Shown one piece after another: positions 1 to 54,815 of a stretch of 54,815 nucleotides of DNA. The notes under the pieces were generated by a model, which was not told the DNA's origin, made no database searches, and worked only from the letters and a program-made list of their open reading frames with translations. The stretch lies in the NCBI GenBank assembly GCA_003568945.1, contig BDIP01000003.1, forward strand, positions 1 through 54,815. Reading direction: 5' to 3'. The stretch is from Kipferlia bialata. Its lineage: Eukaryota. A program made the translations under genes and the position numbers. Every line of letters begins with the position of its first letter. The stretch's first letter is position 1.

Positions 1-95
1 GGGGGGGGGGGGGGGGGGGGGGGGGAGAGAGAGAGAGAGAGAGACAGAGAGAGAGACAGAGAGGGACAGACAGAGGGACAGAGGCAGACAGAGAC
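1..95. repeat. Poly-G run followed by GA/GACA microsatellite
   Basis: About 25 G, then (GA)n and GACAGA-type units, seen directly. Confidence 0.9.
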
Positions 96-392
96 AGGTG
101 GATAGAATGATGGATCGACGAGGACTCCTTAATACAAGAGAGGAGGTCATTCTATTATTCAGTTAGGATACGGCCAATCACATGTTGGCATCACTCCTAC
201 CATTGCGACAGTTGTTCTGTAATAATTAGTAGTTGAGTTATCCCTGAAGTGACGTCGTCTGAGTCATTGACCTGCTCGGAGAGAAGGATAGGTCGAAGAG
301 CCACTTGCCCACTTAATGAGTGTATGTCATTGGTTAGCTACTCTTGAACGCCTCTGAGCTGCCTCGCGGGAGCCACCAGCCACCATACCCCA

Positions 393-581
393 TCACCTGG
401 CTCTCTTGATCTCCTGGTCCATCTCCTCCCCCTCCATATCATCATCTATGGGGGCAGACCTCTGGTGGCCCTGGGTCTGGAGGGGGGCGGGGGTCACACC
501 CTCGGGGGCAGGGATGGAAGGGTGGGCATCGAAGAAGGAGGCCACAGCGGCATCGATAGATACGTTCAGAGAGTCGGCCAT
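393..581 (-). CDS. Small hypothetical protein or exon (62 aa, acidic/Pro-rich)
   Basis: ATG-initiated ORF MADSLNVSIDAA...EIKRAR with GC3-rich codons like neighbouring exons. No family recognised. Confidence 0.35.
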   Translation of the reverse strand: MADSLNVSIDAAVASFFDAHPSIPAPEGVTPAPLQTQGHQRSAPIDDDMEGEEMDQEIKRAR

Positions 582-704
582 GTTCGAAGAGATGCAAAGA
601 GAGAGTGACAGAGACCTCCAGACTTTGAAGTGTTAAAGTAATGATATGTATGCGCACCACCTAGGTGGGTCGAAGAGCCACCAACTAACAATATTTATCA
701 CAAT

Positions 705-1070
705 CTACCACTCCTCCTCACTGGGAGGGGGTCCACATGGCTGGATCATGCTCTAGGGTGAGTGGTTTCGATCATGGAAACAAATAGAAACAGTATACAA
801 ACCTGTACAAAGTGGAATCTCTGCCTGGCCACGGACTGGTTCTGGGCAACTGACATGTACTGCAGAATACCGGGGTGGCTGATGTATGTGGCGTAGGAGT
901 CCCTCTTGACATTGCAAGCGAACTCATGCCTGTGTGTGAGTATCAATATCAGTCCATACAACTCACACCCATACTGTTCCTTACCTCTCTGTGTCGGCTC
1001 CACCAGTGGATGGGTGCTTGATGCACAGCTGCTGCAGGTACGTGTTGAGTGCGTACTTCCCCTCAGACAT
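705..1070 (-). CDS. SF3B5: Splicing factor 3B subunit 5 (SF3b10), 3 exons: 985-1070, 803-929, 705-752
   Basis: Spliced product (86 aa): MSEGKYALNTYLQQLCIKHPSTGGADTERHEFACNVKRDSYATYISHPGILQYMSVAQNQSVARQRFHFVQSMIQPCGPPPSEEEW. It matches SF3B5 motifs (TG.ADT, RDSY..Y..H, A.N.S.AR.RF, M.QPCGPP). Both introns are GT-AG and in phase. Confidence 0.92.
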
Positions 1071-1236
1071 CTCTTTCTGAGCTGAAGACAGGTGTCATTC
1101 TGAATCAGCTGAGATGATCCTAAAACCAATATGTTGCAACCTTCTCCCGATTCAGTCTCTCTCTAAGAGAGACTCTCTTTCACATTATTACAACACTGCG
1201 CCTGGCTGAGTGGATAATTGGAGTAGTCAGTCCCAG

Positions 1237-3478
1237 ATGGGTATCTTCACGAAGCCTGGCAGCGTCTGGAAGAAGGCTCTAGACGAGGCCGGGTCTGGTG
1301 GGAGTGCAGACATTGTGAGGCGAGTGGTTGTACTCAATGACACAGGCAGTGTGCTGAGCCAGATGGTGACGGCTGCCGGGGGTAGCCTGCCAGACGAGCA
1401 GCCTAGTGCTGCGCTGCGGTATGCCAACGTGTCCACTGCAGACGGGACACTGGTACAGTTTTACGGTGTGCCCCGCTCTCTATTTGGGGAGACCGGTCCT
1501 GTCCTCTCTCTTCTGAGGACACCCATACCCACTGTTCTGGTCCCATGTGTTGATGTGGCGCCAGAATCCTTCAATGTTGCGACTGGGTCTGAGCCGGGTA
1601 AGGTTCCCTTTGTTGCTGTTGTTGAGGAGACGTGCCGGCTGCTGAGGGAGGGCGAGGGTGTGTGGAGGGCCCAGTCTAACGAGGAGGAGGAGGATGCAGA
1701 GGATGTGGCCCCTGAGGCTGAGGACGTGTCTGTCTCAGGGGATGAGAGTGTGGGTGTGGTCGACAGGTGGAGGCAGTCCCTCCTCTCTGCCCTTCAGGAG
1801 ACAGAGAGGGTTGCACTCGACACCCCAGACGCAGTGTCCCAGTTCTCTCTCTCCCCCTCATTCCCCTGTCTCCCTGTCATCATTGTGGCCACTAGGCCTG
1901 GCGATGCCTCCGACAAGGACGATGCAGCCAAGCCCACCCATGCCAAGAGGTCCTCCTTCCCCAGTGTCTCCCACTCTCTGCTCAGGGTGTTTGCCCTCAG
2001 CGTGGGAGGGGGCCTTGTTGTGCAGAGGGCGCAGGCCACTGAGAGGCTCCATGCCAGAGGTAGGCAGAGGCGTGAGAGGGGCAGGGATGCGTCTCCCTCC
2101 AGACTGTGGACAGTGGCCGAGGCCTGTCTAGGGGTGCTGGACGGGAGGAGACCCCCTGTGCAGAGGGTCAGTGAGGTGGACGCCCTGGGGGAGGAGTCTG
2201 AGATTGTACACTATGCCGGTATCCCCACTGTCCCATCCCACATCGGAGACACCTCATTCATACCACCAGGTGCAACATAAGTTGTATTATATATATATAT
2301 TTGTTTATGTGTATATGAGGGTATGGGTCAACATGTCCTCTTGTCATCCTGTTGTCGTTATGCTTTGGAGAGCTCGTATATACAATCCCCCCCCCCACTT
2401 CTGATCCACTCTCTCCTGTGGAAGTGTTGAACTCCGCCCTTCTTACCCTAGGATTCGACAGTGCTGCCCGTATTAACACCGCCATCGACGATGACGCTAG
2501 GTACACACCTCCCAAAGCCTTTGTTGTTTGGATAGACATATAATAGTCACAGGCACTTTCTGTCTGTAGTTATCCTGTATTATTGATTATTCTGACCCTC
2601 TAGGGACACCAAGAGTGTGACTGGGTTCTGGAAGGAGATGATGCCCACCCCTGAGTTTGTGTGTGACCCCTCCAGTGTGTGTGGCCTGCTGGCATCCCCC
2701 ATGTTCCCAACCAGAGTCAGACTCCTCTTCCTGGGGCATGTGTCACACATGAAGAAGATTGCAAGGTTTGTCTTGTATATAACAATTATAGTATGTATAT
2801 ATAGTATTACACAACGTATTATATATAGTATTGTGGTATAATATGGTAGTATAATATATGACATTACACTGTGTAATATATATATACATATTCTGGGCCA
2901 TGTATCCCACATGAAGAAGATTGCAAGGTTAGTCTGGCAGTGTATCTATACATTACATTATACCTTCTCTATATATAGTACTGACTGGCAGGGGCATGCC
3001 TGAGACCCTACTTGCCATCCGTATATATATATGTAGTCTCTAAGTAGTAGTGTATGAGTTATACCTCGTATTGTACTGACTAACTGGCAGGGGCATGCCC
3101 GAGACCCTCCTTGCCATCCGTATATATATGTGTGTAGTCTATAAGTAGTAGTGTATGTATTAGTTATACCTCCTATTGTACTGACTGGCAGGGGTATGCC
3201 TGAGACCCTCCTTGCCACCGACAAGGCATTCAGGAAGAAGGCAATGGGCAAGACGGCCCCTTCACAGAGGACAGAGTCCAAGGATAGGTATGAGTACATA
3301 TATGCAGTGTATTAGTCTCCATATTGCGGCTCACCCCAGGTCCAAGCTGAACCAGCTCTTCACCAAGAAGAAGGGGTCCAAGGGCCACTCCTCCTCGCAC
3401 AGCATGAGTGCATCGGGGAGGGACAAGACATACGTCAGAAGGGACCAGAGCAGAGACCCCAGCGCAGAGCACAAATAG
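1237..3478 (+). CDS. Cytoplasmic dynein light intermediate chain-like protein (5 exons)
   Basis: Motifs occur in DLIC order: SVWKKALDEA, ALRYANV, PVIIVATR, LLRVFALSVGGGLV, DTSFIPPG/FDSAARI, and C-terminal KLNQLFTKKKG. In-phase GT-AG introns start at 2270, ~2501, ~2766 and ~3288. Confidence 0.65.
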
Positions 3479-3752
3479 ATCATAAGTCGTGTAGTGTATG
3501 GTGTATATGGTGTAGATCTATATCTGCAAGTGTATAGATAAAGGGTTGGGTCATTCCGAATCAGAAGCCCTGCCTCTCTTCGTTGGGTGACGTAGAGTCA
3601 TGCTTCCAAGTCATGTAAAGCCGCCCCCTGGGTTGCAGCCCATTATCAAGGCGGCACTTGCCCACGTGAAGGTGTGTTTTCGCAGTTGTATTTGACCGAC
3701 ACCTTGATTCGGTATCCAGTCTCAACTCATCCTCATATTCATCCCCCCGTAT

Positions 3753-5128
3753 GTGTCGTATTTCTCATGTGTCAAGGTGTGTGAATGGAGGCCTGAGGGG
3801 TGGAGCGATGCTGTGTTCCAGGCACTGCGGGAGTGTAGGGGGAGGGACAGGGGGAAGGGGACTGGGAACAGGAAGAGCCGGGGTTCTGCCCCTGCCAAGC
3901 CTGTAGATGCAGGTGCCACAGTCCCCTCTGGGAGTGAGGGTAAGCCTGGGGTGCGCGATCTGATGCGGTCCCGGAAGCGTGCTCTGAGACAAGTAGCCGA
4001 GCCCAGCCCCCAGGCCAAGGCAGTGGCCGAGGACAGAGAGGCATACTGGAGGAGAGAGGTATGGGATGGCTGACAGTGTGCAGCTATGTTTATCTACCGA
4101 CCCCCCCCCCCCCTCTCCTTTCATGGGTTCTTGTATGATAGTCTTCTGACATAGGTTGAGTCTCAGGACTTTGACAAGTCTCTTGCTGCGAGACAGGGGT
4201 ATGTCTATGCCTTTGCCCCCTACAGTGCATATGCCATTGCCCATATGGTACGGTGGAGACTGGAGTCCCTGGTACCCAACCCCACCCCCTTCTCCCGGCT
4301 GGTGTGTGTGGGAGGAGGGCCTGGCTCTGAGGCCCTGGGTGTCCTGGCCCAGCAGAGACTCACCCAGGGGGAGGGGGCGGCCCTGCCCTCTGTCGATGTG
4401 CTGGATATATCCACTTCCTGGGAGGGGCAGGGCAGACAGCTGCTGGTAGATAGGTACGCATGAGGCTGTGTATGTGTACCATTCTTTGCCTTGGCTCTCT
4501 CTTACCCCAGCGGTCTTGCTTCCTCTGTGCGGTACAGTCGGTTTGATATATTTGACACGAACATTACCCGGCACACCGAGGTCATAGGGGCAGCTGACAT
4601 GGTGGTATTCTCGAAGGTATGGTAACTGGTGTGGATGCTGGTATCGCGTAGATCCTGCTCCTGATTCACCCCCCAGGTTCTGTCCATTGCCCAGTATAGT
4701 ACCGACCCCTCTGCCAATGCCTTCTGCGCAGTGCTGGACACCATGGCACCTGGGGCCACACTCATGGTACTGGACAATGCAGCAGGTGGGTATATAGTGT
4801 ATATACCTCCCACTCTCTGATTCACTCCTATTCTTCTATTCACCTACAGGCCCCTCCCGTCTAGACCCCCTCTGCCAGTGCATCAGGGACAGGGGCTTCG
4901 ATGCAGAGGTGCGGCAGTACCCCAAGCCCCTCAAGACAGAGTATGTCATGCCCAACAGACTCAGAGACTACGTCCCAGTCACAGACCAGGAGGGGTGGGC
5001 AGCACTATACGCAGGTACTGTATATCATCTCAGTATATACCTCTCTGCCTGTCTCACCCCCAGAGGGTGGTATCAAGACTCTCTGCACCGGCGCACTCTT
5101 CGAAATCGTTGCAGTGAAGCGGCGATAG
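3753..5128 (+). CDS. Class I SAM-dependent methyltransferase-like protein (6 exons, start uncertain)
   Basis: Spliced product contains YVYAFAPYSAYA, motif I LVCVGGGPGSEALG, VDVLDISTSW, RFDIFD, ADMVVFSKVLS and MAPGATLMVLDN. It ends FEIVAVKRR*. Confidence 0.7.
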
Positions 5129-5319
5129 ATTCCTTATGTTGTATCCCTATCCATGTTGTATAGTAGAAATAGAGACGTGGCAGTAACAAGCTTGGGGGTG
5201 AATGAGGTCCCACTATTATTCACAGACTTCAGTTACCACTGTTTATTCCACCTTCGGAACAGCACACGATTACATACACACACATATATCATACATACAC
5301 CACTGGGTAAATACCCTCC

Positions 5320-7648
5320 TCAGGCCTTGCGTCTCTCTCTCTCTCTGCCTGATATGTAGACAGTCTCTGTCATGAGGTGAGGGTACCTGACTGAGGTCTG
5401 GTGTCCATAGCCTGGGTCGTCTATCCCCACCATGTCTCCGATACCACCCCCTCCCTCCAGCTCAATCATTAACCCATCCACACTATCCACCACATGGCCT
5501 GTACCCACAGACCCCCTCCTCACACCCCGCCTTGTCACAGCCGTGGTGGCATGGGGTGACATGACCAGGGTGCGTCTGGTCTGTCCTGGGTAGTAGTCAG
5601 GGCCAGTGGTGGAGGGGGCCTGCTTGGTGCTCTGGAAGCACTGGTAGTGTCTGTCTGAGTGGGCCTTGTCCCCATTGCCTGCGAGGTCAGACACCGACAG
5701 GCACAGGGGGGAGTGCTGCGGAGAGGGTATCGGGGATACTGGGGGCCGTGGAGAGGGGGGTGGGCCGGAGGGGGAGTCAGGGGGATCTACCATGGCATGG
5801 GAGGGCGCAGACGGGTTATCCTCCCCCTCCTCACTCTCTCTCCCACTCACACTGCCATCGCGACTATCATCCCATGCATCTGACACAGACCTCGGGGTGC
5901 CCCTAGGCGCGGGATACCCATCCAAGGGCACAGCCTCATTCTCAGCCTGTAGGTAGGAGGCCTCTAAGCGAGTGTCTACCTCATCGCCACGGTCAGCATC
6001 CATGTATGTGTCTCTCTCCCATTGACTCTCTGTCTCCCTCTCTCTGGCACTTTGTACCCTAGGCTGCACCACAGGGCTACACAGGGACCCAACCTGGTCG
6101 GGTCTGAGGGTCTGTAGGAAGCGGCTCACCCTGTCTGACACAGGCACACAGCCTGAGAACACAGAGAGAGAGGGGGGAGCTGCCAAGGCACGCGACACTG
6201 CCTGTCTCTCCCTCTCCCTGTCTCCCAGTGTGGTCTGACTCAGACGGTCTCTCTCTCTCCCTCTGTCGTTGTCTACGGATGGCGAGGGGGGCTGTGGTAT
6301 GCGGCGAAGAGGAGACACTGGCTGTGTCTCTGCCATCCCACGTCTAGGCGACGTCTCAAACCTACTTAGTGGAGATGTCATGAGTGACAGTGGTGGGTAT
6401 AGAGCCGGGTGGGGTGGGGTGGGTGCAACGCCATCTCTGGCCATTGTCTGCAGGGGACTCTGCCCCTGGCCAGTCATGTGTCTACTATATGCCCTCAGAA
6501 GCACACTGTCCAGCTGCACCCCCACCCCTTGGTGCCTCCTACCATCCACTGTGTTCACAGGCAGGGGGTGGTACTTGCCACTCCGGCTGTAGGTGGGGAC
6601 AGCGGCATCCACACTCGTGAACCAGGTCAGGATGGAGTCGACCTGGGGTGAGAGAAGTATGTTAGTGTGTATGAGTATATATATGTAATGGAGACAATGC
6701 ATATATCTACCTGAGCTGTGCAGAGCCACATGCCCCACTCGTATGCCTCAGGCGACACCCTCTGATGCACTTCCTCCCAGGGCCGTGTCAGCTCCACCCA
6801 GTCATCTGCATCCAGGAAGTGCGGCACTCCCAGCACATGCAGTCCCTCTAATGCCAGTCTGAAGTTGCACAGCCGGTGTGAGTCAGGTCCCACCCCAGGG
6901 GAGGTGGGGGTTATAGAGAGGCCGAGGGAAGCTCTGTGTCCTCTCTTCTGCCAGGGTGACTTTGGTGCTGTCTGGGTGCTAGGAGTAGGCGGCACAGGAC
7001 AGGCGTCAGATATGGACACAGCATCTGGGGCGTTGTTGTACACAAGGTGCAGGAGGGGGAGACCAGAGGCAAGGCCCAGGGGGTACTGCTCGGTGCTGAA
7101 GCCACTATACGTGGCACTCACTATGGTCTGAAGCTGTCTGATAACGGATCTTCTCCTCGCCTTGACGTATCTGAGAGTCAAGAGGACGGAGTGAGAGAAT
7201 ATTGGGACTGGTGGTAACATGCAAAGACAATAGACTGTGACATGAATCATTGGCAATACCTGTAGACGTAGCAGCTGAAGAGCTCCAACAGGAAGGGGAC
7301 AATGACACGTGGCTCCCCAGTCATCAGTTCACTGACACTTGGTATCAGGGCCAGTCTGATCGCACTGTTCTCCCGTATGGATGAGAGTACACTCTCGAGT
7401 GCAGAGACAGAGGGACGAGACGGGAAGGTCGGAGATCCCTTGGAACCGCTCGACAGCGTAACAAAGAGAGCTGGCAGAGTGATACAGTCTCCCATGGCTG
7501 CACAGACATCCTGCACAAGGTATGTCTTTGGAAGCAGGCTGTTCACCCATCGTGTCATAATGACCTCAAGCCGTGGCAGGTAGCCCTTCACACAGGATGA
7601 CCGAATAGACACCCGGCCCCGCCTGTGCCTGGCCTCTAACGCTCCCAT
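5320..7648 (-). CDS. Tandem calponin-homology (CH-CH) domain protein with long disordered Pro/Ser-rich tail (introns 7171-7259, 6643-6710)
   Basis: CH1-like: IMTRWVNSLL..VQDVCAAMGDCITLPALFVTLS ... SVSELMTGEPRVIVPFLLELF. CH2-like: LASGLPLLHLV ... RLCNFRLALEGLHVLGVPHFLDADDW. Start ATG uncertain. Confidence 0.65.
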
Positions 7649-7840
7649 GACTTGTAACTGACTGACACAGGCACTGTGTGGAGCACTAGTTAAATAAGGA
7701 CTCTCCGGCACAGGCTCTGGCCATTTTTGTTCGATCTGAGGAAAAAGGGTCCGAGAATTCCATATTCTGAGTGCACGGCGCTTCATCACAGAGGCTGCCA
7801 GAACACAGCTCTCAGTGGAGTCTTGGCCAAAAAGCTGCAC

Positions 7841-9075
7841 ATGTTGCCGCCTAACGGCACTCGTGGCCGGAAGTCTCGGACTAGAGGTGTCTACGATTCG
7901 CCAAGCGGCACCGCAGCCAGACAACTCCTTAACTCAGCCTTTTTGCCGTCAATTCCCACCGATACCGCCCGTTCTAGTGGTACTAGCAGTCTGTACAGCT
8001 TTGGGAACAGTGCCTATGCTCAGTTTGACGTGGAGGGTGACCATGAGGGCACTTCACAGACCGGAGGTGTCAGTGATATTAGGGCTCTCTCCCGTCTGAG
8101 TCAGAGTGGGCGCACCAAGACGAAGAAGTTCGTTACTCCTTCTGTTGCGTCTTTGTCCAGGCGGCCCCTGCACCCTGCAAGCCGTACCATTTCCATTGGG
8201 CGCCGGCTTGCGTCCCAGATGAAGAGTGGGGCAGAGGCTGTGTCCTACTTCGCTGCAGCCAACGATGCTCCTCTCAAGCTGGTGTACTGCCGCAGCACCA
8301 CATCCCCTCGTGACCCAGTGTATCTCCCGTACGACCTTGCTGTAATGAAGCACGAGGACACGGAATTCCTGGACGAGTGGTTCACCATATCCGCCCAGGG
8401 TATTGTTCACACAACCAAGACAGGTAAGACCCATATATATGGCCTGGTGCAGTATTGGTATATTGTGTAGTGGTTACACAATGGTGTCCACCCCCCCCCC
8501 CCCTCCCCCTTGTTGCTTCTGTTGTAATTTACCCCAGGGTCCACCCACACCACCCTGAGTGACTGGATCAGAGATGCCACCACCTTCCGCCAGCTGAGGT
8601 CTCTCCCCTTCTTCAGAGACTTTGTCATCAGGCGTGCCTTCTCTAGGTGGAGCAGAGAGGTCAGGCGCAAGCAGTTTATGAAGAACAGGGCCCTCATTGG
8701 ACAGACCCTCTTCACGGCCAAGCCCCACTTCCTGTCGGCTCTGCTGCAGGCCAGGGCGCTGTGCTACAGGATAGAGTGCCTCACGGGTATAGTGCTGGGG
8801 AGGGACTCGGATGCCAGGTACAGTGCGCTCTATATGTGGCTGTGTTATAATTAGTCGACACTGTTTCCCTGTATCTGTTCTCTCCTACATTGGCTTGCCT
8901 TCAGTTTCGCTTGGCTGTTCTCTTACACCCAGAGATGGACACAGGGACGTCTACACTCCAGAGCAGTGGGAGGTTGCCCAGGCTGCATGCAGGTATGTGT
9001 GTGTACGTCACAGATTGTACTAACCCCCCCCCCCCCCTCCCATTTATTGTCCTGACCCCCAGGGCCAAGGCTGCT
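7841..9075 (+). CDS. Axonemal inner-arm dynein heavy chain N-terminal region (DNAH6-like), truncated
   Basis: YLPYDLAV..WFTISAQGIVH..TTLSDWIRDATTFRQLRSLPFFRDFVIRRAFSRWSREVR..LF resembles the N-terminus of DNAH6-type chains. No motor-domain exons follow. Confidence 0.6.
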
Positions 9076-9226
9076 GGGTGTTCTTCAGCCACTCCATCTG
9101 TCTCGCCCTATCAGTGTGTGTATGACTCACAACCAGTCTGTGTGTATCTGTCTAAGGGTCTCACTCCTACCCCCCCTCCCCCCCATATTCCCCATGCCTC
9201 TCACCCCAGTCTATGGATGAGGCCAC

Positions 9227-9261
<35 letters not shown>

Positions 9262-9329
9262 CATACATATATATATGTATCTATATGTATATTGATGTCT
9301 CACCCCCAGCCTGTTGACGAGGCCACCCT

Positions 9330-9374
<45 letters not shown>

Positions 9375-9397
9375 GTATATACATACCCTACCCCCAG

Positions 9398-12300
9398 CCT
9401 GTTGACGAGGCCACCCTTCTGGCAGCCGAGAGAGAGGCCGCCCTGAAGAAGCAGCAGTTCGAGATGGTGAGTATCCATACTTCTCATGCTATTCGAATAA
9501 TGTGCATACATGCCTAATCATCCTACTCGTATAATACATATACCTGTGTGTTCAGGTGTACATTTGTATAAATGAGAAGAAGCAGCAGTTCGAGTTGGTG
9601 AGTGTGTCATTAGAGATATTCGCACTGTATGATTGTATACTGTATGATTGCTCAAATACCCCCTCCTGACCCCAGAACATGGCGAGACTCAAGCAGAGTG
9701 AGATGATGCCCCAGTACCAGCAGGTATGGGAAGAGAGATGTTCAGTGTGCATATAGACATACACCAGTGTTGATACTCTAGGATCTCCCTCTCTCTCCCT
9801 CTCTCACCCCTAGCAGTACCAGCAGCAGTACCAGCCCCAGTATCAGCAGCCTCAGGTGAGTGTATAAATACGGATATAGTAATATGAAATATGTAACATG
9901 TAGTATATGTATTATATAGCGTATCTAGTACCCGCAGCCCCAGGTGAGTATATAGATACGGATATAGTAATATGAAATATGTAACATGTAGTATATGTAA
10001 TATATAGCGTATCTAGAACCCGCAGCCCCAGGTGAGTGTATGATGCAGATGCAGTATGTAGTGTATGTATCTATATATTGTATGTATATGTGTCTCACCC
10101 CAGGGCGACCAGACTGCTGTACTGGCCCAGTACCAGGCATACCTCCAGGCCCAGGTATGCATGTATATGTATATATCAGTGTATATTTAGTATAGTGATT
10201 GTTGTGCATACGTGCAGGCTCAGGTACAGTGCTAAGTCTGTATAGATACTATATGGGTGACCATATACTATATGTATCTATATCTATACCAATTGCTTTC
10301 TTCTCTATACTATCTCTCCAGGGCATATCCGCTCTCTATCTCTATGTATACCTTCCTATCTCACCCCCAGGGCATGGACGTGAATGAGGACATGATGTGC
10401 AGTATTGTTCTTTTTGTGGCTATTTAGTGTCAGTTATCTCATTCTCTATATAACTGACCCCCAGGGCATATCCGCTCTCTCCCTATATATTTATATTATA
10501 TGTACCCTCTCTCACCCCCCAGGGCATGGATGTGGATGAGGACATGATGCCAGCCATGCAGCAGCCAGCGCAGGTATGATTATGAATATATGTATTAGAT
10601 TCATATTCGCCCCATACATACTTTCATTTGGTACTGTCTCACCTCTAGGCAGCCCCAGCCCCAGCACCTGTACATGTACCTGCTCCAGCCCCAGTGGCAG
10701 TGCAGGCCCCTGCCCCTGTGCCCACACCCAAGGTACACATCTCTCTCTCTCTATATGTATATATAATTATATTCTATTCTCTCTGTATATATTCAATATG
10801 TATGTATATGAATACATCCATCTGTGCCCCTGCCCCTGTACCCACACCCAAGGTATACCTCTTTCTCTCTCTCTCTTACCTATATACTCTCCAGGCAGGC
10901 GAAGGCCAATCTCTCTCTCTCAATATGTATATGTATACATATTATTGTACCTAACCCCCCAGGCCCCTGTCTCTGTGCCAGGAGGTGCCCCACCCGTGGC
11001 AGCACCAGGTAGGGGGCATGTATACAATACAGTAATATATATTGTGAAATGTACCTACAGTATGTATAGATAATACAGAATATGGTGTACATGGTGTGTC
11101 TTGGGTTGCCCCACCCGTGGCAGCACCAGGTATGGGGTCATATATATATATATGTATATATACACACACATACACATATATATATATATATAGTATTTAT
11201 CTATATGGTGTGTAGTAGTGTATCTTGGGTGCCCCACCTGTGGCAGCACCAGGTAGGTTTTTTTATATACATACTGTGTATTATATAGTATACGGACAGT
11301 ACATATATCTATATGTATATTATGGTCTTAACTAACTCAAGCACCACCACAGCTGGGTGGGATATTTAATTATATATTGCATACTATTTGTATATACATA
11401 GTCTCTATCTAATACTAGGCACTACCACCGCTGGGTGGGATATATATATATTTATGTACATACACAGTGTATATATGTACATATGTATCTAACCAAGGCA
11501 CCACCACGGCTGGGTGGGACAATGCCCCCATGGCCGTGGTCAAGGAGGAGCCAGTGGTCATTGAGGAGGTATACATGTATATACATGTATATACATGTAT
11601 TTATATATATGCATTAGTATATATCCCATGGCAGTGGTCAAGGAGGAGCCAGTGGTGATTGAGGAGGTATGTAGGATTATACATATATATATTGGAGAGG
11701 ATATATATCAATATATGTATGTATATATGTATTACTATATATCCCATGGCCCTGGTCAAGGAGGAGCCAGTGGTCAAGGAGGAGCCAGTGGTGATAGAGG
11801 AGGTATATATATGTATATATGTATTAGTATATATGCATTAGTATATATCCCATGGCAGTGGTCAAGGGGGAGCCAGTCGTGATAGAGGAGGTATATATAT
11901 GTATATATGTATTGGAGTATATGTATATGCATATATAGTCTATGATGCCTCACCCCCAGCCTGCCCCAGCTGAGGAGGTGCTGGATGCTTTAGTAAAACA
12001 TGTATATACATATAAGTACTGTGTTTATATAGTATATAGTATCTGATGTCCCACCCCCAGCCTGCCCCAGCTGAGGAGGTGCTTGATGCTTTAGTAAACA
12101 TATATATATATATATATAAGTACTTCTGTGTTTGTATAGTATATATCATTTAATGTATCTCACCCCCAGCCTGCCCCAGCTGAGGATGTGCTTGACGACC
12201 CCTGGGCACAGGCCATACCAGACACAGAGGCACAGGTGGGTGAATATACTCAATACATGTTTTGAATATTTACCGTGGTATATTCATACACACACATATT

Positions 12301-14091
12301 GGTTGATGCTCACCCCCAGGCCGTTATCGATGACCCCTGGGCTGTGATCCCCCCTGCCACCACCACTGCTCCAGCTGTGCAGCCAGTTGTTCAGGCACCA
12401 GTGCAGGCACCTGCCCAGGTATATATATACATATATGTCTCCACACTATATTTATACATGGGTCAGTTAGTAGTACAGCCAGCAGTGCAGGCACCTGCAC
12501 AGGTATTAATGATAACTGTACATTGGGGTACACTGTAGATGTTACAGGATATGTCTCTTTTCCATGCATACCTATACTGCACAGCCAGTAGTGCCTCACC
12601 CCCAGGACATGATGCACGACATGGGCATGGGTATATATTCATATGTAGTTGTAGGATATTTACTATATGCACCACACTCACCACAGGACATGATGCACGA
12701 CATGGGCATGGGAGGGGCACCACCCCAGCAGCAGCAGGTGCATTAGTATATATATGTACATGTATATATGTATGTAGTATTTGTATTAGTGTATATATTC
12801 ATAGGATGCCTCACCCGCCGGGCTGGAGTCAGGACCCATGGCAGCATCAATATATATAGTATATATGTGAATGAACGAGTCTATATATACATGCATATAT
12901 AGTATGTTTGACCTCTGACCCTCAGGGCTGGAGCCAGGACCCATGGCAGCAGCAGGCACCGGTGCAGACACAGCCACAGGTCCAGGTACTACTGCATGTA
13001 TTAATGGTAGTGTAGATATATATGTATCTTATATGTCTTGGAAGCCACCGGCACAGCCACAGCCACAGGTTCAGGTGTAGATATATAATGTACAGTGTAT
13101 GTGTATGCCTGTAACCCTCCCCCTCACCCCCCAGTCCCAGTGGGACCAGAGTGGCATGTGGCAGGGACCACAGGACACCAGGTATATATATCTAATATGT
13201 AAAGACATAAAGTATATTCCTGATACTTTTCTTTATGTGTTAATACTCTGTATAGTTGAAGTGGCAGGGACCACAGGACACAAGGTATTGATATCGTTAT
13301 GTACATATATATGTATATATGTTTGTACTCTGTCTGTTTGCCTCTCTCCCTCTCACATTAGGGGTCCAGCCCCCATGGCCATTTCCACCGCACCCAGATA
13401 CAGGCCACAGGCTCAGGTATGTAACAGATTCTGTATTGTGATACTACTAATTCTCTGCATGTATCACAACCACATTTCCCACACGTCAGATTTTCTCTTT
13501 CCTCTCTCTCTCTGATTATATATATATATATACGTCTTATTGTTAGGTCAACCACATGGGTTCTGCCCTCAAGGCCGGTCTCTCCCTCTCTCTCTCTTTA
13601 TATATATATATATCTATATATATCTATATATATCCTTACATCTCTCTTACTATCAGGTCAACCACATGGGTTCTGCCCTCAAGGCCGGTCTCTCTCTCTC
13701 TCTCTCTCCCTCTCTGCCTCTCTCCCTCTATATATACCTCACCCCCTAGGTCAACCACATGGGCTCTGCCCTCAAGGCCGGTCTGCTGGCTGGGTCCATG
13801 CAGGAGGGCGAGTCAGACCAGGTATATATATACAGTGTGTTTTGTATACTATATATACGTAGTGTATACTCACTCCAGGACCGTCTGCTGCGTGAGAGGG
13901 CCTCTCTCGAGGACTACAAGATGAGGTTCCTGAAGAGAGTGACTAAGCAGAAGGAGAAGGAGAAGGTATATACATATGTATGTATATATATATATATATT
14001 GAGAGAGAGAGAGAGGTTCCTCAAGAGAGTGACTAAGCAGAAGGAGAAGGAGAAGGTATTTCTATTAGCCCCCCCCCCCCTCCACCACATG

Positions 14092-14135
<44 letters not shown>

Positions 14136-16907
14136 TCTAGGCCATGAAGGAGGCCCAGGCTGCCCAGATGGCCATGGCACAGGGACAGCCAGAGCAGGTA
14201 CATTCATATATATATATATATTAGTAAATATACACATATATATTTATTAGTGTGTTATATATATAGTGTGTGTTTGCCCAGATGGCCATGGCACAGGGAC
14301 AGCCAGAGCAGGTGGTTTACACTATTTATATGTATATATACATACAAATAGTATATACTTCTATTGTATATATATATATCTAAATACTGACCCCAGCCCA
14401 AGAAGGAGTCCAAGAAGGAGCCGGATGATGCAGCCAAGTACACGGAGGACAGGTAGGGATATATGTATTGGTGTTGGTGCATACCCAGATATGTAGAGTC
14501 CACGTGTATTCTCACGCTGAGGATTCACCAGCAGGTGCAGAATATGGTTGTCTATATCTAGTATCTCTCTCTATAGTGAAGTCTATATATCTGTAGTATA
14601 TATCTTTATAAAATGTATTGTTACTTCTTATGTGTAGGATGCACCACCAGGTGCAGAAGATGGTTGTGTATGTCAAGTATATGTCTCTATAGTATAAGTC
14701 TATATATATGTAGTATATATGTCTATAATGTGTATTGTGTTCTCTTATATCTAGGATGCACCAGCAGGTGCAGAAGATGGTTGTCTAGTGCATACATCTC
14801 TCTATATTATATATATACATACTACTACTAACTCTATGAGTGTATTATTACTTCTTATATCTAGGATGCACCAGCAGGTGCAGAAGATGGTTGTGTATGG
14901 CCTGAGGCACCTGATGAGGGATGGAAGGGTGTCCGATGACCTCATCGACCAGTCCTACCTGCAGACCAAGCTGGGCAAGCACATCTTCAAGGTATTATAT
15001 ACATATGTATACTATTAGTGTACATTACTTATATTTACTCTAGAGTGTCTNNNNNNNNNNNNNNNNNNNNNNNNNNNNNNNNNNNNNNNNNNNNNNNNNN
15101 NNNNNNNNNNNNNNNNNNNNNNNNNNNNNNNNNNNNNNNNNNNNNNNNNNNNNNNNNNNNNNNNNNNNNNNNNNNNNNNNNNNNNNNNNNNNNNNNNNNN
15201 NNNNNNNNNNNNNNNNNNNNNNNNNNNNNNNNNNNNNNNNNNNNNNNNNNNNNNNNNNNNNNNNNNNNNNNNNNNNNNNNNNNNNNNNNNNNNNNNNNNN
15301 NNNNNNNNNNNNNNNNNNNNNNNNNNNNNNNNNNNNNNNNNNNNNNNNNNNNNNNNNNNNNNNNNNNNNNNNNNNNNNNNNNNNNNNNNNNNNNNNNNNN
15401 NNNNNNNNNNNNNNNNNNNNNNNNNNNNNNNNNNNNNNNNNNNNNNNNNNNNNNNNNNNNNNNNNNNNNNNNNNNNNNNNNNNNNNNNNNNNNNNNNNNN
15501 NNNNNNNNNNNNNNNNNNNNNNNNNNNNNNNNNNNNNNNNNNNNNNNNNNNNNNNNNNNNNNNNNNNNNNNNNNNNNNNNNNNNNNNNNNNNNNNNNNNN
15601 NNNNNNNNNNNNNNNNNNNNNNNNNNNNNNNNNNNNNNNNNNNNNNNNNNNNNNNNNNNNNNNNNNNNNNNNNNNNNNNNNNNNNNNNNNNNNNNNNNNN
15701 NNNNNNNNNNNNNNNNNNNNNNNNNNNNNNNNNNNNNNNNNNNNNNNNNNNNNNNNNNNNNNNNNNNNNNNNNNNNNNNNNNNNNNNNNNNNNNNNNNNN
15801 NNNNNNNNNNNNNNNNNNNNNNNNNNNNNNNNNNNNNNNNNNNNNNNNNNNNNNNNNNNNNNNNNNNNNNNNNNNNNNNNNNNNNNNNNNNNNNNNNNNN
15901 NNNNNNNNNNNNNNNNNNNNNNNNNNNNNNNNNNNNNNNNNNNNNNNNNNNNNNNNNNNNNNNNNNNNNNNNNNNNNNNNNNNNNNNNNNNNNTGAGGAA
16001 GGGACTGTTATCAATCTATCTAGTAGTATATATACATAGATACATTATCTATTGTATATAGTGACAGTGAGGCAATGTACATAGCCAAGTATGTCAGGTG
16101 AGGCAGAGACTGTTATTTGTATTGATATATATATATTTTATATATCTATGATTATTGTATGATATATAGTGGCAGTGAGGCAATGTACATCGCCAAGTAT
16201 GTCAGGTGAGGCAGAGACAGTGTTTAGATGTACATAGGGTTATGATGAAAGGTGAATATGAGTATACATGTTTATGCAGGGTCCTTTGCATTCAATCCAT
16301 TCATATGATCAATGTCATATATATAATAAATTAGCCTCTCACCCCAGGGACTGTACCAACAAGGACCCAGCCAAGAGGCCACAGGCTGTGGAGGGTGAGT
16401 GTATATTGTATGTATATATATTCAGGCTAAGTAGTCACATTATTCCCATGTATACATGGAATGCTACACTGCTTGTTTGAATTTACCCATCCGTCACCAG
16501 AGCCCTCTACCCGTGATACGTGTATATACTACTATTCCTACTAGTGTCCTTCTTACCCCAGAGCCCTCTGCCGGTGAGGGCCAGGAGAGGGATTTATATA
16601 CCTATACAGTACTATATACATGTACTACTATTACTACTAGTGTCTTACTTACCCCAGAGCCCTCTGCCGGTGAGGGCCAGGAGAGGGTGGGGGAGGCCGA
16701 GGAGGACCCAGCAAACTTCGCAGGTAGAGATACCTACATATATTTACATGTAAATCTAGTATTCTCTAGAGTTTATATATACGCGTTGTATATTATATAC
16801 TATACCAATGGTATAATACCATTGTCTGTGTGTGTTGTGTCTGCTAGTATGGGACTGACACCAACCCTGCAGGATATGTGGACGAGGGAGACGCCGACGA
16901 CTGGTGA
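9398..16907 (+). CDS. Multi-exon Q/P/A-rich low-complexity protein with C-terminal SRI-like domain (5' end missing, spans N gap)
   Basis: More than 20 short in-phase exons (PVDEATLLAAERE..., MAVVKEEPVVIEE, DRLLRERASLEDYKMRF..., MHQQVQKMVVYGLRHLMRDGRVSDDLIDQSYLQTKLGKHIFK, EAMYIAKYVRDC...). Ends GYVDEGDADDW*. Confidence 0.6.
15051..15993. other. Assembly gap (N run)
   Basis: Run of n characters. Confidence 1.
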
Positions 16908-17272
16908 TACCTATCCAAGTATAGGGGCCCTCTCTTAAGAGAGGTGACCATGGACACTGTAGAATCACTAAATGTAAAAGGCATACTTGTTTAATCGTTT
17001 AATTGGAAGCGAGACATGCCATCATAGTAGTATGCAGTGCATAACACCAAAACAGATCCACATCACTAGCAGTGCGCTGAGTAACAAAGACAGATCGATG
17101 TAAGTGCCGGATATATGTGCCAGTGGCACACTGTGCCGCACAGTGCCACCAACGTTTTTGTCCAAATCGGTCTCGAACTAAGGGTGTAGCAGCATAATGT
17201 TGGTATCGTGCCTTTTCCATCGGTATCGTTGCTTAGCCGGTCTATATCGCGGCTTTGGCTGCTGTTGTAGTC

Positions 17273-17778
17273 ATGGCGGGTGGTATAGGCGCCGCTGCAC
17301 CCTCTGGGTGTGAAGACTCGGAGATTCAGGGTGTGTTTAGGGATGCTATGCCCAACCACCCTGTTTTCCAGGCCCTTGTAGGGGGTGCTGATGTGGATAC
17401 GGTGCTGGCTGCAGCCAAGGGTGCTGTGCTTCCCTTTGGGATGGGTGTTGTGCATGCTGCCACTGTGTGTGGGAGGAGAGACGTCCTCGAGGCGGTGGTG
17501 AGGGTACAGCCCCTCTGCCTCCTCTCTGTTGTCTCTCTCCCCCTCCCCCTTGGTGATGTGCTCCCTCTGCACTTGGCATGTATGGGTACATCCAGTACAG
17601 AGGGTGTCTCTGAGGGTGTTGTGGGGTGGATACTGGATGAGATGGAGAGGGTGTGGGGGGAGAGAGAGTGTGTCAGGCAGCGGGTGCTCTCCATGTCCTA
17701 TGGAGTGAGTCCCTTTTACCTGGCATGTGCCAGTGGGGCAGAGGGTGTGTGTCACGTGTGCTTGGACAGGATGCTCAG
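17273..17778 (+). CDS. Ankyrin-repeat-like first exon
   Basis: GMGVVHAATVCGRRDVLEAVV, DVLPLHLACMG, GVSPFYLACASGAEGVCHVCL. Donor GTGAGT at 17779. Confidence 0.65.
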
Positions 17779-17993
17779 GTGAGTACATATGGCTATTCAC
17801 TCATTATATAATGTATTGTATATCATGGGTCATACTTCAGAAGGGGGGGGGGGGGGGGGGGGGGTTTTCCCAGGAAATTTTTTTTTTTTTTTCCCCCCCC
17901 CCCCCCCCCCCCTCCAACATCCACCCACCCCCACCCACCCCCTCTCTCTCTCTCTCATTCTCTTTCCCCACATATCTTCTCACTTACCCCCAG

Positions 17994-18181
17994 ATCCATG
18001 ATGGCCAACCTCATCATGTCCCCCAGACTCAGAGACAAGAGACACAAGAAGTGAGTGACAATACTGGTATCATCAACTATATCGCGGTACTCACTAGAGT
18101 ACTGGCACACAAGTACAAATATTAACCTCTCTCTCCATATGTCTATATATATGTGTCTAATCCTAGAGCCGAGAGACTCTT

Positions 18182-18212
<31 letters not shown>

Positions 18213-21200
18213 GGAGACATATTCATGTTAACCTAACCCTAGGGCTGACAGGCTAACGTTCTTGTCTCTATCTTTCTATGGATATGCATATATAGTAGTA
18301 ATAATAATAAGTGTCTCTCACCCTATGGCTGAGAGGCTGAGGGTCTATAACGCACTATATATATCTCTGTACACTGATATACATACTGTTTACCTAACCC
18401 TAGGGCTGAGAGGCTGAGGGTTAAGCAGGGCAGACCACACGTCATCCACTACTTCCACCAGGTACCTTGATCATTAACGAAGTATATCTATATATGCATG
18501 TGGACGCAATACCTGTCCTTCTCTAATCTACCATTATATTCACTGCCACCACAAGAATCGCATCGATCTCATTGCTAATGTCTACTTACCTCTAGGTCAA
18601 TGACCCCTACAGTGCCCTGGCAGTGCAGTGCATACCCACCATACTAGGTATCACAATTGTTAACATGCCAGAGAGTCCATTCACGTAACAGCCTCTTACC
18701 TCCAGCTAGGTATGCTATCTTTGTCGAGTGCCACCTAGTCTCTGCCATAGAGGGAGGGGACCTGCCTGAGCCAGAGCTCTTTGCCAGGCTGGCACTACAC
18801 GATGCCAAGGCCATAGGTATGAATGTGTACCTCACTTTCAAGCATATACGATATGTAGGTTGCATTGTAGACAGGAAGTGGGTATATGATGATTCTGGAC
18901 TGAACCTAGCATGGGTGAGAGACCACTATCCCTGTCAACCGCAGGTTCCCTATGTGTATAACCCTATATGTATATATATATATATGACTCTCACCTTACC
19001 CCCAGCCCCTGGCATGGGCGTGTCCTTCCCCCAGACTGCACAGACACCCACACCTGAGGCAGAGGCAGAAGCACAGCGGAGGTTGGCAGAGGTATATATG
19101 TGTGCGTATGTTTCTTTATGTGAGCATACTAATTTATATATAAGTATGTTCTTTTCCTCTCACTTCAATAGGGCATAGCGAACCCCTTCCTCTTTGCCAC
19201 ATATGTACCATATACAATATACTATATACAGTAGTATATATATATGTATATACACTATACTCCCCCTCATCATATATCATTGGCTTCCCTGTCCTCTTTG
19301 ACTTGATAACTATATAGAGGGACGTGCTTTCCTCTTACTATAGGTCATAGGCGACCCTGTCCTCTTTGCGAGATGTGCATCTGAGTGCACTGCATGGCTG
19401 TGGGATAACAGTGCCACTGTGTCTCTAGCAGAGGCAGAGACAGAAGAGGAGAGAGAGGGAGAGAGAGAGAATGCACAGTTGCTGGTTGAGGAGGGCAATG
19501 CTCTCAGACTGGACATGGGCCACTACTCCAGTGGCATGTTCTACTACGAGGGAGAGTGGTGAGTAGTTAGTATATACGTGACATTACTATTCATAGAGAT
19601 GATGAAACGTGTTGAATTCATCTATGTTGAATTGTTTTGTATGAGTACTGCGTCTCTGACCTGCAGGTACTGGGGCATCTCTGTCGAGTAAGTTATGTAT
19701 GAGTACTGCGTCTCTGACCTGCAGGTACTGGGGCGTGGACAGGATGTACCACCTGGAGCAGAGGCTCATGAAGCTAGGTAGGGACCATTATGAATACATG
19801 TGTATACATAAGTAATTGTTGATTAAGATATAATAACGGACTATAATAACACCAGACCTCGAGAGACATGAGCTGAGGCAGGAGCACCCAGTGGCCAAGA
19901 CTGAGACCAACCCATATGGCTACTCATACCCCAGACCACCCATAGTCAGGGGGAGGGTGGCACATCCAGAGGGTGAGTATCAGCTATACAGCCGTCTATA
20001 TTTGTGTGTGTTTACCGATGTCTGTATATGAGTGTGGTTGCAGGGGGTCAGAACGGTATATATATAGGAAGGAATGACTGGAGTATTCTTGTTTGGGAAT
20101 ACCCACTCCAGGTCTTACCCTTGAGATCTACCCCTCTCTTCGCAGTCCATACACTGCAGTGGGGTTCGACACAGCTGTATCCATCGCCAAGGAGGCAGGT
20201 GAGTTATGCAGTATTTCATGTACCTCATCAGAGTCTCTGATTCAGAGACATCTCTAGGATGCGGAATATTCTGTAATTGACAAGTTATGGTGCCTATGCT
20301 GATCGGTAACCAAAACTGGCACGCCCTTACTCTCAACTGCCACTTGTGACTATGCCTAACTCCCCAGGCATAGCCTATGAGGTCAGACCCGTCCTGCCAA
20401 TGGTCATGAGGGGCATGACCATATCAAGGAACAAGGGCAGGTACTGTTAGCAGAGTAATTGTGTCACATAACTACTAGACTAGTAGTATACTTGTTACAC
20501 TATCATTCACAATAGGTACATCATGCGAGACGCCAAGCGGGAGGCCGATGCACAGGGCATACCCTTTGGCAATATGTATGACCCAGTGGGGAGGCCTGTC
20601 CTGACGGCATTCTCTCTCCTGCCATGGGTGATAAAGCAGGTATTAGTCAACATATCTCAAGATATTGAATGTGTGACACTTAGTGTCTAGGAACCCTTCA
20701 AGTACATTTCTAAATATCCAGGGCAAAGAGGCTGAGTTCATATCTGCCTTCCTCTCTGCAGCCTTTCCCAAGGGCACAAACACTAGGTGAGGGTCCTGTT
20801 CCAATGTTACTGCAAAGGAAAATATACTGGAGGACTGTTTCTATCTACCTTTCACCCTCAGTTCCCTTAAGGGTCTACGCACAGTAGTTGAGGCTGCCGG
20901 TCTGGACTGGGAGGTGGCACAGACACACATCACAGACGCAGAGCTCAAGGTATGAGAACACATATATAGGAGTTGTATCCCGTGTTCTTCATTCTCTATT
21001 ACATACATCTAACTGTAAACTGTTTACTGTCTCGTCACAGGCACAGAGCTCACTGTATGTAAACATATACTCTTTTACTTCCTAAACATCATTCTGATGG
21101 TGTGTTTATGCCTCTAACTCTCCAGCGTGGCCATGCATTGCTAGCAGCCAACAGGGAGTCTATGATCAGTGACCTGGGCCTCTGGGGGGTACCCTCATTC

Positions 21201-21366
21201 AGACTCAGGTATATGGTGTTGACTTTGACCACATGAACATCAAGTGTAGTATATTAGTGTGTTTCAGATGCTAACTCTCAGAGGCCGTGCTGACTCCGAC
21301 TATGTGGTGCTGGGTCAGGACAAGCTCTGGAGACTGGCACAGGAGGTGCAGACGAGGGGGCAGTAG
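17994..21366 (+). CDS. Two-domain DsbA-family / 2-hydroxychromene-2-carboxylate isomerase-like (GST-kappa fold) protein, about 14 exons
   Basis: Spliced product has PHVIHYFHQVNDPYS, GHYSSGMFYYEGEWYWGVDRMYHLEQRL, LEIYPSLRSPYT, VRPVLPMVMRG, GIPFGNMYDPVGRPV, AGLDW, GLWGVPSFRL and GQDKLW. These are motifs of the roughly 420-aa bacterial family. Confidence 0.85.
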
Positions 21367-21721
21367 TGGGACATTGATATCGTCCCCTGTGGAGTTTCAA
21401 TGCACACTTTAGCTGATATGAAACAGTGTTGGTTACTATTCATATATTTGAGAGCGATATCACCACTTTCTGAGTTTATAGATGTGTATTCGATTGGCAT
21501 TGTGAATGCATACAGTAGTGGGTTGTTCACATGGCGTCACTAAAGGACTACCAATTCAGAGCGCACAAGTTGTGGGCCGCCACTCCCCTGTATAATCTAT
21601 TATATATGACCTCCTGTCCAGTTACACAGCTAGGTTACCACACAATGGCATTGGGGGTTCAATAATATTTGCCATTTAGGAGTTGTATCCAAACCCTTAC
21701 GCAATTCTTCTCCATCTCCGA

Positions 21722-22952
21722 CTATTCATCCTCCAGTGGCATTGGAGGCACACCAAGTGCGGCTGCTATCTCTGGGAAGTGGATGTAGCTCTTCATCGTC
21801 TTCGCTATTGCATGTCTCTGTGCAAGGTGTCTACCAATGGTCTGCAATCTGGTCTCTGCCTGCAGTAGTTGCTTAGCCACACAGACTCTGTCCCTATGAC
21901 ACAGGCTAGGGTTCCTCACCCTGCTCTGTAGTACATGCACCTCATGCACTGCCATCTCCATGTCACTCTGACAGATAAGAGGCAGGCCAGAGTACTGAGA
22001 CAGCAGCTGGTAGGCTTCAACCTGATGTTACGCAACATATATACACTCTCACTATGCATAATATGCATTGCATATATGTTCCAAAGTAACCACTACTCGT
22101 TCAGATATTCCGCTATACCTGCTCAGGACCGAGTCTTCCCAGCAACTGTATCATTAAGGGACACTGGTGTTCAGCCTCTGTCCAACTTGCAAGTGAGTAG
22201 AGGGAACAGTTGTGTAAACACCACAAGTGCATGTATGTCTTACCTTGCCTCGCAGTCTCTCTGGATACCTACCGGCATAGTGGTCTGACATGCGACTATA
22301 GAATCCTGATGTGCCAGGAGAGGTACAGAGGCTGCCAGCAGAGTAGTGGTATGGTAGTCACTCTGCAGTGACACAGCTGTGCTGATGTCAGTCAGCAGCT
22401 CAGAGGCCTTGGTGACATACTCCATGCTCTCCCTAGGACAGCCAGGGGTCGACTGCAGGGAGAGACGAGCAGTTCTCAAGGACGAAGAGAGAGAGACCAA
22501 AGTGTGGTGCAGGGCAAGGCAGTCATGGTATACAACCTGAGAGTGAGAACCAGAAACTATATATAACCTACAACACCAGAGCCACTACCTCACTAATTGC
22601 TAGTAAGCAGGTAATCCCCTTAAGGCTAAAGTATAGTGTATTGGTGTTGTACCTGACAGACTGGATACTGCTATATGATTACGTTGATCGCTCTTACTGC
22701 CTGCTTTACCAGCTCTGTCCTTCTGAGGTACTCCTGAACTGTCTCAATGTGGTGGGTGACAGTGCTGGCACTGGAGTCAAACTCCCTTACTCTCATAAGT
22801 AGATCTAGTGCCAATATGTGTGGGAATGAGGTACACGAGGCGGCAGTTGTCTCCTGGTCACAACCGAGGGGAGTACGGAGGTGGACCGAGAGAGTATTGT
22901 CGTCACCCTTGGTTACCACTTTGGTGCAGTGAACACTCTTGCCAAATGGCAT
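21722..22952 (-). CDS. Hypothetical multi-exon helical protein
   Basis: Colinear coding-like ORF blocks (22671-22952, 22240-22540, 21722-22020) separated by GT-AG introns. Ends GVPPMPLEDE*. Confidence 0.5.
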
Positions 22953-23199
22953 CCCAGATGTGTTGTATCAGACACTCGACTGATGGGCTTGGAGACGGCG
23001 ATCACATGTTATGCTACTTACCGTGAGAACTCGTTGTCAGGATATCGCTATTACCAGGTATCACTATTACATACCATAATTGTCAGACCCCTACGTTTGA
23101 CGATATCATATTGCCGAAAAATTACTGTTGACTGGACGATTTGAGGAGATACTCGTTGGCCTCAGCTTATTCGACATATCCTCCCCTTTCAACCTCCCA

Positions 23200-26100
23200 A
23201 TGCTTCTGGTGTTGGTTGCCCTCCTCGTTGGGGTTTTTGCCCAATGCGGCACCCAGGAAGAGGCGTTGCGAGATCTCTACACGGCTATTGGTGGCTTCAA
23301 GTGGACCCAGGAGAACAACTGGTTGTCTGTAGACCCCTACTGTGACTGGACAGGAGTAGAGTGCAGAGACGGAACCACGTTTGTTACCTCGCTCTCTCTG
23401 CCAAGCTTTGGCTTGATTGGTCAGCTACCAGATGCCCTTGGGTGCTTCCCTTTCCTTCAGGTACAATACATTCAATTGTAGAGAACCCACACTATGTGTG
23501 TTTTTACTCAACAGTGGAATATGACTCTGCATATCCAAACCTCATTCCTACTAACATTTAGTACCTAGACCTCTCCAACAACGACTTGTCCAGTACCATT
23601 CCTACCACCTTAGGAAACATGTACAATCTCAAGGTATGGCTGTGTCATCAAAGATCATAATCAACTCGGGAACTGTATAGTACTCCATAGGTCGGGAATA
23701 ATCTCTGCAATTCTGAAAGAAGGTATCTTTTGTCCTAAAAGTGTTGCTTGCTTCTGTAGTCATCAGATTGTGACGTACACGTCAAACCTCAAGGAAATAG
23801 CAACAACTCCTTTCTACGACTTACAATCTTGTGTATCATCTCATATCACCTCTTACACCAGTCCGTAAACCTCGACTCTGCTGGTCTCATTGGAACGATC
23901 CCAGTCGCTCTCTGCAAGTGTGAGTACCTCCAGATAATCTCAATGGCAGACAACCAATTGACAGGTAGAGTTGTTCTCTATAACAAAACCCAGAGACGAC
24001 TGAATACTCATCGCAACTGATCTTAGTTTGTCATTTCAGGTGTTGTTCTCATATATACATGTGTTAACCTAACCCCAGGTGCAATTCCCTCCTGTGTTGA
24101 TCAGATCACTTACCTTGCGGAGTGGCATACCGAGAGAAACCTGTTGAGCGGCGCCGTTCCTCCTGCATTCGACAACCTCGACTACTTCCAGCTCCTCATG
24201 GTACAGTGCAACCCAGACCTCGAGTGCACGCCTCTCACAAGTAAGTGACACTACTATACAGTAACAGTTTCAGGTGGTTATAGTTGTTGGGTAATATCTG
24301 AACTTAGGTGACATCATGTACTCCTGTGGCACCGACTACCCTGAGTGTGACACCATCGACCCCCCTCTTAGTGAGTGTGAGGAGTGCACAGACCTTGGCG
24401 ATGCATGGTGCCTCAGACTCTACAGTGACAGTGAGTGTGTTCCTAGAGGGTCACTAACCCCTAGTGACTGCAACGCTGTCGTTACTGAGCAGACAGACTG
24501 CGACATCACACTCCCCACTGACTGCTCTGAGTGTCTATTGTTCGAGGACACCATATGGTGCACCTTGCCCGCGGACGACAACGACACGTGTATGCCTCTA
24601 TCCCAGGCTGAGGCATGTGTAGCTGCTGGTGGCATTGCCAACGTTGTGTGTTCACCCCTTCCATGCTGCTCTCTCTGTCTAACCTGGGACGGCTATGCCT
24701 GGTGTGGGACCGAGGGGAATGGATCGTGTAGGTTGGTGTCTGACATCAGTACTGGAGAGTGTGACTATGTCGTTACCACTGCCTCTGATTGTGATGTCGA
24801 TACTGACACCTGCCACGGTTGCACCTCTCTCGATAGTGTCTGGTGCCTCTTGGACGGGGAAGGGGACGTATGCATCAGCGGTAGTGACACACGTCACTGT
24901 GTGGAGAGAGTGTACTCCGGTAGTGAGTGTACTCCTCCACCTGATACCTCATGCCAAGAATGTGCAGCACTTGACGACTACGTGTTCTGCGTTGACGTCT
25001 TCGCACCACCTGGGAGGTGCATGCCTAATTACATTGACATGGATTGCAACAACATCATCTACAGTGGAGACGAGTGTCTCATCGACACTAATGTGGACAC
25101 GTGCGGTCAGTGTCTAGCCTTCGACAACACTGTATGGTGTGTTCTGCCAGACGGTGATTCATGTTACTCCGATGCTTCTATGTGTCGTTATGCTGGAGGG
25201 GTGCCCCACATAGACTGTATCCTGGAGGGGGACTGTCCACGGTGGCTGCAGGGAAGAGTGACCTTTGAGGGAATTGGGGAACCATCTATATCTGTGGAGG
25301 TGCCTGGAGAGACGGAAGCATTCACTGACGAGGTTTGAGGATGTACTTTCCACATACTGTTAAAACCTATATACTAATACCAGGATGGATACTACACAGT
25401 GCCCCTTCTGTTGCCTCATGATGAGCAGACCCACGTATCATACACGTTCCCAGACATTGTCGGTGGAGAGCCGGATTACTTCCCCCAAACTGCCTTTGTG
25501 GATTTGACTCCATGCGGTGTAACGACTGTCAACATTGATCTAGAGCCCTTCACTTGCGGTGACGATTCGAGACTGCTTCAGGGCGTTGTGACTGATGCTG
25601 TCACTGGTGAGGGGATCAGTGGAGTGGACGTGATCCTGGACACACAAGTGTTAGCCACCACAAACCAGGTAAGACACATAGACCCGTGTACTCTCACTCT
25701 ATATATATTAGATTTTCTCGGGAAGTACGTTTACTGACCCTCAGAATGGATTCTACCAAGTGGCAGGCTTGCCTACTGGAGCTCTCTTTGAGTTCCTGTT
25801 CTCTCCGCCCTCTACCTACCTTCCGGACTCTGATCATACCATGCTTGGACTATGTGGCATAACACAGCTCGATATGGTTCTTACCCCTACGTGTGCGACG
25901 CCTGTGCTAGAGGGACGTGTAACGTTTGAAGGAATAGGGGTTGATGGTTGCTTTGTTGATGTTCCTGGAGAGACAGGGACGTACAGTGATGAGGTGAGTG
26001 CCTAGTAATATGTATCAACACAACGTATGACCTCTTTCGGTATTATTATATGTTACCCCAGAACGGGTACTACAGCATGCCTCTCTCGGTGCCCCACCCT

Positions 26101-29100
26101 GGTGAGACCCCTGTATACTTCGACCCCGGCCACTTTGTGGGAGGGGAACCCGAGATCTCAGACCAAATTGTACAGGTTGTCATCGCAGAGTGCAGCACTA
26201 CCGTTGTCAACGTAGCTCTGGAGCCCTTTTCCTGTGGGGATGACCCGAGGGTGTTGCAGGGAGTAGTCTCTGATGATGTTAATGGCGTTGGGGTTGCGGG
26301 GGTTGAGGTCGTTGCTTTTGGGTCGGTCTTAGCAGTCACCGATCAGGTATGGTCTTATATGAATCCACACAAATTGTAGTAGTTTGCGTCTCTGAAGGTC
26401 AAGAGACACTCTGACCCCAGGACGGGTTCTACCAGGTTCCAGGCCTTCCATTTGGATTGGGCTTCGAAGTCCTGTTCTCAACACCGAGTCTCTATGGCGA
26501 TGTGACCATTGATGTCTTTATGAACCTGTGCGGTACCACTGTATACAACGTGTCGCTGGTGAGAGAGTGTGAAGAGCCAGTGCTACAGGGTGTGGTGACG
26601 GATGAAGTAACTGCGCAGGGTATACCTAGTGTGACAGTATGGGTACAAGGAGTGGCAGCAACCTCCACAGATCAGGTATCCATGTACCGTATACATACAA
26701 CATACAGTTCGTAGATTACTGGACACTGGTTATATATATTACCGCTGTGTCGCTTCCACACCAGGACGGTACCTACGAACTATCAGGCCTGTCGTATGGG
26801 ACCCCCTATACAGTGAGGTTCAGTCCCTCAAGCGAGCATGAACCAGCATCTGCCTTCTCTGTTTATGTCGACGAGTGTGGTGTCACCCGCCTAGACATGA
26901 CCCTGACCCCTATATGCGATGATCCAGTACTGGAGGGACGCGTGACATTTGAGGGTGTAGGTTTGGGTGATACTAGTGTCGACGTTCCTGGAGAGAGTGG
27001 CACCACGACTGACCAGGTATGCAACTGATTGGTGTCCTATTACCCTAGACAACACCATATATCGACAACGGCGTACCCTTGCACTCACCCCAGAATGGCT
27101 ACTACAGCATGCCCCTTCTGCAGTCACACCCTGGTCTCACGCCTGTCACATTCACACCCTTGGACCCAGTCGGTGGTGAGCCAGTCGTTGTGGGGGAGAC
27201 AGTCCAAGTCAGTATCGCAAAGTGCGGAGCTACTGTCGTAAACATGGAGCTGGAGCCATTCTCTTGTGGCAACGACCCTAGACTGCTGCAGGGTGTTGTG
27301 ACTGATGCACTCACAGGAGCACCCATTAGTGGGGTGGCTGTTCTGTTTGGGACAAGTGTACTGGCGACAACGGATCAGGTGAGAGGAACTTGACACCTTG
27401 TATTTGCGATAAGCATATTAATAGATAGCTATTGATATCTTCACAAGATGTCCCTAACTCCTAACCCTCAGAGTGGGTTCTACCAGGTTACAGGCCTCCC
27501 GTATGGGTTCCCAGTTACCCTTCGGTTCTCGCCGCCCAGTCTCTACATCTCACAGGACATTGGTGTATCTCTTGGTCTATGTGGTGTGACTCAGCTCAAT
27601 GTGTCCATGGACACGGAATGTGTTGATCCAGTGTTGCAGGGTCGAGTAACCTTTGAGGGTGTTGGATGGCCGGATGTGAGCGTGATTGTCAACGCAGAGT
27701 TCATCGTCTATACCGATCAGGTGAGTGACACTGATAAGTAGAAGTGTAGGTTTGCGTCGTCTCACAACAGAACGGCTACTACAGCCTTCCTCTCTCCCAG
27801 TCACATCCGGGTCTGACACCGGTTTACTTCACCCCCCCAAACCCATTTGGTGGTGATCCTATATTGGCTGAACAGACCGTACATGTCTCCATCGCAGAAT
27901 GTGGCACAACCGAGCTAGACGTGCAACTTGAACGGGAAGCATGCGAACCCCGAGTGCTACAAGGAGTAGTATCTGACGCTCTTACTGGCCAGCCTATCTT
28001 TGGTGTCTCGGTGCTTCTTAACGGACAGCATCGTGCCACCACTAATCAGGTGACTACGGTAATAGGTCTTGTGGTTACTAAATGTTCTTCCTCTTACACC
28101 GTCTACTCTCATTTTAGAACGGATTCTACCAGATTTCTGACCCGAATCCTTTAGTGCCAAACAGTCTCGAGTTCAACCCGCCCAGTCCATATATGTCCAC
28201 AACCCTGGATGTTCCTGTCGAGTCCTGTGGTATCACACAGGTTGACGTGGTCCTATCCGCTGACTGTCCGGCTCCTGTGTTGCAGGGAGTGGTAACTGAC
28301 GCACTCACAGGCGATGGTGTCCCAAGTGTCACGGTGTGGGTACAAGGGGTTGCTGTTACAACCACAGATCAGGTGGGTTGTTATCGTCTTTGTCGGCAAT
28401 CTGAGACTGTGATTGAGTTGTTGGACAATATACATACCACTCATGGATCTCTCCCGAGTCTGGTTTTACTTTAGGACGGAAGCTACCGACTCAACGGCCT
28501 TGTCTCCGGAATACCGTACACCGTCATGTTTAACCCCCCTAGTGCCTATGAGAACGCAGAGTCCCCAGCTATCTACATGAACGAGTGTGGCGTTACACGT
28601 CTAGACATGGTTCTGACTCGTGACTGTGATGATCGTGTGCTAGAAGGACGTGTGACTTTCCAGGAAGTAGGGTGGCCTGATGTACTTGTTGAAGTAACGA
28701 ACGAGGCTCCTGTGTACACAGATTCGGTGAGTATGCAAGAAACATACCATATGTAAGTACACTGACAGTAATCCCACCCATGGGTGTCCACAGTGGGTAA
28801 CTCGAAAGTATTACTGATCCTCACCCCAGAACGGCTACTACAGCATGCCTATTCTGCACGTAGTCGACTTCACATCAATCACATACACACCGATGAACCC
28901 CCTAGGAGGTGAACCTGTGGTCATGGTGACGACCCTCTTCTTCGTGCTCTTGAACGACTGTGGTGTGACTGTCATTGATGTCGAGTTAGAGCCCTTCTCC
29001 TGTGGTGACGATCCACAAGTGCTCCAGGGAGTTGTCTCTGATGCCCTCACTGGCCAAGGGGTGGCAGGAGTGTCAGTGCTGCTCAATGGATTCCAGGCAA

Positions 29101-30006
29101 CCACTACAAACCAGGTATATAGATTCCAAGTCTTCTTGGGACAACTACCAGCAATGTATATGAATGAGACGAACACCCTTACGTCAGATTGGTCACTACC
29201 AGATTACTACTGGCATTCCAAGCACCGTACCGATCACCATCGGATTCCAGCCGCCTAGCCCTTACGTTGCTACCGAGATTACTGATGTGTTTGTCGACAT
29301 TTGTGGCATTACACAGCTAGACGTATCCCTGGCCAGGACTACTGTTGGAGACTGCACCTGTGAGGGGTACCAGTTCGAACTCTATGACGAGACAACAGAG
29401 AGTGCAGAGTGTCAGTACATAGCAGAGGTGCTGTGTGTCTATGGTCCACAGTTGGATGGCAGGTATCATTACACTAAGAAATATAGGATCATGAATATCC
29501 ATCTCATGGAATGCTCTGCTGTGAAATTATCTACTGAGCGCAGGTATCAGGTAGATCTTCAGATCTCAAACCTCTCAAACACCGATCCAGACTGCTGGCT
29601 TCAGCACCTTACTGTTGTTGGTGAGCATGATGTATTCAGCATAGACGGCACGAACCCTGCTTGCACGGACCTCAACCCCATTGACGGCACCAACCCTGAC
29701 TCTCTATTGCTACAGAGGATCAACACACCAGAGCACCAGTTCGGGTTCAAGCTACAGTCAGTGCTGGAGACTAGCCCAGGCTGCATCAGTTCGTTTAGCA
29801 ACACTCCGGAGACAGACACGGTCTCATTCTACTCGACGTCACGTGATGAAACCATTGTCGTGATAATGAAGTCAGGTGGGCTATAATGAGAATTTAATAT
29901 ATTGAATTAACCCGAATACTGTAAAGACTCATGGACACATTTCCTCACTCCAGACACGTACGAGTTCACGTCTTTCTTCACCTTGGGGTGCGAGACGCTC
30001 GAGTAA
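23200..30006 (+). CDS. Secreted Giardia cyst-wall-protein (CWP)-like LRR protein extended by 6 Cys-rich repeats and 12 CarboxypepD_reg-like beta-sandwich repeats
   Basis: Signal peptide MLLVLVALLVGVFA. CWP-like core: ALRDLY..GG.KW..NNWLS..YCDWTGVEC, LGCFPFLQ, DSAGLIGTIP, MADNQLTGAIPSCV, QCNPDLEC, YSCGT. CxxC...WC repeats at 24360-25230. LqGvVtD.tg.gi.gV.V...tTdq/.GyY repeats at 25240-29340. Last exon DTYEFTSFFTLGCETLE*. Confidence 0.85.
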
Positions 30007-30344
30007 GACAAGTAGAGTTGCAAAGGGTACAATGTCTTGGAAGGCAGGAGAGACTATAGTGATACTGTTGTATGCACTATCGATGGACTGAATAGAGTTA
30101 TCGAGAGAGGGCACGGCCTCCAGGCCCGTACTCATTTCAAATGAGTCATTTGGGTTAATAATTCAACTTCCAGAATTAACTGACATTTGCAGTATATATA
30201 CACACTGTTAACACCGCAGACGTGCCCCGAATGTCACATTTTTTTAACTACATATTTAGAGAGTGACTCTCTAAGAGATTCAATTTAGTATTGTTGAAGC
30301 ATCGAAGAAATTGAATTTGAAACTGAAAGTCCTGTGACTACAGT

Positions 30345-33300
30345 GTGTTCTACTACTACCCCATTCCACATCATCATTGTGCAAGGTTCAAAAGTCGTTC
30401 TGCGACAATCACCAATGCCAGGTATTCTCCCTATCTTCCCTGGCCTGTTCTACCTCCACCCAATTCCGCCACCGTTCTAGATTCTCTTCAGCTCTCTCTA
30501 CGCAGGTGTTGGCAAAGTAGACAATGTCCTGGGAGTGGATTGGAACGCATTTCTGACGTCAGGTGTAGCATTGGAGTCATAGTCAGGCGTACAGTCACCA
30601 ACATGCAATACAGTAGTACCTGAGTAAATACCGTCAGGTCATTACACTCCTCGGAGAGAGTATGAATCTCCCGCTCGATATTTGTCAGAAAGTCTGTCCT
30701 CGTCGTGTGGACAAAAGGATCCTGACCCAGATCGAGTAGATATTCATACAGTCTGAGCTCATTTTCGTACTTCGCTCTTGCCAAACCTAATCGGAAGCAG
30801 GTGTCCCACTCTGCGGTCAAGATTGTATGTATGAAGGGTAGTATCTTCCATAGATTAATGTGTCACACTCGGTATTGTCACCTGCAAAGAGCCATGCCCT
30901 TTTCACTATGTGCAGAATGGACGCCATGAGCAGCCTGAGAGTGACACCAGTGGGGGTAGAGGGACCTGGGTTAGAGATCCAGACAAAGAGAGAACTGGAG
31001 TTGTCTACATTCGCAGAATATCTGTAGTGACGCAGCACCTGGATCAGCTAAGGTCACTAGCGCTGAGCCAGTCCAGTCTGCTTGGGTACTGGGAACCACA
31101 CGCCTTTCCGTGTTGAAGCCTTGCTCAGACCCACACATTGTCCCAAGCATGATGTCCCGAACAAGTGACCTGAAACACGGGTAGTACTGCTTGACAGGTA
31201 ATGCCTTACAGTAAGCAATTGTAGCAGGAACCATTATGAATACCGAACATGCCTAATGATATTTGTCATTGTCATAACATACGAAACCCACCTGATCCAA
31301 TAACATGAATAGTGAACAAGCGTGCTCGGTAGCTGGGCTGATACTATGAAGCAGCGCAAGTGGGTGGTTGATTCCCCACATGGTTACTGGCGTGAGTGTA
31401 TATACCTAAGTTTTAGTTCATACTATTAGCAAGTACCTTTACTAAGTATAAGGAAATACTATTTACAAGTGTACCTTCACTCATCCGTGGTTTCTCTGCA
31501 AAGCTGAAGAATGCAGCGACTAAGAGTGCTAACGAGGATCCGGGTGTAAACCAGCCACCCTCCACTTCTTTGATATTCTTAAGAAACCGAAACAGGAGAT
31601 GTATCATAAGGGCGGTCTGCTCGATAAACACACTGGAGTCAGCTTTGTGATTCAGCCACCTTCATGACCACTAAACTGCTAAAAGGGAGTGAGTATAGTA
31701 CCTTCCAGAACTATGCACCAAAGGCTCCGCTGCCATAAGAATACGAATAATGAACACTGCTGGGGCACCCCCAGCTAGTCCTAACTGCTGGATACAACAC
31801 ATGACCAGATGAGTTAGTGGAAAGGTATCCTCTGCCAGCACCAACAGTTCGTGACATGTCTCATCATGCAGTAAAGGTAAAACAAGAGGGTCGAGTATGT
31901 CATGGGCTTTTAAGAACTTCACATGGTCCTCCGATGTTGGCACAGTTAGGTCTTGGCATTTGTATGGGAGCATCGGTTGGATGAAGCTGGTTGTCAGGTT
32001 GTGGATGTGTTTAGTTATTGTATTTGATAAGGAATGTGCGTTTGCCACCTCAACTGCCAGAATGTCCCATAGTCTTCCTCAGATGAGCCGAGATTAAGGT
32101 GGGAAGGCACCAGCTCACTGACCGATACCTGAAGCTGTGTTAGCGGTATGTCACATATCTTGAGAACTGGGTGATGAACTACAAGATCTAGTTGTGCACA
32201 TGGTGGTGTGATTCAAACATGGGAACCTTGTGTTCTGGGAACACTGCACATGCACTATGGATACTAATGTAGTGCTGAGGACCGGAGTTGCGGTAGTAGT
32301 GCAATCGTTTCACTTGTTCATCAAGCAGGAATAGCCCATTATCCAGAGCAGTAGGCTTCGAGAGGCCGTTGCCCTTTCGTGTCGATACTTTGCGAAATGA
32401 CAAGTCCTTAGTTATGGGCCAAGTGGGAGCAAAATCTAGGACATCCCTGACTTGTAAGGGCAACTCCAAATTAGATAGATGAGAAGTAATCACTGATTAC
32501 TCCCCACCTCAACTTGTCACTGGAATAGAGGGAGCCCTGTTTGCCGTTTCTGAGTGTACGACAACTTATACCAGAGTTCATGTTAGACCTGGGTGAGAAC
32601 AAGACATCCAATACACATGTGTGCTAGACAATTACTCCTAGTGGTACCTAAACCCAAAGTGATTGATTCCCCAATGGGCTCTTGGATCGAAGAAGGCCTC
32701 TTTGATGCGGTTTTCTGCCACAACGTAATGGGGAAGAGGATACTCAACACGTATCCACTGGAATGAGAATACAACCTCAACCTTTGGGAGCAATAGAGCT
32801 ATGTGAGAGCATAAGTATCCACTTCTGTTTGGCAGATTGCCGATATACTTCATTACCTCTGGGTGGTGAAGCTGGGTCTCATACACTGAGCTCATTATCA
32901 TGCTTGAACGCAAATCCTGTCATAAAGATGTTCTCTTCATGATTGTAAAGTACGACTTCATATTGAGTACCAGTTTGTACACCTTTACATTGTGATGCAT
33001 TCGCAAGGTTTCATACACGTTGACAACGTCAATAAGGGAAGCCAGCCTAAAGTAAGAAGAATGTGATGAAATCTCTCAACCACCACACAATAGTCAACCC
33101 ATTTCTTAGCACATGCCTTGCAAATGGACTTGTTGCAGTTTCGTCGACTTGCGAGTGCAAGTGTGGTACTGAAATTAGTGAGGTTTCAACGCATCGCGTA
33201 AGTATCTCACAACTTGTCGGTGTCATTCCGTACCGTGTAGCAGGGGTGCCGTCAGAGTATCCACTCTGTGTTGAATCTCGAGTGAGAACACGTGGTAGGC

Positions 33301-33594
33301 GCAAGGGTACTGGCCAAGCCAATCAGGCAAATACACTGCTAGAAAGGCAGTCAATAGTCGGAACATGTGTCGGATCTCTGGAACCAGTTGGATGCCACCG
33401 GTGACACTGACATTGGTGGCAATAAGACTCCAGGTAAATCTTCCACCCTTTCCGGGCTCTGTACCCAAGAAATAGATAGATAGTAGATAGGGGGAAGTTT
33501 GTATATTCAGAACACCCACCATACAAACATCCCCGGGAGACTTTGAGGGTCGCGCCAGAGACCTCGAACCATCGATTTGCACCACACTGTCCAT
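30345..33594 (-). CDS. Hypothetical multi-exon gene or genes
   Basis: Chain of coding-like minus-strand ORF blocks with GT-AG boundaries. No family recognised; exact structure and gene number unresolved. Confidence 0.35.
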
Positions 33595-33846
33595 ATACGG
33601 CGCAAGTGGGGAGTAAGCTTTCTGCTGATAAGACTATATCCTACACGAAATTGACGATCGCAGAACTGAAAATGATGGAACCCTTACCTATCAGAATATG
33701 ACATAGTCATCTGTAGCCGGTGATACTTGGCGTTGGCACCGTCCAATGCTGAGTGGTATGGGAAGTATACATAGTCGGATGCAGCCGAACTAAGGGTGAG
33801 CAACACAACACGGAACAGCTAAAGGCATATGTTACGAAATGTGCCT

Positions 33847-34814
33847 TTACAGTGTAGAATACCGAACTCCGGTTGATATATGCGAGATGTATACAATTAG
33901 TAGCTCAAACACATACTTCATGAGCATTGCCAGCGGATAGCTAGCCGTGGCAGACTGTATCTGGTAAAGAACCAGCAAAGCCACTATGATAGTCGAGGCA
34001 TGGACAGCAGTCGATGCCAGTGCAGATATTAGCACAATGGGTGTAGTGGCAAGAATTATATGCATCATGTGGGCCAGCTCGTCATGGAGAGGGCAAAGCT
34101 GGTGTCAGGCTATTAGTACGTATTGATTTGTGTGATGTTCACTCACTATAGCATCCCCACCCGTTTGAGCTCTCTAAATAGCTCATCGTGTCGTCGCTTG
34201 TAGGACACATCAAAGGCTCGAGAGGCAGCGTGAGTCATTGGTATTGACACAAGGGCTGTGAGCCAGAGAGAAAGTCTCGCTGGGATGCATGTGTCAGTGA
34301 ATAGCACGGAACACACCTTGGGGGTCAATAATGAACAGTGATTGTGCGAGTGCAGATACACAACGGTGATCATAACAATTAGAGCCATTCTAACTCTACC
34401 TGTCCAATAATAGTGACCCAGTATAGCATGTAGCTCAGAGCCTTTGCTCTATCCATATAGCATGACCCTCCAATGACGGTCAGAGTGTTGCGAAAGAAGG
34501 CCAGTACCGCCATGTTAGTTATTCTGGCTCTGATGTCAGAAAGCGGTGTTGATCCTGTCGTCCACAGTGTGGAACTTATGAACTCCACACATATGTTACC
34601 TTCCGACTATACCGTGACCAGCAATGGCCAAAGTAATTGCAGAGAACACTACGTAGCGGCAGATTCCTATCCTGTTCATTAGGACATGGGTCCCTGTGCC
34701 CGCCCTGGGGCACACGTACTCAGACATCGACGCTGTGGTCGGGTGCCCAGTCATCTTACACCCTTGCGCAACTGATTTGCCAGTCGCTTCTAGAAGAGTA
34801 AGTGTTTTGACCAA
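33847..34814 (-). CDS. Hypothetical multi-pass membrane protein
   Basis: Four colinear ORF blocks with hydrophobic segments (YVVFSAITLAIAG, LSYMLYWVTIIG, LSLWLTALVSIP, IVLISALAS..IIVALLVLY). Confidence 0.4.
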
Positions 34815-35299
34815 ATGGTGTTTGTATAGTTCTTCCGGTACACTTGTACATGCAGTGTACTATAGTACCTGGAACCAGCGAGGTACAAGCTGTTACTGGT
34901 GTGGATACGGCAACCCTCGCAAGGAGTGATGTGGGAAGATATCCTCAACTACTGTAGAGAGCCTACATTTGCAATATGTGGCTAGTCGTTGGTTGCATCC
35001 ATCGTTGTAAACCCTACAGTTCGCTAACAACCCGCATGAAGGTTGCATATGGGTACACATTGCACCATGTCCACCTCTCTGTCTCTCTTTGATACATGAT
35101 CACATACGATTGCGTGACAAGCAAAGAACTCTAACGACTCTACGGCTAGCCACTGCGTACACTCTAAGTGGTCAATGCCAGGGGGGTTCTTTCCATCCAG
35201 TGTTCATCAATGGAGGTCTGAAACCATATATATATACCACTCTTATACTAGACCTAGTATTACTTTGATCGGCTGTTTAGGAATTTGTCTATCTAATCT

Positions 35300-36763
35300 G
35301 TCAGACATCAACAGAGGACAGAGCGCTTAATCTTCAGCACAGTGGCGAAACTCAAATTCAGTGGACAGAAACTGTCACTTGCTAGGTGATTGTGATTGTG
35401 ATTGTTACTGTGGTGTTGACTGTAGACTTACTCCTATCACAGTTGTTGTCATTTTCACTACACACATTACAGAGATCGAAAGTTGCAAGCCTTCGAGATA
35501 GGTAGTCAACCTACTCATCCACCAGGGACAATATGTGGTTTGCGTTACTGCCCAAAATATTCATATTGGTCATGAGGGGGTTTGTTGAGATCAATATTAC
35601 GTCCGAATCAAGGTAAGGACGAGATATGCGGACACATCTCTATACTTGGAAACATTATAACAAGACAATCAAGCGGTCCTGTTATCAAGCACCGTATTGG
35701 TATCTTCTTACCCTCAGGTTACTTGGGTGGACGTTGATAATGTTAGATGTGGTCGCAGGTATGGGGATTTGAGTGTATGTAATTGTTGCATATCTTGGCA
35801 CCAGTAATTGATTCTGTGATATGGAGCAGTATGTATTCTTAGAGACACGTCAGACACTCATCCATGCGTGGTTCGTCTATTGTGTTCACTATATATACTG
35901 ATGCAAGGTACGCTAGTCTATAAATTGGTAGGTGTCTCATATCTGAATTTCCCTGTGTAGCTGTCTTACCCACAGGCACGACCACATCCTTTATGGCAGC
36001 TCTGTACTTGGCTGCTGGTGCAATTGAGGCTAGGTACCCTTAAGATTAGCTTCCGACACCCTGAACATGAATTCATGTCCACTATTAGTAATCACTAATC
36101 CACTACCTCTCCGCTGATACACAGTCGAGCAGAGAAGGGTACTGCGTTCTTGTTCCGTCAAAGACGCATGGTTAATGTCGGCCTCATCCAGTTACTTCCC
36201 CACACCATTGAAGTCCTGACACTGGGTTACATAAGTGGGTGCTATTGCACTACCTAGGATTTAACTAATCCCCTACCAAATGTATACATATATTACTTCT
36301 GACAGCATAGCTATTGAGCTACAACAACTCTAGTCTACCCTGCTACATCTTCCTTTATCAATTGTCACTTAACGCAGGTATTCTGTTGGCAGTATTCATA
36401 GGGGACCTCATCAGAGTTTGGGACTTCTACATTGCATTGCCGTTGCTACTAGGTAACAATACAATGTGTACAGTTGGGACTGTATACGCGTCATATACTG
36501 TGGGTCTCTCAAACTGCTACATCTGCATCTCTATTCTCATCACTCACTCACAATCTAACCTCTCTCCTGATTTCAAGCTATTGAGACGCTGGCGCTGCTA
36601 CTTGGGGTGTCGACAGCCGTCTTTGGAATATTCGGTAGGACTTGTTACCCGCTATGTGGAAGACGTTCATGAAGTGGTCGAGAGTATCCATACAGTTAAT
36701 ATTCAAGTGAAAGTTAATATCACTATGTTGTATGATACAAGTTGTATCCTATTTTACCTATAG
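35300..36763 (+). CDS. Possible multi-exon hydrophobic protein
   Basis: Short exons with typical splice sites (MWFALLPKIFILVMRG, LLGWTLIMLDVVA, TTSFMAALYLAAG, GILLAVFIGDLIRVWDFYIALPLLL). Boundaries uncertain. Confidence 0.3.
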
Positions 36764-37699
36764 TATAGGCTATTAGTAATCCATACAGAAACTACAATGC
36801 TTCCAAATACTAGAGTCCCTCCACCCACTCCTAGGCAGAGGGTGGCTCGATAATATGCAATTGTAACTCACATTGTGAGAATTTCAATACCTGACCGGCA
36901 ATGACGGGGACATCGACTATGAGAAAAAGGTATCTTCTCATTTGGTTCTCTACTCTTTCTCGTTGTGTCTCTTATACTAGGCTTAACCCCCCATGTCAAC
37001 AATTTCAGGATTCCCATTCGCACGCTTCCTTCAGCTCTGCTACTGTTTTGTACGCTCCTATTCGTTTCGTCAAGAGTTAGGACTCCGACAATCGTAAAAT
37101 TCAACGTCGTAGAGCAGTTGTTGGCCATTATCACTATTCATAACCAGATGTCTCTCTCAGTATGACTATACAATTCAGTATACTGATAATATACTATATA
37201 GTCTATAGTCTATAGATGCAGTTGCTACGTGTGTGTATCATGCATATTTGCGAATTGTACGTATGAAACGAAATGCGGTTGCAATGTAAGGTTTCGAGAG
37301 TCTCTAGGCATGAGAGAACCGGGTCAAGACGGACTCTTCCTGACTCTCGAACTGCGAGTCATGGGAGTCACTATCGAAAGCGGAGAGCACATCTAAGCTA
37401 ATTACACTCATCCTTCTCGCATTGTATCGCTCTACGTGTGCGTATCCCTCCATAATACCCTGAGAAGAATCTTGCTGAGGAAACCAAGCCCATTGCCCTT
37501 CATTTCACACTGAAGTCAAATAGTGTCCGGACTATATATGTGGTAGTTGCAGCTCATAGATGCATGCGTAAGTAGAGACATGGTATACTCCACAGTACAA
37601 TATGTAGTATTCCACACTCTCTTGTCATAATGTTAGAGCTCCAGCAAATACAGAAACTAGAGAGTACATTGTACATAAGACATGGTATATTACGCACCC

Positions 37700-40172
37700 T
37701 GCACTCTCTAGGCTTGGCCCTGGCAACAGCCCATGCGCCACCGAATGTGAGACAGTTGGAGTTGAGGGAGACCTAGATGAGTAATACAAATGCCCTAACA
37801 GAGACAAGAGAGTATCAGGCTGATACTATCAGTTACCTCTCTCAATAGGGGCAGAGTCTTGATCGACGTCGCCACTGCTTTGGCACCACTATCTCCAATT
37901 CCATTTGAGCTCACGTCCAGCTGAAGTTAGGATAGAGAAGAAAGCGCTATGCTAAGGACTTCTTGGTAAGGAGTAGTTAGTCCACACCCACCATGTGAAG
38001 GCACGTCAACGGTCTACTGTAACCCACAATACTCTGGGCCAGCAGAGTCACTCCTGTATCTCCAATGGAATTGTCTTCGACAGATAGCTGGGCATCAGAT
38101 CGGTGTACCATGCATGATGAATACCTATCAGGAATAGTAAGTGAGTGGAAAGAATGCACCGAATGTATAAGTGTATACGTACATGTGTGAGCCTCACTGG
38201 CAGGCCCTGTCCTAGCAGCCTAGCCCCCACCTCTCCTATGGAGTTGTGGCCAAGGTATAGCTGGGGTGAGAAATGAATACTACCAACTACGTATGTATCG
38301 TAAGTACTCAGCTGACCACGTGTTTGAAGACAATTTCAACAGTATTCCACAAGTGAGATCACATTTATGTATCAGATAGGAGTCCTATGTGTATTCTGTT
38401 TGTACACATCATACCCTCTGCAGCCATGTTAGAGACGGCAGGGCCCATGCAATTGCATCCATACCAGCTGCATTGATATGGGCATTGGACAGTAACAACT
38501 GATGGTTAGCACAGTTAACAAACTCTACATGACTGACAAATGAATATATATATGTATATATGCAAAAGGACTGCAAATTGCACTTGATGTAGGAAGTGAT
38601 GATTCATGTACTCACCCACTCCAGTCTTGGCATGTGTGTCAGCGCCCTAGATAGGTCATCAGTGGCCAAGCCCCCAAGGTCATTGTCAGAGAGATCGAGC
38701 TGGAAGTTAGAGTAGCCACTTACTTACAAGGTATGTAGTATATAACCACATTGTTCTATACTAACGAACAAAGGCAAACCTAGTTACCTGTCAGCGGTTC
38801 CTGACTATTACATATAATCTGAGTCAAATCTCGAAGACTTACCAGTTTTAGATTGGTCAAGCTTTCTAGTGCTCTGCCCAATGCACCAGCACCGAGGGGA
38901 GTGATGTCAATGCCTGCCAGGGCTAGCTGGTTGTATTAGGATAGAGGACACTATACGTCATTATTAATATGGGCAAGGTGCCTCACAGGACGTATGATAT
39001 ACATTCTAGTCGTGGACCCATACATGTGTCTAAAAGTATATGAGACTTACATGTGTGAGGCCTGGTAATGATGGCAGAACATCAGCGAGTGCCCTGGCTC
39101 CTACATCACCGAGCATGTTATTGGAAAGACCAAGCTGGGGATGAGCATCATAGTAATATTTATGGACACCAATAATATGGTAATACTTGATTGCATAATA
39201 CACTCTTGTAGATGCTCACTGTGTTCATTATGAACACTACTGATGTGTCCACATACTATCCATATATAGTATACTTGTATGTATAGATGTTTGTTTTGCT
39301 TATATACATAGAATATATCTAGTGAAGTGGACACAATACTGAGTAGTGTATTATACACATGTATACACCAGTATATTGTATACATGCATATATATACTAA
39401 TATATATACCATGCCTATACATATTCATATCTATACATACCACTGTCAGTGCAGTCATGGATGGTAGCACCAGAGCCAGTGCCTTTGCACCCTGGGGTCC
39501 AATGCCCTTGTCAAACATATAGAGCTAGGGGTAAGCATTATAGAGTATTCACATTAAAAACATGCATATATACGTGTATCGCCTGTCAAACATGTACAGC
39601 TGGGTTAGGAATCATGTATATATATTCTGTCATATATGAGTCATATATACATATTCGAAGAGTGCTAGTATCACAAGTGTGAGCCAGTATATATATTGTA
39701 TACTATATATACTATGTACACTATATATTGTATACTATATATAGATTAGTGCTTCGAGTGTGGCCCTCACTGGCAATCGGAAGAAGACAGCAGGCAGGGT
39801 ATACACACCATATGTATATACATACAGTAACACTACACTGATTGGAGGAAGGGGAGGGGGAATGAGTTCTTTTACAATGAGTAGCCGAAATATCACAAAT
39901 TGAGTGGTACCTCCTTGTATTTGTACTTGTTACAGTTGGCCACTCTCTGACCCCAGGGGTACTGGTCCAACCCCAGTCTCTCTATCTCTCTCTCTGTCTC
40001 TCTCTCTGTCTGTGGCATTTCTTCAGAGGGTTGTGCATCAAGCAAACACATTCTGAGGGTAGAGAGGGGGGCAGAGAGGAATCAAAGGGGGGAAGACGGA
40101 GAACAGCAGGATAGAGAGGGAGAGAGAGAGAGAGAGAGAGAGAGGAAGAAGAAGAGAGAGAGAAAGAGAGAT

Positions 40173-40205
<33 letters not shown>

Positions 40206-40663
40206 CGGCGGGGGGGGGGGGGGGGGGGGGGGATACTGTACGGTAGCATAGAAGGGCACAATATAAGCCATTCCAACAGACATACATGGTTGCTGTGCAT
40301 GTACCTGGCAGAGAACGGCCTGTCCTGAGTCACACCCGACCTGCCCCTTGTCCTGCCAGCCTTCTCCTCCCCCTCTCCCTTCTTACCAATGTGCACATGC
40401 ACTGGCACACGCAGGGGCTGAGACCGAAGGGGTAGTCTGGGGATGGCGTGGCTCTTTCCGTCCAAATACGCCCGAGGTGGGGACACGGAGGCACCACCAT
40501 CACCAGTGGACCCTGGGTACACCACAGTGTGATACCTCATATCAGCATTCACTGCACCAGACGACCCAGACGACCGTTGAGAGCGATCCCTAGGGACATA
40601 TGATATGCATAGACTCCTACGTTGCGGTACAGGCTTGTTTCTAAGCACTGTGGGAGATATCAT
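37700..40663 (-). CDS. Ribonuclease-inhibitor-type LRR protein, one repeat per exon
   Basis: Nine exons of about 26-32 codons with phase-0 acceptors, e.g. LYMFDKGIGPQGAKALALVLPSMTALTV, LGLSNNMLGDVGARALADVLPSLPGLTH, LDLSDNDLGGLATDDLSRALTHMPRLEW, LDVSSNGIGDSGAKAVATSIKTLPLLRE. The 5' exon beyond the poly-G tract is uncertain. Confidence 0.8.
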
Positions 40664-40901
40664 GGTCCAAAGTGCACAACGAAGCCAGTCAAAGCACTAG
40701 GGTTGCGTTGTGTCCCACACACAACAGAATGCCACGCAACCACGGCGTGTCTCACGCTGGTTCGTGCCTTAGAAGGCAAATTGTTCGAATTCTTGACTCA
40801 CCTTGGTAGTGCAGTTTTTGCTTCATTGAACCCTTTGTCATTCCACTCATTCCAGATCTTTGCCATATCGGATACGCTTTCTCTTCATTGCAGCAGGAAG
40901 A

Positions 40902-41278
40902 ATGGTCAGGAACCCTCTGGAAGGACGGCGTTTACCCCGTCACCCCGTTACCCTGTTACCCCGTAACCTTCAGACTAGAGATGAATGGCTTGAATCCCGT
41001 GGTTACCCCGCGTACTGGTTCTTGAGCGTGGAGGAGGCAGCCAGGAGGTGAGTTCTGATATGCATGTGGCGACAGTCTTAACTCTAAGGTTGGATTAGCT
41101 GACATTCAGGTTGCCCAACTACTGGTTCGTGTACCGCTATCCCGGGAGGTTTCGTTCTCTGTCGATGAAGGATCAAGCGAGAATTATGCAGGCTGCTAAG
41201 GTGGAGAAGACGTTTTTCCTCAGAGTCAAGGACGAGATGATGGCAGCCAAGGCAGCCAATGGGGGGCGTTGGCCTTAG
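40902..41278 (+). CDS. Small basic hypothetical protein (3 exons)
   Basis: ATG|gtcagg...ttcag|TRDEWLESRGYPAYWFLSVEEAAR|RLPNYWFVYRYPGRFRSL...GGRWP*, in phase. Confidence 0.5.
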
Positions 41279-42375
41279 TTCTTGTTCTGGGTGATGTGTA
41301 TCTACATATACGTAGGCTACACGGGTGCATCTGTATATTTACTCTTACGTCTCGGAAAATAGAAGAAGGCGCTGTGTTGTTGGAATTCTTATCTTGCTAA
41401 CCCCTCCCCCCCCACCCTCCCCCAACGTTCACCCATTCCACTTACATAACATACATTACCCACGGTGTCTCTCAGAGACTCTCTGTCTCTCTAACTATAT
41501 GAGTTGAGGACGGCCCTCGTGGTGGAGAGACATAGGGGCGTGTATGGAGACAAGGATGCCCCCACCGCCGCAAGTGGAACAAGCTGTTCCGCAGGGATGG
41601 TGTCGGCGTTGAGCGCGGGAAGGTATACTACCCCCCCCCCCCCAGAGCACCCCATCCCTTCCCATGTCTGGCCCCCAGTCGGTGCCCCTTTATCTGTCTT
41701 TCTCCCTCTATTTGTCTGTAGTACAGACTCTGTACCATATCCCCTTCTAACCGTTAGAGCATCACTTGAGTGCGGCCCTTTTAGAATAGGTATTCCCCCA
41801 CCTAGAACAGCTCAGCATATAGGAGTAGTACAAACTTAGAGATAGGTACCGTAAACAGGGACCGTTTACAAGTCCAAACCCGACAAGACAGGGGGCGCTG
41901 GCTCTTCCATGAAGGTCACTTATACAGTGAGGGCAAATGCCTGTCTCTATACCTTGCCGAGGTCCTCGGGGTATCCATTACCTCTTACCAGAATCTCCTA
42001 CCGATGAGAGAAGGGGAGACACAATACTGTCTAAATGAATTCATAAAGGTCCAACTGCAACGGCAAGCCAATCAAGGGTCCTATAACCAATGACCACATA
42101 CCAAATGTCTAATAGAATGATTCTATTAGTATTAGACTAATACCACCAAGAGGAAGTTCCTGTCAGGAACCCATAGAATACCTTTGATATACTTCACAGT
42201 TTCTGTGATGTTTACTATGCGGACACACAACAGAACAACTCACACAACAGATTAGGTCTATGACACGTGCATATCACCGAACACAAATTGAATCAGCGAA
42301 TGTCCTCGGATGGTAAACAATGTTTACTAAACATATATATGAAGGCAATGATAGAAGACAGACAACATCAACCAC

Positions 42376-42717
42376 TCAGTCCTCCCTCTCCCACTCTCCC
42401 CCCCTCTGGCCATACACAGCGCGGTTCAAGTTGCATATGTGCCTTGCCAGGACCCCGGTATTGGCATCAACGGTCTCCAAGCGGGTGATCACCTCCTGGT
42501 GTTGCTGCTTCAAGCGGGTGATCACCTCCTGGTGCTGCTGCTCCATCCGCTGCTCCATTCGGTGCACCATATCGTCATTCATGGACCTGATGGCTGTGAG
42601 GAGAGTCTCGAACTTCGAGTCGAAACGCAGTTCAAGTGCTTTTTGCCCCTGCAGAATGTCACTTACATTCTGAGTGTAAGTCTCGACAGCAGTGGTGGTC
42701 TTGGTTGTGGAAGACAT
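42376..42717 (-). CDS. Intronless coiled-coil hypothetical protein with internal 33-nt duplication
   Basis: MSSTTKTTTAVETY...RMEQRMEQQHQEVITRLKQQHQEVITRLETVD... Confidence 0.55.
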   Translation of the reverse strand: MSSTTKTTTAVETYTQNVSDILQGQKALELRFDSKFETLLTAIRSMNDDMVHRMEQRMEQQHQEVITRLKQQHQEVITRLETVDANTGVLARHICNLNRAVYGQRGGEWERED

Positions 42718-42869
42718 GGGCAGTAGAAGACAATAGTCACTCAAGAAGGGCCGTTTAGATAATCGGAGAATTTCCGTCCGATTATCCAAACGTCTCTCCG
42801 AAACTAAGCTGAGGTGGCTCACGCTTCATATCATTTCTGTAGTACAGACTGTACTACAGACTGTCCCCG

Positions 42870-43352
42870 ATGTCTGGCCAGACCGATGACAACAGGGCTG
42901 AGAGGCCAACAGAAGAGGACATGTCTGTTGCTGACCAGAGTGTAGGTTGCAATGCAACACGGATGGAAACTGTTGACAGCCAGAAGCAGAAGGTGGGTCA
43001 GGTTTCTAACTATGCAGCATTGTGTATCATAGTTCGGCACTGAGTACTTGTCTGGCTCTACCCTCAGGTATACCCTGACCCCATCGTGTTCAGCAAGGAC
43101 CAGTGGCTGGAGCAGACCCCAGAGGAGAGGGAGCGGGTGCTGCAGCAGAATGGACTGATGCGGAAGGGTGGCCTGTGGCGTCACCGATACACCCCGATCG
43201 AGGTGTTCCGGAACATGTGTGACATGGTTCTGTGGGATAGGCAGGAGGAGGAAAGGCGTAACGTTGAGCTGCGACGTGAGCAGATGATGACACGTATCAA
43301 GGCTAACCTACCAAAGTTAGTTGACTGGGACAAACTGAACGATTATGATTGA
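42870..43352 (+). CDS. Small hypothetical protein (2 exons)
   Basis: MSGQTDDNRAE...QKQK|VYPDPIVFSKDQWLEQ...DWDKLNDYD*, with a phase-0 GT-AG intron. Divergent from 42376-42717. Confidence 0.55.
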
Positions 43353-43764
43353 GATGGGGTGAAGAGATAGGTTGTCACTCCACAATGGAAAGACCTCTTC
43401 CAATGTACAACGTCTTGCAGAGTCTCTGTTTGTGTATAGTACATCACTACTTGTCCCCCCCCCCCCCATAAGCAGGATCCCTATGCTGATGCATGTGTCA
43501 CAATATCACCACTTCCGTTGTCTCTGCTAGGTGTACATATTGACGTTGAGTAATAAACTATTCATTCTCCTTAGAACAGGCTGTGCAGCAATATGCTCTC
43601 TTCACAACACCCTCTCTCCAGCCTCAACATCATAGAGAGATATTGAAGTCAGTGTGTTTGAGGACGTGTTACAAGTATGGACTGGTATCTATTCCATTAT
43701 ATATCGAACCATCCGTAGACTTGCAACAAGAAGAGAATAGACGCAATGACTCTCTACACCCTCC

Positions 43765-43867
43765 TTACTGGAGGTAGTTGTTGAGCCAGCCAATGACCTG
43801 CTCGTGCCACACCACAGACTCCTGGGGGGCATACACCCAGTGGGACATCTGGACAGTGAGGGATGGG

Positions 43868-43904
<37 letters not shown>

Positions 43905-44640
43905 TGTGTACACCCAGTGGGACATCTGGACAGTGAGGGATATGTTACAGAGAGAGAGAGAGAGAGAGAGAGTGGGCCAAGAAGACGTACCGTGGGGAAC
44001 CTCACGAACTTGGACTCGATTCCAAGCCACTGGGCTGTCTGGAAGGCAGAGATGCCGTGCCTGGGGTCAGAAATCCACATCTGAAACCACGTATAGACAT
44101 ATATGCGTACATCTGTTATATACATATACCGTACCACTGGTGGATGCGGTAGTAGCCACTGTGGATAGGAGATGTATATAATTATACATTGCCATATTCA
44201 TGTATATATATACTATACTGTATATTAATATATACTACAATACAAATACCGTACCACTGGTGGATGCGGTAGTCGTGGCCACCGTGGATGACAAGGATGG
44301 GGGTGACCCAGTCACCTGGGGTAAGAAATGGGATATAGTAATAACCCTACTAGAATGCTAGAATATATATATACATATTCTACGTATACATTAATAGTGG
44401 ATCACAAGGATGGGGGTGACCCAGTTACCTGGGGTGAATCCATATACACTATTAATAGTATACACATAACACCCAGGGTAAGTGACTAAGGATAGTCATA
44501 TTAGTTACACTATTATATATATATATAAATTATGTATTAGATATATAGTACACAGTACCGTACCGGCGTGCTGGGCAGGGGACCAGGGCAGGATCTTGTT
44601 GTCTCTGATCTGGGGGTCCAGGACAGAGCCGCCGAACTCC
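43765..44640 (-). CDS. S9C peptidase (dipeptidyl-peptidase 5 / alanyl dipeptidyl peptidase-like) C-terminal fragment, 4 exons
   Basis: EFGG...WSPAQHAGDWVTPILVIHGGHDYRI (catalytic Asp)...GISAFQTAQWLGIESKFVRFPTMSHWV (catalytic His)...WHEQVIGWLNNYLQ*. The nucleophile GxSxGG exon is absent. Confidence 0.8.
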
Positions 44641-44671
44641 CTAGAATAAGACAAAGAAGAGAGAGAGAGAT

Positions 44672-44725
<54 letters not shown>

Positions 44726-44862
44726 TGACATGCCTGTTCCAGGTGCGAAAGAAATATATGTATATATATATAGAGAGAGAGAGAGAGATACACTCATACC
44801 TGTTCCAGGTGGTGCGAAAGAGAGAAAGAAATATATATATATATATATATATATACTCATAC

Positions 44863-45379
44863 CTGTTCCAGGTGGTGCGACCTGAGCCACGGTGGTAGAA
44901 GAATGGCTGGGGGTAAGAATTAGGGCTGCACACAGAGAGACACAGAGAGAGAGGTGGTAAAAGAATGACTGAAGATGAGGTATTAATGGTACATACAGAG
45001 ATATAGAGAGAGACAGGTGGTAGAAGAATGGCTGGGGGTAAGAGAGTAAGGATGTAGCAGACAGACAGAGAGAGAGAGAGAGAGCAAGGTGGCAGTGGAA
45101 GAAACACTTTGCGTGTACAAGGAGAGAGAGAGACAGAGAGAGAGGGTGACTGAGAGAGAGAGTGTGTGCACTAGTCGTCGTACCGTCTGAGTCTCTGAGT
45201 CTTTGAGCTCGGCACAAGTATATTTGTATTACACTTCAAATACATATATATATGTATACAGAGCCCGGCATAATATGTCTTGTACTTCATACGTATATAT
45301 CTGTACTCAGAGAGAGAGAGAGAGTCGTACCTTTTGAGTCTTTGAATCCACAGCCCGCTTCCATCCTGATAGTGAGACA

Positions 45380-45417
<38 letters not shown>

Positions 45418-46015
45418 CCGAGTGCTGGAGGCAGCGCGGTGATCAGCAACAGTCTCATTCATTTTCCCCTCCTCGTCTACTACTATATAGAATACATGCT
45501 CTTAACTCATAAAGACAACACGTCAGGAGCACTATCATGACCTTACTCACTACTGTGTCTTAGGATAAGTTAGTGTGTTTACACTCACCCTTAGGAAGCG
45601 GGGTCAGATCACTTATAGGGGGAACCAGGGGCATGTTGTTAGACATGTCCCACACACCCTATAGGATAACACTGATCCAAGGGGTGGGTTAGAAGGAGAG
45701 AGAGTAGCAGAGCAAGGCCACCGACCAGTCCTGACTATTCCAAACATTGCTTCCAAATAGGTTGAAAATGATACTACCCAAATGGGCTTTGAGCGTTTGA
45801 ACGGACCCAGTCTTAGAGATGTGGGTCTTCCCTTCTGGCCTAGAATACAAGAGATATGGGCCCCTCCAGCCTACGGACTCATGCCGTGTCACCCCTGGTG
45901 CAGAAGATACTGATAGTGACATACATCACTACGGTGGGTGGGAAGTTAATCTACATGTATTCAGTAGTTACCTTCAATGACTTCTCTCTGTCAGCCAGCT
46001 CTAAAGTGTCTGGTT
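44863..46015 (-). CDS. WW-domain-containing protein fragment
   Basis: Exons 45589-45658, 45331-45365 and 44863-44906 splice in phase to LTPLPKGWKRAVDSKTQKPFFYHRGSGRTTWNR, a canonical WW pattern. Confidence 0.75.
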
Positions 46016-46184
46016 ACTGCCTTATATCTAGGCATATATATCGTTGTGCATGTGAGTAGGTGGGGATGAGTTTACCACTAACCCCCCCCCCCCTCCCCCC
46101 TCCCTTTGTCAGTCCTAATACCTATTCAATCTTTACTGTGCTCTCTTTCTCTCCCTGCTCTTCCCCCCTCTCCTTCTAACCCAG

Positions 46185-47044
46185 GGCATCATCCAGCCAC
46201 TTCTGATGGACGAGATCAAGATATTCGGTATGTTAATCAATGTCGGGAGGAGTTTGTATTGTATTTGACCCTCACATCTCTTATCCACCTCCCTGTATTC
46301 CCAACTCCACCTTTTACTATACATACTGGCCTACTATAATATATACTCACATACCTACTCTTATATATTCTCATACCCTGGTGATTGTGTGTCTCCAGCG
46401 TCCTCTCTCCACGTACATTCTCTCTCTCTCTCTCTACCCCCCCCATTCTGTTATGTTTCTCTCTACCTACTCAAAGGCACTGCCTCAAAGCGGGATATCT
46501 ATACGGCCTATTCCTCCCTCTATACTCTCTCCCTTACTCATTGGTGCCGCCTCTCAGTGGTCCTTCCTGATTTCTCTCTCTGCTTTCTCTCTCCCCTCCC
46601 TTACTCGTAAGGGGTCTTTCTTCTACTCTCTCTCTCTCTCTCTCTATCTCTTCCTTACATCAAGGCGCTGCCTCTCAGTGGTCCTTCCTGTACTCTCTGC
46701 CCCATGCCATTGGAATGGCATTCATGCTGCTTAGGCCAATTAAGGACAAGGTATATACTATATGTACGCTATACATATAGACATGTATACACACATATAT
46801 ATATGTGTATTGGAATGACATTCATGCTACTGAGGCCTATCAAGGACAATGTATACCTTTTGACTCTAGTGTACGTCTTAGTCTCTATCTACTACCCTGC
46901 AGTCCTCTGACAACTCTATCCCTCTCTCTATCTCCCTCTCTCTCCCCCCCCTCTCTCTCTCTATATATATAATTACATATATGTATGTTTATTCAGCCCA
47001 GTCCTTCAACCTCTCTCTGGGATGACCTTAGAGACCATCTCTCG

Positions 47045-47077
<33 letters not shown>

Positions 47078-48446
47078 CACATATATGTATGTATACTCAC
47101 CCCAGTCCTTCAACACGTCTCTCTGGGATGACCTCAAGGAGTTCAAGTGGCCAATTCTACTAGGTAAATACCTGTATATATATATGTATTCTATACATTC
47201 ACTGTGCATGGTATCTGTGTGTTCTCTCTTTTCCTTTGGGATGACCTTATTGTGTACTGCACCATTGTCATATATATATATATAGTATATATGACCTTAT
47301 TGTGTACTTGTTACTCTCTCTAGTATATGTATGAGAGTCTCACCCCAGTCTCCCTGGTCGATGTCTTTGCCAGCACCGTTGTCATTGTCATTGTCATACA
47401 TACTATCTTACATACAATATGTATCTTAAACTCTTTCTACATGAATACATTTGTCTATCTTACTCCCAGTATCTCTTGTCGATGTCTTTGCCAGTACCAT
47501 TGTCATATTCGGACAGCTCATGGTAAGGAGTGTACTCTCTCTCTCTCTCTTTCTTTCTCTCTCTCTCTCTCTCTCTATCTCTCTTACTCTCTCTTTCTCA
47601 CTCTTCCTGTCCACCGTCTCTATGAGAGTATCCTCTTCTAATAGTATCACTATAGTTGTGAATAGCCAGTACCATTGTCATATTCGGACAGCTCATGGTA
47701 TGTAGTGTACTCTCTCTCTCTCTCTTTCTTTCTCTCTCTCTCTCTCTCTCTCTCACTCTCTGTCTATCTTTCTCTCTCTATCTCTCTATCTCTCTTTCTC
47801 ACTTCCTGTCCACCGTCACTTTGATAGTCTCCTCCTATTATAGCATCACTGTATGTGTGTATATTGGTACGCTATGTACTCAATGCAGGTTGGCTCTGCC
47901 ATGTACACCATCATATACTCTCTCTCTCTCTCTCTCTATGTATCAATATATAAAATACCACTCTATATAACCCCAGGTTGGCTCTGCCATGTACACCATC
48001 ATATACTCCCTCTCTCTCTCTCTCTCTATGTATCAATATATATATATACCACTCTATATAACCACAGGTTGGCTCTGCCATGTATACCATCATATACTCC
48101 TCGGTGCCTGTCTGGGCGGCCATTGGATCAAGAGTCCTGGTGGGGAGGAAACTAACCCAGCGTATGTACATGTATACATATATATATATATATGGATATG
48201 GATATAGTATATTATTCGTCGGTCCCTGTCTGGGCTGCCATTGGGTCAAGGGTCCTGGTGGGGAGGAAGCTTACTCAACGTGAGTGTATCTAGTGTATAC
48301 CATGCATACATATGTATATATATGTATGGAGACAGTTTGGTGCCTGTCTGGGCTGCCATTGGCTCTACTAACACAGCGTGAGTGATTCCATATATATCAT
48401 GTTAATGTATATATATATATACATATACCTAACCCCTGAGCAGTGG

Positions 48447-48496
<50 letters not shown>

Positions 48497-51400
48497 ATGC
48501 ATATATATGTATACCTCCTAATATCTAGAGCAGTGGCTGTACATTGGCACTGTGGTGGCAGGTCTGGGCATCAGTGGGGCAGGGGCTCTCAATGAGCCAG
48601 GTACAATAATTACATCTATTAGTGTATGTATTGATAATACTGTTATATATATTCATAGTATAGTACAATAATTGCCTAGTAGGCATCAGTGGCGCAGGGG
48701 CACTCAACGAGCCAGGTATATATATATATATAGATGTATGTATATGTATGAATCTAATATAGTATATACAATCAATAATAGTAAGAGGACATATATCACC
48801 TATAGCACATGTAGTATCAGTGGCGCAGGGCACTCAATGAACCATGTATTCACTCATCTATGTGTATCTATAGTATATGTAACAGTAATGTATATATATA
48901 GTGTAGTATCAATTTGCCAGGTACATGTATATATATATAATTGCGTGCTTACCCATTCTGTATGGCAGGTGGAGATATACCATAAAGTATACGGAGGCTA
49001 TTTATGTACATGGAATCACATTTACTCTTATGTCCAATAGACGTATGCTTACTCCTTCTCTCTCTTATCATAGGCGACAGGATTGCCACTCTTATGCATG
49101 CTTTGTATCTCGCCTCTCTCTCTCTCTCTATATATATATATATCTCAAACCAGGTGACAGGATGCTGGCCGGCTGCGTTGTGACTCTGATAGGCACCATA
49201 CTGCACTCGGGGATATACTTCATAGCAGAGGCTGTGTTGAGGTATCTATACATAATTATATCATTGTATACAATTATATCGTATCTGTAATACTGTATAT
49301 ATCTGTAATATTCTCTTGAATTCTTAGTGTCCCTGTAACACTCAGGCGACCCGACCAGCGCCCTCTCCACCCTCAACGCTACTGTGGCCTAGTTGGTATG
49401 GCTCTCTCTCTCTCTCTCTCTGAGAGAGAGAGTCTCTCTCTGTCTCTCTCAATCTCTCTTCATTACCGTATATCCGTAGGTATATATATAATCGGAATAG
49501 TACTTACTCCAAGGTCTCTTCGATGTCCTGTCTCTCTCTCTCTCTCTCCATGAATCAAGCTCTATCTTTCCATTGGCAGCCAATATATGACCCCAGGCCT
49601 GTTCGATGTGCTGTGGCTCAGCCTGTATGTCCTCATATACACAGTGCCCAGGTGGCAGGTGAGGATGGTGTACCAATATATAGTATATGTAGTATATATA
49701 CTACAATTTTTATCATATATCATGTACCCATCAGCCTGTATGTCCTCACATACACAGTGGCCAGGTGACAGTTAGGATACTATTTATTGAGACCATTATA
49801 TACTTTCATATAGTGATATATAATATAACTTGCGTGGGTGTCCACTAATCACTAGGAGCTAGTCACCGACCCCATCACTGAGGCAGACTTAGAGACACTA
49901 AATGTATATATATATATATAAGTACTAGTCACCTTGAATTATCACCCTATAGCTCTCTAATGCCTAGGAGCTAGTCACCGACCCCATCACCGAGGCATCC
50001 CTATCATACATATTGCTCTATGTATATATATATATGTATATATGTGTACATCTGTCTCTTACTGCTAGGAGCTAGTGACTGACCCCATCACCGAGGCTGG
50101 CAGTCACTACACGGCCATCTGGTTGCTGTACCTGATGCTGACTGTGGATGACTCAGGTGTATTCTATAGACATATATATATATAAAGGTATATATATAGA
50201 CAGATATATGGTTTGATATAGATACATGGCCATCTGATTGCTGTACCTGATCCTGACTGTCGATGACTCAGGTAGTGCTATACATATGTATGTGTATACC
50301 TATACCTATATAGGCATATATAGGTATATATACATGGTCATCTGGATGCTGTACCTGATGCTGACTGTCGATGACTCAGGTAATTGCATGTATATATATA
50401 GAGAGAGGGATATATAGTATAGATACGGGCCAGTCTCATGCTTCGACCATAGATTCAGAGCGATAATCATATAATATTTTCCCAATTGTTTTTATTAATC
50501 ATTATTGTAATCATATAATATTCTTCTTATATTAGTGTGTATGCCCTCCCCCTCGCCATATGTATATATCCTTACATCGGCGTACCCTCTCTCTTTCTAA
50601 ACCATGTTGGTGTTCTCTCTCCCTCTCCCTCTTTATAGTGTGTTCCTCTAATGCCAGTCCACTCTGGCTCCTTCTACCCCATGCTGGGTGTTCTTTGTCT
50701 CATTCTCTCTCTCCCTCTCTCTCTATATATGTGTGTGTATACCTCATATCAGTCCACTCTGGCTCCTTCTACCCCATGCTGGGTGTGGTTGGGTCAGTCT
50801 CCATGGCAGTGTTCAAGACAGTGGCTAGTGGTACGTATTACTCTATATACTATATATATATATATATATGAATATATATATAGAGAGAGAGAGAGACTGG
50901 TCCATGGCAGTGTTCAAGACAGTGGCTAGTGGTACGTATTACTATATGTAATCATATATTAATTGATATATAGAGTCGGAGAGAAGAGGTGTATTGTGGT
51001 TGGGTCAGTCTCCATGGCGGTGTTCAAGACAGTGGCATCAGGTATACACATGGATATTTATATATAAATAGTATATATAGTATATATTGAGTCAGAGAGA
51101 AGATATATATTGTGGTTGGGTCAGTCTCCATGGCAGTGTTCAAGACAGTCGCATCAGGTATACACCCACATATATACACATATATTCAATATATGTGTGT
51201 GTGTGTGAGAGAGAGAGAGCGAGAGAGAGCGAGAGAGATTGGTCTATGGCAGTGTTCAAGACAGTGGCATCAGGTGAGTATATATATGTAATAATATATA
51301 TGGAGAGAGAGGGAGAGGGAGAGAGAGAGAGAGATGTCCATGGTAGTGTCTGTTCAATACAGTCGCATCAGGTATGTTTCAATACAGGTGTGCGTGTCCC

Positions 51401-52809
51401 TCTGTGTGTTTACGGATATCCTTAAACAGTGTAGGTACTGATACTGACACTGACACTGATAACAGGTTTCTCCCACTTATTCCCTAACATCAGTCGGTGT
51501 GTTCCTGGGCTCTGCTCTCTTCCTCTCTCTCTCTCTCTCTCTCCATATATATACATATACATATACATATATATATATATACACATGTCATACTGACATC
51601 AGTCGGTGTATTTCTGGGTTCTGCTCTGTTCTTCTGCAGCATAGACCAGACAATATCTCTCTCTCTCTCTCTCGCTAACCCTAGTCGGTGTCTTCCTTGG
51701 TTCTGCCCTATTCTTCTGCAGCATAGACCAGACTGAGTGTCTGACTGGGTACAAGATAGCCTCCCTGGTGGTGGTGATTATAGGGGTGGTAGGTACATAA
51801 GCACTGAATATTTACGTATTCAGTATGTATTGTATATGGATAAAAGGTTGCGTCACTGGTGGTGGTGATTGTAGGGGTGGTTGGTACGTAGTCGCTGATA
51901 CGAATATTCATAATATGAATTTACACATCATGTATTATTATTGTCAATATACATTTTCTGTATAGCCTAATCCCAGGCTACTACTCTGTAGTAGATAAAA
52001 TTATTGTAAATACATATACATTGTATATATATGTGTGTGTATGTATACATCTGACCCTCAGGCTACTCTGTCAAGACCGACTCCAGCAGTATATAGATAA
52101 TTATATATTAATATGAGTATTATATGTATTAATAATGTAGGACTTTTCTCTTATAGGCTAACCCTCAGGCTACTCTGTCAAGACCGACTCCATCCACAGA
52201 CTGGCCACACAGGCAGCACTGGCTAGAACAGGTATGATAGATATATGGTATACAATATATATATACACATATATATAGCGTATATAGTGTATATGTGTGT
52301 CCACATCCACCGACTGGCCACACAGGCAGCACTGGCTAGAACAGGTATGATAGATATATAGTATACAATATATATATACACATATATATAGCGTATATAG
52401 TGTATATGTGTGTCTACATCCACCGACTGGCCACACAGGCAGCACTGGCTAGGACAGGTTAGGGGTATTATTGTATCAGTGTATTTACTTGTATTCAAGA
52501 TCTATAATTAGTATTGTGGAGGTATCACGGCTCTCACTTCAGAAGGTGTCTCTGAGCTTGTGAGTGTGAGGGAGAGACACTCCCATTTATGCAACTATAT
52601 ATATGTATATATATGTCATATCAATTTGGTATTCTCTATACATGTTATTGTGTTTGTCTCACCTTCAGAAGATGTCTCTGAGCTTATTATGTATTGCTTA
52701 TCTAGTCATCTCACCTTCAGAGGATGTATCTGAGCTTGTGAGTGTGAGGGAGAGACACTCTCTGCTAGAGGGCGAGGCAACAGAGAGTGAGGAGTGTGAG
52801 GAACTGTAG
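46185..52809 (+). CDS. Drug/metabolite-transporter superfamily (EamA / nucleotide-sugar-transporter-like) membrane protein, 14 or more exons, 5' end not seen
   Basis: Spliced: GIIQPLLMD..VSLVDVFASTIVIFGQLMVGSAMYTIIYSSVPVWAAIGSRVLVGRKLTQQQWLYIGTVVAGLGIS..GCVVTLIGTILHSGIYFIAE..GSVSMAVFKTVASVGVFLGSALFFC..KIASLVVVIIGVVGYS..EECEEL*. Confidence 0.8.
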
Positions 52810-53404
52810 ACAGTGAGACATTCACATTTAGAGAGAGGGAATGGGAGACAGAGAGACAGATGCCTATCTTGTCATGGCAGAAGCCAGGGATTTAGACTCC
52901 GTCGCAGAACAATTGCCAGACCTCTTGGTCTAGTGTTGCAGATACGGTCGGAGCTCTATCCCTCGAAGGAACTCTGCAATCGAGTCTGGCTGAGTATCAT
53001 ATCCTTGCAACCCTCACTTCGTTGAACGTAGTTCGGTCACTCAATGATTTACCGACTGTCAGATACTGTCATATACAATTAACGTTAATATTCAAATAGA
53101 ACGGAGGCTCTATTGTTGGTCAGCCTATACGACATTGCCTCTTACGAAACCTCTCTCACACTCTCTCTCACACTCACTTGTACTTGGAGAGGAATCCCAG
53201 GAGTGGTCCTTTCATCTATATCATATTATGGTATACATTTTTTCCATTATGGATTCAATACATGTATTCTGTACACACTGTACAGAGTCTATATAATATA
53301 TATATGATCTATATAGAATCTATATACAAATATATAAATAGTTCGGTCAAGCTGTCAGTAGGTACGGTGATGAAGCAACAACCGTCTTTTCATTCCGATT
53401 TCTG

Positions 53405-53875
53405 TTTCTGACTGAGGTTTTTCATATTGGGTGTGAAAAGGGTGTAGAGTGAGCTGATGTCAGTTGACACTCGAGCCCAGTCTCTCTCCACCACTGGGTG
53501 ATGGGAGTGGATGCGTTGTTCTGCGTGAGGGACCTAACCTGATATATAACCTGACTAATACATGTTCAGTGACTATTAGTATTTTTTGACTTGGTGGTGA
53601 AAGGGTTTAGAGCTCTATTCACTCATTTGACACGCCTATGGACGGTCTCTCTCTCCACCACTGGGTGATGGGAGTGGATGCGTTGTTCTGTGTGAGACCT
53701 AACCTGATAAATACCTGACTAATAGTCACTGACTATTCTTGTATTTTTTGACTTGATGGAGAAAGGGTTTGAGCTCTACTTCTCACTTTGACAGTGTCAA
53801 TGACACCCATGGACGGTCTCTCTTTTCATCTCCACTGGGTGATGGGAGTGGATGCGTTGTTCTGTGTGAGGGACA
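53405..53875 (+). repeat. Three diverged tandem copies of a ~170-bp unit covering upstream region and start of exon 1
   Basis: ccactgggtgatgggagtggatgcgttgttctg occurs at ~53491, ~53657 and ~53832, each preceded by gaaagggt..gag-like sequence. Confidence 0.85.
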
Positions 53876-54815
53876 TACCCAGCACGGGGGACAGGTGTGT
53901 GGCTGCATGTACATGGGTGTCTCGGTAATCGGAGTGAGATTTCGTAACTGTTGTGTGTATATGTACATATACTAACAATAGGGTCTTCCTCAGCACTGGT
54001 AACTGGGCTGCACTGTGGAAGGCACAGCTGCTCTCTGCCACGACCCTGACCAACCTGCATCCTGCTCTGCACCCTGTACTGAAGGAGTGCACAGTAGTAG
54101 TATGTCCAGGTATGTACTCTACCACTATACTATGCCCCACATCTAGTATATATATGTAGCATATACATACACTATATACGCATGTGTATATGTACTGCAC
54201 CCTGTACTGAAGGAGTGCACAGTAGTAGTATGTCCAGGTATGTGTACTATTCTATAGTATATATATGTAGCTTATACATACACTATATACGCATGTGTAT
54301 ATGCACTGCACCCTGTACTGAAGGAGTGCACAGTGGTAGTATGTCCAGGTACAAAGTGTGTATGTATATATATATATATATAGTGTATTTATAGTGTATA
54401 TATAGTGCATATACTATGCCCCACATTGCACCCTGTACCCTGGGACGTAGCTCTCTCTTTCTCTCTATCTCTCCATATTTATCAGAGGCAGTGTATTTAT
54501 GGTAGCCCTTGGCCTCAGCGCATGTATCGACGACATTTCATATTTTGCCTTTTTTTCTCTCTCTCTCCCCCCCCTCTCTCTCTCCCTGTATATAGATTTG
54601 TATACCTATATATACATCAGTATATGTGCTCTAACCCTAGGTCTTAGGGCCCGTATACATAGCATGCCGAGGGAGAGGATACTCTCTCTCTCTCTCAATA
54701 TATATAATCCTATATATGTATGCTAACCCTAGGTCTTAGGGCCCGTATCCATGCTATGCCGAGAGAGAGGATAGCTGCATCATTCAGAGCACTGGCTGGG
54801 ATGTGCAGAAGGCTG
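53809..54815 (+). CDS. Hypothetical protein, 5' part (runs off the window)
   Basis: MDGLSFHLHWVMGVDALFCVRDIPSTGD|RVFLSTGNWAALWKAQLL...ECTVVVCP|GLRARIHAMPRERIAASF..., in phase. Confidence 0.55.

Follow-up and report, generated by a model that had tools for sequence, protein, structure and literature searches.

How introns come to be filled with partial copies of the exons that they separate is the question raised by a window of 54,815 nucleotides, the whole stretch analysed here, from the fornicate protist Kipferlia bialata (assembly GCA_003568945.1, contig BDIP01000003.1). The locus at issue is a gene for a transporter of the DMT superfamily, whose annotated protein, P0005, matches the Pfam family EamA at E 7.7e-6 and the family TPT at E 1.7e-5, in each case under the curated cut-off. 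A sequence-only reading of the window held that nearly every exon of this gene is flanked by truncated copies of fixed polarity, exon starts with their acceptors upstream and exon ends with their donors downstream. It took this layout as the trace of one-sided strand invasion followed by non-homologous rejoining, a process of intron growth that it did not recognise as described.

Both flanks of 91 exons in 10 gene blocks of the window were scanned in both orientations at a score of at least 26, the level reached by 1% of 3,972 pairings of an exon with a foreign intron. Within this scope the polarity is as described: 41 copies of exon starts lie upstream and 35 copies of exon ends lie downstream, and none of these 76 matches, over both flanks and both orientations, is reversed or spans a whole exon. 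Another 12 matches are internal, most of them close to the noise level. At least one of the 41 start copies is spurious, the match at 50341 being really a copy of exon 11, and the statistics rest on the 68 of the 76 copies that score at least 30. The spacers between copies are TA/CT-rich, as had also been observed. Duplicated units range from 63 to 178 bases with a median of 108, and copy number is low, with a single copy at 30 of the 47 affected ends. The series show an outward gradient of age, the nearest copy being closer to the live exon than the farthest in 11, the reverse holding in 1 and the two being equal in 5. The same pattern had been claimed for at least five other genes and is found in blocks A, E1/E2, F, H (on the minus strand) and J; at a score of at least 30 there are no copies in blocks K47 (18 introns), D or Gm. 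Gene A has no match in Pfam or the PDB, and a homologue search with a dynein-like exon as query returned nothing.

In the DMT gene (Table 1), copies exist for 9 of 14 acceptors and for 9 of 14 donors, which makes 18 of the 28 exon ends. As 11 of the 15 exons (3-7 and 10-15) have at least one copy at a score of at least 30, "nearly every exon" was a mild overstatement. Copies make up 3,043 of the 5,844 bases of intron DNA in the gene (52%), and the median intron length is 353 nt with copies vs 97 nt without. The peptide ELVTDPITEA is found at 49856 and 49968 and in the live exon at 50069, and VGSAMYTIIYS at 47889 and 47977 and in the live exon at 48068, where both had been placed. MAVFKTVAS recurs four times downstream of its live exon, again as reported (50904, 51014, 51130 and 51246), and a fifth end copy of exon 12, at 51337, is decayed (score 27). 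The nearest of these copies matches the live exon, and the outer four share a different coding of Ala-Ser with a switch of serine codon family. The two copies of AIWLLYLMLTVDDS reported downstream of exon 11 are real (50223 and 50331), but neither is exact, one carrying a stop in place of W and I in place of M, and the other V for A and M for L. The annotated proteins agree with the complete exons, and their alignments to paralogues show no insertions.

Table 1. Exons and partial exon copies of the DMT gene, and other copy-bearing gene blocks, in window positions
Feature	Position	Strand	Remarks
DMT-superfamily transporter gene KIPB_000052	45856..52809	+	15 exons; annotated protein P0005 maps exactly
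Exons 1-5	45856-45933, 46185-46227, 46665-46750, 47106-47163, 47470-47522	+	
Exons 6-10	48068-48161, 48529-48600, 49154-49241, 49346-49395, 49597-49658	+	
Exons 11-15	50069-50156, 50753-50830, 51685-51792, 52169-52231, 52721-52809	+	
Exon 3 start copy	46544..46577	+	acceptor decayed to TG
Exon 3 end copy	46809..46850	+	GT present; 4 silent and 2 replacement differences
Exon 4 start copy	47002..47028	+	AG present
Exon 5 start copy	47349..47385	+	V vs I in live exon; paralogue P0007 also V
Exon 5 end copy	47665..47697	+	identical; intron head well conserved
Exon 6 start copies (two)	47889-47920, 47977-48009	+	each runs into a CT tract
Exon 6 end copy	48213..48279	+	10 differences in 67 nt, 10/10 silent
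Exon 6 second end copy	48339-48377	+	internal deletion
Exon 7 end copies (two)	48682-48715, 48816-48845	+	
Exon 10 end copy	49731..49771	+	decayed: donor lost, 3 replacement changes including a stop
Exon 11 start copies (two)	49856-49884, 49968-49996	+	differences all silent
Exon 11 end copies (two)	50223-50271, 50331-50379	+	
Exon 12 start copy	50658..50691	+	34 nt, identical
Exon 12 end copies (five)	50901..51371 (50901, 50995, 51111, 51243, 51337)	+	last one decayed
Exon 13 start copies (two)	51494-51526, 51603-51651	+	nearer copy: 5/5 differences silent
Exon 13 end copy	51837..51883	+	two I to V differences, same as paralogue P0007
Exon 14 start copy	52062..52085	+	
Exon 14 end copies (two)	52304..52457	+	113-nt units, 97% identical across whole unit
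Exon 15 start copies	52543..52685 (52543-52582; 52669)	+	copy at 52669 weaker
Gene block A	2893..3116	+	one end copy, two start copies; 6/6 distinct differences silent
Gene blocks E1/E2	9209..16591	+	27 copies; Q/P-rich protein, part of KIPB_000045
Gene block F	18327..19300	+	three start copies; mostly replacement differences (old, decayed)
Gene block H	43909..45031	-	five copies; polarity same as elsewhere
Gene block J	54195..54681	+	two end copies, one start copy; gene cut by window end

The structure as such, contrary to the view that it had not been described, has been published from amphioxus under the name of "mirages", which are tandem copies of 5' or 3' exon-intron boundaries, many of them keeping AG or GT (PMC3087553). 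Passages of the reports concerned place them in Adh3, the globins BflGb6 and BflGb9, troponin C and PGBD5 (PMC3087553, PMC3902484) and call their mechanism unclear (PMC3087553). According to the same passages, units in the globins and PGBD5 measure 60-160 nt and are apparently ignored by splicing; in Kipferlia AG is retained in 31 of 36 start copies and GT in 30 of 32 end copies. Kipferlia is unlike amphioxus in being a fornicate protist with copies at low number on 18 of 28 ends of one gene, in a silent excess above the ceiling for a dead copy, and in intron parts that are mostly not conserved. Likeness across the whole unit, given as 81-100% in BflGb6, is absent except in a minority such as 52191-52459. 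The pair of end copies of exon 14 is a secondary amplification of the classical mirage type, and the end copy of exon 5 is a young, clean tandem duplication.

The polarity cannot carry the weight that was placed on it as a sign of one-sided strand invasion. A tandem duplication over an acceptor leaves the complete exon last and one over a donor leaves it first, so that any tandem duplication across one splice site yields the same layout and polarity is no evidence for one-sided invasion, an objection that is geometric reasoning rather than computation. The lack of reversed copies shows only that duplication was tandem, not dispersed.

A more informative property is the kind of difference that separates copies from live exons. 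Between the nearest copy at each exon end and the live exon there are 71 differences, 48 silent and 23 replacement, where the silent share of a copy dead from birth has a ceiling of 0.37-0.43 (p 2.5e-5 against 0.43; bootstrap over exon ends 0.54-0.81). None of 4,800 simulations of copies dead from birth reached the observed excess, which persists for start copies and end copies separately and when the three richest ends are removed (32 vs 21, p 0.008). Likewise, the pN/pS of copy vs live exon comes to 0.148 for the 68 copies and 0.072 in the DMT gene, where the floor for a copy dead from birth is about 0.5. The excess is weak outside the DMT gene (18 vs 13, p 0.066); E1 alone gives 12 vs 6 (p 0.037), and block F runs in the opposite direction. 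These counts reject the simplest mechanism, a dead copy from the same chromosome. GC-biased conversion was considered and set aside, changes from GC in the live exon to AT in the copy numbering 59 and the reverse 45, with no clear bias.

The intron parts of the copies tell of a second disparity. Median identity to the live locus is 0.93 in the exon part and 0.63 in the intron part, vs 0.58 for unrelated spacers; 5 of 68 copies reach 80% identity in the intron part, and among the 30 copies with exon identity of at least 0.95 that part is no better than unrelated in 16. Together with the silent excess, these far more diverged intron parts make it likely, as judged from the sequence, that copy and live exon come from two long-diverged working versions of the gene. 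Detectable homology in 24 of 68 intron parts (3.4 expected) and copy cores identical to the live exon in 20 of 68 indicate that many events were plain duplications within one version.

Possible, if rather doubtful as the general explanation, is the classical mirage, in which the unit comes from the same chromosome by slippage, flap or unequal sister exchange at microsatellites, and short allelic gene conversion later overwrites the live exon alone while TA/CT-rich intron parts turn over fast. This accounts for polarity, unit size and age gradient, for the 5 of 68 clean units (intron identity at least 0.8) and the 20 identical cores, and for breakpoints next to CT/TA tracts: microsatellite tracts adjoin 38 of 68 junctions, those of 24 of 36 start copies and of 14 of 32 end copies, 3 of the latter with GA. 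Without the added conversion step, however, the silent-site test goes against it (0 of 4,800 simulations); it needs an extra assumption for near-perfect exon parts joined to unalignable intron parts (16 of 30); and even with conversion it still requires diverged alleles, none of which was found among the predicted proteins. Junction overlaps of about 3 nt were seen in the few cases judged by eye. Strand-symmetric CT/GA tailing at broken ends is not general, CT following 12 of 36 start copies and GA preceding only 3 of 32 end copies. A single insertion that splits an old exon, so that its start copy and end copy complement each other, found no support: the mean gap between the ends of the two kinds of copy is small at 9.6 nt (p 0.002 vs shuffled absolute lengths), but in 12 exons this does not go beyond what exon length itself would give by scaling (p 0.38), and the co-occurrence of start and end copies is not significant (p 0.13-0.30).

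A further question is whether the copies have stayed faithful to the protein because they are still used, either through array contraction or conversion that promotes a copy to live exon end or through splicing via the shared AG/GT. Several copies have exactly kept peptides, AG or GT is kept in 61 of 68, and two could be spliced in with the protein unchanged. This reading is nonetheless quite unlikely: AGGT lies within only 7 of the 68 duplicated stretches, two cores contain in-frame stops, and it can be reasoned that exchange frequent enough for selection would erase the silent differences too. Weakness of the decoy sites was rejected as a general rule for their being skipped: at 14 of 22 donors, and likewise at 13 of 25 acceptors, the best decoy has a score no lower than that of the live site.

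An assembler that joined pieces of two divergent haplotypes or strains in tandem would likewise produce silent differences together with dissimilar introns, and the longest exact repeat in the window, 54 nt, and the presence of the E1 region on a second contig as well could be taken in this sense. Yet no 55-mer occurs twice in the window, so that there is no graph loop at a final k of 55, which is the usual final value. The window appears to come from a short-read SPAdes assembly of a diploid (PMC5874029), which adds to the suspicion of an artefact; against it, no junction has an N (the window has a single gap, at 15051-15993), the five end copies of exon 12 represent at least four versions, copies show stops, decay and an age gradient, and the lancelet structure of the same kind survived re-sequencing, as stated in part of PMC3902484. 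Assembly error is a slightly poorer candidate than continued use. Most improbable is duplication of whole exons, both used as alternative exons, with silent divergence and later half-deletion of one. Although this gives silent-biased differences without a second allele, it predicts complete copies and reversed remnants, and there are none of either in 76 matches; a complete copy with both splice sites, as in mutually exclusive exon duplication, is found in 0 of 76.

A second gene version was sought directly. The 90% cluster of predicted proteins that contains P0005 has one member, so that no diverged allele was found there, and its nearest relatives are paralogues of 76-77% protein identity, which is too distant for them to be the donors. 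The E1 protein has a second copy in the assembly, with no difference over 397 residues, and a related locus was absent from two metagenome scans. With no diverged allele and paralogues too distant, the donor is hypothetical, either past outcrossing or lost paralogues.

The copies, then, are tandem duplications of about 108 bases across one splice site, and it can be held with somewhat better than even confidence that most of them arose when recombination repair used a diverged allele or a close paralogue as template and alternative end joining closed the break. Dmc1 tolerates mismatches in other organisms. In the published K. bialata column, as far as its entries go, there is no Ku70 and no Rad51A-D, and there are four Dmc1 models and one PolQ (PMC8516963). 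With classical NHEJ listed as absent, the join would be alternative end joining, the form in which the earlier idea of non-homologous rejoining fits. A small exon would be the sole stretch still alike between the two versions, and a broken end would pair there through Dmc1, the only such recombinase listed. Synthesis would pass the splice site and take in about 50-100 bases of the intron of the template; as a second end to match the strand would be missing, the strand would be rejoined by PolQ-type alternative end joining, leaving one exon end present twice, once per gene version. Existing copies may then mispair to give further, fully homologous units. Duplications of a whole exon or intron, altering the protein, would be removed, and those across one site would survive because the spliceosome would choose the complete exon, though decoys are often equally strong; introns would thus grow by about one unit per event.

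Diverged-homologue copying of this kind is fitted by the silent-site excess, by the poorly conserved intron parts and by a minimum exon arm: the arm outside the copy is at least 15 nt at 46 of 47 ends (shorter at 1 of 47 vs 12.8 expected). Four replacement differences at which the copies have the amino acid of paralogue P0007 also speak for it. Copying from a homologue in which one end is homologous and the other is not is the part of the original interpretation that finds support, on grounds other than those first given, although the stranded piece may be either the resident half-exon or the incoming copy; the arguments from polarity and novelty do not hold. A minimum exon arm is also obtainable from selection against near-complete copies. 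A flap-processing defect, modelled on the yeast rad27 phenotype, was rejected, as Fen1 models are listed for K. bialata and a silent bias is not expected from it.

Several known systems share elements of this process. In the intron gain described by Rogers, short intragenic tandem duplications of purely exonic AGGT segments create introns (PMC3443670, in part), whereas the Kipferlia units span an existing splice site and lengthen introns; AGGT occurs in 7 of 68 units, two of which could make a new intron with the protein unchanged. The two candidate alternative introns of this protein-neutral kind lie at 13926-14015 and 14768-14877. Vertebrate duplications attributed to SDSA are likewise short and local (mean 162 bp), lie at repaired breaks and sometimes include splice sites, with microhomology or filler at junctions and a homologue suggested as template; in the portion of that account drawn on here they are rare and lie scattered at a mean distance of 1.2 kb, tandem cases having been left out (PMC2671141), unlike the strictly tandem, polarised and dense copies of Kipferlia. 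A precedent for exchange confined to exons is the hypervariable Schizophyllum commune, in which exons alone are similar enough for very divergent genotypes to recombine; PMC4209137 describes reciprocal crossovers there, whereas Kipferlia has duplications and its hyperdiversity is hypothetical. In "jaculum" trypanosomatids and Oikopleura, Ku loss is linked, in the relevant part of PMC6635534, to many insertions via alternative end joining and recombination; those insertions sit in proteins, and those of Kipferlia are hidden in introns. A literature search that did not use the term "mirage" found no published account of this structure in Kipferlia or of a diverged-template origin. What sets Kipferlia apart is the silent-site excess and the likely two-version origin, the layout itself being already known from lancelets.

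For the biology of mirages, reported in few amphioxus genes, the density in Kipferlia allows tests of mechanism by counts. The spliceosome of K. bialata is reduced, with 87 of 174 proteins found (PMC6679479). Gene prediction in K. bialata, and its assembly from short reads, may be broken by the youngest copies. If the two-template reading is true, the loss of repair genes in fornicates would be tied to intron growth, past allelic diversity would be readable from one genome, and the organism would be a natural test of how a reduced spliceosome skips decoys, which at about half of the affected ends have scores as good as those of the real sites. To our knowledge, the lineage of K. bialata has 125,000 introns, and its relatives are nearly intron-free. 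A joint and decidedly more tentative reading is that Kipferlia recombination, working without Rad51 or NHEJ, may routinely repair breaks from strongly diverged alleles with exons of 50-100 bases as the only landing sites. On this reading, the mirages of highly polymorphic marine animals might have arisen in like manner. Half-exons would be stranded and introns would become layered archives of past alleles, with intron length in affected genes more than doubled, and AGGT-bearing units might seed new introns and so contribute to the large intron number of the lineage.

Partial repeats of exons occupy introns of the window with the strict polarity that the sequence-only reading had described. When each of 91 exons in 10 gene blocks was aligned with its upstream and its downstream flank in either orientation, 41 copies made up of an acceptor and the exon start (start copies) were found upstream and 35 made up of the exon end and a donor (end copies) downstream, together with 12 internal exon matches but no reversed and no whole-exon copies. 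As threshold served the score that 1% of 3,972 pairings of an exon with a foreign intron attained; statistics rest on the 68 copies scoring at least 30, which lie on 47 exon ends (one copy at 30 ends, two at 14, three at 2, and four at 1). Each unit, taken as one tandem duplication crossing one splice site, spans 63–178 nt (median 108), of which the intron part, or spacer, takes up 33–142 nt, roughly as much as an ordinary intron in the window. Median intron length is 353 nt with copies (n = 33) versus 97 nt without (n = 48), and units account for 3,043 nt of the 5,844 nt of intron in the DMT gene, which encodes the putative transporter P0005. The peptide copies listed earlier for this gene were present where they had been placed, and five other genes carry copies, as had been claimed; copies are also widespread in the DMT gene itself, although at 11 of its 15 exons rather than at nearly every one. 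All counts describe one window of assembled sequence.

The K. bialata genome, whose k-mer profile is diploid, was assembled with SPAdes from paired-end Illumina reads at ~150x; 124,912 introns are reported, and the available text of that paper makes no mention of exon-end copies (PMC5874029); the window presumably belongs to this assembly. Exon models for the DMT gene and KIPB_000047 are exact mappings of stored proteins, and those of other blocks were built by hand from open frames and GT/AG boundaries, with block B left out because its reading frames did not hold. Among the hand-built exons of E1, a Q/P-rich protein gene, 17 of 19 were recovered whole in P0008, its annotation on a second contig, and all 19 are consistent with an exact parse of the overlapping model P0012. 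Exon medians are 57–78 nt in copy-rich genes versus 255 nt in copy-free KIPB_000047.

Features of the window and their reading
Position	Feature	Observation or reading
7841-15018	P0012, 741 aa, source name 'dynein heavy chain'	Looks like a short dynein-like start joined to an unrelated Q/P-rich protein; zero Pfam matches for three of its exons
9679-15018	Q/P-rich E1 protein	Annotated again as P0008 on a second contig (13,836 nt), with all 397 residues identical and read-through into the same intron shortly before the gap; either a duplicate that was collapsed or a redundant path of the assembly
13926-14015	Copy unit	Candidate intron in the making
14768-14877	Copy unit	Candidate intron in the making
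15051-15993	Sole N gap of the window	Inside the most copy-rich gene; exact repeats in the window reach at most 54 nt; copies of younger age may have been collapsed or left out
16348-16907	Exons after the gap	Probably continue the Q/P-rich protein
23200-30006	KIPB_000047	18 ordinary introns, large exons, zero copies; 1.3 TA tracts per kb versus about 6
27094-27378	Translated exon	100% identical to the KIPB_000047 protein of Kipferlia bialata
30100-35400	~5 kb of ordinary-complexity DNA	Short open frames only, without TA/CT-rich introns
42376-42825	Small coiled-coil-like open frame, minus strand	Contains a 33-nt tandem repeat at 42470-42540
45856-52809	P0005 (KIPB_000052), 369 aa	Maps exactly onto 15 exons; EamA and TPT matches weak, under Pfam cut-offs
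49401-49445	DMT intron 9	CT tract running straight into a GA tract and back; potentially self-folding
50831-51335	Spacer before the nearest exon 12 end copy (DMT)	Starts like the next spacer, but its end has the GA tract and break point found in copies four and five; apparently a mosaic unit, such as arrays of different history would produce by exchange
52191-52459	Whole-unit repeat	97% alike
53481-53874	Three ~170-nt tandem units between genes	82% alike, away from known coding exon boundaries

In a head-to-tail duplication of an acceptor segment, the first exon start meets intron and the second goes on through the rest of the exon, a donor segment being the mirror case. Polarity had been read as a pointer to one-sided strand invasion, but tandem duplication across one splice site always yields it, so that it is expected from every tandem mechanism and says little about which one operated; the lack of reversed copies excludes only dispersed local insertion of the kind reported in PMC2671141. 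Given exon lengths of 50–100 nt and intron lengths around 80 nt, a duplicated stretch of 108 nt will hardly ever miss a splice site. Those spanning a whole exon or intron would change the protein and be lost, in line with the zero count of whole-exon copies.

The window contains no repeated 55-mer, its longest exact repeat being 54 nt, so that at an assembly k of 55, the usual final value, the path through the copies has no branches; no N stands at a copy junction. Two haplotypes stitched together in tandem would yield silent differences and unlike introns, but not the five end copies of DMT exon 12 in at least four versions, the in-frame stops in two cores (exon parts), or the gradient of resemblance to the live, complete exon, which is higher for the nearest copy than for the farthest in 11 series (reverse in 1, ties in 5). 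Such an artefact is thus very improbable, and the copy structure is with high probability real.

A copy dead from birth takes up changes at all positions, the live exon silent changes only. Dead copies have a ceiling of 0.38–0.43 for the silent share of differences and a pN/pS floor of about 0.5. After trimming of ragged junction ends, pS was 0.178 and pN 0.026 across the 68 copies (0.237 and 0.017 in the DMT gene). The nearest copies per exon end hold 48 silent versus 23 replacement differences (p 2.5e-5 against 0.43), the bootstrap interval of the silent share is 0.54–0.81, and none of 4,800 dead-copy simulated sets reached the observed share. The excess passes in start and end copies taken separately and after the three richest ends are dropped (32 versus 21, p 0.008). 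All 10 differences in the exon 6 end copy of the DMT gene are silent, the outer exon 12 copies keep Ala-Ser but take the serine codon from the other family, and four of the 19 amino-acid differences in DMT copies are the residue of the paralogue P0007. Counting against the excess are the weaker signal outside the DMT gene (18 silent versus 13 replacement, p 0.066), the reverse pattern in one gene, block F (2 versus 8), and the 20 of 68 cores identical to the live exon.

Median identity is 0.93 in exon parts, 0.63 in intron parts, and 0.58 between unrelated spacers; 24 of 68 intron parts exceed the null 95th percentile but only 5 have an identity of 0.8 or more, and of the 30 copies with a near-perfect exon part, 16 have an intron part no better than unrelated ones. 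Flank homology of the outermost units exceeds that percentile in only 5/25 and 5/22 cases. Silent sites and introns look old and replacement sites young, and on these comparisons the simplest reading would be that copy and live exon represent two gene versions that both remained functional over most of the period since their split.

On the favored reading, such a version served as a repair template: pairing within the exon would be followed by synthesis that runs past the splice site and copies part of the dissimilar intron of the template, second-end annealing would fail, and microhomology joining would close the strand. Metamonads are described as lacking NHEJ, and fornicates as having lost Rad51A and using Dmc1 paralogues, with no Ku70 or Rad51A–D but four Dmc1, five Rad52, three Fen1 models, and one PolQ listed for K. 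bialata (PMC8516963 and its supplement file 6). Dmc1-type residues stabilize mismatched base triplets and aid yeast repair from templates 20% or more diverged (PMC6719624), and in a hypervariable fungus exchange is located in exons (PMC4209137). At 46 of 47 ends at least 15 nt of exon lie outside the copy, with 12.8 shorter remnants expected, consistent with a pairing arm, although selection could yield the same. At 38 of 68 junctions a microsatellite tract lies alongside, and clean whole-unit repeats such as that in the table are likely secondary amplifications. A serious rival, if an unlikely one, is that the unit was duplicated from the same chromosome and the live exon was later converted by another allele. 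For P0005, no diverged donor appeared among neighbors at 90% identity, its paralogues being 76–77% identical; the second E1 copy is identical, and two metagenome scans found no related locus. This is the main gap in the repair reading, whose template would need to come from alleles varying within the population or from paralogues since lost.

AG or GT is kept in 61 of 68 copies, and with weight matrices built on copy-free sites (59 donors, 58 acceptors), the live site is equaled or outscored by the best decoy at 14/22 donors and 13/25 acceptors. Because annotated proteins match complete exons, and P0005 aligns with its paralogues without insertions, the spliceosome likely picks the complete exon, probably via cross-exon definition or prior removal of the inner donor-acceptor pair.

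The structure, thought undescribed in the sequence-only reading, is on record as amphioxus mirages, whose boundary-repeat layout the Kipferlia copies share: minisatellite-like repeats in which a 5' or 3' intron-exon boundary is duplicated in tandem, with units of 10–160 bp (81–100% identical in BflGb6), which leave splicing undisturbed by RT-PCR and whose mechanism was called unclear (PMC3087553), and imperfect 60- and 108-bp cases confirmed through re-sequencing (PMC3902484). Judging from literature searches without the term "mirage," what appears new is how dense the copies are, the host in which they occur, and the signature of a diverged template. AGGT tandem duplication is a reviewed route to new introns (PMC3443670); the motif lies inside 7 units, and in two of them, the candidates in the table, a protein-neutral new intron would be possible (AG/GT, alternative exact parses).

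Follow-up and report, generated by a model that had tools for sequence, protein, structure and literature searches.

Intronic copies of exon ends in Kipferlia bialata very probably diverged mostly under protein-level selection and may derive from diverged alleles

Kipferlia bialata is a free-living protist, and to our knowledge sex has not been observed in its group. In the stretch of its genome analysed here, 33 of the 50 introns examined in seven genes contain partial copies of the exons that flank them, which are termed echoes below and amount to 74 segments. From the differences between echoes and exons it is very likely that the echoes functioned as exon ends during the greater part of their divergence, with decay setting in only later. 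Their donor, somewhat more likely than not, was a diverged allele of the same gene, delivered by misaligned recombination between homologous chromosomes. The architecture itself is known from a variable-number tandem repeat (VNTR) in human F7; its novelty here lies in how densely it occurs in unrelated genes and in the signs that the copies diverged while still live.

The window, that is, the whole stretch analysed, comprises positions 1–54,815 of the forward strand of contig BDIP01000003.1 (GCA_003568945.1), and every count refers to these 54.8 kb. The echo catalogue consists of ungapped matches of each intron to its two flanking exons in the seven genes. The models of genes A and B were taken from annotated proteins and the exons of genes C–G were set by hand, those of C–F without RNA or annotation. 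Echoes bearing indels are shortened in the catalogue or missed, six of its segments are internal and possibly represent chance matches or halves of indel-split pieces, and echoes whose exon falls in an N gap or upstream of gene E lie outside it. Assembled reads over gene A were available from two runs (X1 and X2) of one sample, and rare forms are dropped from the contigs of both. X1 is possibly the source data of the window and would then represent a second assembly and no second sample; X2 is a putative RNA run (the RNA type being a guess), record 9 of which is spliced. A Pfam scan of eight stretches of the window yielded nothing informative.

The longest and most silent-rich of the 74 echoes lies in gene A (KIPB_000052; protein P0001; 45856–52809, plus strand), which encodes 369 amino acids in 15 exons and carries 33 echo segments in its introns. 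P0001 resembles EamA and sugar-phosphate transporters (Pfam PF00892 and PF03151) and maps exactly onto the 15 exons, with GT–AG introns throughout. Downstream of its live exon 6 (48068–48161, plus strand; 94 nt), positions 48213–48279 of the same strand repeat the last 67 nt, or final 71%, of the exon together with a GT donor of their own and without an acceptor. The sequence-only reading from which this work started had described this pair accurately: of the 67 positions compared between 48095–48161 and 48213–48279, 10 differ, each at a third codon position and synonymous, just as it listed, and the two 67-nt stretches translate to an identical 22 residues, with no replacement. The resulting pS is 10/18.7 = 0.53, compared with 0.21 for the pooled echoes. 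The same reading had supposed that a dead copy would show mainly non-synonymous changes, and this null is too lenient, because an echo that is dead while its neighbouring exon admits silent changes only is expected to reach pN/pS of about 0.5 with 38–45% of changes silent (kappa 1–10); even so, ten silent changes out of ten remain improbable under this stricter null (p = 6e-5 to 4e-4).

Exon 6 has further echoes. A second donor-side echo (48339–48377, plus strand) has its own GT donor and a 20-nt deletion, and over 12 aligned codons it shows four synonymous differences from exon 6 and six from the first echo. The end of exon 6 is therefore present in three versions that are pairwise synonymous, the Gly and Thr codons each occurring in three states. 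On the acceptor side, two echoes (47889–47920 and 47977–48009, plus strand) have one silent difference and one junction in common. Two haplotypes written in tandem by the assembler are an extremely improbable source of this arrangement. Such an artefact could have been carried over if X1 is the source of the window, in which case an X1 contig excludes mis-joining and not sample effects; however, an independently assembled contig (X1 record 4, 460 nt) spans 48062–48394, with the exon, the intron and both echoes, at 0 other letters, 0 gaps and a depth of 409, which is that of its neighbours (379–457 in the eight long X1 records listed). The wrongly collapsed haplotype that would have undermined the sequence-only reading was thus not seen, and haplotype collapse would not in any case yield at least three versions bearing stops and deletions.

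Every echo in the catalogue derives from a single exon end and in most cases includes the splice site there. None of the 74 is a whole exon, the median coverage being 40% and the maximum the 71% of the focal echo. GT or AG is retained in register in 59 of 74 echoes and has been lost in nine of the 68 that reach an exon end. The echoes sit inside introns that are bounded by the live exons' own sites, and in all ten introns with both kinds the donor echoes precede the acceptor echoes. The unit of about 105 nt comprises part of an exon, one splice site and flanking intron, and is arrayed in tandem at intron ends. Intron length is approximated by 128 nt plus 104 nt per echo (r = 0.91, 50 introns), so that echoes account for most of the intron-length variation in the genes examined; echo-free introns of 52–251 nt occur in the same genes. 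The 40-nt intron flanks are less than 85% alike in 53 of 59 units, with a mean of 64% for unrelated introns, and six of 59 are near-identical (at least 85% alike). A junction is common to within 2 nt in 12 of 19 multi-echo arrays, against 3.2 expected (0 of 5000 simulations), which implies that units are copied whole once formed. No clear age gradient was found along the arrays (0.070 and 0.084 differences per nt at ranks 1 and 2).

Self-comparison of the window located repeats of this type at 2.7–3.2, 9.2–14.9, 16–21, 43.8–45.1 and 46.5–54.8 kb, and only a protein-domain repeat between 21.1 and 43.8 kb. Over 27 bins, the number of echoes is correlated with the density of repeats (rho = 0.89). 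Breaks at microsatellites were considered as the cause of the junctions and found no support, dinucleotide repeats being present at 18 of 59 junctions compared with 23% (p = 0.10). The genes at 21100–43800 have introns nearly without dinucleotide repeats and without echoes, and two gene classes may be distinguished on this basis. Among them, the gene at 23200–29890 contains leucine-rich repeats recognized by eye, a long Cys-rich exon (24295–25335) and internal repeats about 680 and 1030 nt apart in which intron positions recur; a Pfam search with two of its exons gave no match, and its product is possibly a surface protein.

The calculation of dN/dS for echo–exon pairs proposed in the sequence-only reading was carried out on the 74 echoes of this window. 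Pooled over the seven genes, pS is 0.208 and pN 0.032, giving pN/pS of 0.15, and the bias is kept without the focal pair (0.17). Unique differences fall at 102 third, 25 first and 16 second codon positions, and 88 of these 143 nt are silent, well above the share expected of dead copies (p = 7e-9 to 8e-5). Gene A contributes most of the signal, with 54 silent and 25 replacement nucleotides (pN/pS 0.12, p <= 5e-6). The six other genes together show a ratio of 34:30 (p = 0.01–0.07), gene B 20:17 (p = 0.03–0.12) and genes C–G 14:13 (p = 0.10–0.23), where six of the replacement codons come from one old echo of gene F. Changes private to echoes number 23 silent to 19 replacement (p = 5e-4 against neutrality), which is weak alone because serial snapshots of a live exon would also yield private silent states.

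In the units with diverged intron flanks, the flanks are close to the mean of unrelated introns and yet pN is 0.02–0.04, which argues for protection of the coding part during the divergence of the unit. Had such a unit arisen by duplication in cis and been dead from then on, its loss at replacement sites would have matched that on one side of its flank, and it did not. Decay is also visible, in three stop codons among the unique changes, in indels and in several plainly decayed echoes (49731–49771, silent to replacement 0:3, and 19172–19205, 2:6). That the echoes are ordinary dead tandem copies, with selection on the live exon alone producing the silent bias, is very unlikely. Taken by themselves, genes C–G are compatible with this null, as are the several echoes with obvious decay; however, the pooled set and gene A reject it, and dead copies cannot hold pN at 0.03 and branch points in 25 of 26 acceptors while the free positions of the unit differ by a third. 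The pN/pS of 0.15, the branch points and the three synonymous versions of exon 6 support the view that protein-level selection acted on both copies during most of their divergence.

The splice signals have been preserved as well. Among the 26 echo acceptors with a branch motif in the live partner, 25 have kept theirs, in 17 cases at an unchanged offset and in eight at a shifted one, compared with a background of 59 in 607 intronic AGs. At the free positions of the 17 same-offset motifs, 54 of 80 match (p = 1e-4 to 7e-3 under neutral loss); the 34/34 identity at the branch T and A holds by construction and is not counted as evidence. Median donor scores are 9.0 bits for echoes and 8.9 bits for live sites (31 and 50 sites), and acceptors score 8.3 in echoes versus 9.6 in live sites (p = 0.05). 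Splicing of gene A is documented by a 1,409-nt X2 contig, in which five listed pieces fall on exons 3, 6, 8, 11 and 13 with 0 differences, the offset to the 15-exon model is constant and the intervening exons fit by length. As this contig is colinear with the model, the first (outermost) donors and the last acceptors are the ones used. The focal echo is uncovered in the X2 contigs, from which rare forms would be dropped, and the bin depth of 4.5 there is explained by the end of the exon.

It had been suggested as an alternative that the echoes are still in use, through minor splice forms or through programmed DNA rearrangement at the repeats. The donor scores equal to those of live sites, the mostly intact acceptors and the loss of rare forms from contigs are compatible with this suggestion, which we nevertheless hold to be highly improbable. 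No echo supplies a whole exon, and the focal echo begins 118 nt downstream of its exon copy, an offset that puts it out of frame; the spliced contig agrees with the model of 15 exons and gives no cover on the echo, and no repeat-to-repeat deletion of DNA was present among the 15 joints listed of 48, in contigs that drop rare forms. Neither route of present use found support. The absence of whole-exon echoes would follow from selection. The use of outermost sites fits exon definition or 5'-to-3' scanning of the kind reported for intron 7 of F7 (PMC1557585), and nested stepwise splicing is also possible. The K. bialata spliceosome is described as reduced, with 87 of 174 proteins, in PMC6679479.

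Paralogues were then considered as donors. A protein search with the exon returned P0001 and two K. bialata paralogues, P0002 and P0003, with 76–77% identity to the gene A protein. Both read VPIW where exon 6, the focal echo and P0001 read VPVW, and both also differ from P0001 at the exon end. The focal echo thus reads as P0001, which places its origin in the P0001 lineage and rules out P0002 or P0003 as its donor. The sequence-only reading had invoked a divergent allele or a paralogue; capture from a diverged functional copy is indeed the best reading, and these two paralogues are not that copy. Four of the focal differences fall within the range listed for the paralogue contigs. At two of them the echo state is shared with the paralogues, the other two states being outside the listing, and with paralogues this distant four sites are too few to polarise the differences. 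Two sets of X1 and X2 contigs with 12–14 differences over exon 6 fit the two transporter paralogues (46150–52800); their X1 depth is 388–507, which is single-copy-like, and their X2 depths are 80 and 89, versus 35 for the contig of gene A.

Other echoes of gene A (all on the plus strand) carry similar marks. In an array of five donor echoes (50901–51372) derived from exon 50753–50830, the nearest is identical to the exon, and three further echoes scored in full encode Ala-Ser as GCA TCA versus GCT AGT in the exon, a switch of serine codon family. Two acceptor echoes of exon 51685–51792 (within 51494–51651) have intact but unlike branch points and differ from it by 5 + 5 silent changes and one replacement. 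A donor echo at 51837–51883 has two Ile-to-Val states that match P0003, and a later stop codon. Over gene A as a whole, four of 16 informative replacements in echoes match a paralogue residue (chance 4%, p = 0.004, unweighted), and all four equal P0003.

These matches bear on the possibility that the donors were close paralogues or homeologues since lost, whether as segmental duplicates or as a second, hybrid-derived genome, and that ectopic exchange transferred the pieces, so that no large allelic diversity is needed. Lost close paralogues may indeed be compatible donors: gene A has two paralogues at 76–77% identity, four of its echo residues match P0003, and a protein identical to that of gene B is annotated on another contig. 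Against this, the focal echo has P0001 residues and not those of P0002 or P0003, it sits on an unbroken contig with no second identical copy evident in the sample, the three synonymous versions of exon 6 would require several lost copies, and gene G shows the bias with no paralogue found among proteins of 189–602 amino acids. We regard lost paralogues as an unlikely source.

The remaining genes of the window show the same architecture to different degrees. Gene B (9398–14991, plus strand) is Gln/Pro/Ala-rich and contains 25 echo segments with pN/pS of 0.19. Protein P0004 (KIPB_004241), from a different contig of 13,836 nt, matches gene B residue for residue (9679–15015), and both proteins end alike in eight intron-derived residues; the P0004 locus either was duplicated recently or reflects a double assembly of one region. 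P0005, annotated as 'dynein heavy chain' (7841–15015), has a 5' part joined to gene B via a 37-nt exon (9063–9099) and may be a fused gene model. Gene G (KIPB_000042; 1237–3478, plus strand) has three echoes with six unique silent and no replacement differences (p = 0.006). Genes C and F, both hand models (16349–19777, plus strand), have four echoes, those of gene F being heavily decayed (three silent and seven replacement codons); two donor-type copies follow a 943-N gap nearby (16060–16210), and their live exon is probably inside the gap. Gene D (hand model; 43765–44906, minus strand) has five echoes with one silent and one replacement difference, and its C-terminal motifs recall what we take to be the C-terminus of family S9 peptidases. 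Gene E (hand model, truncated at the window end; 53809–54815, plus strand) has four echoes with four silent and one replacement codons. Partial copies of its first exon, one with a start codon, lie uncatalogued upstream of the gene at 53491–53700, which implies that echoes form at the 5' ends of genes too.

The explanation that we prefer, exchange between diverged alleles, may be put in three steps. A rare partial tandem duplication over one splice site would produce the first unit, which would be tolerated because the second splice site is absent. Haplotypes would offer no homology other than exon-derived sequence, their introns being short, rich in repeats and dissimilar, and an echo on one chromosome would then pair with the live exon of another; with exchange inside the exon-derived part, the unit added would combine the old junction with the coding end, splice site and intron flank of the other allele, whereas sister exchange would give near-identical units, of which there are six in 59. 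The captured piece would finally decay, and stops, indels and lost GT or AG are observed. Mismatches are better tolerated by Dmc1 than by Rad51. According to PMC8516963, metamonads have no Ku-type end joining and conserve meiotic genes, and fornicates have lost Rad51A and have two Dmc1 instead.

Gene G, with no paralogue found and the same bias (6:0), is a point for exchange between alleles. Points against it are that the signal comes mostly from gene A and that the echo haplotype is unseen as a whole allele in the one sample, in which no half-depth variants were found in gene A. The pattern needs functional copies about 0.2–0.3 apart at silent sites, a divergence that is very high for one species. 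Exchange between alleles further predicts more damage near the junction, and a deficit of replacements near the splice site was seen as a trend only (14:47 vs 21:32, p = 0.07; second test, p = 0.20). The same weak deficit would also suit a process entirely in cis, in which sister exchange grows the arrays, deletion between direct repeats collapses them, and echoes therefore frequently take over as the exon, those with damage being removed indirectly. The shared junctions and the near-identical units agree with such turnover, and single-strand annealing appears to be available in metamonads in the account of PMC8516963. However, a divergence of 0.3 at free sites would cap the rate of collapse at roughly tenfold that of mutation, a reduction of pN to 0.03 by purging would then need a population mutation rate above even that of the allele model, no collapse joint occurs among the 15 joints listed, and the echoes do contain stops and indels. 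Turnover in cis therefore appears improbable, and less probable than lost paralogues.

Several known systems resemble the echoes in part. In human F7, as described in PMC1557585, a 37-bp VNTR spans the boundary of exon 7 and intron 7. Its tandem units each contain an exon end and a donor, like the echoes that keep GT or AG, and its most upstream donor is used while the pseudo-sites are silent, as only outer sites are used in gene A. In contrast to the identical pseudo-sites of this one locus (PMC1557585), echo units are about 105 nt long, occupy both sides of the intron and occur in 33 of 50 introns, few of their flanks are alike, and they bear the signature of past selection on protein and splice signals. 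Intron gain by segmental tandem duplication likewise involves a short genic tandem duplication removed by splicing (PMC3265369), but there a new intron is made, whereas echoes lengthen existing GT–AG introns. The echoes also look conserved at the protein level, are tandem exon-like copies and show mostly silent differences, features that bring to mind two further systems. Silent gene-conversion cassettes (Borrelia vls, Neisseria pilS and chicken pseudo-V genes) consist of incomplete coding copies that are not expressed themselves and lie close to a gene that is, and mutually exclusive duplicated exons of the Dscam type are whole exons with both splice sites that are used in mRNA. Unlike the cassettes, echoes encode the same peptide as their exon and not variants of it, are spread over unrelated genes and accumulate stops and indels as they decay; unlike Dscam-type exons, none is whole, and the focal echo has no X2 cover in contigs that may miss rare forms.

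Full-text searches, which most subscription papers lie outside, returned no description of such echoes in K. bialata. The main text of the genome report (PMC5874029), supplements excluded, contains no occurrence of 'duplicat', 'heterozyg' or 'ploid', and it gives 124,912 introns for the genome. Practically, echoes can mislead gene prediction and read mapping. The arrays are natural experiments in duplicated splice sites, and the skipping of strong inner sites points to a choice of site anchored on the exon. We hold it close to an even question, and slightly less likely than not, that the introns of Kipferlia archive captured alleles with silent diversity of at least 0.2, whose arrays persist through an exon-defining spliceosome that skips intact inner sites despite the short introns. 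Should the echoes prove to be captured alleles, fossils of this kind are probably very numerous among the introns of the K. bialata assembly, and recombination and population diversity would be readable from a single genome. From this we would infer cryptic sex and high diversity, and the introns would document past recombination, in the manner of fossils, for a group without observed sex.
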